DNA of 32,000 bases, from contig NZ_DASUNC010000037.1 of the NCBI RefSeq assembly GCF_036277355.1, positions 112,378-144,377 of the forward strand. The letters are read 5' to 3'. The notes under the pieces were generated by a model. That model was not told the origin of the DNA, did no database searches, and worked only from the letters and a program-made list of their open reading frames with translations. Each line of letters starts with the position of its first letter. Positions within the stretch are counted from its first letter, which is position 1. Below are positions 1 to 32,000 of this stretch, piece after piece. The DNA comes from Archangium sp. Lineage in GTDB: Bacteria > Myxococcota > Myxococcia > Myxococcales > Myxococcaceae. A program made the position numbers and the translations under genes.

Positions 1-1179
<1,179 letters not shown>

Positions 1180-1402
1180 CGGCGTTCCTGATCTCCCGGT
1201 CTAGGGGTGGGACGGTGTCCAACAGCGGACAGCGCGGGAAGTATCGGGAAACTCCCCGGGGTTCAACTCCTGGTTGAGGGGCGGCCGGCCAGACGTGGGG
1301 GCAGGCCCCCTTCCCAGCGCAATGAGTGGGCTGTCTCCCAGCGGATTCCTACCCTTCCCCAGAGGAGGTCCGGGAGCCCGCATGGAGCCAAGGGGAGGGT
1401 AC

Positions 1403-2476
1403 ATGGAGTCGTCCGCACGCAGGGACTCGCCGTTGATGACCCCGAGGGAAATCTACGAGCGTTTGGACAGGTTCGTCATCGGCCAGGAGGCGGCCAAGCG
1501 GGCCGTGGCCATCGCTGCCCACAATCATCTCAAGCGCATCCAGGCGCGCCGGCTGCGGCGCACCTCGCTGCTCAAGAAGAGCAACATCCTGCTCATCGGG
1601 CCCACCGGGAGCGGCAAGACGCACATCGCCCGCAACCTGGCGGAGATCCTCTCCGTCCCGTTCACCACCGTGGACGCCACCGAGTACACGGAGGCCGGCT
1701 ACTACGGCAAGGACGTGGAGGTGATGGTGGCGGACCTGCTCTTCAAGGCCAACCACTCGGTGGAGGACACGCAGCGGGGCATCATCTTCATCGACGAGGT
1801 GGACAAGATCGCCCGGCGCTCGCAGGGCGCGCGCAACGGGGCCGGCAGCCGCGACATCGGCGGCGAGGGCGTCCAGCAGGCCCTGCTCAAGCTGCTGGAG
1901 GGACGCGAGGTCTTCGTCCCCATGAATGTCACGCAGACGTTCAACCGCGGGGACTTCGTGCCCATCGACACCCGGGACATCCTGTTCATCTGCGCGGGGA
2001 CGTTCTCGGACCTGCACGAGTACGGCGGCAACGTGGACACCCGGCCCATGGGCTTCGGCGCCCAGGACCTCCAGAAGGTGCGCCGGCGCGTCACCACCAG
2101 GCAGCTGGTGGACTTCGGCATGCTCGCCGAGTTCCTCGGCCGCCTGCCCGTGGTGGTGCAGCTGGAGCTGCTCGGCGAGCCGGAGCTGCTGCGCGTGCTC
2201 ACCGAGCCCCCGGACTCCATTGTCCGCGAGTACCGCGAGCTGCTGGGGCTGGACGGCATCGAGCTGGAGCTCACCGACGACGCCCTGCGCGAGGTGGTGC
2301 GCTTCTCCATCGACAAGGGCCTGGGGGCGCGCGGCCTGCGCTCCATCCTCGAGCACGTGATGTCGGACGTGATGTTCGAGGCCCCCGAGCACCGCCGCCG
2401 CCAGGTCACCGTGGACCAGGGCTTCGTCCGCACCCGCCTGGCCGGCCTGGAGGCGAGCGCCGGGCTGGGCGCCTGA
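1403..2476 (+). CDS. ClpX-family AAA+ unfoldase paralog lacking the N-terminal zinc-binding domain
   Basis: Track ORF 1274..2476. Start placed at ATG 1403, preceded by GGGGAGGG (ATG 1382 is also possible). Motifs present: Walker A GPTGSGKT, pore loop AGYYG (ClpX GYVG), Walker B IIFIDEVDK, SRDIGGEGVQQALLKLLEG, an MGFG IGF-like loop, and GARGLRSILE. There is no Cys4 zinc module before the ATPase core. Confidence 0.85.
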   Translation: MESSARRDSPLMTPREIYERLDRFVIGQEAAKRAVAIAAHNHLKRIQARRLRRTSLLKKSNILLIGPTGSGKTHIARNLAEILSVPFTTVDATEYTEAGYYGKDVEVMVADLLFKANHSVEDTQRGIIFIDEVDKIARRSQGARNGAGSRDIGGEGVQQALLKLLEGREVFVPMNVTQTFNRGDFVPIDTRDILFICAGTFSDLHEYGGNVDTRPMGFGAQDLQKVRRRVTTRQLVDFGMLAEFLGRLPVVVQLELLGEPELLRVLTEPPDSIVREYRELLGLDGIELELTDDALREVVRFSIDKGLGARGLRSILEHVMSDVMFEAPEHRRRQVTVDQGFVRTRLAGLEASAGLGA

Positions 2477-2488
2477 GCCCTTGCCTGG

Positions 2489-3244
2489 CTACGGGCCGCG
2501 CTCGGACGCCCGGGCGGCGGCCCCCAGCCGGGCCACGAACTGGGGGTCCTGCAGGAGCTGGAGGACGAGGTTGCTGCGCAGCGCCGCCTGCGTGTCGCCC
2601 TTCTCCAGCGCCTCGCGCAGGTTCTTGTCGGAGAGGGCCCGCTGGAAGCGCGGGTCCTGCTTCAGCGACTTGAAGGCCGGATCGTTCGCCATGCGACGGG
2701 CGCTCTCCGGGTTGCCGGACACCCTGGCCACCGCGACCATGTCCTTCACCGCGGCGAACTGCGTCATCTCGAAGAGGTTGTAGCGGCGCGCCAGGCCGAA
2801 GGACACCGAGTCCCTGGGCGACACGCCCATGCGCTTGCCCGCGACGATGATGTACTGCTCGGCGAAGACGAGCGCGCTGAGCACCACGTAGGTGATGAGC
2901 GCCACCTTCGCCCCGCCGAGCACGAAGCCGAGGGCGCTGTCCACGCCCCGCTTGTCCGGATCCGGCCCGCCGAAGAGCCGCTGCAGGAAGTAGGTGAGGG
3001 CGTAGCGGACCGCCACCAGCACGGTGATGAACACCACCATCGTCCCGGCGACCGTTCCGATGAGCAGCGGCGCGCCACCCAGGGCCGCCGCCATCCTGGG
3101 CCCCACGTACGTGCCCAGCTTGCGCGACACGTACCAGGCCACCGCCAGCGCCACCAGGTTGGCGATCTGCTTCGCCCCTCCGCTGATGGCTCCCGCCACC
3201 GCGAAGAGCAGCACCAGCCCCAGGATGATCAGGTCGATGGTCAC
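2489..3244 (-). CDS. cvpA: CvpA-family (colicin V production-like) integral membrane protein
   Basis: Track ORF 2489..3244, with a GTG start behind GGGGGAG. The N-terminus IDLIILGLVLLFAVAGAISGG and several hydrophobic helices are followed by a soluble C-terminal domain. It is the last gene of the Hsp70/J-protein operon, with an 18-bp gap. Confidence 0.75.
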   Translation of the reverse strand: MTIDLIILGLVLLFAVAGAISGGAKQIANLVALAVAWYVSRKLGTYVGPRMAAALGGAPLLIGTVAGTMVVFITVLVAVRYALTYFLQRLFGGPDPDKRGVDSALGFVLGGAKVALITYVVLSALVFAEQYIIVAGKRMGVSPRDSVSFGLARRYNLFEMTQFAAVKDMVAVARVSGNPESARRMANDPAFKSLKQDPRFQRALSDKNLREALEKGDTQAALRSNLVLQLLQDPQFVARLGAAARASERGP

Positions 3245-3262
3245 GCGCTCCCCCGTTTCGTG

Positions 3263-4822
3263 TCAGCGGATCTTGAAGGCGTCGCCCTGCTTGCGTGACT
3301 CTTCCAGTAGCACCTTCTGCACCTCGGCGAGCTTCTCCTTGTAGCGGGTGTTGGCTGGCTCATAGGTGAGCGCCATCTTCAGGTTGCGCTCGGCCGAGGC
3401 CCAGCGGCCCGCGTCCGCGTCCGCCGCGCCCGTCTGGTAGAACTGCCGCCCCTTGGGGTGCACGCCGATCTGCTCCTCCACCTGGCGCTTGGAGGCGGCA
3501 CGCGTCTCGGCCTCGGAGGACTCGGTGAAGCGCAGCTTCTGGGCCCGCTCCGGCCCCGAGATGTTCGCCGTGTACTGCCGGCGCTTCGCGTCGTCCCGGA
3601 GCACGTAGTAGGCCTCGGTGACGCGCTTGTAGAGGTCGTGCACCCGGTCCTTCAGCTCCTTGTTGTCCAGGTGGAAGAAGCGGTCCGGGTGGTAGGTGCG
3701 GCTCTCGCGGTAGAAGGCCTTCTTGATGTCCGCCGGGGCGGCCGCGCGGTCCACCATGAGGACCTCGAAGTAGTCCATCTGATCCAACCGGGCGCAGCGA
3801 TCCCAGAGCTCGGTCATCTGGCTCGGGTCGATGTCCAGGGTCTTCCCGGCCGCGGCGGGCGGCGGGGGAGGGGGCTGGATGGCGGCGGCGGGCGGCGCGG
3901 GCGGGATGGCCGGAGCCACCGGGGGCACGAGCGGCGCGATGGCCGGCGCCACGGGCGGAGGAGGCGGCTGGAGCGCGGCGGGAGGCGGCGGTGGTGGACG
4001 CACCGGGCCGGCTCCGGACGGAGGCCGCGCGGCGGGTGTGGTCCCCGCGGGCGCCACGGCCGGCAGCGAGGTGGTGGGCCGCACGGCGGGACGTGGCCCC
4101 GAGCCCGGCGTGGTGCTCACGGGAGGCGGTGGAGGCACGGCCCCGGGCGCCAGCGTGGGCGGCTGCGCGCGGGACTGCGAGGCCGCGGCGGGCGGAGGCG
4201 GGGGCGCGCTGGCCGCCGCCGGGGGCGCGGGGGGCGTACCAGGAGGAGGCGGTGGCCGAACGGACGCCACGCTCGGAATTCCAGTGGCGGAGGGGCGCGT
4301 CGCCGAGGGCGTCCCCGGAGGACGCGGCGGCGTGGCGGGAGGCACACCCGGGGCAGCGGGCGCACCCGGAGGCACGGCCGGACGGGCTCCGGAGGTGGCG
4401 GCGGGAGCGCCCGGGGACGAAGGTGGCCGTGCCGCTGCAGGCGCCGTGGGTGCGCCGGGGGCCGAGGCGGGACGGGCCGCCGCGGGCGTGCCGGGCGTCG
4501 CGGGTACACCGGGGGTGGCCGGGCGGACGCCAGAGGCCGCGGCGGGTGCACCGGCGGTGGCCGGGCGGACGCCGGAGGCCGCGGCGGGTGCACCGGGAGC
4601 GGTCGGACGCGCGGCAGCGGGAGGTTGGGCGGGCGCTCCGGCTACCGGAGGCCGGGCGGGAGCCGCGGCGGGTGTGGCACCCGGGGGCGGCGGAGGGCGA
4701 GCGGGGGACACGGCGGGCGCGGTGGCTGCCGACGGACCCGTCCTCGAGCCCGGCGCCGCGGGCTGGGTCTCTGCCGGAGGGGCGGGGGGCTTCCCGGCGC
4801 CGTTCTGGGGAGGCTGGGACAT
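3263..4822 (-). CDS. J-domain (DnaJ-like) protein with a roughly 330-aa Pro/Ala-rich N-terminal region and a TPR-like C-terminus
   Basis: Track ORF 3263..4822. J domain: DYFEVLMVDRAAAPADIKKAFYRESRTYHPDRF...YKRVTEAYYVLRDDAKRRQY (HPD present). The N-terminal two thirds are P/A/G low complexity. The ATG at 4822 lies 9 nt after the Hsp70 stop, with GAGGGAGA upstream. Confidence 0.85.
   Translation of the reverse strand: MSQPPQNGAGKPPAPPAETQPAAPGSRTGPSAATAPAVSPARPPPPPGATPAAAPARPPVAGAPAQPPAAARPTAPGAPAAASGVRPATAGAPAAASGVRPATPGVPATPGTPAAARPASAPGAPTAPAAARPPSSPGAPAATSGARPAVPPGAPAAPGVPPATPPRPPGTPSATRPSATGIPSVASVRPPPPPGTPPAPPAAASAPPPPPAAASQSRAQPPTLAPGAVPPPPPVSTTPGSGPRPAVRPTTSLPAVAPAGTTPAARPPSGAGPVRPPPPPPAALQPPPPPVAPAIAPLVPPVAPAIPPAPPAAAIQPPPPPPAAAGKTLDIDPSQMTELWDRCARLDQMDYFEVLMVDRAAAPADIKKAFYRESRTYHPDRFFHLDNKELKDRVHDLYKRVTEAYYVLRDDAKRRQYTANISGPERAQKLRFTESSEAETRAASKRQVEEQIGVHPKGRQFYQTGAADADAGRWASAERNLKMALTYEPANTRYKEKLAEVQKVLLEESRKQGDAFKIR
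4515..4598. repeat. Two tandem copies of a 42-bp unit inside the J-protein Pro/Ala-rich region
   Basis: GTGGCCGGGCGGACGCCAGAGGCCGCGGCGGGTGCACCGGCG (4515-4556) is repeated at 4557-4598 with a few substitutions. It encodes the duplicated 14-aa unit GAPAAASGVRPATx on the minus strand. Confidence 0.7.
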
Positions 4823-4831
4823 CGCGCTCGT

Positions 4832-6448
4832 CTATCTCCCTCGACTGGTGGCCACGGCGGGCAGATCCGCCCCATGCCCCGCGAGTTGAATCTGCTTGTT
4901 GGCCTGGATGGAAGCCTGGATGTCCGCCTCGGACATGCCCGAGGACATGGTCAGCGTGGTGGACGTCTTCTGCCCCGTCTCCTGGTCCGTCGCCGACACG
5001 TTCACCAGGCCGTCGGTGTTGATCTCGAACGTCACGTCGATCTTCACCTCGCCCCGGTAGCCGATGCGGAAGCCCGAGAACTCGAACTCACCCAGCATCT
5101 CGCACTCGTCGGCGCGGTTGGACTCGCCCTGGTAGACGCGGATCTTCACCTTCTCCTGGCCATCGCGGCTGGTGGTGAACGTCTTCGAGCGGTCGATGGG
5201 CACCGGCGTGTTCTTGTCGATGACCTTCTCCGTGTAGCCGCCCACCGTGCCAATCCGCAGCGACAGCGGCGTCACGTCCACCAGGAAGGTCTCGGTGGCC
5301 GCGTCCAGCAGCGCGTTGGCCTGCAGCGCCGCGCCCATGGCCACCACCTGGTCCGGATTGATGCCCTCCTTGGGCTCCTTCTGGAAGTAGTGGCGCACCG
5401 AGTTGCGGATGATGGGCAGGCGCGTGGGGCCTCCCACCAGGATGACCGCGTCGATGTCCGCCGCCGTCATGCGCGCGGACTGCAGCGCCTCGTCGCACAC
5501 CTTGAAGGTGCGCTGCACCAGGTCCATCACCATCCGGTTGAACTGGTCCTGCGTGAGCCGGCCCGTCAGGTCCAACACGTTGCCGTTGGCGTCCTGGCAG
5601 ATGCCCTGGCAGTTCACCTCGGCCAGGCCCGTGCTGCCCACGTCGATCTTCGCCCGCTCGGCCGCGTCCTTGAGCATCTGCAGGCAGAACTTGTTCTGCC
5701 TCAGGTCCAGCCGCGTGCGCTTGAGGAAGTCGTCCGCCAGCCACGTCATGATGCGGTCGTCGAAGTCGTCGCCGCCCAGGTAGGTGTCACCGGCGGTGGA
5801 CAGCACCTCGAAGACGTCCTTGCCGATCTCCAGGATGGAGACGTCGAAGGTGCCGCCGCCCAGGTCGTACACCACCACGCGCTGGCTCACCTCGCGGCCA
5901 AAGCCGTAGGCGAGCGCCGCCGCGGTGGGCTCGTTGAGGATGCGCAGCACCTCCAGCCCGGCGATGCGGCCCGCGTCCTTGGTGGCCTGGCGCTGGTTGT
6001 CGTTGAAGTAGGCCGGCACGGTGATGGCCGCCTTCGTCACCTCTCGGCCCAGGTACTGCTCCGCGATGGCCTTCATCTCCTTGAGCACCAGCGCGGAGAT
6101 CTCCGGCAGCGAGTAGTCGTGCCCCCGCACCGCGATGCGCACCGAGTTGTTCTCGCCCTCGACGATCTGGTACGGCATCACCGCCTGGGCCTTCTTCACC
6201 TCGTCGGAGAAGAAGTAGCGCCCGATGAGGCGCTTGGCCGAGTACACCGTGCATTCGGGGTTGGTGATGATGTTGCGCTTGGCCGCGTTGCCCACCAGCA
6301 CCGAGCCGTCCTCGAGAAAGGACACGCACGAGGCGTGGGTCGTCTCACCCCACTCGTTGGGGATGACGAACGGCTGACCGTCCTGCACCACGGAGACACA
6401 CGAGGTGGAGGTGCCCAGGTCGATGCCGATCGCGATGTCGTCCGACAT
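4832..6448 (-). CDS. Hsp70-family chaperone, short form (538 aa, truncated C-terminal lid)
   Basis: Track ORF 4832..6448. Motifs: [91 protein letters not shown] precedes ATG 6448. Confidence 0.92.
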
Positions 6449-6508
6449 TCCGTCTCCGGTGTAGCCATGGAGGGGCGTTGAATCCCCAACCCTCTGGAAA
6501 GCGCCGGG

Positions 6509-6538
6509 ATGTTAGTCACCTCGCACTTGGGCTGTCAA
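6509..6538 (-). promoter_or_regulatory. Candidate sigma-70-type promoter of the Hsp70 / J-protein / cvpA operon
   Basis: The minus strand reads TTGACA (6538-6533), an 18-nt spacer, then TAACAT (6514-6509), about 60 nt upstream of the Hsp70 ATG. This is a pattern match only. Confidence 0.35.
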
Positions 6539-6607
6539 ACGTTCCGTGTGGGTAAACCTCAGTCCTTTCAAGGGGTTGGCTGGGGTATCGGCGGGGGGCA
6601 ACCCGGG

Positions 6608-6636
6608 TTGAGGGGCCTGGAGGGCGTCATTATCTA
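6608..6636 (+). promoter_or_regulatory. Candidate promoter for the amidotransferase-like gene
   Basis: TTGAGG (6608-6613), a 17-nt spacer, then TATCTA (6631-6636), in a locally AT-richer patch (TTATCTATAGA) about 25 nt upstream of ATG 6662. The -10 match is weak. Confidence 0.25.
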
Positions 6637-6661
6637 TAGAGGCACCAAGGGGGTTTTCCGC

Positions 6662-7501
6662 ATGTCCGTCGCGCTGGCTGTCCTGACGTCCGACCCGAAC
6701 CTGGTGCGGTGCGAGCTGCATCGGCTGGAGGGGCAGGTGGCGCTCCAGGGGGAGGAGGGGCGGTCCAACGCCGTGGGCATCGGCGCCTACGCGCAGGATG
6801 ACGTCCTGCTGCGCCGCTTCCCCCGGGACGCGGACCTGACCCTGGAATCGCTCGCTTCGCGGCACGAGACGGAGGCGCTCCTGTTCCACGGGCGGCGGTT
6901 GCCGGTGGGGCTGTCGCTGGAGGAGAACACCCAGCCGTTCCGCTCGCGGCGCTGGCTGTTCGCGCACCAGGGGCAGGTGGAGGACTTCGCCCGCCTCCGG
7001 GCCGGGCTGCTGGACGAGGTGCCGGACTTCCTCAAGCGCCAGGTGCGCGGGGAGACGGACAGCGAGGTGGCCTTCGCGCTCTTCCTCAAGCGGCTGTGGG
7101 AGACGGGGCACGGGGATGACCCGAGGCTCCCGGCGGAGGTGGCCGGCCGGCTGCTGGCGGACACGGCGAGGAGCCTGTCGCAGGCCTCGGCCCGGGCGGG
7201 CGCCGCGCGCACCTCCACGGTGAACCTCTTCGCCACCAATGGGTACGTCCTGGTGGCCACGCGCCTGGGTGGCCAGCCGGTGTACTACTCGCGCCTGGAG
7301 GGCACGGACCGCTGCGAGGTGTGCGGCCTCACGCCCGACATGCCGGACACCCTGCAGGCCATGGGGGCGCACCGGCGCCGGCGCTCGGTGGTGGTGGCCA
7401 CGCACCTCAAGCGCCCGGCGGGCTGGGTGGAGCTGGCCGAGGGCACCACGCTGACGGTGGAGGCGGACCTGCGGGTGCGCCACCTTCCGTCCGCCTCCTG
7501 A
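6662..7501 (+). CDS. Class II (Ntn-type) glutamine amidotransferase-like protein with Ser in place of the N-terminal Cys
   Basis: Track ORF 6509..7501, trimmed to ATG 6662 (AAGGGGG upstream). Blocks typical of the YafJ/GATase-II family: NTQPFRSRRWLFAHQGQVEDF and GETDSEVAFALFL. The N-terminus is MSVALAVL rather than MC.... Confidence 0.65.
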   Translation: MSVALAVLTSDPNLVRCELHRLEGQVALQGEEGRSNAVGIGAYAQDDVLLRRFPRDADLTLESLASRHETEALLFHGRRLPVGLSLEENTQPFRSRRWLFAHQGQVEDFARLRAGLLDEVPDFLKRQVRGETDSEVAFALFLKRLWETGHGDDPRLPAEVAGRLLADTARSLSQASARAGAARTSTVNLFATNGYVLVATRLGGQPVYYSRLEGTDRCEVCGLTPDMPDTLQAMGAHRRRRSVVVATHLKRPAGWVELAEGTTLTVEADLRVRHLPSAS

Positions 7502-7509
7502 CGCCCGGG

Positions 7510-8232
7510 TCAGAAGCCGAAGAAGGACACCTCGAGGAAGCGCACGAAGAGGTTGGCGGCGGCGTGGAAGAGGGCGGCGCCCACCACGCTGCCGGTGCGC
7601 TCGCGCATCCAGCCGAAGAGCAGGGCGGGGAAGAAGACGGACAGGCGCCACACCTGGAAGATGGCCAGGTGGCCCAGCGCGAAGAGCAGCGCCGTCAGCC
7701 AGAAGGCGGGGCCCAGCCGCACGCCGAGCAAGCGCCGCCCGTGCGGCCAGGCGTCGCGCAGGCGGGCCTGCATGTAGCCCCGGTAGAAGAACTCCTCGGG
7801 CAGGGCCACCACGAAGAGCTGATCCACCACCCACTCGGCGAAGCGGGGCGGCAGCCGCGGGGTGAAGTGCGCCGAGCCCCGGAAGGGCGCCAGCAGGCGC
7901 GCCAGCTCCGCGGGCAGGTGTTGCAGCACCTCCGTCCACAGGACGAAGGCCCCGAAGAAGAGGGGGAACACCACCGCGCTCATGACGAGGAAGAGGCGCA
8001 CGTCCTGGCGCCAGGTGCGCAGGGAGAGGCCGTAGTCGCGGTAGTCCTCGCCGCGCCAGCGCATGGGGATGAGCGGCAGGTAGAGGAAGCCCACCGTGGC
8101 CACCAGCTTGGGCACGCCGGAGCCTCCGAAGAGGAGGAAGGAGACGATGATGCCCAGGAAGCCGAGGCCCCACAGGCCCAGCACCTCCTGCACGGCGGTG
8201 GGGCGCCAGGGCGTGGCCGCGGAGACGCTCAC
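7510..8232 (-). CDS. CPBP-family (CAAX/Abi) intramembrane glutamic protease
   Basis: Track ORF 7510..8232, with multiple TM helices. The three CPBP motifs are present: PEEFFYRGY (EExxxR), LFALGHL (FxxxH), and LFHAAANLF (HxxxN). Its GTG start overlaps the upstream stop (GTGA). Confidence 0.85.
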   Translation of the reverse strand: MSVSAATPWRPTAVQEVLGLWGLGFLGIIVSFLLFGGSGVPKLVATVGFLYLPLIPMRWRGEDYRDYGLSLRTWRQDVRLFLVMSAVVFPLFFGAFVLWTEVLQHLPAELARLLAPFRGSAHFTPRLPPRFAEWVVDQLFVVALPEEFFYRGYMQARLRDAWPHGRRLLGVRLGPAFWLTALLFALGHLAIFQVWRLSVFFPALLFGWMRERTGSVVGAALFHAAANLFVRFLEVSFFGF

Positions 8233-8831
8233 GGGCGGGCCACCTTCGTGGCGAGCTGCTGCCGGACGACGTCCAGCGACAGGGCCCGGCAGCCGCGTCC
8301 CTTGCGCTGGACGGACACGGCGACGAGCCGGCCCGTCTCGTCATAGAGGGGACTGCCGGGGGGCAGCGCCAGGTCCACGTCGACGAAGGGCGCGGGCGCC
8401 TTGCGCGCGAGGGCCGAGGCCGGCGTGTCCTTGCGCTTGCCCCTGCCGGGGATGATGCCGATGAGCCACTTGCCGGTGAGGTCTCCGGTGTTGGGCTTCA
8501 CGGCCGCGGCGGGGTAGGTGCCGGCGGGGGCGGCGACGACGGCCACCTTCAGGTACGCGTTGGCGAGCACCACCGTGGCCGGCAGCGTCCGCCCCCCGTA
8601 CTCCACCTGCGCGGCATCCAGGTTGACGTGGCGCACGGAGGTGAGCACCTGGCCCTCGGTGCCCACGATGATGCCGAGGCCGGCGGCCCGGGAGCCTCGC
8701 ACCCGGACGACGGATTGTTCGTACTGGGCGAGCGCCCGCTGGAGATCGGCGCGCGAGGGGCGCTCCGGCTCCGAGGCGGAGACCCGGGTGGCGAGCAGGA
8801 CGAGGACGAGCGGGAGCAGTCGGCGCGGCAA
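8229..8831 (-). CDS. Secreted trypsin-like (S1C/HtrA-like) domain protein, possibly catalytically degenerate
   Basis: Track ORF 8229..8831, with a TTG start. Signal peptide MPRRLLPLVLVLLATRVSA. The HtrA-like layout is SVVRVRG..GLGIIVG.EGQVLTSVRHV ... LPPGSPLYDETGRLVAVSV. His and a GS element are visible, but the usual D-L-A Asp block reads AYLKVAVV. Confidence 0.6.
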   Translation of the reverse strand: MPRRLLPLVLVLLATRVSASEPERPSRADLQRALAQYEQSVVRVRGSRAAGLGIIVGTEGQVLTSVRHVNLDAAQVEYGGRTLPATVVLANAYLKVAVVAAPAGTYPAAAVKPNTGDLTGKWLIGIIPGRGKRKDTPASALARKAPAPFVDVDLALPPGSPLYDETGRLVAVSVQRKGRGCRALSLDVVRQQLATKVARP

Positions 8832-8941
8832 GGCGCCGCGAGCCTAGAGCATCCAGGGGGGGCCAGGCGAGGTGACCACCACAAGTTGGGAGGGTGCGCG
8901 CCCTTCTGCCGGTGGGGCACGAAACCGCTCTGGCGGGCTTG

Positions 8942-8961
8942 AGTGGTAGACGTCTACCACT
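8942..8961. promoter_or_regulatory. Perfect 20-bp palindrome AGTGGTAGACGTCTACCACT (operator candidate 1)
   Basis: Read directly from the sequence and self-complementary over all 20 nt. It has a GntR/HutC-like TGGT...ACCA half-site architecture. It lies in the divergent intergenic region upstream of the toxin gene. Confidence 0.6.
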
Positions 8962-8995
8962 GGTGTGTGTTAATGTGGGTAAGCTGTGGTGTGAC

Positions 8996-9011
8996 TGGTA
9001 GACGTCTACCA
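8996..9011. promoter_or_regulatory. Second copy of the palindrome core TGGTAGACGTCTACCA (operator candidate 2)
   Basis: A perfect 16-bp palindrome identical to the core of the first copy. The two centres are 52 bp apart, about five helical turns. It ends 8 nt before ATG 9020 and 75 nt before ATG 9086. Confidence 0.6.
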
Positions 9012-9019
9012 CTGCAACG

Positions 9020-10819
9020 ATGTCGACCCTGCGCAACGCACCGCGTTCTCGCAGATGCCGCCCTGGATTTTGGACACGCCCACTCATGCCGCTGCGTTCT
9101 TCTGACGCCTCCTTCCGCGCGAGGGAGCGCTGCGCCTGGGGAGTGCTCATGCTGGCCCTGTGGGTGCTGAGCGGATGCACCACGGGTGCGTCTCCGGCCG
9201 GGCTGCTGGCGAGCCCACGCCCCCATCGCATGACGCCTTCCTTGCGTACGGAGGCAAGCCGGAGCGCCGCACAGCCAGAGGACTCCCCCACGCTCGACGA
9301 GGACGACGACCCGGAAGACGGCGTCGAGGAGGAACTCGGCGTCCCGATAGTGACGGCGGACGCACCTGGGGACGTGTCCGGCTCGCGGGGGCGCCGCCCG
9401 AGGCGGGAGGAGGACGCGCCGCTGGAGGACGAAGGTGGGGTCCCGGTGGGTTGGCCCGATGGTGTGGGGGACGGCCGCCCTGCCCCGGTGCCCTTCAGCC
9501 TGGACTACTTCCGGGGCCTGCTGCACCAGGTGGGCGTACCCGAGGAGGTGATGCTGAGTGACGGGAGCACCCTGTCTCCCGAGCAGGCGGTACAACTGTT
9601 GGCGCACCTGCTGGAGGCGGAGGCGGGGTTGGGGGAGTTTCCCCGCCAGCGCATGGCGGCGCACCTGCTGCTGGAGGTGGCCACGGGCGCGGGTCCGGTG
9701 ACGCGGGAGGAGTTGCACGCGCGCATGGACCGCTTCCACCGGTTGAGGGTGGTGCGGCCGGACGGCTACCTGGTGCGGGCGGTGACGGGCGAGGCCGTGC
9801 AGCGTGCGGGGGAAGTGCGGCTGGAACCGGACGGCACGCTGCGGGCGGGCCGCTACGAGGTGGGCCCCTTCTACGCGGTGGAGGACGGGCAGCTGTGGCC
9901 GGTGGACTCGGGGCTGGAGGTGCCCCGGGGTGCGAAGCCTCTGGGCCCCTATGTGCCGGATGACGGGGTGGTGCTGCCAGCGCTGGAAGGAGCGGGGCTG
10001 GCGCTGGGGGACATGCTCGAGGGGCTGTGCCGGCTCGTCTTCCACCCGGGCGAGAGCCTGGAGAGCCTGACGCAACTGCCGGGAGCGGTGCGCGTGCTCT
10101 TCCAGAATGCGCCCGAGTATTGGGAGACCTTCCGCCAGAGGCCGCGGGGCGAGCAGGTGCGTGAGATGTCGCGGCTGCTGGCCAACGCGCTGCTGACGGT
10201 GGGCACCTCGGGGGCGGGGGCGGTGAAGGCGGTGGGGTGGGGCGAGAAGCTCGGCCGGCTGTCGGTGCCCCTGCTGACGCTGACGAAGAAGGGCGAACTG
10301 GTGCTGCGGCTGGTGGCGGTGCCCGGGCGGGCCGTGACGGTGGCGGGCCAGGGAGTGAGCGTCGCCTGGGGCCTGCACCTGGCCAAGGTGGGCTCGGGCC
10401 AAGGTGGCGGCTGGGTGCCGCCGGTGGGGGGACCGGGGCAGTGGGTGCCCAAGAACGAGCGGATGTCGCCACGCTCACGTGCCTTCCAGCACAAGGTGAC
10501 GAAAGCGCCCGCGGGCTGGGTGTACCGGGTATGGCGCAATGGCGAGAAGGCGGACTTCGACGGCTTCGACCTGGACCAGCGCATCCTGACGGAGACCAAG
10601 GGCCTGGGCTACGACAAGCACTTCGATGCCGACCTCAATGCCAGGAAGTATTTCCGAGGCGCCAGGCGGCTCGTCAGGCAGGCCCAGCGGCAACTCCGGG
10701 TGGCCAAGGGTGTCCGCATTCGTTGGCACGTCGCCGAGGCCAGAATGGTGGACATTCTCAAGAGATTGTTCAAGCAGGAACGAGTCGAAGGTATAGAGGT
10801 GGTCCACACGCCACCCTAG
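9020..10819 (+). CDS. Lipoprotein polymorphic toxin with a C-terminal PD-(D/E)xK nuclease domain (Tox-REase-5-like); SitA-like architecture
   Basis: Track ORF 9020..10819; the functional start is more likely ATG 9086 (MPLRSSDASFRARERCAWGVLMLALWVLSGC). Lipobox L-S-G-C, followed by an acidic or disordered linker and a large middle domain. The last ~125 aa (from nt ~10442) read AFQHKVTKAP..ADFDGFD..RILTETKGLGYD...RQAQRQLRVAKGVRIRWHVAE..., that is D...ExK plus the conserved tail as I recall it for Tox-REase-5. Confidence 0.75.
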   Translation: MSTLRNAPRSRRCRPGFWTRPLMPLRSSDASFRARERCAWGVLMLALWVLSGCTTGASPAGLLASPRPHRMTPSLRTEASRSAAQPEDSPTLDEDDDPEDGVEEELGVPIVTADAPGDVSGSRGRRPRREEDAPLEDEGGVPVGWPDGVGDGRPAPVPFSLDYFRGLLHQVGVPEEVMLSDGSTLSPEQAVQLLAHLLEAEAGLGEFPRQRMAAHLLLEVATGAGPVTREELHARMDRFHRLRVVRPDGYLVRAVTGEAVQRAGEVRLEPDGTLRAGRYEVGPFYAVEDGQLWPVDSGLEVPRGAKPLGPYVPDDGVVLPALEGAGLALGDMLEGLCRLVFHPGESLESLTQLPGAVRVLFQNAPEYWETFRQRPRGEQVREMSRLLANALLTVGTSGAGAVKAVGWGEKLGRLSVPLLTLTKKGELVLRLVAVPGRAVTVAGQGVSVAWGLHLAKVGSGQGGGWVPPVGGPGQWVPKNERMSPRSRAFQHKVTKAPAGWVYRVWRNGEKADFDGFDLDQRILTETKGLGYDKHFDADLNARKYFRGARRLVRQAQRQLRVAKGVRIRWHVAEARMVDILKRLFKQERVEGIEVVHTPP

Positions 10820-10834
10820 TTCTGTACGATAGAC

Positions 10835-11545
10835 ATGAGAGAGACCTATTACACCGGGGCTTATTGGCCGGCGCGTCGCGAGTCTGCTGAGCAGTGCGCA
10901 CGACGCGCGGAGACCTTCTTTCGTCTCCTCTCGGATTGTGACTCCCTCTTCACGAATTGGTTCGAGCAGGCGAACTCAATCAAAAAAGCGCTGCAACTCC
11001 AGTTCGAGCCCACCTACGAGACGTTCCTGCGATTCTTCATGAGCAGGAAATACAATGAGGGGGCGTTTGGGTTCAGCTTCGGTGCTTGGACGGGGCACAA
11101 GGAGGATGGGCAGGGTGGGATGGTGGCGCTCAGTTGTGGCTCTGCTGTGACTCCCCCTCCAAACAATTGTCTTCTCCACCTGCCCGCGGAGGAACCAGGT
11201 GCCGAGCATGTACTCACCACGCAAGTCCTGATTCAGGTGCTTCGCGCGATGGTCCTGGCCTGGGAGCCAGCTGATGGTGGAGTCTTCTCGAAAGCCTACC
11301 AGGATCTGAGAGATGAGCCCGCGAGCAAGCCCTACACTGGTTGGCTCATGTATCTCTCACGCAACCGTGGGGAGGTGCCGCCTCTACCAGAGCCCGTGCG
11401 CGTCGAATCCGTAGAAGACAAGGGGACCCTCATCATCCTCACCCCGGAGCGCTTCACCGTGGGCAACCCGGCGCACATCGCCCTGGCCGACGAGGTGCGC
11501 ACGTTGCTGGAGCGGGCGGGGTTGTTGACCGGGTACAACCCGTAG
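10835..11545 (+). CDS. Cognate immunity protein candidate (Imm52-like)
   Basis: Track ORF 10835..11545, starting 15 nt after the toxin stop on the same strand. No signal peptide. The N-terminus MRETYYTGAYWPARRESAEQCARRAETFFRLL resembles the Imm52 family start as I remember it. GC is markedly lower than the flanks. Confidence 0.6.
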   Translation: MRETYYTGAYWPARRESAEQCARRAETFFRLLSDCDSLFTNWFEQANSIKKALQLQFEPTYETFLRFFMSRKYNEGAFGFSFGAWTGHKEDGQGGMVALSCGSAVTPPPNNCLLHLPAEEPGAEHVLTTQVLIQVLRAMVLAWEPADGGVFSKAYQDLRDEPASKPYTGWLMYLSRNRGEVPPLPEPVRVESVEDKGTLIILTPERFTVGNPAHIALADEVRTLLERAGLLTGYNP

Positions 11546-11570
11546 GGCCGCCCGCTGCCTCAGGCCCTCC

Positions 11571-13313
11571 TCAGGCGGCTCGCAGTTTGCGGAGGGTGGA
11601 GACGAACTGCTCGGCGGGGAGGGTGTTGAGGAGGTCCTCCTTCCGCGCCCAGCCCCGGCGCGCGGTGGCCACGGCGAAGGCCAGGTTGCCCAGGTCCGAC
11701 ACCTTGTGCGCATCGCAGCTCGCCACCAGCTTCACCCCGCGCTGGAGCGCCATGCGCACGTGCTCCGTCTTCAGGTCCAACCGCTCCGGCTTGCCGTTGA
11801 CCTCCACCACCACGCCCCGCTCGGCGGCCTTGTCGAGCACCGCCTCCATGCGCACGGGGTAGGGCTCGCGGCTGTGGATGAGCCGCCCGGTGGGGTGTCC
11901 GAGGATGTGCAGGTGCGGATTGTCGAAGGCCGCCAGCAGCCGGCGCGTCATCTGCTCCTCGTCCATGCTGTGCCGTACGTGGACGGAGCCGATGACCACC
12001 TCCAGCTTCTCCAGCACCCCGTCCGAGTAGTCCAGGGCGCCGCTCTCCAGGATGTCCACCTCGATGCCCTTGAGCAGCCGGAGGCCCTTCACCGTCTCGT
12101 TGACGCGGTCGATCTCGTCCCACTGGCGGCGCAGGTCATCCTCCTTGAGGCCTCCGGCGTAGATGGCCGCCTGGCTGTGCTCGGTGACGGTGAGGAACTT
12201 CAGCCCCAACGCCTGCGCCGCGCGCGCCATCTCCTCCAGCGAGTTCTTCCCGTCCGACCAGGTGCTGTGCGCGTGCACGGCACCCTGCAGGTCCTCGAGC
12301 GTGACCAGGTTCGTGGGCAGCCGGCCCTCGAGCGCGGCCTCGATCTCCCCGGTGTCCTCGCGCAGCTCGGGCGGGACGTACTGCATGCCGAGCAGCGCGT
12401 AGAGCGCGGCCTCGTCCGGCACGCTCAGCTTGGTGCCATCGGCGCGGTGCACGCCCCACTCGGAGATCTTCAGCCCCTTGTCATGGGCAATGCCCCGCAG
12501 CCGCACGTGGTGGGCCTTGGAGCCGGTGAAGTGGTGCAGGGCGGTGGCGAAGTCCTCGTCCGGCAGGACGCGCAGGTCCACCTGGAGATCCTTCTCGTGC
12601 AACCGCACCGAGCACTTGCTCTCGCCCCGGCCGATGATGTGGGCCACCTCGGGGGCACGGGCGAAGGCGTCGAACACCGCGTTGGCATCCGGCGCCGAGG
12701 CGATGAGGTCCACGTCTCCCACCGTCTCCGCGCGGCGGCGCAGGCTGCCTCCCACGCTCGCGCGGATGACGCCAGGCGTGGCCTTGATGGACTCGAGCAG
12801 CCGCTCGGCCACGGGCATCACGTCTCCCAGCAGCCGCCGGGACGTCCGGGTCCGCCGGTACAGCTCCACGCCCGCGAGGATCTTCGCCTCGCTCTTCTCC
12901 CCGAAACCCGAGAGCTTCCGCACCCGGCCCTCGCGGCAGGCCTTCTCCAGTGCGTCCACCCCGTCCACGCCCAGCTGGCGCGCCAGGGCCAGGGCCTTCT
13001 TCGGGCCCAGATCCGGCACCTGGACGAGCTCCAGGACCCCGGGGGGGAACTCGGCGCGCAGCGTGTCGTAGTAGGCGAGCTTACCGGTGGTGAGCAGCTC
13101 GGAGACCTTGTCGGCGATCGCCTGGCCGATCCCCGGCAGCTCTTTCAGGCGGCCTTCGCGCACGAGCGCCCCCAAGTCGTCGGAGAGCCCGGCGATGCGG
13201 TCGGCGGCGGTGTCGTATGCGCGGCTGCGGAACGGGTTCTCCCCCTTCATCTGGAGGAGGAGCGAGATGTCCCGGAGGACCTGGACCACGGCGGCTTTAT
13301 CGGGAGGCGTCAC
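11571..13313 (-). CDS. polX: Family X DNA polymerase with a C-terminal PHP phosphoesterase domain
   Basis: The track ORF 11571..13784 is over-extended. HhH LPGIGQAIADKV, catalytic block GGSLRRRAETVGDVDLI, HFTGSKAHH, and PHP motifs HAHSTWSDG / TEHS / HILGHPTG. The GTG at 13313 gives a 580-aa product typical of PolX. ATG 13427 is the alternative start. Confidence 0.88.
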   Translation of the reverse strand: MTPPDKAAVVQVLRDISLLLQMKGENPFRSRAYDTAADRIAGLSDDLGALVREGRLKELPGIGQAIADKVSELLTTGKLAYYDTLRAEFPPGVLELVQVPDLGPKKALALARQLGVDGVDALEKACREGRVRKLSGFGEKSEAKILAGVELYRRTRTSRRLLGDVMPVAERLLESIKATPGVIRASVGGSLRRRAETVGDVDLIASAPDANAVFDAFARAPEVAHIIGRGESKCSVRLHEKDLQVDLRVLPDEDFATALHHFTGSKAHHVRLRGIAHDKGLKISEWGVHRADGTKLSVPDEAALYALLGMQYVPPELREDTGEIEAALEGRLPTNLVTLEDLQGAVHAHSTWSDGKNSLEEMARAAQALGLKFLTVTEHSQAAIYAGGLKEDDLRRQWDEIDRVNETVKGLRLLKGIEVDILESGALDYSDGVLEKLEVVIGSVHVRHSMDEEQMTRRLLAAFDNPHLHILGHPTGRLIHSREPYPVRMEAVLDKAAERGVVVEVNGKPERLDLKTEHVRMALQRGVKLVASCDAHKVSDLGNLAFAVATARRGWARKEDLLNTLPAEQFVSTLRKLRAA

Positions 13314-13454
13314 AGGGGGGAAGGTAATGCCCTTGGAACGGGGGTGCAGGCGAGCGGAAACGTGAGGTTCACATACAAGCACTCCCCGCCCGGCCCCGGC
13401 CGGGATACAAGGGCTCGGGTCGTTCATTCCAGTGAGCCACGAGAGACGGAGTCG

Positions 13455-13772
13455 ATGAAGATCAAGCTCGGACCGGCGGACTTCGCCGAAAAGGAGATGC
13501 GGGGCTACGAGGTGGGCAAGCGCAGCCTGTGCGTGGCCAGGATCAACGGGCGCTACAAGGGGCTCGATGACTGGTGCAACCACGCGGGCTGTCTGCTCTC
13601 CGGGGGCCGCCTGGAGGGGAACATGGTCGTCTGCCCCTGCCACGAGGTCGGCTTCGACATGGACACCGGCAAGAACGAGACCTCGCCGGGCGTGTGCGAT
13701 GACCAGCCCACCGTGAAGGTCGAGATCGCCGAAGGGCAGTTGGTCGTCGAGTTGCCCGACCAGGACGTGTAG
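13455..13772 (+). CDS. Small Rieske [2Fe-2S] domain protein (NirD/ferredoxin-like)
   Basis: This is the C-terminal part of spurious track ORF 11706..13772. ATG 13455 follows GAGAGACGGAG. Rieske ligands: CNHAGC ... CPCHEVGF. Confidence 0.8.
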   Translation: MKIKLGPADFAEKEMRGYEVGKRSLCVARINGRYKGLDDWCNHAGCLLSGGRLEGNMVVCPCHEVGFDMDTGKNETSPGVCDDQPTVKVEIAEGQLVVELPDQDV

Positions 13773-13782
13773 GAGGCTCGCC

Positions 13783-14412
13783 ATGGGACACGAGGGACAC
13801 GATCACGACCATGACCACGGGCATGGTCACGGGCATCACCATCACCCCCACGGGCACGAGCATGGCCACGACCACGGCCATGACCACTCCCACGGACACG
13901 AGCACGGCTCCGGGCCGGTGGCGGAGCACAAGGCGCACGCGCCGGTGCACGTGAGCACGTTCGTGGTGACGTGCTCGGACAGCCGCGACGAGTCGAAGGA
14001 CGAGAGCGGGCGGGTGCTGCGCGAGCTGCTGGAGGCCGAGGGCCATTCGGTGAGCGGCTACCGCGTCATCAAGGACGAGCCCGAGTCCATCCGCGCCATG
14101 CTGAAGGAGGCGCAGGAGTCCGGTGCGCGGGCCGTCATCTTCAACGGCGGAACGGGCATCGGCCGCCGGGACAGCACGGTGGAGACGCTGCAGGGCCTCT
14201 TCGAGAAGACACTGCCCGGCTTCGGCGAGCTGTTCCGGATGCTGTCCTTCCAGGAGATCGGCAGCGCGGCGATGATGTCGCGGGCCACCGCGGGGACGTA
14301 CCAGGGGATGATCCTCTTCTCGCTCCCGGGCTCGCCGAAGGCGGTGCGGCTCGCGCTGCGCAAGCTCATCCTCCCCGAGCTGGGTCACGCGGTGCGTGAG
14401 CTGACGCGCTGA
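13783..14412 (+). CDS. moaB: MoaB/Mog-family molybdenum cofactor biosynthesis protein with a ~45-aa His-rich N-terminal extension
   Basis: Track ORF 13783..14412. AGGAGG lies 5 nt upstream, and the gene starts 10 nt after the Rieske stop. The tail is GHEGHDHDHDHGHGHGHHHHPHGHEHGHDHGHDHSHGHEHG. The MoaB core follows: TCSDSR...NGGTGIGRRDSTVE...PGFGELFR...GSPKAV. Confidence 0.85.
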   Translation: MGHEGHDHDHDHGHGHGHHHHPHGHEHGHDHGHDHSHGHEHGSGPVAEHKAHAPVHVSTFVVTCSDSRDESKDESGRVLRELLEAEGHSVSGYRVIKDEPESIRAMLKEAQESGARAVIFNGGTGIGRRDSTVETLQGLFEKTLPGFGELFRMLSFQEIGSAAMMSRATAGTYQGMILFSLPGSPKAVRLALRKLILPELGHAVRELTR

Positions 14413-14423
14413 GCCACGGACTT

Positions 14424-14469
14424 CCGGCCGGGCCTCGCGGGCCTTCCTCTCCGCGCGAGGTCTGGCCGG
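14424..14469. terminator. Imperfect GC-rich hairpin between convergent moaB and the RCK/RyR gene
   Basis: CCGGCCGGGCCTCGCG (14424-14439) pairs with CGCGAGGTCTGGCCGG (14454-14469) with two mismatches. No U-tract follows. Confidence 0.3.
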
Positions 14470-14478
14470 TCCGCTGCG

Positions 14479-16242
14479 TCATCCCGCGCGCCGCGGCCTC
14501 GCTTCCTCCGAGTCCTCCCGGACGAGGCGCTGGCCGATGAGCGCGAGCAGCTCGGGAATCTGCCGGATCGCGGCCCGGTCGTTGTCCCGGTACGTCTCCT
14601 CGAGCTCGGCCCACGGAACGATGCACGGGTGCGTCTTCGCCACGTCATCTCGAGGGCCCTTGCGCCACCCATCGAGCAGGTACCGCGCGCACCAGCGGTC
14701 GTGCTCCATGCGCGCCAACAGCTCCACCTCGTCGGGGGTGAAGGCGAACCCTTCCGTGCTCGATGAGGCGGGTTCGAGCCCGCACCCCACGGCTCGCAGC
14801 TTGACGGGGATGTGGTCCGCCTGTTGACGGTTCGACTCGCGGAAGAACTCGTCGAGCTCGGGCCACTCCCTCAGGGAGGCACGCGCCCCCAGGACTTCTC
14901 CCTCCGCCAGCTTGCGCCGCAGGTAGTCCGTGTGCGCCGTGCGCGCGAGCAGATCCAACGTCTCGCCCAGGATGCTCTCGCGGTTGCACAGCCGGTCGAT
15001 CATCCCGAAGACGCTGATCCGTCCGTTCCAGCGGCCCTCGCCCGCGCCCTGCACCAGGGCCGACATCCCCGCCTCGTGCGACATGCGCACCCGCACCGGC
15101 ACCCGCCGTCCGCGCAGCCGCTCCACCAGCGTCAGTCCACAGGCTAGGCCGCGGCGGTCGTCGTCGAAGCACACCACGATGTCCAGGAGCCGGTGCGGAT
15201 CCTGTCCCCACGCCTCCAGGCGCGTGAGCACCTCGGCGTACTCCACGTCGCCCTCGAGCACGTCCAGGTCCGCCACCTCGGTGAACCCCGGGCACCTGCC
15301 GAGGAACCGCTGCCGCCGCTCCTCGGCCTTCCGGTCGACGATCGTCACCCGCAGGCGGGAGCCGTTGGCCAGGTGCGTCAGGCGGGCGGCCTGCAGCGCC
15401 ACGCTTTCTCCCATCTGCCCGAACCCCACCACGCACAGGTGCACGAAGCGCGGGTCTCCAGGCCCCACCCGCTCCCGGTCCAGCGGGTGGTCGCGCAGCA
15501 GCACACGGGCCGCCGCCTCGTGGATGTTGAAGGGCTGGGCCTCCACTGGCTCCGGGCCCGTCAGCACCTTCGAGGCGCGGATGAGCCCGCACAGCTGGAG
15601 ATCTCCCACGTGGGCGAGGACACGCAGGGGCGTGGTGCGTCCGGGGGCCTGCTCTCGCACGAGCCGGCGCGCGGCGAGGGCTGTCTCGATGTTCGCGCCA
15701 TCATCGCCGGTGACCGCGAACAGGAGCGCGGCCTGGGCCACGCGGGCCTGACGGAGGATGGCCTCGTCGGCCGCCGCGCTCAGCAGCACGAGCGCGCCCG
15801 ACTCCCGCGCCGCGAGCAGGGAGTCGTTCTCCTCGTCCTTCTCGATGATGACGACCCGCTCGCCCCGGGACAGCAGGTCCTGGGCGAGTTGGTGCCCCTT
15901 GCGCCCCAGGCCGCACACCACCACATGGCCGGAGAGCCGGCGCAGCCTCAGCCGCTCGAGCTCGCCCGCGAAGAGCACGGAGCCGGCGCGCAGCACCGCG
16001 TAGAAGGACACGGCCGCGGAGGACCAGCGGGCCACGTCGAGCGTCCAGGGCGTCCTGCCCGGCAGCACCTGGAGCTGCAGCACGAAGAGCTGCACCGACT
16101 GGTAGAGCAGGTCCGAGGCACCGAAGAGGGGATCTCCCAGGTAGTCGCGGAGCCCCACCACACCCAGGCCGAGGGTGGAGAGCACCCACGCCACGACCAT
16201 TCCGGGCTCATGATCGCGGAGGAAGGCAAGGAGACGTCGCAT
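14479..16242 (-). CDS. Membrane protein with a 2-TM channel-like N-terminus, two RCK/TrkA-N NAD-binding domains and two C-terminal RyR repeats
   Basis: Track ORF 14479..16242. Hydrophobic segments MVVAWVLSTLGLGVVGL and WSSAAVSFYAVLRAGSVLF. Rossmann motifs VVCGLGRKGHQLA and VVGFGQMGESVA. RyR-like repeats LARTAHTDYLRRKL...REWPELDEFFRESNRQQADHIPVKL and LARMEHDRWCARYLLDGWRKGP..THPCIVPWAELEETYRDNDRAAIRQIPELL. Confidence 0.8.
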   Translation of the reverse strand: MRRLLAFLRDHEPGMVVAWVLSTLGLGVVGLRDYLGDPLFGASDLLYQSVQLFVLQLQVLPGRTPWTLDVARWSSAAVSFYAVLRAGSVLFAGELERLRLRRLSGHVVVCGLGRKGHQLAQDLLSRGERVVIIEKDEENDSLLAARESGALVLLSAAADEAILRQARVAQAALLFAVTGDDGANIETALAARRLVREQAPGRTTPLRVLAHVGDLQLCGLIRASKVLTGPEPVEAQPFNIHEAAARVLLRDHPLDRERVGPGDPRFVHLCVVGFGQMGESVALQAARLTHLANGSRLRVTIVDRKAEERRQRFLGRCPGFTEVADLDVLEGDVEYAEVLTRLEAWGQDPHRLLDIVVCFDDDRRGLACGLTLVERLRGRRVPVRVRMSHEAGMSALVQGAGEGRWNGRISVFGMIDRLCNRESILGETLDLLARTAHTDYLRRKLAEGEVLGARASLREWPELDEFFRESNRQQADHIPVKLRAVGCGLEPASSSTEGFAFTPDEVELLARMEHDRWCARYLLDGWRKGPRDDVAKTHPCIVPWAELEETYRDNDRAAIRQIPELLALIGQRLVREDSEEARPRRAG

Positions 16243-16373
16243 GTGCCCGCGAGTCTACCTCGCCCGCCGGAGCGGAAGGAGCGGGTGGGAAGCAGCCAGG
16301 GGAACGTCCTGGAGCCTTGCTCGGTCGAGGAGCCGCGTTCTAGCGTGCCGCGCAACGTATTTCGGGAGGGTGC

Positions 16374-18584
16374 ATGTCCATCGTGGAGTCCCGCCTCGAC
16401 ACCGTGACGCTCTACCATCAGGGCGCGCGGGTAACCCGGTTGCTCTCGCTGGACTGTCCCGGGGGCAAGCCGCCCACGGTGCTGGAGATCCCCCGGCTGC
16501 CGCTGTCCCTGTTCGACGCCACCGTGCGCGTGCGCGTGCTGTCCACGGACAATCCCCAGGCGGACCTTTCCGCCACCAACGTGCGCGTGGGGTTGTGGAT
16601 CCCTCCCCGGGAAGCCCCCCTGGACACGGTGGACGAGGCCGCGCTGCGCTCCCTGCGCCAGCAGGTGCGGACCGTGGAGAGCCAGCTGCGGCAGCTCGAT
16701 TGGGAGATGTCCATCCTCGCCGGCATCCCCGTGCCGGAGCGTCCGGAGCCGGAGGAGGGCAAGCCCCCGCCGCCCGCTCCCCTGGGCGCACGGCTCGCCC
16801 TGGAGCAGTTCTCCCAGGACGGGGTGCAGTCCCGCCTCGTGGAGGCGCGTGCCCTGCGCGAGCAGCTCCGCAAGCTGAGGGAGGACGTGGCCGACCTCGA
16901 GGCCCGGATGGCGAGGGCCTCCACCGCGCGCGAGGTGACCGCGCGGGAGCTCCACAAGTCCGTCCACGTGCAGCTGCGCCACGCAGGCGGCGAGCTCCGG
17001 CGCGCGGAGCTCTCCCTCGAGTATTTCATCCCCGGCGCCCGCTGGGTTCCCTCCTACCAGTGCCGCCTGTCGCGGGACTGCCGGCAGGCGGAGCTGGTCA
17101 CGCGTGCCCTCATCTGCCAGGACTCGGGAGAGGACTGGCGCGGCGTGAAGCTGGTGCTCTCCACCGCCGCCCCCATGAGCTGGACGGAGCTGCCGGAGCT
17201 GTCCTCCATCCGCATCGGCCGCGCCCAGCCTCCGTTGCCCGCTCGCGCCGGTTTCCGCCCGCCCCCGAAGGGCGCCACCGCGCTCTTCTCCGACTATGAC
17301 CGCGACCGCCAGTCCTTGACCGTCCAGGCGCCGTTCATGCCGTCGTACTCGCCGCCCGCGCTGGCGGCCCCCTCGGATCTGGAGGAGGGCGTCGTCTTCG
17401 GCGGAGTGAGTGACGTCATCGAGCAACGCGAGGAGCGGAGGCGGAGCAAGAAGGTCTCGCGCCCGAGCCTCGACGCACTGGACGATGACATGGTCATGGC
17501 CGAGAGGTCGGCCGTGTACAGCGAGGTCTCCGCGGATGAGGGGGAGGTGGCGGCGATGGACGAGCCGGCCTACCCCATGGCACCTCCGCCGGCTCCCGCG
17601 CCCATGGCCGCCCGCCCTGCTCCCGCGCGCTCCAAGGGCGTGTCGCGCGGGGGTCCGGGGGGTCCCGCGAGCGGTGGTGGGGGCCCCTCGCAGGCCGGCC
17701 TGGAGGCGGTGGTCTTCACCCACCTGCGGCTCTCTTCGCCGGCCGATAGCATGCGCAACCGGCTCCAGCCCGTCGACGCGCGGCGCTTCTATCTGGAGTC
17801 GCTGTCCCGGTTCCAGGTGGAGGTGAATTTCGATGTCATGTCCGCGGTGGAGGAGGCCGAGCGGCGTGCCCTCGCCGCGGCCCACCAGGGGCTTCCGGCC
17901 GGCACCTCGGACGTCCGGGCGGCCAGTGGCCACTTCGACTTCAGCTACACGGCCGATGCCACGGTGGACGTCCCGTCCGACAACACCTTCCACTCCGTGG
18001 CCGTGGGCACGCGCACCGGCGAGTCCAGTGTCCTCTACGTGGCCGTCCCGCGCGAGGACAGCAACGTCTACCGCCAGGCGCAGGTGACGAACCCGCTGTC
18101 CGCTCCCATGCTGCCGGGCCCGGCCGAGGTCTACGTGGGCGGCGAGTATGTGCTCTCCACCACGCTGCCCTCGGTGCCCCCGCGTGGCGAGTTCAAGCTG
18201 GGCCTGGGCGTGGAGCAGGCCATCCGCTGCGCGCGCAACACCCGCTTCAGCGAGGCCCGCAGCGGCGAGAAGATCGTCGCGACGACGGAGCTGTGGCACG
18301 ACATCCTCATCGACCTCGTCAACAACCTGGACCGGGAGATCGTCTGCGAGGTCCGCGAGCGCATTCCCCAGCCCGCGCCGAACGCGGAGGTGGTGGTCGA
18401 GGAGAGCACCGTCACCCCCGCGTGGGAGCCCTATGCGCAGGAGGAGCGTGGCAGTGTGCTCGAGGGAGGACGCCGCTGGCGCCTCACCGTCCCCGCCAAC
18501 GGGACGAGCAAGCTGTCCGCCCGGTACGTGGTGAAGCTGTATGCCAACAACGAGCTCAACGGCGGCAACCGCCGGGAGGCCTGA
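16374..18584 (+). CDS. DUF4140/DUF4139 (MuiA-like, TIGR02231-type) protein, long paralog with a disordered insert
   Basis: Track ORF 16374..18584, with GGGAGGG upstream. N-terminal VTLYHQGARVTR, then a coiled-coil stretch (LRQQVRTVESQLRQLDWE...LREQLRKLREDVADLEARMA), YFIPGARWVPSYQCRL, GEDWRGVKLVLSTAAP, and C-terminal LPGPAEVYVGGEYVLSTTLPSVPPRGEFKLGLGVEQ. No signal peptide. Confidence 0.8.
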   Translation: MSIVESRLDTVTLYHQGARVTRLLSLDCPGGKPPTVLEIPRLPLSLFDATVRVRVLSTDNPQADLSATNVRVGLWIPPREAPLDTVDEAALRSLRQQVRTVESQLRQLDWEMSILAGIPVPERPEPEEGKPPPPAPLGARLALEQFSQDGVQSRLVEARALREQLRKLREDVADLEARMARASTAREVTARELHKSVHVQLRHAGGELRRAELSLEYFIPGARWVPSYQCRLSRDCRQAELVTRALICQDSGEDWRGVKLVLSTAAPMSWTELPELSSIRIGRAQPPLPARAGFRPPPKGATALFSDYDRDRQSLTVQAPFMPSYSPPALAAPSDLEEGVVFGGVSDVIEQREERRRSKKVSRPSLDALDDDMVMAERSAVYSEVSADEGEVAAMDEPAYPMAPPPAPAPMAARPAPARSKGVSRGGPGGPASGGGGPSQAGLEAVVFTHLRLSSPADSMRNRLQPVDARRFYLESLSRFQVEVNFDVMSAVEEAERRALAAAHQGLPAGTSDVRAASGHFDFSYTADATVDVPSDNTFHSVAVGTRTGESSVLYVAVPREDSNVYRQAQVTNPLSAPMLPGPAEVYVGGEYVLSTTLPSVPPRGEFKLGLGVEQAIRCARNTRFSEARSGEKIVATTELWHDILIDLVNNLDREIVCEVRERIPQPAPNAEVVVEESTVTPAWEPYAQEERGSVLEGGRRWRLTVPANGTSKLSARYVVKLYANNELNGGNRREA

Positions 18585-18585
18585 C

Positions 18586-20205
18586 ATGAGCACGGCCATC
18601 CAGACCCTGGGTGTGGAGCGCTACGAGCCCGCCTTCCCCGAGGCGGCTCCCGTCCTGGACGCGCCGGTGCGCGTCGTGACGTTGCTGGAGGATCGGGCGC
18701 AGGTGACTCGCGGCGGCACGGTGCGCGTGCGCGCGGGGCAGAACCGCGTCGTGGTCCAGGGCGTGGCTCCGGTGATGCAGGACGTGTCCCTGCGCGCCGA
18801 GGTCATCTCCGGACGGGCCCGTGTGGCGGACGTGCGCGTCCGCCGCAGCCTGCGCATCCGGATGGCGGACAAGCCCGAGGCGGCGCGGGTGCTCGAGGAG
18901 CGCATCGAGGCCCTGCGGCGCGAGCGCGAGCAGGTGCTGGAGGACCAGGCCCGCGCCCGTGCTCGCTTCGATCGCGTCCAGCGGATGCTGGTGCTCGGCG
19001 CCTCGGAGATTCCCGAGGACGCGGGGTGGGGCATGGGTGCCGCGGCCCAGTGGCAGGACACGTTCGATTCCCTGTTCCGCAAGGCCCGCCAGCTGCGCGA
19101 GGCGGCGCTGAAGGCCACCTTCACCGCGGAGCGGCTGGCCGAGGAGATCGCCGCCGTGACGCGCCAGCGTCAGGCGATGGCTCGCGTGGACCAGCAGGTG
19201 GTGGGCTGGCTGGAGGTGGACGTGCTCGCCGAGGCCGAGGGCGAGGTGGAGGTCCGCATCCACTACGTGGTGCCCAACGCCCTGTGGCGGCCGCTGCACT
19301 CGGCGCGCCTGCTGGAGGGGAAGCGGATCCTCTTCGCCTCGTCCGCCGCGGTCTGGCAGGACACCGGCGAGGACTGGAAGGAGGCGGAGCTGCGCTTCTC
19401 CACGGCGCGCTCCTCGCTGGGCATCGAGCCGCCCCTGCTGCAGGCGGACCTGCTCACCGTGAAGAAGAAGAGCGAGACGGTGGTGGTGCAGGCCCGGCAG
19501 GTCCAGGTGCAGAAGGCCGGACTGGGCAGTTCGCCTGCCTCGGGCGGGGCCGCTCCGGCGGCACCCTCCGCCCTGGATCTGCCCGGCGTGGATGATGGCG
19601 GGGAGACGCGCAACCTGAGGGCGCCCGGACGGAACACCATCGTCTCGGATGGGAGGCCCCACATCATTCCGCTCTTCACCTTCGAGGCCGAGGCGGAGTC
19701 GTCGCTCGTGGCCTTCCCGGAGCTGGAGACGCAGGTGTTCCTGCGGGCGGTGGCGCGCAACACCTCGCCCAACCCGGTGCTGGCGGGGCCGGTGGAGCTG
19801 CTGCAGGAGAACGGCTTCGTGGGCTGGACCCAGACGCTGTTCGTGGCGCCCCAGGAGAAGTTCGAGCTGAGCTTCGGCCCGGAGGAGTCCATCCGCATCC
19901 AGCGCGAGGCGAAGCGGGAGAGCGAGCTCCACCCGGTGAGCAAGTGGAACGAGACCACGATGCGGCTCACCCTCTACCTCTCCAACCTGTCGGGGAGCGC
20001 GCGCTCCGTGGCGGTCTCCGAGCGCCTGCCCGTGTCGGAGATCGAGCACGTGAAGGTGGAGTTGGACCGCGAGAAGACCAGCGGCGTGCCGGTGCTCGAC
20101 GAGAACGGCTTCTGCACATGGAAGGTCGAGCTGCCCGCCAACGGTCATGCCCGGCTGCACCTGGTGTTCAAGGTCTCCACGGCACCGGGCGTGCAGAGCG
20201 CCTGA
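18586..20205 (+). CDS. DUF4140/DUF4139 (MuiA-like) protein, short paralog
   Basis: Track ORF 18541..20205, trimmed to ATG 18586 (GGGAGG upstream), one nt after the preceding TGA. Blocks parallel the upstream paralog: VVTLLEDRAQVTRGG, a coiled coil, YVVPNALWRPLHSARL, GEDWKEAELRFSTARS, and LAGPVELLQENGFVGWTQTLFVAPQEKFELSFGPEE. Confidence 0.8.
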   Translation: MSTAIQTLGVERYEPAFPEAAPVLDAPVRVVTLLEDRAQVTRGGTVRVRAGQNRVVVQGVAPVMQDVSLRAEVISGRARVADVRVRRSLRIRMADKPEAARVLEERIEALRREREQVLEDQARARARFDRVQRMLVLGASEIPEDAGWGMGAAAQWQDTFDSLFRKARQLREAALKATFTAERLAEEIAAVTRQRQAMARVDQQVVGWLEVDVLAEAEGEVEVRIHYVVPNALWRPLHSARLLEGKRILFASSAAVWQDTGEDWKEAELRFSTARSSLGIEPPLLQADLLTVKKKSETVVVQARQVQVQKAGLGSSPASGGAAPAAPSALDLPGVDDGGETRNLRAPGRNTIVSDGRPHIIPLFTFEAEAESSLVAFPELETQVFLRAVARNTSPNPVLAGPVELLQENGFVGWTQTLFVAPQEKFELSFGPEESIRIQREAKRESELHPVSKWNETTMRLTLYLSNLSGSARSVAVSERLPVSEIEHVKVELDREKTSGVPVLDENGFCTWKVELPANGHARLHLVFKVSTAPGVQSA

Positions 20206-21207
20206 GTCGAGAACGGCCTGTGGCGGCTCGACGCCGCCAGCGGCACCACCAACGCCTGGGGCGCGATGGCTGGACAGAGTGGACTCCCGCTGGTGAGCGG
20301 CCAGACGTACACCCTGTCCTTCACCGCCTCCGCCTCGGCGAGCGTGAGCATCCTCACCACGGTGCAACTGGACAGCGCCCCCTACACGGCCACCCTGAGC
20401 AAGCAGGTCGCGCTCGACGGCACGTCGCGGCGCTATTCGTTCCCCTTCACCTCGTCCGTGAGCTCCGCTCAGGGGCAGGTGACCTTCCAGTTGGGCGGCC
20501 GTGGTGCCCTTACCGTCCGGCTCGACGACATCTCGCTCACCCTGGTGGCCTACAACATCCCCGGCCGTGACTGCGGCAGTCACTCGGGCGGCGGCGCGGG
20601 CTCTCCCGATGCCTACCGCTCGTGGATCTCCGCTTTCGTCTCGGGCCTCGGTGCCCGTCCCGCCATCGTGCTCATCGAGCCGGATGCACTGGCCCAACTC
20701 GACTGCCTGCCGAGCGACTGGGACCGGCAGACCCGGTTGGATCTGCTGCGCTACGCCACCGAGCAACTGCGCGATCGCGCGCCCAACACGTGGGCCTACA
20801 TGGACGGAGGCAACGCGCGGTGGATTGCACCCGACACCATGGCGCAGCGGCTGCAGTCGGCCGGGGTGGGCAACATCCGGGGCTTCGTGGCCAACGTCTC
20901 CAACTTCTACACCACGTCCGAGACGGTCACCTACGGCAACGCGGTCAACGCCGCCCTGTCCAGCCGCTACGGCTACACCCGGCCCTTCGCGGTGGACACC
21001 AGCCGCAACGGCAATGGCTCCAACGGGGAGTGGTGCAACCCGGCCGGACGCAAGCTGGGGACTCCGACGCAGGCGGGCGGTGGCGCGGAGTTGCTGCTGT
21101 GGGTGAAGGTCCCCGGCGACTCGGATGGCCAGTGCGGCATCGCCCCGGGGACGCCCGCGGGCCAGTTCGACCCGGAGCTCGCCTGGCGGCTCATCCACGG
21201 CACCTGA
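20206..21207 (+). pseudogene. Remnant of a CBM-GH6 cellulase: a carbohydrate-binding-module fragment fused directly to the C-terminal ~220 aa of a GH6 catalytic domain
   Basis: Track ORF 20266..21207; the frame is open back to 20206. LVAYNIPGRDCGSHSGGGAGSPDAYRSWISAFVSGL...IEPDALAQL...DTSRNGNG..EWCNP.GRKLGTP...LLWVKVPGDSDG aligns from memory to Thermobifida-type Cel6A, from the YNxPGRDC block onward. The ~75 aa of the catalytic domain that normally precede this block are absent, as are a linker and a signal peptide. Confidence 0.6.
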
Positions 21208-21278
21208 GCCGGCTCAGGAAACGTTCCGCGCGACGTGAACGGCGGTCACTCGAACCGGAACGTGTAACTCCGTCATCT

Positions 21279-21325
21279 GGGACCCACCCTCCAGGGCGAT
21301 GTCTCCTGCCCTGAGGGTGGGTCCC
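21279..21325 (+). terminator. Strong stem-loop downstream of the GH6 remnant
   Basis: GGGACCCACCCTCCAGGGC (21279-21297), a 10-nt loop, then GCCCTGAGGGTGGGTCCC (21308-21325). That gives 18 paired positions with one bulged C, followed by GTTGT. Confidence 0.45.
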
Positions 21326-21425
21326 GTTGTCATGCCATGAGCACGAGGGGAGTACCGGGAGGGCATTGTTGACACACTCCTGTCGAAGCCACCTTGACGT
21401 ACATCTCGTCGTGGAGGGTCTTCAT

Positions 21426-22451
21426 ATGGCAACCAGGCATTTCTTCCCTCGTCGAATCCTGGCCCTGTTGGCCATCTCGTTCTCGGCCCATGCGTTCGCT
21501 TCCGTGAGGGCCGCCGGCACCTTCGAGGCCGTGCGCTCCTGTGAGGCCTTCAAGTCCTTCAAGAAGGGCACCAATCCCGGGTTCGTCCGGCTGGAGCCGG
21601 GACAGAGCTATGCCATCGAGGAGCTCAACGAGCAGAACTGGGATTGGATACGCGTCAACGTCCCGGACGTGCGGGAGCCGAGCCGGTGGGTGTCCAAGGA
21701 ATGCGGCGTGGTCCAGCTCGTTCCAGGGGAAACCGGTCCGTCCGGGCCCGGTGTCAAACCGCCCCAGCAAGAGACACCCGGCGGGCGGGCCCAGTGCCAC
21801 ACCGCCAACACCTACGACAGCAACGTGCTCTCCATGAGCTGGCAGCCCGGCTTCTGCGAACACGCCAGCTTCCACGGAACGAAACCGGAGTGCCAGGCGC
21901 TCCAGAGCGGTGAGCTCTCCATCTCGCACCTCACGATCCATGGGCTGTGGCCCAACAAGAAGTCCTGTGGAACCCGCTACGGAGACTGCCGGCAGGTTCC
22001 GCTCTCGCTCTCCGAGGACACCCTGGCGGAGGTGGGGCCGTGGATGCCGAACCTCATGTTCGGGACGGATTTCGCCACCCATGAATGGGACAAGCACGGC
22101 ACCTGTCAGGCCCGGCAGGATGATGAGTATTTCCTCACCATCAAGCAGTTGACCGAGCTCGTCGATCGTTCCGCGATCGGTGAGTTCATCCGCTCCAACA
22201 TCGGCAAGGAGATGAGCGTGAGCGACTTCTTCGCCGACGTGCGGCGTGAGCTCGGCCCCGACGTGGAGCAGCGGATTCAGTTGCTGTGCGCGGGAGGGCG
22301 GTTCCTGCAGGAGGTTCGGCTGAGCCTGCCGCGGGACATCGTTCCCAGCCCGGACATCGCCAAGATGACGCAGGGCGCGCCGCGGATGGGCTCGAAAACG
22401 AGCAACTGCAACACCGACACCATCTACATCGAGCGCTCGGGCAAGGACTGA
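21426..22451 (+). CDS. Secreted RNase T2-family ribonuclease with an N-terminal SH3-like domain
   Basis: Track ORF 21327..22451, trimmed to ATG 21426 (GGAGGG 7 nt upstream). Signal peptide MATRHFFPRRILALLAISFSAHAFA. Catalytic CAS I LTIHGLWPN and CAS II THEWDKHGTC. Confidence 0.88.
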   Translation: MATRHFFPRRILALLAISFSAHAFASVRAAGTFEAVRSCEAFKSFKKGTNPGFVRLEPGQSYAIEELNEQNWDWIRVNVPDVREPSRWVSKECGVVQLVPGETGPSGPGVKPPQQETPGGRAQCHTANTYDSNVLSMSWQPGFCEHASFHGTKPECQALQSGELSISHLTIHGLWPNKKSCGTRYGDCRQVPLSLSEDTLAEVGPWMPNLMFGTDFATHEWDKHGTCQARQDDEYFLTIKQLTELVDRSAIGEFIRSNIGKEMSVSDFFADVRRELGPDVEQRIQLLCAGGRFLQEVRLSLPRDIVPSPDIAKMTQGAPRMGSKTSNCNTDTIYIERSGKD

Positions 22452-22485
22452 GGGGACGCCCGGCGCGAGCGCGGGGAGAGAGGGA

Positions 22486-22514
22486 GCGCCAGGCTTCGTC
22501 ACGGTGCCTGGCGC
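22486..22514. terminator. Perfect 9-bp GC hairpin between convergent genes
   Basis: GCGCCAGGC (22486-22494), an 11-nt loop, then GCCTGGCGC (22506-22514). It lies between the RNase T2 stop and the propeller lipoprotein stop. Confidence 0.4.
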
Positions 22515-22547
22515 CCCGGATGTCTCCAGAGCGCGCTCGCCTCGGCG

Positions 22548-24512
22548 CTACGGCGTTGGCCGAGGCTGGCGCAGGATGGCCCCCTGCGCCCCCGAGACCC
22601 ACAGCTCCCTGCCCACCGGCGTCACGCCGTAGAGGTCCAGGGTGGTGGGGAGGGCCATGCGCCGCCACGAGGCGCCGTCCCAGTGCAGCAGCGCCCCTCC
22701 CGTGCCCACGGCGTACACCTCGCTCGTGCAGCGGCCCGTGACCGCCAGCAGGCGCTCGATGCCCTGGAGCGCGTCGCTCGACACCTCGCTCCAGTCCTTT
22801 CCATCCCAGTGGAAGAGGCCCGCCGTGTCGCCCTTGCGGCCCACGGCCCACATGTCACGGCGCCAGGAGCCCCACAACGCGGACGCGGTGAAGCCGGGCG
22901 TCGGGTGCTCCTGCCAGCCCTCGCCGTCCCAGTGCAGCAGCTTCCCGGTGCCGGCCACCCACGTGTCCTTCGGGCCGTGGGTCCACACGGCGAACAGCTC
23001 GCCCTGGCCCTCGAGCGCGATGCGCCACGCCTGGCCCTCCCACGCCCAGACGCGCTGCTGGTCCATCGCCCAGACGTTGTCCCGCGCGCTGGCGTGGACA
23101 CGGGTCCTCCAGGGCTCCGGGTCTCCGGGGAGCAGGCCCTGCAACGGTTGGATGCCCGTGCCGGAGACCGTGAACTGGGGGGAGCTGACGGTGCGGCGGG
23201 GGGGCGGGATCAGGTGCGCATGCCAGGTGCCCTCGGACGTCGCCCACGTCGACGCGGCCACGTCGACGCGGGACGGCCCGCCCGGGTTGGCCCAGACCAC
23301 GGCCCCATCGGGGCTGGCCGAGAGCTCCACGAAGTACGCCTCACGAACCGAGGGGGTGCTGGGACTGTAGGCCGCGGGAAGGCCGCGCAGCTGGCGCTGG
23401 TCCCGCCAGGCGCTTCCGTCCCAGCGCAGGATGGCTCCCTCGTCCCCCACGGCCCAGAGGTCGGACGGGCCCGACCCACCGGTGGTGTGCACGTTCCACA
23501 GCGAGGAGGTGCGCCGGGTCGACGTGTCCGTCCTGGGCTCCTCGAGGGTCGTCCACGTGCTGCCATCCCAGTGAAGGATCTGCTTGGACGCCATGCTCGG
23601 GGCCCAGGTCTGGTAGACGAAGACCCAGGCGTCGTTGGCGCCGCCCACCCAGAGGCCCGAGTAGGTGCTGATGCCCGAGCTGGGGGGCGGCGGGATGCGC
23701 TCCTCGCTCCAGGCTCCGTCCTTCCAGAAGTAGGACTCAGGTTGGGCGCCGAAGGTCACCCACCGCCCGGAGTTCCGCTCCCACATGCCCACGGGAGTCG
23801 TGGTGGCGGCGACCTCGGAAGGCACGGCCTGGGCCGCACAGCCCGTGGGCGTGCAGCGCAGCAGCCCGGCATCCTCGACACCGACCCACACGTCATCGGC
23901 CGATAGGACCGACACGCCCCTCAGGTTCGCCGAGGTGCCGCTGGGCACCAGGGCCCACGCGCTGCCGTTCCAGCGCAACAGGCGCCCGCTCTTGCCCGCG
24001 GCCCACACCTCATGGGACGAAGCGCCCTCCACGGAGAGCAGGTCCACGGCGTCCCCGGGGGCCGGGACGGCCGTCCACGCGGAGCCATCGAAGTGCAGGA
24101 GCGTCCCCGCGTCGCCCACGGCCCAGAGGTCGGCCGGACTCGCGCCCCAGATGCCGCGGAGTGTCTGCGAGGTGGGCGTGGACTGCCACGTCCACTGGCC
24201 CTGCGGCGCCTGGTGCAGCACCGTGCCGGCCTGGCCCGCCATCCAGACCCCCCCGGTGGGGTGCGCCCAGACGGCATGGAGGTGGTGGCCCTGGGGCTCA
24301 TGACTCACCCAGCACCAGCCATCGCGGCACGAGCCGGTGCCGGTGGTGGGGACCGCGGCGGGCAAGGGGAGTGCGTCGAGCTCCGCGGCCGTGGGACACG
24401 CGGGGGCCTTCTCGATGTCCGGGGCGGGCGGCTCCTCCCGCTTGCAGCCATTCGTCCAGGTGAGCAGGCACGCGAGCGCGAGCGCCGCGCGCGACAGGTA
24501 GGGTCGTGACAT
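22548..24512 (-). CDS. Lipoprotein with about a dozen beta-propeller-type repeats (WxVG..G.LLHWDGxxW)
   Basis: Track ORF 22548..24869, trimmed to ATG 24512 (GAGGGAA upstream). Lipobox in MSRPYLSRAALALACLLTWTNGC. Repeats include LWAVGDAGTLLHFDGSAWT, VWAAGKSGRLLRWNGSAWA, LWAVGDEGAILRWDGSAWR, TWVAGTGKLLHWDGEGWQ, and VYAVGTGGALLHWDGASWR. Confidence 0.8.
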   Translation of the reverse strand: MSRPYLSRAALALACLLTWTNGCKREEPPAPDIEKAPACPTAAELDALPLPAAVPTTGTGSCRDGWCWVSHEPQGHHLHAVWAHPTGGVWMAGQAGTVLHQAPQGQWTWQSTPTSQTLRGIWGASPADLWAVGDAGTLLHFDGSAWTAVPAPGDAVDLLSVEGASSHEVWAAGKSGRLLRWNGSAWALVPSGTSANLRGVSVLSADDVWVGVEDAGLLRCTPTGCAAQAVPSEVAATTTPVGMWERNSGRWVTFGAQPESYFWKDGAWSEERIPPPPSSGISTYSGLWVGGANDAWVFVYQTWAPSMASKQILHWDGSTWTTLEEPRTDTSTRRTSSLWNVHTTGGSGPSDLWAVGDEGAILRWDGSAWRDQRQLRGLPAAYSPSTPSVREAYFVELSASPDGAVVWANPGGPSRVDVAASTWATSEGTWHAHLIPPPRRTVSSPQFTVSGTGIQPLQGLLPGDPEPWRTRVHASARDNVWAMDQQRVWAWEGQAWRIALEGQGELFAVWTHGPKDTWVAGTGKLLHWDGEGWQEHPTPGFTASALWGSWRRDMWAVGRKGDTAGLFHWDGKDWSEVSSDALQGIERLLAVTGRCTSEVYAVGTGGALLHWDGASWRRMALPTTLDLYGVTPVGRELWVSGAQGAILRQPRPTP

Positions 24513-24762
24513 GGAGTTCCCTCGACTGCCAGGGACTGCCGGCCACTGCCCTGGTGGAGGCCGGACTGTCGCTGAAAATCCCCCAGAAGGGGAGGCGAAA
24601 TCGGGCGGCCCATACCTCGCGGAGATGGTTGGCGGTGTCCGCGAAGGCCGCGGCCGCGGGCTGCCGGGGTGATCCCTCCAGGCCCCTCCTGGCCCCGGGG
24701 AGGGGTTCATGGATGAACTCCGTGGCGGAGTGCGTTGCTCCAGGCTACGGAGTGTCTGAACC

Positions 24763-25692
24763 ATGCCCCCGAGAGCTCGAGGATCCACAGGGCTGAGCCC
24801 GCGAGACGCCGCTCGCCTGCGCCCCTGCCTGGATGCCTTCCTGGCGTCGACGGACAGCCGGGCGCGCATCGCGTTCGATCCGCTCGAGTTTCCCCACCGC
24901 TACCGCGACCCGAGGGACATCGAGGTGAGCGCGCTGCTGGCCGCGGCCCTGGCGTACGGGCGCGCGGACCTGTTCCGGCCCAAGGTGGATGCTCTGCTCG
25001 CGCGCATGGGCCCGTCCCCGGCCGCCTTCGTGCGCGCGCTGGATGTGGCCGGGGCGCGCGAGCTGCTCTCGGGCTTCGTCTACCGCTTCAACGTGGGCAC
25101 GGACGTGGCGGTGCTGCTGCTGGGCATGGGCCGGGCCCTGCGTGAGCTCGGGAGCCTGGAGGCGCTCTTCGTCCAGGGGCTGGAGGCCCGGGGCTCCTGG
25201 CATGGCGCGCTGGATGCGTTCACCTCCGCTCTGCGGGACGTGCCCATGGAGCCCCTGCGCGAGGCGCTCGGGCCCGAGCGCGGGTTGCAGCACCTGTTGC
25301 CCTCGCCCCTCGGAGCCGGCGCGGCCAAGCGGCTCAATCTGTTCCTCCGGTGGATGGTGCGCGGCCCGGATGGCGTGGACCTCGGCATCTGGACGCGGGT
25401 GAGCCCCTCGGCGCTGCTCATCCCGCTGGATACGCATATTGGACGGATCTCGAAGCACCTGGGGCTGACCCGCCGCAATGACCTGAGCTGGCGCACCGCC
25501 GAGGAGGTGACGGCCTCCCTGCGCGCCCTGGATGCCTCGGACCCCGTGCGCTTCGACTTCGCGCTGTGTCACTACGGCATGAGCGGCGTGTGCCCCACGA
25601 AGCCCATTCCGGAGAATTGCTCCCGGTGCAAGTTGCTCCCCGCGTGTTCCGTGGGACAGAAGACCGTGAAGGCGCGGAGCCGCGTGAAGTGA
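24763..25692 (+). CDS. TIGR02757/DUF2400-family protein
   Basis: Track ORF 24763..25692. Recognised from blocks DPLEFPHRY, YRFN, LLPSP..GAAKRLNLFLRWMVR, IPLDTHIGRISKHLGL, and a C-terminal Cys cluster (CHYGMSGVCP...CSRCKLLPAC). The family assignment is from memory. Confidence 0.65.
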   Translation: MPPRARGSTGLSPRDAARLRPCLDAFLASTDSRARIAFDPLEFPHRYRDPRDIEVSALLAAALAYGRADLFRPKVDALLARMGPSPAAFVRALDVAGARELLSGFVYRFNVGTDVAVLLLGMGRALRELGSLEALFVQGLEARGSWHGALDAFTSALRDVPMEPLREALGPERGLQHLLPSPLGAGAAKRLNLFLRWMVRGPDGVDLGIWTRVSPSALLIPLDTHIGRISKHLGLTRRNDLSWRTAEEVTASLRALDASDPVRFDFALCHYGMSGVCPTKPIPENCSRCKLLPACSVGQKTVKARSRVK

Positions 25693-25694
25693 TG

Positions 25695-25730
25695 ACCCTC
25701 ACCCCAGCCCTCTCCCAGAGGGAGAGGGGG
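25695..25730. repeat. REP-like intergenic element, copy 1 (hairpin CCCTCTCCC-AGA-GGGAGAGGG)
   Basis: The element reads ACCCTCACCCCAGCCCTCTCCCAGAGGGAGAGGGGG, with a 9-bp perfect stem. It starts just after the TIGR02757 gene stop. Confidence 0.75.
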
Positions 25731-25760
25731 CACACACGGGGGCAACCCAAGGGGTCCGAT

Positions 25761-25795
25761 ACCCTCACCCCGACCCTCTCCCGGCGGGAGAGGGG
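25761..25795. repeat. REP-like intergenic element, copy 2 (hairpin CCCTCTCCC-GGCG-GGAGAGGG)
   Basis: The element reads ACCCTCACCCCGACCCTCTCCCGGCGGGAGAGGGG. It is a direct repeat of copy 1 at 66-bp spacing. Confidence 0.75.
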
Positions 25796-25849
25796 AAGGC
25801 TACCTCCTGAGTGGTTGACGGGGACGCCGCGAGCGGGGATACACGCCCC

Positions 25850-26878
25850 ATGACGTTGGCCTCGGTCGTCGGACAGCCTCGCGCCATCGACGCGCTCCTC
25901 GCGGCTCTGCGCGGCGGCTCCGTTCATCACGCCTATCTCTTCGCCGGCCCCGAGGGGGTCGGCAAGGAGCTCGCCGCCGTGGGGCTCGCCCAGGCCCTCA
26001 CGTGCCCGGAGAAGCCCGATGAGGGCTGTGGCTCCTGCTCCAGCTGCACCCGCATCGCCAAGGGCGCCCACCCGGACGTCTCCTGGCTCATGCCCGATGC
26101 CCAGCGCGTCGAGCGTGGACTCGCGGGGCGCTCGGACATCCAGGGCACTCCCAGCCGGGAGATCCGCGTGGAGCAGATCCGCGGGCTGCTGGAGCGCATC
26201 ACCCTGCGCGGGCTCGAGTCCAAGCGCAAGGTGGCCATCGTGGTGGATGCGCACATGATGAACCCGCAGGCGCAGAACGCCTTCCTCAAGACGCTCGAGG
26301 AGCCGCCCTCGGACACCACGCTCATCCTGCTGGCCTCGGCGCCGGACAAGATGCTGCCCACCATCCGCAGCCGCTGCAGCAAGGTGCACTTCGGCCCGCT
26401 GCCCGTGGCGCTCGTCGCCGAGCGGCTCCAGAAGGAGCGCAAGCTGGACGCCCAGACGGCGGAGCTCGCGGCGGTGATGGCGGGCGGCAGTCTGGGGCGC
26501 GCCCTGGCGTTGGACCTCGAGGCGCTCGCGGCGCGCAAGGACGTCATCAGTGGCTTCGAGGCCCTGAAGCCCGGCGAGGTGGGCGCCATGCTGCGCTGGG
26601 CCGAGACCTTTGGCGCCTCGCGCGAGGAGGCCGAGCAGGCGTTGTCCATCCTCTCCATGTGGACGCGGGACGTGTCGCTGGCGAAGGCGGGCGTGGAGCG
26701 GCTGGCCAACCAGGACATGCTGGAGCTGGCGCGGGAGGTGGCGGCGCGCACGCACGAGACGGTGCTGCACCGCCGGCACGCGCTGCTGGAGAAGACGAAG
26801 GCGACCATCGTGGAGCGCAACGCGGCGCCGAGGCTGCAGCTGGAGCGGATGCTCATCGAGCTGCTGGAGGGGCGATGA
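25850..26878 (+). CDS. holB: DNA polymerase III delta-prime subunit
   Basis: Track ORF 25811..26878, trimmed to ATG 25850. Motifs: HAYLFAGPEGVGK, zinc module CPEKPDEGCGSCSSC, NAFLKTLEEPP, and TIRSRC. Confidence 0.85.
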   Translation: MTLASVVGQPRAIDALLAALRGGSVHHAYLFAGPEGVGKELAAVGLAQALTCPEKPDEGCGSCSSCTRIAKGAHPDVSWLMPDAQRVERGLAGRSDIQGTPSREIRVEQIRGLLERITLRGLESKRKVAIVVDAHMMNPQAQNAFLKTLEEPPSDTTLILLASAPDKMLPTIRSRCSKVHFGPLPVALVAERLQKERKLDAQTAELAAVMAGGSLGRALALDLEALAARKDVISGFEALKPGEVGAMLRWAETFGASREEAEQALSILSMWTRDVSLAKAGVERLANQDMLELAREVAARTHETVLHRRHALLEKTKATIVERNAAPRLQLERMLIELLEGR

Positions 26879-28191
26879 GCGCGGACATCGAGGACGTGCT
26901 GGACGAGGCGAAGGCCGGCAAGGTGGCGCCGCTCTACCTGTTGTCGGGCGAGGAGTACCTGGTGCGGCGGGGCGCGGACGAGCTGGTGAAGGTGCTGCTG
27001 CCGGACGCGTCGGCGGGGTTGAACTTCGCGGTGCTGGACGCGGGCTCGCCGCGCGAGGTGGCGCAGGAGCTGGCCACGTTGCCCCTCTTCCCCGGGCGCA
27101 AGGTGGTGCTGGTGCGCGATCCGGAGTTCCTCGCGCCGAAGAAGGGCCGCGGGGACGCGCTGGGCAAGGCGCGCGAGGCGTGGAAGGCGGGCAAGCGCAA
27201 GGAGGGCGCGCGGCGGCTGCTGGCGCTGGCGGCGCGGGCGGGGTGGGGCGTGGAGCAGCTCGATCCGGGGGCTTCGGGCGCGCCCTCGGTGGACCAGTGG
27301 AAGGACGAGCTGAACGTGGACCTCGCCGAGGCGGACCTGGTCTTCCTCAAGGAGGTGGCCACGTTCTGCCGCGAGGAGCGGATTTCGGCGCCCGAGGGTG
27401 ACGCGAGCGCGCTGCTGGAGCTCTTCCAGAAGGGCGTGCCGCCGGGGCACGCGCTGGTGCTGGCGGCCTCGGAGGTGGACGCGAAGAATCCGCTGGTGAA
27501 GCTGGCGGCGGACAAGGGCCGCGTCGTCGAGCGCAAGGTGGCGGCGCGCCACAAGGACTTCGAGCTCGAGCCGCTCGCCGAGGAGTTTCTCCGGCCCTTC
27601 AAGAAGAAGCTGGGCAAGGGCGCGGCGGAGCAGCTCAAGGAGCGCATCGGCGGCAACGTGCGGCTCCTGCAGTCGGAGCTGGAGAAGCTGGCCACGTACG
27701 CGCAGGGCCCGGTGATCGAGGCCCAGGACGTGGCGCTGCTGGTGGCGCACACGCGCGAGGAGGAGTTCTTCGAGCTGTCCGAGGCGCTGCAGAACCGCAA
27801 CTTCAAGGCGGCGCTGGACTACACGATGGACGCGATGGGACAGGGGGTGCACGGCCTGCAGCTGCTGGGCGCGGTGGCCTCCATCACGCGCGGCATGCTG
27901 GAGAACCACGAGCGGCTGGAGAAGTACGCGGGCGGCTCGCTGCCGCGCTCATACCCGGACTTCAAGTCGCGGGTGTTCCCCCGGGTCGAGGAGGAGGCCA
28001 AGGCGGCCAAGGGCAAGGCCCCGCACCCGTACGCGGCGTTCCTCGCGATGCAGGGGGCGGCGCGCTACAAGCGGCGCGAGCTGCTCGACGCGCTGGTGGC
28101 GTGCGCCGACGCGGACCTGGCGCTCAAGTCCTCCGCGAGCGGCAAGCTCGTCATCGAGCGGCTGCTCTGGACCGTTTGCGGGAGCGCCTGA
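26875..28191 (+). CDS. holA: DNA polymerase III delta subunit (long form, 438 aa)
   Basis: Part of track ORF 26659..28191. ATG 26875 overlaps the holB stop (ATGA). PLYLLSGEEYLVRR, LPLFPGRKVVLVRD, and the C-terminal helical domains (LQSELEKLATYA) fit HolA. Confidence 0.75.
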   Translation: MSADIEDVLDEAKAGKVAPLYLLSGEEYLVRRGADELVKVLLPDASAGLNFAVLDAGSPREVAQELATLPLFPGRKVVLVRDPEFLAPKKGRGDALGKAREAWKAGKRKEGARRLLALAARAGWGVEQLDPGASGAPSVDQWKDELNVDLAEADLVFLKEVATFCREERISAPEGDASALLELFQKGVPPGHALVLAASEVDAKNPLVKLAADKGRVVERKVAARHKDFELEPLAEEFLRPFKKKLGKGAAEQLKERIGGNVRLLQSELEKLATYAQGPVIEAQDVALLVAHTREEEFFELSEALQNRNFKAALDYTMDAMGQGVHGLQLLGAVASITRGMLENHERLEKYAGGSLPRSYPDFKSRVFPRVEEEAKAAKGKAPHPYAAFLAMQGAARYKRRELLDALVACADADLALKSSASGKLVIERLLWTVCGSA

Positions 28192-28705
28192 CGGGCTTTT
28201 CGCTGGGGGCCGCGCGCTGCCCGGCGCCCTGGGGCCCGTAGAGCGGCAGCCCGGGGCTGCGGACGTACTCGAAGATGAGCGACGTCTCCAGGTGGGCCAC
28301 CTCGGGCCGCGTGGTGAAGGCGTCCATGCCCAGGTCCCTCAGGTGGTCCGCGTCCCGCACCGCCACGTGCACGAGGAAGTCGTTGGCTCCCGCCACGTGG
28401 TAGACGGCCAGCACCTGCGGCAGCGACAGCGCGTGGTGCCGGAACTCCTCCACCATCTCCCGCGAGTGCTGCCTCAGCCGCACGGCGATCATCGCCTGCA
28501 GCCCGATTCCCACCGCGCGCGGCTCCACCTCGGCGTGGAAGGACTTGAGCACGCCCGTCTCGCGCAGCCGCGTCACCCGCGCCAGACAGCTCGACTGCGC
28601 GAGCCCCACCTCCGCGGCCAGCTCCTTGTTCGACAGCCGCGCGTTCTTCTGCAGCGCCTCCAGGATGGCGAAGTCGATGGCGTCCAGGTTCGAGGTTCCT
28701 TCCAT
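28151..28705 (-). CDS. Lrp/AsnC-family transcriptional regulator with a basic C-terminal tail
   Basis: Track ORF 28151..28705. The HTH is [47 protein letters not shown], followed by an AsnC-type ligand domain. The 3' end overlaps the holA 3' end by 41 bp (convergent). Confidence 0.88.
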
Positions 28706-28871
28706 GTGGGGAAGCGTATTCCGGTCAGCGCGGGTTCACCCGGCCGAAGTGTCGAACTTGAACCTGCTCCGCGGAGTGAAATCCGTCCAACGGACAGAAA
28801 GAGGGGGCGGTTCCGGCGAGGTGGCCATCCTCCCTGGTGGGGACCGCGCTCAAGTGGTAGCGCATGATGTC

Positions 28872-29729
28872 ATGCTCCACCGTGAAGACGTGTCTCTCCG
28901 GGCTTCGAAGCCCCTGGCCCACGACATCCTGTCCCGCAACAACGTCCAGGTGACGGGCCGGGGGACCCAGCCGATCCTCTTCGCTCACGGCTTCGGTTGT
29001 GATCAGCACATGTGGCGCTTCGTGGCCCCCGCCTTCGAGGCGGACTACCGGGTGGTCCTGTTCGACTACGTCGGCTCGGGCAAATCGGACCTCCACGCGT
29101 ACAACCGCGAGCGGTACTCCAGTCTGAATGGCTACGCGGAGGACATCCTCGACATCTGCCGGGCGCTCGACCTGAGGGACATCATCTTCGTCGGGCACTC
29201 GGTGAGCAGCATGATCGGGCTGCTGGCCGCCATCCGCGAGCCCGAGCGTTTCCATCGTCTCGTCCTGGTGGCTCCCTCGCCCCGCTACCTCAACGAGGCC
29301 CCCGACTACGTGGGCGGCTTCGAGCGGCAGGACATCGAGGAGCTGCTGCAGACGATGGACAAGAACTACATCGGCTGGGCGAACTTCCTGGCGCCCAGGG
29401 TGATGAACCGGCCAGACCGGCCGGAGCTGAACCAGGAGCTGACGGAGAGCTTCTGCTCCACGGATCCGACCATTGCCCGGCGGTTCGCGGAGGTGACGTT
29501 CTTCTCCGACAACCGGAAGGATCTCCCCAAGCTGACCGTGCCCTCGCTCATCCTCCAGTGCTCGGAGGATTTGATCGCGCCCAGGCAGGTGGGCGATTAC
29601 CTTCACAGGAACCTGGCGCGCAGCACGCTGCGGCTCACTCGTGCCACGGGTCACTGTCCGCACATGAGTGCTCCCGAGGAGACCACCTCCCTCATCAAGG
29701 ACTACCTGGGTCAGGGCTCCATGTCCTGA
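28872..29729 (+). CDS. RsbQ / KAI2 / D14-type alpha/beta hydrolase
   Basis: Track ORF 28545..29729, trimmed to ATG 28872. It is near-colinear, from memory, with B. subtilis RsbQ: [40 protein letters not shown], nucleophile elbow [26 protein letters not shown] (Asp), and GHCPHMS (His). Confidence 0.88.
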
Positions 29730-29754
29730 CGCCGCGTGAGAAGAGGTCGAGCCG

Positions 29755-30951
29755 ATGCAGCCCATGGACGATGCGTTGAACACCGCGCCCTGTGGGGTCT
29801 TCTCGTTCACCGATGACGGGACCCTCGTGGCCGTCAACGGCACGTTGGCGGAGATGCTCGGGTACGGCACTGGAGAGCTGGTGGGCGGCCGCGTGGAGTC
29901 GTTCCTGACGCTGGCCAGCCGCATGTTCTACCAGACGCATCTCTTCCCGATGCTCCGGATGCAGGGCAAGGCGGAGGAGATCTTCCTCTCGCTGCGCTCC
30001 CGGAGCGGGGAGAGCATCCCCGTGCTCCTCAACGCCGTGCGCAAGGAGCACGAGGGGGGCGTCGTCAATCAGTGCGCGCTCATCCCGGTGCGCAACCGCG
30101 GCAAGTACGAGGACGAGCTGCTGGCGGCGAAGCGGACGGCGGAAGAGGCGCTGCGCAACAACGAGGAGCTGACCCGGGCCCGGCGGGAGCTGGAGCTGCA
30201 TGCCCGGGAGCTGGACCAGAAGCTCAGCCGGCTGGAGCAGAAGAACCAGGAGCTCACCCGCATCAGCACCATCCTGTCCCATGACCTGCGAGAGCCCATC
30301 CGCAAGCTCTCCATGTTCTCGAGTCTCTTCACCCAGCAGGACCGCCAGGTGTTGTCGGCGACGGGCCAGCGCTCGTTGGATCGGATCAAGCTCCAGAGCG
30401 CGAGGATGGAGCAGCTGGTGATGGCGCTCCAGGAGTTCGTGTCGCTGGACGACACCCAGGAGCCGCTCGAGGACGTGGAGCTGGGCGATGTGGTGGGTGG
30501 CGCCCGGCAGCTGGTGACCGAGAGGGCCGGCACGATGATGGAGCTGCGCAGCGAGCCGCTCCCCGTGCTCCAGGGCCGGCGCCGGCAGCTGATGATGTTG
30601 TTCTTCCAGCTGCTCGACAACTCGGTGAAGTTCCGCAGGCCCGAGGAGAGCCCGCGGATCGGCATCGAGTGCCACGTCATCCAGCACAACACCTACCGGG
30701 CCAACACGGGCAGGTACCACTACACCGACTTCGCGCGGATCCTCTACGCGGACAACGGGATGGGGTTCGACAACCGCTACAGCGACTACGTGTTCGAGGC
30801 GCTGAAGAAGCTGGATCCGGACAGCCCGGGGCAGGGCATCGGTCTGGCCATCTGCCGCAAGGTGGTGGAGAACCACAACGGCTCCATCTCGGTGGAGTCG
30901 GAGCCGGGACGCGGAACCCGGTTCACCCTGCTGCTGCCCTTGCGGCAGTGA
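29755..30951 (+). CDS. Cytoplasmic PAS-domain sensor histidine kinase (PAS - coiled coil - HisKA - HATPase_c)
   Basis: Track ORF 29755..30951, starting 25 nt after the hydrolase stop. The PAS-like N-terminus reads FSFTDDGTLVAVNGTLAEMLGY. H-box ILSHDLREP, N-box LLDNSVKF, G1 DNGMGFD, G2 GQGIGLAICRKVV. No TM segments. Confidence 0.88.
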   Translation: MQPMDDALNTAPCGVFSFTDDGTLVAVNGTLAEMLGYGTGELVGGRVESFLTLASRMFYQTHLFPMLRMQGKAEEIFLSLRSRSGESIPVLLNAVRKEHEGGVVNQCALIPVRNRGKYEDELLAAKRTAEEALRNNEELTRARRELELHARELDQKLSRLEQKNQELTRISTILSHDLREPIRKLSMFSSLFTQQDRQVLSATGQRSLDRIKLQSARMEQLVMALQEFVSLDDTQEPLEDVELGDVVGGARQLVTERAGTMMELRSEPLPVLQGRRRQLMMLFFQLLDNSVKFRRPEESPRIGIECHVIQHNTYRANTGRYHYTDFARILYADNGMGFDNRYSDYVFEALKKLDPDSPGQGIGLAICRKVVENHNGSISVESEPGRGTRFTLLLPLRQ

Positions 30952-30952
30952 C

Positions 30953-30987
30953 GGGCCCTGGCCGAAGCCGATTCGGTCCCAGGCCCC
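30953..30987 (+). terminator. Weak composite hairpin after the histidine kinase gene
   Basis: GGGCCCTGG...CCAGGCCCC forms an outer stem with one mismatch. It encloses CCGAA-GCCGA-TTCGG. No U-tract follows. Confidence 0.25.
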
Positions 30988-31079
30988 TTGCGCCGCACGG
31001 TTCCGCAGCCTATTCGATGTCTCTCCGCTGCATGGATGCGTAATTTCTTCCCGTGCCCCTTGGACGGGAGGAAATTCGG

Positions 31080-32000
31080 ATGAAGAAGCTCGGGTTCGAA
31101 ACGCGTGCGGTCCACTCTGGCCGGGAAGACCTGGCCGGGCTCGGCGTCCATGCGCCGCCGATCGATCTCTCCACCACCTATCCCGTGGGCAGCATGGGGG
31201 GCATCGGCGAGTGCTTCGACGCGCTCGCCCAGGGCGGTCCCCTGCGGGACAACCCCATCTACGCCCGGCTGCACAACCCCACCGTGGTGCGCTTCGAGAA
31301 GGCGCTGGCCGCGCTGGAGGGCGCCGAGGAGGCGGTGGCGTTCGGCTCGGGCATGGCGGCGCTGACGGCGGTGCTGCTCGCGGCGCGCCAGGGCGGCAAG
31401 CACGTGGTGGCGTGCCGTCCCGTCTACGGCGGCACGGACCATCTGCTGGACAGCGGCCTGCTGGGCGTGGAGGTCACCTGGACGCATCCGCACCACGTGA
31501 GCAAGGCGCTGCGTCCGGACACGGCGCTCGTGGTGGTGGAGACGCCGGCCAACCCCACGCTGGCGCTCATCGATGTTGCCCGGGTGGTGGCGCAGGCGGG
31601 CGAGGTGCCGGTGCTGGTGGACTCCACGTTCGCCACGCCGGTGCTGCAGAACCCGCTGGCGCTCGGGGCCTCGCTGGTGCTGCACAGCGCGACGAAGTTC
31701 CTCGGCGGGCACGGTGACGTCATGGGCGGCGTGGTGGCCACGAACGCCGTCTGGGCGGCGCGGCTGCGCCAGGTGCGCATCGCCACGGGCGGCGTGCTCC
31801 ACCCCGAGGCGGGCTACATGCTGCACCGGGGCCTCGCGACGCTGCCCGTGCGCGTCCGCGAGTCGCAGCGCGGTGCCATGTTCCTCGCGCAGCGGCTGGC
31901 CTCGCACCCGGCCGTGTTGCGCACGTGGTACCCGGGGCTCGCGGGGTGTGATCCCGAGGGCCTCATCGGGCGGCAGATGCGCGGGCCCGGGTGCCTGCTG
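31080..32000 (+). CDS. Cys/Met-metabolism PLP-dependent enzyme (cystathionine gamma-synthase/lyase or methionine gamma-lyase family), N-terminal 307 codons
   Basis: Not in the ORF track, because no stop codon falls in the window. Hand translation from ATG 31080 (GGGAGGAAA upstream) gives MKKLGFETRAVHSGRE...PPIDLSTTY...YARLHNPTV..FE.ALAALEGAE.AVAFGSGMAA...VETPANPTL..ID...VDSTFATP..QNPL.LGA.LVLHSATKFLGGHGD. The PLP Lys lies in SATKF. Confidence 0.88.
   Translation, partial: MKKLGFETRAVHSGREDLAGLGVHAPPIDLSTTYPVGSMGGIGECFDALAQGGPLRDNPIYARLHNPTVVRFEKALAALEGAEEAVAFGSGMAALTAVLLAARQGGKHVVACRPVYGGTDHLLDSGLLGVEVTWTHPHHVSKALRPDTALVVVETPANPTLALIDVARVVAQAGEVPVLVDSTFATPVLQNPLALGASLVLHSATKFLGGHGDVMGGVVATNAVWAARLRQVRIATGGVLHPEAGYMLHRGLATLPVRVRESQRGAMFLAQRLASHPAVLRTWYPGLAGCDPEGLIGRQMRGPGCLL

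Follow-up and report, generated by a model that had tools for sequence, protein, structure and literature searches.

It is very likely that the locus described here, from Archangium, is a SitA3-family sitAI cassette. It lies in a window (the whole stretch of DNA that was analysed) of 32,000 nt from Archangium sp. assembly GCF_036277355.1, a MAG, covering positions 112,378-144,377 of the forward strand of NZ_DASUNC010000037.1, and it consists of two forward-strand ORFs of 599 and 236 aa separated by a gap of 15 nt (Table 1). The initial annotation had taken the pair for a SitA/SitI-like toxin and immunity cassette, and had suggested that the large middle domain of the toxin might represent a novel family of escort or delivery domains. 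The toxin-immunity pairing and the likeness to SitA were upheld, since ORF1 (the 599-aa product) is homologous from end to end to SitA3^Mf1, but the novelty of the middle domain was not, since this domain matches the escort domains of SitA3 and its clade was already listed in 2017. The window cassette adds one sitAI allele to a numerous family and reveals no new delivery domain; myxobacterial genomes carry from 15 to more than 80 sitAI loci.

Table 1. Positions of the cassette features in the window
Feature	Position	Strand	Details
Perfect 16-bp palindrome TGGTAGACGTCTACCA, copy 1	8944..8959	.	operator-like; grows to 20 bp as AGTGGTAGACGTCTACCACT
Perfect 16-bp palindrome TGGTAGACGTCTACCA, copy 2	8996..9011	.	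ends 8 nt before ATG 9020 and 74 nt before ATG 9086
sitA3-like lipoprotein toxin gene	9020..10819	+	599 aa from ATG 9020; 577 aa from ATG 9086
Type II (lipoprotein) signal peptide, predicted from M23	9086..9178	+	basic n-region, h-region AWGVLMLALWVL, lipobox LSGC
Poorly conserved linker	9179..9448	+	acidic DEDDDPEDG stretch; variable alignment columns, pLDDT 25-34
SitA3-type escort domain, by homology	9449..10390	+	residues 122-435 (M23 numbering); homology to published SitA3 sequences
Gly/Pro-rich junction GSGQGGGWVPPVGGPGQW	10391..10444	+	GPGxW motif marking the start of the toxin module
C-terminal Tox-REase-5 (PD-(D/E)xK) nuclease domain, predicted	10439..10819	+	PF15648, catalytic residues, fold
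sitI-like immunity gene, Imm52 family	10835..11545	+	236 aa; 15 nt past the toxin stop

The toxin and immunity proteins

The signal peptide and lipobox of ORF1 were assigned by inspection of the sequence together with conservation across homologues. The lipobox LSGC is encoded at 9167-9178, with its Cys (codon 9176-9178) being residue 53 of the 599-aa ORF or residue 31 counted from M23, and the residue at +2 is Thr. The lipobox, pointed out in the initial annotation, is conserved family-wide, being kept in every homologue with a complete N-terminus (about 80), in the form L[GSA]GC or LQ[TA][AG]C followed by A or T and never by K. A lipobox Cys without Lys at +2 is what would be expected of a SitA protein under the non-Lys rule for outer-membrane sorting (eLife 2017 Supp 1, PMC5562445).

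Among the sequence-level statements, the start codon is the sole uncertain point. The NCBI annotation of an identical protein starts at M23 (577 aa), and in paralogues a GGAGG Shine-Dalgarno sequence precedes the equivalent ATG. In the window lineage this Shine-Dalgarno sequence is degraded, and at the orthologous locus of A. violaceum the M23-equivalent ATG is AGG, with the ATG equivalent to 9020 kept in frame. The predicted mature lipoprotein is identical from either start. With both the Shine-Dalgarno sequence and the start codon used by the paralogues eroded in the window lineage, the expression level of the cassette is uncertain. The linker that follows the signal peptide is probably disordered.

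Reference SitA3 sequences were taken from the eLife 2017 Supp 3 alignment, and LILAB_02580 was identified as SitA3^Mf1 through the primer SitA3-Mf1_F1 (mBio 2021 Table S1). In BLASTP the escort domain was 36-39% identical to those of SitA3^Mx (MXAN_1899, E 1.8e-40), SitA3^Mf1 (LILAB_02580, E 3.5e-69), Q664_23910 (E 4.7e-71) and D187_005663 (E 4.9e-38). With LILAB_02580 the alignment runs through both escort and toxin domains (residues 140-577 of ORF1 with residues 84-517, 38% identity), while SitA3^Mx and the Ntox47 carrier D187_005663 match over the escort domain only. What defines the family is homology to the N-terminal SitA3 escort domain, about 375 aa long, and ORF1 shows this homology. 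In addition, Archangium and Cystobacter members of the clade appear as 'Homologs of SitA3 N-terminus' in Supplementary file 1B of Vassallo et al. 2017 (PMC5562445), and the lipobox strings listed there, LGGCATSAPLP and QTACATGYPMG, are those of homologues P0012, P0077 and P0111. The middle domain is therefore assigned by homology to the published SitA3 escort domain, and a new escort family was rejected. The domain opens with an invariant GWPDGVGDGRP motif and contains a hydrophobic Gly-rich stretch, LLTVGTSGAGAVKA. When modelled by AlphaFold from 24 close homologues it was poor (pLDDT 51), and an AF2 model from 80 diverse sequences was usable (pTM 0.74). Since Foldseek found no relative of this model in the PDB (best E 4.3), the fold of the escort domain gives no mechanistic clue.

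Clear homologues of the escort domain were also seen in proteins with DUF4157/eCIS_core heads, including one from the Gram-positive Leifsonia poae, and some carriers have no lipobox. Judged by its sequence, the Leifsonia poae homologue contradicts the earlier view that the escort domain is restricted to Myxococcales. These homologues would fit a role of the domain in passage across the cytoplasmic membrane and not an outer-membrane-specific one.

Following the escort domain, as in other SitA proteins, is a C-terminal domain predicted to be a nuclease toxin. Of 20 unrelated proteins that carry a Tox-REase-5 module, 14 have the GPGxW..ESMS motif of the junction at the N-terminal edge of this module. 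Pfam Tox-REase-5 (PF15648) matched residues 486-573, or nucleotides 10475-10738, over positions 1-94 of the 95 of the profile (E 8.9e-14; 52.3 bits against a cut-off of 25 bits). The D...(D/E)xK active site is intact and invariant among 24 aligned homologues, comprising D492, E/D503-x-K505 and Q536 in M23 numbering (add 22 for the 599-aa ORF), with the catalytic D encoded at 10559-10561 and E-x-K at 10592-10600. The domain was modelled by AlphaFold with a pLDDT of 80-92, and its only significant fold matches in the PDB were TseT-TsiT complexes, namely 9oz0_B (PA3907-PA3908; E 6.3e-6) and 7dym_A (TseT-TsiT; E 3.2e-4), both with a Foldseek probability of 1.00; searched by sequence, the PDB gave no match to the toxin domain. 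By analogy with TseT and TseTBg the domain would be an active and toxic nuclease.

Directly downstream on the same strand is the cognate immunity gene expected of a SitA locus. Its product matched Pfam Imm52 (PF15579) over almost its full length (residues 3-232, profile 1-231 of 233, E 9.1e-75, 251.7 bits), with a Tox-REase-5 toxin adjacent, and both Pfam calls exceed the curated cut-offs; NCBIfam assigned no family to either protein. The immunity protein has no signal peptide and is predicted to be cytoplasmic. In a PDB sequence search it gave only a weak match, to the uncharacterised protein 4rho. Together with the Foldseek matches, the Pfam matches bear out the pairing of Tox-REase-5 with Imm52 known from TseT/TsiT.

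Genomic site and the Archangiaceae clade

The genes neighbouring the cassette encode an Hsp70, a class-II amidotransferase, a CPBP protease, a trypsin-like protein, PolX, MoaB and a TrkA/RyR protein. As the initial annotation had stated, none of the neighbouring ORFs adjoining the cassette is a sitB, Rhs, PAAR, VgrG or CdiB gene; in the position of sitB, the upstream gene is divergent and trypsin-like. While sitB is frequently found upstream in Myxococcus, it is dispensable as a criterion for SitA, and it is also absent from the Archangium/Cystobacter SitA3 homologues of the clade and from SitA3^Mf1 (eLife 2017 Supp 1, PMC5562445); for this reason we do not regard sitB as a defining feature. 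There is no integrase or transposase among the window neighbours of the cassette, and comparison of two Archangium species showed that its chromosomal site is syntenic with A. violaceum; a mobile-element island was rejected on these grounds. In this respect, and in the lack of sitB, the locus differs from the typical sitAI loci borne on Mx-alpha or other mobile elements.

The Archangiaceae clade comprises at least 59 copies in the genomes, with up to about 10 per genome. The escort domain of its members is always fused to Tox-REase-5 and an Imm52 gene almost always comes next: of 47 complete paralogous loci, about 45 have one that starts 16-28 nt past the stop codon of the toxin. In this sense one Archangiaceae SitA3 sub-clade is non-modular. 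Close paralogues are 85-89% identical in the escort domain, about 80% in the toxin and 56-64% in Imm52, the fastest-diverging part of the cassette. We consider the significance of the sub-clade to be this combination of a non-modular build, about 10 copies per genome and immunity that evolves fastest.

Between the window cassette and its A. violaceum orthologue the toxin domain is 95% and the immunity protein 91% identical, and the signal peptide and linker are 53.5% identical compared with 87-95% elsewhere. The cassette is under purifying selection, with a dN/dS against the A. violaceum orthologue of 0.30 for the toxin gene and 0.28 for Imm52; within the toxin gene, values range from 0.50 in the linker to 0.13 in the toxin domain, the strongest constraint in the cassette. 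Since the orthologous toxin and immunity proteins are not hypervariable, the window locus may not discriminate between the two strains that bear them. The GC3 is 0.86 for the toxin gene and 0.73 for the immunity gene versus about 0.92 for the neighbours, and the low value of the immunity gene suggests foreign or fast-evolving sequence.

The closest characterised system is SitA3^Mf1/SitI3^Mf1 of Myxococcus fulvus HW-1 (LILAB_02580), an outer-membrane-exchange toxin by experiment (Vassallo & Wall 2019; Vassallo et al. 2021, PMC8546572), for which PF15648 and killing via outer-membrane exchange are reported. ORF1 shares with it the lipobox, the SitA3 escort domain, the GPGxW junction and a Tox-REase-5 toxin ending in ...GIEVV.TPP, as well as the absence of an upstream sitB and the immunity gene directly downstream, and the two proteins are colinear over 440 residues. 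However, they are only 38% identical, the linker of the window protein is about 60 aa longer, the GWPDGVGDGRP motif at the start of the escort domain is its own, and its clade is specific to Archangiaceae and has a fixed toxin type. SitA3^Mx, encoded by sitBAI3 on the Mx-alpha prophage of M. xanthus DK1622 (Vassallo et al. 2017, PMC5562445), is likewise a lipoprotein with a homologous escort domain (36% over about 305 residues) and a polymorphic nuclease at its C-terminus, with an immunity gene downstream. It differs in having a CdiA-type tRNase toxin, an upstream sitB and a prophage location, where the window cassette has Tox-REase-5, no sitB and a chromosomal site. The use of one toxin family with varying alleles throughout the clade recalls SitA4, SitA6 and SitA7, the non-modular SitA families that are stated to be non-homologous to SitA3, with SitA4 and SitA6 carrying AHH nucleases (PMC8546572); ORF1, in contrast, is clearly homologous to SitA3. 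Since the SitA families are by definition mutually non-homologous, it is unlikely on its sequence that ORF1 belongs to SitA7, a predicted DNase.

Delivery and alternative explanations

The mechanism proposed here is modelled on the characterised relatives (Vassallo 2017; Vassallo & Wall 2019; Vassallo et al. 2021). The precursor would be exported by Sec, lipidated at the Cys and cleaved by signal peptidase II. Upon fusion of the outer membranes of cells with compatible TraA/TraB receptors the lipoprotein would diffuse into the partner, where the escort domain would use an envelope protein of the recipient and the toxin module would cross the inner membrane; for SitA3^Mf1 the entry factor is an MXAN_2422 homologue. 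In the cytoplasm, the nuclease would cut nucleic acid, which by analogy with TseT would be DNA. A recipient with the cognate Imm52 protein would be spared; in the producer this protein would be kept in the cytoplasm and would not be transferred. Each such cassette would then provide one digit of a kin-identity barcode.

By homology with these relatives, we infer a kin-discrimination function and TraAB dependence for the Archangiaceae clade. No traAB genes lie in the 32-kb window; traAB alleles have been reported for Archangium gephyra, an Archangium clade and Cystobacter violaceus, and sitA is stated to occur only in traAB-containing species. The low identity to the tested SitA3 toxins would argue against a SitA3-like function, as would the known functional divergence among SitA3 escort domains.

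It is improbable that the lipoprotein acts without TraAB exchange, being shed on outer-membrane vesicles or exposed at the surface to hit prey or distant bacteria, with immunity serving only to prevent self-intoxication. Such delivery would be compatible with the lipid anchor being the sole visible delivery determinant, with the chromosomal, syntenic site and with orthologues that are not hypervariable, and the escort domain is not bound up with outer-membrane exchange itself, since it is found without a lipobox and in a Gram-positive host. However, the nearest characterised relatives, SitA3^Mx and SitA3^Mf1, are strictly TraA-dependent, the family is confined to genera reported to have traAB, and the rapid diversification of immunity among paralogues is as expected of intraspecific conflict rather than predation.

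An intact ORF with complete catalytic residues, a toxin domain that is 95% identical between species with strong constraint, and an in-frame upstream ATG kept in both genomes make it quite improbable that the toxin is a decaying or weakly expressed allele and the cassette in effect an immunity locus, with Imm52 protecting against the same toxin of neighbours. The degraded Shine-Dalgarno sequence, the change of the paralogue-type ATG to AGG in A. violaceum, and the consensus promoter/terminator scan, in which no σ70-type promoter passed, would nevertheless agree with such decay.

TseT-TsiT of Pseudomonas aeruginosa (PA3907-PA3908; PDB 7dym, 9oz0), an H2-T6SS pair, shares the Tox-REase-5 fold (TM about 0.6-0.65) and an Imm52-family partner with the window cassette, and differs in sequence (about 20% identity) and in being a spike-loaded cytoplasmic effector, compared with a predicted Sec-exported outer-membrane lipoprotein with an escort domain. 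TseTBg/Tsi of Burkholderia gladioli NGJ1 (Yadav et al. 2021; 10.1101/835710) also combines Tox-REase-5 with Imm52, and is T6SS-linked without a lipoprotein signal or escort domain. That the window pair is itself a T6SS effector-immunity pair, or an intracellular toxin-antitoxin or abortive-infection module, is extremely improbable despite this shared toxin fold and partner, the palindromic putative operators upstream, and the proposal that the Burkholderia pairs derive from toxin-antitoxin modules (10.1101/835710): the family-wide Sec/lipoprotein signal peptide would route the protein to the periplasmic side, which is incompatible with cytoplasmic T6SS loading or an intracellular role, a 300-aa escort domain common to outer-membrane-exchange toxins precedes the nuclease, and the 20 neighbouring ORFs of the 32-kb window contain no PAAR, VgrG, Hcp, Rhs or adaptor domains such as accompany a TseT-like cytoplasmic effector. 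Delivery by T6SS, CDI or Rhs was rejected on the absence of such genes and the presence of the signal peptide.

Twin palindromes upstream of the cassette

Two palindromes lie immediately upstream of the cassette. There are 2 exact copies of TGGTAGACGTCTACCA in the window, and 3 or more matches were obtained in 0 of 100 shuffles. Both palindromes and their 52-bp spacing are kept at the orthologous locus of A. violaceum, with the spacer having diverged. The palindromes bracket the likely promoter, and it is speculated from this that the cassette is controlled by a repressor. The consensus promoter/terminator scan also flagged palindrome 1 as a terminator, which is implausible as it sits between divergent genes. 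Several cassettes of the clade have long twin palindromes, with cassette-specific sequences, at a fixed upstream position, a first hint of how expression of sitAI loci might be controlled.

Imm52 proteins of Burkholderia are reported to repress the promoter of their own operon (10.1101/835710), and the twin palindromes may be a parallel to this. On this basis we put forward the doubtful proposal that the Archangiaceae clade is a distinct self-regulating SitA3 sub-type, in which fixed Tox-REase-5/Imm52 coupling is combined with twin palindromic operators bound by Imm52 or by the toxin-immunity complex. Of these elements, the constant coupling and the palindromes were observed, and the binder is proposed. 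If true, this would mean that specificity diversifies through allelic change in immunity and not through swaps of the toxin module, and that paralogue-specific putative operators bracket the promoter of a cassette autoregulated like a type II toxin-antitoxin module. A single operator motif for the whole family was rejected, since only a few close paralogues have TGGTAGACGTCTACCA. At the same relative upstream position, paralogues have twin palindromes that are either related or different.

Toxin, immunity protein and escort domain

The two ORFs lie exactly where the initial annotation had placed them (see table) in a window of about 70% G+C, and ORF1, the lipoprotein gene, is judged a real gene because of its third-position G+C (GC3 0.86; neighbours 0.88-0.97). 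In ORF2, the immunity gene, GC3 falls to 0.73, and to 0.65-0.70 over the first 180 codons, which is consistent with either a foreign origin or a rapid turnover of the immunity module. While NCBIfam offered no family for either product, Pfam matched residues 486-573 of ORF1 to Tox-REase-5 (PF15648; E 8.9e-14; 52.3 bits, cut-off 25; profile almost fully covered) and residues 3-232 of ORF2 to Imm52 (PF15579; E 9.1e-75), upholding both of the family assignments made earlier. The ORF2 product is a full-length Imm52 protein that lacks a signal peptide. An AlphaFold model of ORF1 built from the family alignment was confident in the toxin domain only (pLDDT 80-92), and the sole significant PDB matches to that domain were two crystal structures of the TseT-TsiT complex (PA3907-PA3908) of P. 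aeruginosa (probability 1.00 each; E 6.3e-6 and 3.2e-4), in agreement with the TseT/TsiT parallel drawn in the initial annotation. TseT is a PD-(D/E)xK nuclease, as are its homologues in Burkholderia; these cleave both DNA and RNA and lose activity on mutation of the conserved Asp and Lys.

Counted from M23 (the ATG at 9086), ORF1 matches a 577-aa NCBI protein of an Archangium sp. MAG at 100% identity. There are at least 237 homologues; the best 120 belong without exception to the Archangiaceae (Archangium, Vitiosangium, Cystobacter and Melittangium), share 49-85% full-length identity, and carry PF15648 in all but one case. In ORF1 the LSGC lipobox recognised previously comes after a basic n-region and a hydrophobic core of 12 residues, and the next residue is Thr. 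A lipobox (L[GSA]GC or LQ[TA][AG]C, then Ala or Thr) is shared by all homologues whose N-terminus is complete. The domain layout was taken from an alignment of 24 family members. The motif GPGxW..ESMS sits at the N-terminal boundary of Tox-REase-5 in 14 of 20 unrelated carrier proteins and is therefore likely to be a recombination junction. The motif was also seen in a second Tox-REase-5 lipoprotein family with another N-domain, beginning ...VRLDTGQGKPLV....

Features of the cassette, of related cassettes and of the surrounding window
Feature	Position	Remarks
ORF1	9020-10819 (+)	599 aa; co-directional with ORF2
ORF2	10835-11545 (+)	236 aa; starts 15 nt after ORF1
Signal peptide	residues 1-31 (M23)	24-member alignment
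Variable acidic linker	up to ~residue 121 (M23)	24-member alignment
Conserved middle domain	invariant GWPDGVGDGRP to ~residue 435 (M23)	24-member alignment
Gly/Pro junction	10427-10441 (GPGQW)	ends GPGQW; 24-member alignment
Toxin domain	residues 452-577 (M23)	invariant D492, E/D503-x-K505, Q536
Palindrome TGGTAGACGTCTACCA, first copy	8944-8959	perfect, 16 bp; just upstream of ORF1
Palindrome TGGTAGACGTCTACCA, second copy	8996-9011	perfect, 16 bp; 52 bp from first copy
Paralogue palindromes	L001:5802/5854; L018:3808/3864; L005 ~-229/-282	L005 sites relative to the Cys codon
Further paralogue palindromes	L044; L006:3751; L052:3757
DnaJ-domain ORF	3263-4822 (-)	519 aa; sole Pfam match DnaJ domain, residues 350-417
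G+C-rich stretch	4001-5000	80% G+C, strong GC skew (+0.19); inside the DnaJ-domain ORF
His/Asp-rich start of longest MoaB-like ORF	13783-13944	GHEGHDHDHDHGHGHGHHHHPHGHEHGHDHGHDHSHGHEHG; putative extension, metal-binding-like
Adjacent paralogous genes	16374-18584; 18541-20205	each DUF4140 + DUF4139
GH6 cellulase	20266-21207	secreted type, CBM_4_9 module; follows DUF4140/DUF4139 pair

The middle domain had been put forward as a new escort or delivery family, a proposal now ruled out by its match to published SitA3 escort domains. Six SitA families are set by their N-terminal escort domains, each about 375 aa long; the toxin type is constant in SitA4, SitA6 and SitA7, while SitA1/2, SitA3 and SitA5 are modular, and SitA3^Mf1 carries PF15648 (PMC8546572). 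ORF1 was compared by BLASTP with five SitA3 sequences rebuilt from Supplementary file 3 of PMC5562445. Escort and toxin were both matched by SitA3^Mf1 (LILAB_02580, residues 84-517, to ORF1 140-577; 38%, E 3.5e-69) and Q664_23910 (ORF1 160-576; 39%, E 4.7e-71), and the escort only by SitA3^Mx (MXAN_1899, with a tRNase toxin; ORF1 137-442; 36%, E 1.8e-40) and D187_005663 (with an Ntox47 toxin; ORF1 160-423; 37%, E 4.9e-38). The N-terminus of LILAB_02580, MRAGHW, is the translation of primer SitA3-Mf1_F1, and it is therefore the allele experimentally shown to kill by outer-membrane exchange. Furthermore, the list "Homologs of SitA3 N-terminus" published in 2017 by Vassallo et al. (PMC5562445, Supplementary file 1B) contains a 588-aa Archangium gephyra protein with the lipobox context LGGCATSAPLP and, from "Cystobacter violaceus", several proteins of 570-607 aa with QTACATGYPMG. 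None of them has sitB, and these strings recur identically in our homologues P0012, P0077 and P0111. By homology, ORF1-ORF2 is thus assigned to the SitA3 family as a sitAI pair, its middle domain corresponding to the already known modular escort domain.

An exhaustive search of 1.84 billion representatives gave 929 clusters at E ≤ 1e-3, falling into full-length, escort-only and toxin-only classes. The escort-only matches end in CdiA_C, Colicin-DNase/WHH, HicA-like or DUF2380 domains, and one protein, P0173, is 80% identical to MXAN_1899; the toxin-only matches include P0256, P0241, P0219 and P0178. A model of the escort domain from a deeper alignment was reasonable (pTM 0.74) and had no detectable relative in a PDB search.

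Proposed route of delivery

Established for this locus are its architecture, an intact active site and the homology of both modules to a toxin validated for outer-membrane exchange; the lipobox and the adjacent immunity gene are conserved, and the pair is under selective constraint. By analogy with characterised SitA systems, the ORF1 lipoprotein would move into a partner cell when the outer membranes fuse through TraA/TraB, the escort domain would bring about inner-membrane crossing via a hijacked envelope protein, and the nuclease would act in the cytoplasm unless the cognate Imm52, itself not transferred, is there. Alleles of traAB have been reported for Archangium and "Cystobacter violaceus". 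The SitA/SitI-like reading of the initial annotation gains from the homology of both ORF1 modules to SitA3^Mf1, and we consider it highly probable that ORF1-ORF2 is a functional SitA3-type cassette working by this outer-membrane-exchange route. A lipoprotein of this kind might instead be delivered independently of TraAB, on vesicles or at the cell surface, which we regard as unlikely next to the kinship with a toxin validated for outer-membrane exchange. Somewhat less likely again is a poorly expressed copy retained chiefly for immunity; here the toxin active site is intact and the toxin module under constraint. A role in type VI secretion or as an intracellular toxin-antitoxin pair is very improbable, being essentially excluded by the conserved signal peptide.

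Distribution and selection in the Archangiaceae

Scanning one genome per species revealed 59 loci, all in the Archangiaceae: A. violaceum Cb vi76 has about 10, A. minus has 6, Vitiosangium has 4, and two A. gephyra genomes have 3-4 each. An Imm52 homologue begins 16-28 nt past the toxin stop in about 45 of the 47 loci with a complete toxin. The locus L003 holds two cassettes about 2.5 kb apart, a tandem sitAI, and in L006 and L014 an extra stretch of about 0.75-0.83 kb lies between the toxin stop and Imm52. The closest paralogues are 85-89% identical to the window proteins in the escort and about 80% in the toxin but only 56-64% in Imm52, with the L005 and L006 alleles at 56%. Rapid diversification of immunity specificity within a constant toxin family would be expected to give this pattern, which resembles that published for the non-modular SitA families (PMC8546572). 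Within the near clade, Imm52 identity was uncorrelated with escort/toxin identity (Spearman about -0.2, not significant).

A. violaceum Cb vi76 has a true orthologue at the corresponding site, flanked by the same genes, whose products are 90-98.7% identical to those of the window. Identity to the orthologue is 95% for the toxin domain (dN/dS 0.13), 91% for Imm52 (0.28), 87% for the escort domain (0.29) and 53.5% for signal peptide plus linker (0.50 for the linker alone). These values indicate that purifying selection maintains ORF1-ORF2, which sits at a stable site in the chromosome. The pair is not obviously on a mobile element. Its neighbours are housekeeping genes, encoding upstream a ClpX-like AAA protein, CvpA, a DnaJ-domain protein, Hsp70, an amidotransferase, a CPBP protease and a trypsin-like protein, and downstream PolX, MoaB, TrkA/RyR, two DUF4139 proteins, a GH6 cellulase and others. 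Among them sitB, Rhs, PAAR, VgrG and CdiB genes are absent, as had been remarked before, and so are integrase and transposase genes.

Candidate operators, start codon and reach of the escort domain

The main value of the locus lies in its cassette-specific candidate operators and in the broader distribution of its escort domain. The observed count of the palindrome TGGTAGACGTCTACCA was reached in 0 of 100 shuffles, and the A. violaceum orthologue retains the two copies at unchanged spacing although the spacer has diverged. Related loci totalling 525 kb contain the core GTAGnCGnCTAC 13 times, where 0.56 occurrences would be expected. Several close paralogues have perfect palindromes of 16-22 bp, often as twins 42-56 bp apart, that differ in sequence from cassette to cassette and lie as far from the lipobox codon as those of the window do; they include two copies of CAGGTGTAGACGTCTACACCTG in A. 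gephyra, CACTTGTCATGATGACAAGTG with a near-copy in A. lansingense, and ACTTCCAGGCGCCTGGAAGT with CTTCTGGACGTCCAGAAG in one MAG. Since Burkholderia Imm52 proteins (Tsi) are reported to repress their own operon promoter (10.1101/835710), it is a testable idea that the twin palindromes are possibly operators for the cassette's own Imm52 protein, which would then be autoregulatory.

The start of ORF1 is ambiguous between 9020 and 9086. In paralogues a GGAGG Shine-Dalgarno sequence precedes the ATG equivalent to 9086; this sequence is degraded in the window, and in the A. violaceum orthologue that ATG is AGG. The ATG at 9020, 8 nt past the second palindrome, is in frame and conserved in both.

Some relatives of the escort domain lack a lipobox and have an N-terminal eCIS_core/DUF4157 (HExxH) head (P0153, P0163, P0169 and P0170/P0269), with CdiA_C or DUF2380 at the C-terminus. 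A cluster from the Gram-positive actinobacterium Leifsonia poae has an escort domain 36% identical (E 9e-39) and a DUF2380 C-terminus. For the escort domain, the restriction of SitA homologues to Myxococcales that was stated in 2017 (PMC5562445) is therefore no longer valid.

Elsewhere in the window, the DnaJ-domain ORF may be partly a shadow or low-complexity extension, since the A. violaceum annotation has a much shorter DnaJ gene. Similarly, the N-terminal extension of the MoaB-like ORF may not be translated, since the A. violaceum annotation of that gene begins later (155 aa).

Follow-up and report, generated by a model that had tools for sequence, protein, structure and literature searches.

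Three genes and the spacer between two of them were analysed in a 32,000-nucleotide stretch of Archangium sp. DNA, hereafter the window. One gene, named RCK-RyR after its domains, is divergent from two genes for DUF4140/DUF4139 proteins (the DUF pair). All three have a GC3 of 0.91-0.93, which indicates that the frames are really coding. The features are as follows.

14479-16242, minus strand: RCK-RyR gene, 587 aa, encoding a channel-like membrane protein, solitary in the window (Pfam, AF2 and fold match)
15940-16242, minus strand: membrane part of RCK-RyR, aa 1-101, with TM1, a pore-helix-like helix, a variable loop at the place of the K+ filter, and TM2 (AF2 helices, KD19, conservation)
14983-15930, minus strand: two Rossmann-type RCK domains, aa ~105-250 and ~264-420, each with GxGxxG and an acidic residue (conservation, fold matches)
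14509-14964, minus strand: RyR (R12-like) domain of two repeats, aa 427-491 and 504-575 (profile match, repeat-versus-repeat hhalign)
16243-16373, no strand: divergent spacer, 131 bp (promoter-like boxes of the DUF operon)
16374-18584, plus strand: long DUF4140/DUF4139 paralogue, 736 aa, with a ~170-aa Pro/Ala/Gly-rich insertion (Pfam, TIGR02231)
18586-20205, plus strand: short DUF4140/DUF4139 paralogue, 539 aa, translationally coupled to the long one (TIGR02231, AF2)

Domains of the RCK-RyR protein

Pfam assigned TrkA_N (aa 107-195, E 1.2e-20) and RyR (aa 506-572, E 2.2e-13) domains to the RCK-RyR protein. The second Rossmann/RCK domain, with GFGQMG at 273-278 and D303, was backed by the AF2 model (pLDDT 88, pTM 0.82), by tandem-RCK fold matches and by the conservation of its motif among 118 homologues. 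In the first motif G111, G113 and G116 are present in 114-117 of these and E134 in 110, the other 8 having Asp; in the second, G273, G275 and G278 are present in 114-117 and D303 in 115. The divergent first RyR repeat aligned to repeat 2 with an hhalign probability of 97.4% (E 1e-11). A previous interpretation made from the DNA letters alone (the sequence-only reading) had placed two RCK and two RyR domains behind a 2-TM N-terminus, and these analyses bear that out.

The same reading called the N-terminus "pore-less". In the AF2 model a pore-helix-like helix (42-55) lies between TM1 (helix 2-35; KD19 maximum 1.81 at aa 13) and TM2 (66-90). No K+ signature was found in the loop at 56-65, which is variable among homologues and has no T-V-G-Y-G, and a relaxed-signature match, TLGLG, falls within TM1. 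Thus "no K+ selectivity filter" is the better description. The conserved residues of the membrane part are Y47, Q51-L52-F53, W66, A71 and R72.

The best PDB fold match was the Geobacter sulfurreducens K+ channel GsuK (PDB 4GX0/1/2/5; E 1.5e-10, ~600 aligned columns); others were the TrkA gating ring and GsuK RCK domains with NAD, ADP or ATP-gamma-S bound. In GsuK, too, two Rossmann-type RCK domains stand in tandem behind the two-TM pore module of each chain; its RCK ring binds NAD+/ADP. However, RCK-RyR has a loop of variable family consensus G-P-x-P-W in place of the T-V-G-Y-G filter and an extra C-terminal two-repeat RyR domain, and the identity to GsuK is only 12-16%, with a modest TM-score of 0.37-0.39. 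A homologue search gave 244 matches at E<=1e-5, and among the matches listed (120) nearly all were full-length and came from many phyla; within myxobacteria, the only named genera among them were Archangium and Vitiosangium. At E<=1e-30, 2,322 representatives of 50%-identity clusters matched. RCK-RyR belongs to a large family of channel-like proteins of the membrane that has gone unstudied, and is its only member here.

The RyR family profile matched RyR R12 chains (E 9.4e-29) and the Bacteroides "putative ryanodine receptor" 3NRT (E 3e-14). The C-terminus belongs to the same domain family (Pfam PF02026) as R12 (Repeat1-2) of animal ryanodine receptors and as RyDEP, with which phages counter defence and which is small, soluble and homodimeric; unlike RyDEP, RCK-RyR has both repeats on a single polypeptide, as an extension of a channel-like bacterial RCK protein. 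According to a 2026 preprint on the phage protein, H75, W78 and D117 of RyDEP contact ADPR, RyDEP-family proteins bind or cleave 2'/3'cADPR, relatives of RyDEP bind these cADPR isomers with nanomolar affinity, and RyR3 R12 binds adenine ligands (PMC13232231). By residue spacing, not by structure-based alignment, these three residues correspond to H514, W517 and D555 in repeat 2; of the 118 homologues, 116 have the His, 111 the Trp and 107 the Asp. The counterpart of RyDEP H100, H538, is found in this protein but in only 38 of 118 homologues, and the first repeat has Tyr and Asn (N471) where repeat 2 has Trp and Asp. On this correspondence the predicted pocket retains the ADPR/cADPR-binding residues of phage RyDEP, an assignment of ligand that draws on that one preprint and on the spacing.

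The DUF4140/DUF4139 operon

Pfam found DUF4140 (E 8.4e-11) and DUF4139 (E 6.2e-29) in the long paralogue, and both proteins exceeded the TIGR02231 (MuiA family) cut-off of 112.6 bits (193.9 long, 273.2 short), in agreement with their earlier description as two MuiA-like paralogues. They are ~27-28% identical to each other over two collinear segments. The genes are one nucleotide apart, as had been stated, with TGAcATG at 18582-18588 and GGGAGG at 18574-18579. We placed the start of the short paralogue at 18586, not at the mechanical ORF start of 18541, because homologues of 536-543 aa then fit at 100% coverage. No hydrophobic segment was found in either protein (KD19 maxima 0.84 and 1.12), which is consistent with the claimed lack of signal peptides. 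The long coiled coil of the sequence-only reading was recovered in the AF2 model of the short paralogue (pLDDT 80.6), in which a beta-sandwich (11-92) is followed by an antiparallel helical hairpin of ~100 residues (97-199), set between beta-sandwich domains, and by further beta domains. A disordered loop in this model (276-340) contains the invariant LPGVDDGG.

The short paralogue has 757 homologues, with identities of 75-77% in Hyalangium and ~50% across Myxococcota. We found the pair in 7 independent Myxococcota contexts with unrelated flanks, always in the order long to short and 1-4 nt apart, long-paralogue orthologues of 723-752 aa preceding the short one in all 7 examined. The DUF pair is an autonomous, tightly coupled two-gene operon conserved across Myxococcota, as the proposal of a coupled operon had anticipated. 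Because the pair recurs in this form, a heteromeric complex, also proposed earlier, is plausible. The operon, with a promoter of its own, would encode two ancient soluble paralogues, whose long helical hairpins most likely bring them together in a heteromeric cytoplasmic complex of coiled coils and beta-sandwiches.

Structure and literature searches gave no handle on the function of the pair. MuiA of Pseudomonas aeruginosa (PA1494; TIGR02231, "mucoidy inhibitor MuiA family") has the DUF4140 plus DUF4139 architecture common to both proteins. MuiA is a single exported protein, whereas the myxobacterial genes form an obligate long and short pair with sigma-70-like boxes and with neither signal peptide nor TM segment. 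SbrI, an ECF sigma factor, drives transcription of muiA, which is overexpressed when the envelope is under stress (PMC10418997). By analogy with this envelope-stress-induced protein, we would guess, with low confidence, at a structural or adaptor-like and possibly stress-related role for the complex.

Gene order and the 131-bp spacer

The sequence-only reading had joined the three genes into one functional module, co-regulated from the divergent gap. The length of that gap, 131 bp, was correct; the gene order in other genomes speaks against the module. Among 80 species-level RCK-RyR loci searched with a DUF4139-family HMM (E<=10), the DUF pair lies beside RCK-RyR in two, both Archangium (L001, A. 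lansingense; L003, A. violaceum), and no DUF4139 gene was found in the other 78, even at that threshold; in the 76 loci from other phyla the pair is not beside RCK-RyR. The Archangium MAG L002 has RCK-RyR 772 bp from DUF2400, an orthologous site without the pair, and the RCK-RyR of Vitiosangium (L004), 77% identical, stands in a wholly different gene context. In six DUF-pair contexts outside the Archangium lineage, which have no flanking genes in common, no RCK-RyR gene was found within 7-8 kb, and the phyletic patterns of the two units differ. Conservation of the neighbourhood was thus seen outside this strain, within the genus only, and failed across Myxococcales and beyond. Within the Archangium lineage the adjacency is kept at all loci except L002, namely the window, L001, L003 and two metagenomic contigs (L085/L086), and persists down to ~80-85% identity. 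The interval from RCK-RyR to DUF2400 is an indel hot spot, in which GH6, RNase T2 and a 773-aa gene are inserted only in this strain.

The spacer contains TTGCTC (16317-16322), an 18-nt gap, TAGCGT (16341-16346) and the RBS GGGAGG (16364-16369); a consensus scan found no strict sigma-70 match in it. In an alignment of upstream regions, the block CTTGC...N18...TAGCGTGCCGCGCA upstream of the long paralogue is conserved in the Archangium loci, and also in L081 and L087, where an ECF sigma gene and a DUF2379 gene, respectively, stand upstream. Since the boxes are conserved whatever gene stands upstream, the shared spacer is not evidence for co-regulation.

Perhaps Archangium co-opted the two units in its own lineage, with RCK-RyR as membrane sensor or gate and the DUF4139 heteromer as cytoplasmic complex cooperating under control of the 131-bp region. 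The short spacer and the divergent orientation, kept together with the adjacency at the loci above, favour this. Nevertheless, we consider it unlikely, given the many RCK-RyR loci without a DUF4139 gene, L002 and Vitiosangium included, the six DUF-pair contexts without RCK-RyR, the boxes that travel together with the pair, and the indel hot spot. Common descent alone explains an adjacency limited to one genus. The reading that we prefer, at a probability of roughly 60%, is that the window contains two functionally independent units, brought together in this genus by an accident of gene order and forming no module.

TIR and RyR neighbours and the role of RCK-RyR

In 31 of the 80 loci, RCK-RyR has a TIR-like gene nearby, a second large protein with RyR, or both; neighbours were called from raw stop-to-stop ORFs, mostly on MAG contigs. 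Immediately downstream, TIR_2 was found in 9 of 72 cases and RyR in 7; immediately upstream, RyR in 9 of 68, RelA_SpoT in 3 and SLATT_1 in 2. Nine TIR neighbours were confirmed by Pfam. The large neighbours carry a C-terminal RyR domain in 27 of 28 cases, with RelA_SpoT in 10, SLOG in 7 and AAA in 9. These TIR and RyR neighbours often have the same orientation and are 4-100 bp away. At L091 two TIR genes come after RCK-RyR, and L007 is one of several loci with TIR, RelA_SpoT-RyR and RCK-RyR on one strand. STAND NTPases also recur near RCK-RyR homologues.

In Thoeris, the ThsB TIR sensor makes cADPR isomers by which an effector is activated. The RCK-RyR homologues of other phyla that directly adjoin TIR_2 genes may follow a similar logic of TIR generator and ligand-activated effector. 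Known Thoeris effectors sense the signal via SLOG or Macro domains, whereas RCK-RyR carries RyR. The RyR domain family binds TIR-made cADPR isomers (PMC13232231). The link between TIR and RyR at the family level is an interesting lead, and the claim of a three-gene module is weak. In the 32-kb window neither a TIR gene nor a second RyR gene was found, PADLOC gave no match for any of the three proteins analysed, and 49 of the 80 loci, all myxobacterial ones included, have no such neighbour; for this reason the reading as a conflict system may not hold in the window.

The two intact GxGxxG-plus-acidic Rossmann motifs and the conserved RyR pocket are consistent with the earlier suggestion of a nucleotide-gated membrane protein, and RCK-RyR is plausibly a nucleotide-gated channel-like protein with putative channel activity. 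We infer a GsuK-like, channel-type protein, probably tetrameric and lacking K+ selectivity, whose cytoplasmic part would offer three adenine-nucleotide sites per subunit, two in the Rossmann RCK domains for NAD(H)/ADP and one in the RyR pocket for ADPR or a cyclic-ADPR isomer. An adenine-ribose ligand would then gate ion flux across the inner membrane. Beside TIR genes and other RyR-domain proteins in other phyla, RCK-RyR probably senses a signal derived from TIR activity, or acts as its effector; for the solitary Archangium protein the signal may be the nucleotide pool of the cell itself, or may come from generators whose genes lie elsewhere on the genome.

Alternatively, RCK-RyR could have a housekeeping role, as a cation channel or a regulator of transport like GsuK, Kch or TrkA, tuned by NAD(H)/ATP/ADP status, with the RyR domain as a further sensor of metabolic state and the TIR, STAND and RyR neighbours incidental. 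The fold matches with NAD, ADP or ATP analogues bound, the intact Rossmann motifs, the majority of loci without a conflict-type neighbour, the lack of a PADLOC match, and the neighbours in Vitiosangium and the window (ribD, nrdR, glyA, PolX, MoCF and the like) agree with this. We nonetheless consider it rather unlikely, since TIR_2 downstream and RyR upstream are the commonest Pfam families among immediate neighbours, far above expectation for such rare domains by our own estimate, often closely spaced in one orientation and in several loci joined on one strand, and since the protein has no K+ filter. It is very improbable that the RyR domain has catalytic activity like that of phage RyDEP, which would make RCK-RyR a membrane-anchored glycosidase or sponge removing ADPR-based signals, a regulator or off-switch instead of a signal-gated channel. 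The equivalents of the catalytic dyad of RyDEP, H514 and D555, are indeed conserved, but none of 8 phage homologues cleaved the signals, though 6 of the 8 bound them, despite high sequence conservation (PMC13232231). Furthermore, in the first repeat N471 stands where Asp would be, and a pure enzyme or sponge would need neither a conserved two-TM, pore-helix-like part nor two RCK domains, both of which RCK-RyR has.

Gene order and its conservation

The G+C of the window is about 70%, and frame analysis, with GC3 values of 0.91-0.93, pointed to real genes at 14479-16242 on the minus strand and at 16374-18584 and about 18535-20205 on the plus strand. The three genes and the domains of their products are as follows.

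Genes of the divergent stretch, with domains from Pfam and NCBIfam
14479-16242, minus strand: RCK-RyR gene, channel-like membrane protein of 587 aa; TrkA_N at aa 107-195, RyR at aa 506-572 (Pfam)
16374-18584, plus strand: DUFa, 736 aa; DUF4140 and DUF4139 (Pfam); TIGR02231 'MuiA family', 193.9 bits versus a cut-off of 112.6 (NCBIfam)
18586-20205, plus strand: DUFb, 539 aa; DUF4140 and DUF4139 (Pfam); TIGR02231 'MuiA family', 273.2 bits versus a cut-off of 112.6 (NCBIfam)

The domains, the TGAcATG junction of DUFa and DUFb (18582-18588) and the 131-bp spacer between RCK-RyR and DUFa had all been observed from the sequence alone; Pfam, NCBIfam and the sequence confirmed them, and the domain architectures were borne out. 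The start of DUFb was fixed at 18586 by homologues of 536-543 aa that span 100% of the 539-aa product, and a GGGAGG lies six bases 5' of this ATG. Another ATG, at 18541, was ruled out as the start by homologue lengths, coverage and ribosome binding site, which favoured 18586.

The sequence-only reading had gone further and proposed that the three genes form one module. Scanning one genome per species (GTDB) with an RCK-RyR alignment gave 80 loci, taken with flanks of up to 10 kb; the phyla represented include Myxococcota, Planctomycetota, Verrucomicrobiota, Chloroflexota, Gemmatimonadota, Acidobacteriota and Bacteroidota. All six-frame ORFs of these loci were then compared with a DUF4139-family HMM at E<=10, under which control loci scored 788-898 bits. 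The DUF pair was found only in Archangium lansingense and A. violaceum; in distant phyla the scan thus ruled out a partnership of the pair with RCK-RyR. Among the matches listed, the closest relatives of the window's proteins are from Archangium (for RCK-RyR, A. gephyra at 94% identity and A. violaceum at 91%).

Using the genes of the window as tblastn queries, we found a common Archangium backbone of Rce1, trypsin-like, PolX, MoCF, RCK-RyR, [DUFa-DUFb], DUF2400 and holB. In the window, GH6, RNase T2 and 773-aa genes are inserted 3' of the DUF pair. Two metagenomic contigs whose DUFb is 85% identical still have RCK-RyR, DUFa, DUFb and DUF2400 together. In an Archangium MAG the pair is absent and RCK-RyR lies 772 bp from DUF2400. 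Vitiosangium encodes a 77% identical RCK-RyR protein and has none of the window's neighbours in common; there a TPR-peptidase M48 gene and a PilZ gene precede RCK-RyR, which lies beside ribD, nrdR and glyA. The arrangement was therefore seen only in Archangium-lineage loci, being absent from the Archangium MAG, Vitiosangium, the 76 loci of other phyla and six other contexts of the DUF pair, so that conservation of the module beyond close relatives did not hold. The adjacency is thus a genus-level trait, already broken once inside the genus. On this evidence the three-gene 'module' is best read as an artefact of synteny among close relatives, and it does not merit further treatment as a system.

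The DUF4140/DUF4139 pair

DUFa and DUFb have the N-terminal DUF4140 and C-terminal DUF4139 that define TIGR02231/MuiA proteins; they are 27-28% identical and collinear, and no signal peptide or hydrophobic segment was found in either. Homologues of DUFb numbered 757, at 75-77% identity in Hyalangium and about 50% in Myxococcota. We compared seven independent contexts of the pair, from Hyalangium versicolor, a Myxococcaceae MAG, two 'Deltaproteobacteria/Myxococcales' MAGs and three metagenomic contigs, one of which stands for the Archangium-like arrangement. In all seven, a DUF4140/DUF4139 gene of 723-752 aa is followed after 1-4 nt by one of 523-542 aa, which bears out the proposed operon of coupled paralogues. 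The flanks differ in each context, and RCK-RyR occurs only in the Archangium-like contigs.

Cross-species alignment identified a conserved block 5' of DUFa, TTGC(T/C)C-N18-TAGCGTGCCGCGCA, at 16317-16346 of the window. Archangium keeps it, as does Hyalangium, with an ECF sigma gene upstream, and so does a further locus (L087), with a DUF2379 gene upstream. Being conserved across these contexts, it indicates that the DUF operon carries its own promoter-like element, with about 74 bp of the 131-bp spacer left for the divergent RCK-RyR gene. Transcription of the operon is predicted to begin near 16353, about 7 nt past the TAGCGT box. The boxes were found only through this alignment: a sigma-70 consensus scan of 14300-20400 gave no promoter, and a terminator consensus scan of the same interval gave one match, at chance level.

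In an AlphaFold2 (AF2) model of DUFb (pLDDT 80.6), a beta-sandwich (aa 11-92) is followed by some 100 residues of antiparallel helical hairpin (aa 97-199) and then by further beta domains. A sequence search of the PDB with DUFb found nothing meaningful (best match E 0.84), and a fold search of the PDB with the model gave no match at E<1e-3; weak, low-TM likenesses to mu-homology domains, OST subunits and MacA/EmrA hairpins were not interpreted. In BFVD the fold matched proteins from Tupanvirus, Pandoravirus, Pithovirus and Orpheovirus (E 2.5e-15 to 6e-11), all uncharacterised and one bearing a DUF4139 label; the DUF4139 family therefore extends to giant viruses of amoebae. A loop predicted to be disordered (pLDDT below 50) covers aa 276-340 of DUFb (nt about 19411-19605). 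It contains LPGVDDGG (aa 332-339), invariant in 30 Myxococcota homologues of 46-90% identity, and so short a conserved motif within a disordered stretch is suggestive of a site of binding or modification.

Our literature search for DUF4139, DUF4140, TIGR02231 and PA1494 returned incidental mentions only. For Pseudomonas aeruginosa muiA, one paragraph of a review (PMC10418997) describes transcription by the ECF sigma factor SbrI and induction by envelope stress. The Hyalangium pair is divergent from an ECF sigma gene and a zf-HC2 anti-sigma/CHAT fusion gene (L081:1967-5553), and a weak Sigma70_r4 gene lies upstream of the pair in another context (L084:4461-5096); no sigma gene accompanies it in the other contexts. 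These sigma neighbours recall the SbrI control of muiA. As to MuiA-like export to the envelope, neither DUFa nor DUFb has a signal peptide; as to ECF control, their conserved upstream boxes look sigma-70-like. Because the SbrI link is the only functional note that we found, it is with low confidence that we suggest that the pair may form a heteromeric cytoplasmic structural or adaptor complex. The genes are more members of a catalogued, uncharacterised family. Among myxobacterial operons that have neither a function nor a solved structure, and hardly any literature, the pair is one of the better conserved, and as an obligate long and short pair with a promoter-like element of its own it makes a clean genetic target.

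The RCK-RyR protein and its family

The TrkA_N domain (PF02254) of the RCK-RyR protein scores 74.4 bits versus a cut-off of 23.8, and the Rossmann fold, GxGxxG loop and acidic residue of RCK/TrkA_N domains are all present. In such domains the acidic residue at the end of beta-2 binds the nucleotide ribose. The glycines of both loops, G111, G113 and G116 in RCK1 (GLGRKG, 111-116) and G273, G275 and G278 in RCK2 (GFGQMG, 273-278), are kept in 114-117 of 118 homologues. The acidic residues are E134 in RCK1 (110/118, with D in 8) and D303 in RCK2 (115/118).

An AF2 model made from 23 diverse homologues (pLDDT 88.1, pTM 0.82) opens with a long TM helix (2-35); after a short helix (42-55) and a loop comes a second long one (66-90), and then two Rossmann domains and a helical C-terminal domain. 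The top PDB match in Foldseek was GsuK (E 1.5e-10, about 600 aligned columns), ahead of TrkA gating rings, MthK, Slo1 and CASTOR. GsuK, a K+ channel of two TM helices and two RCK domains in each chain, was crystallised with NAD and ADP; the monomer model of RCK-RyR matches it along its whole length. K+ channels of the MthK/GsuK/Kch type consist of TM1, a pore helix and TM2, as a tetramer under an RCK gating ring, with a filter of the T-V-G-Y-G type between pore helix and inner helix. Unlike them, RCK-RyR has no selectivity filter: T-V-G-Y-G was not found in loop 56-65 (LQVLPGRTPW), which is variable across the 118 homologues, and the sole match to a relaxed filter pattern is TLGLG, part of TM1 at about aa 23-27 and restricted to the Archangium/Vitiosangium clade. 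By its defining motif the protein is therefore channel-like but not a K+ channel, and a canonical K+ channel was ruled out. Judged by its sequence, it is a new variant of the RCK-gated channels, with no K+ filter and with a putative RyR sensor.

The RyR domain (PF02026) scores 50.7 bits versus a cut-off of 27.4. Pfam detects repeat 2 only; the claim of two RyR repeats was nevertheless right, since repeat 1 (aa 427-491) aligned with repeat 2 (aa 504-575) at 97.4% probability in hhalign. The family profile matches RyR R12 chains (E 9.4e-29) and 3NRT, a single-repeat protein of Bacteroides (E 3e-14), and by these matches the C-terminal domain can be firmly assigned to the RyR (R12) family.

A possible ligand is suggested by RyDEP, an anti-defence protein of phages from the RyR family. 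According to a preprint of May 2026 (PMC13232231), TIR enzymes make cADPR isomers that RyR domains bind; six of eight phage homologues tested bound TIR-made signals, and the two that were characterised did so with nanomolar affinity. The ligand contacts H75, W78, H100 and D117 are common to animal RyR R12 domains (PMC13232231). Their spacing, His, Trp(+3), His(+25), Asp(+42), is matched exactly in the alignment of the family profile with R12, and RCK-RyR has, with one residue deleted in between, the putative equivalents H514, W517, H538 and D555 of these RyDEP-type cADPR binders/glycosidases, a mapping from spacing and not from a structure-based alignment. Among 118 homologues H514 is kept in 116, W517 in 111 and D555 in 107, and H538 in only 38. 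Repeat 1 has His, Tyr and Asn in place of the His, Trp and Asp of repeat 2.

The family is large, with 2,322 cluster representatives at 50% identity (E<=1e-30), and the best 150 of these are nearly all full-length matches. When all ORFs up to 6 kb from the 80 homologues were clustered, two groups of neighbours recurred, large RyR-ending proteins (about 850-1,080 aa) and STAND NTPases with DUF4062 or TIR, then NACHT/AAA_16, then TPR or WD40. Of 28 large neighbours, 27 end in a RyR domain and 13 lie within 100 bp of RCK-RyR; their other domains are a RelA_SpoT start (10), AAA (9), SLOG (LSDAT_prok; 7), bpMoxR (3) and a novel STAND NTPase domain (3), and nine match the PADLOC candidate PDC-S33 through the RelA_SpoT part. 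Immediately downstream of RCK-RyR, TIR_2 is the commonest Pfam family (9/72), followed by RyR (7), and Pfam confirmed TIR_2 in nine named neighbours; immediately upstream, RyR leads (9/68), then RelA_SpoT (3) and DUF4062, NACHT and SLATT_1 (2 each). In three loci (L028, L064, L076) the TIR_2 gene follows RCK-RyR on the same strand after 48-104 bp, L007 has TIR, RelA_SpoT-RyR and RCK-RyR in that order, and in an independent contig (L091) RCK-RyR precedes two TIR genes. Altogether a TIR-like gene, a second large RyR protein or both accompany 31 of the 80 loci, with both in 10, the TIR count being an approximate one by ad hoc HMM. The recurrent partners of the family are thus TIR domains and other RyR-domain proteins, not DUF4139.

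Same-strand clusters of RCK-RyR, TIR_2 and large RyR genes occur at L007:5679-12254, L028:9289-10479, L042:8372-15062, L064:10221-11285, L076:2574-3824 and L091:2601-7724, and at others of the loci from other phyla. They may be a family of RyR-domain loci, so far undescribed, that serve in conflict or signalling. In one further locus (L089:9778-10317) a gene for a 179-aa RyR-only protein lies 23 bp downstream of the RCK-RyR homologue, and its product might bind or hydrolyse the same ligand on its own. The three proteins of the window had no match in PADLOC-DB v2 at E<=0.01. A phage origin of the RCK-RyR or the DUF family was unsupported, with no relatives of either among the IMG/VR viral contigs.

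The reading that we prefer, at a probability of roughly 0.6, is that the stretch holds two independent units, a nucleotide-gated channel-like protein and an autonomous heteromeric DUF complex. Of the original interpretation it keeps the domain architectures, the operon of coupled paralogues and nucleotide sensing, and it gives up the three-gene module. A lineage-specific version of that module would agree with the shared order in Archangium, but is improbable given the MAG that lacks the pair. Since the cADPR isomers made by TIR enzymes are bound by RyR domains, the simplest reading of the TIR-bearing loci is that the RyR domain receives a TIR-derived signal there; RCK-RyR would be one of the effectors, a pore opened by the ligand. 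Thoeris-like TIR systems place the signal generator beside the effector, which is seen for some homologues in other phyla but not in the window: there is no TIR, STAND or second RyR gene in its 32 kb, nor a TIR-like gene in the four Archangium and Vitiosangium loci. Such neighbours are lacking in 49 of the 80 loci, all the myxobacterial ones included, and hence the Archangium copy may be a metabolic-state channel, gated by NAD(H)/ADP/ADPR, or may answer generators encoded elsewhere.

A bolder proposal, less likely than not, is that RCK-RyR proteins are an undescribed class of signal-gated channels whose RyR domain senses TIR-made ADPR-type signals (2'/3'cADPR) and opens a non-selective pore, and that with their RelA/SpoT-SLOG-RyR and AAA-RyR neighbours they form a new 'RyR-sensor' branch of Thoeris-like immunity. 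The Archangium copy would then work in trans, its TIR or STAND partners being encoded elsewhere in a genome that we take to be 12-13 Mb. A plain housekeeping RCK channel would suit the loci with no TIR or RyR neighbours; it would account less readily for the missing filter and the frequent TIR and RyR neighbours of the family, and we consider it unlikely. The RyDEP-like contacts would also be expected of a membrane-anchored RyDEP-like enzyme or sponge, which is very improbable for a protein with a conserved channel-like membrane part and two RCK domains.

No paper on TrkA-RyR proteins of bacteria came up in our literature search, RyR, TrkA and DUF4062 go unmentioned in Kaur et al. 2020 (PMC7159879), and the link of the family to TIR signalling appears to be undescribed. 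With thousands of members and recurrent TIR and RyR-domain neighbours, RCK-RyR offers the larger pay-off. These neighbours and the preprint on RyR binding of TIR-made cADPR lead to a testable hypothesis, a bacterial channel gated through RyR. If it is true, direct nucleotide gating of a channel via the domain of the animal ryanodine receptor would have a prokaryotic precedent; a positive result would also touch on the long-standing question of a direct action of cADPR on ryanodine receptors, and would add a new effector type to bacterial immunity.

Other features of the window

Further genes of the window
3263-4822, minus strand: J-domain protein gene, DnaJ domain at aa 350-417
4832-6448, minus strand: Hsp70 gene, paired with the J-domain gene
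9020-10819, plus strand: Tox-REase-5 toxin gene, 599 aa, domain at the C-terminal end (E 9e-14)
10835-11545, plus strand: Imm52 immunity gene (E 9e-75), next after the toxin gene
20266-21207: CBM4_9-GH6 gene, truncated-looking
21327-22451: RNase T2 family gene
22548-24869, minus strand: 773-aa gene, weak beta-propeller match

The CBM4_9-GH6, RNase T2 and 773-aa genes (20266-24869) separate the DUF pair from DUF2400. In A. lansingense another stretch of about 3.4 kb lies there, with no match to the window's insert genes, and in the two Archangium-like metagenomic contigs (L085, L086) DUF2400 is directly 3' of the pair. This interval is an indel hot spot.

Tox-REase-5 and Imm52 form a polymorphic-toxin pair in a region of lower G+C (0.66). 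The pair is found in A. violaceum, and the same site is empty of it in A. lansingense and the Archangium MAG; it is therefore a strain-variable insertion. The J-domain protein has an N-terminal Pro/Ala-rich low-complexity region of about 340 aa, which accounts for the 80% G+C peak at 4001-5000.
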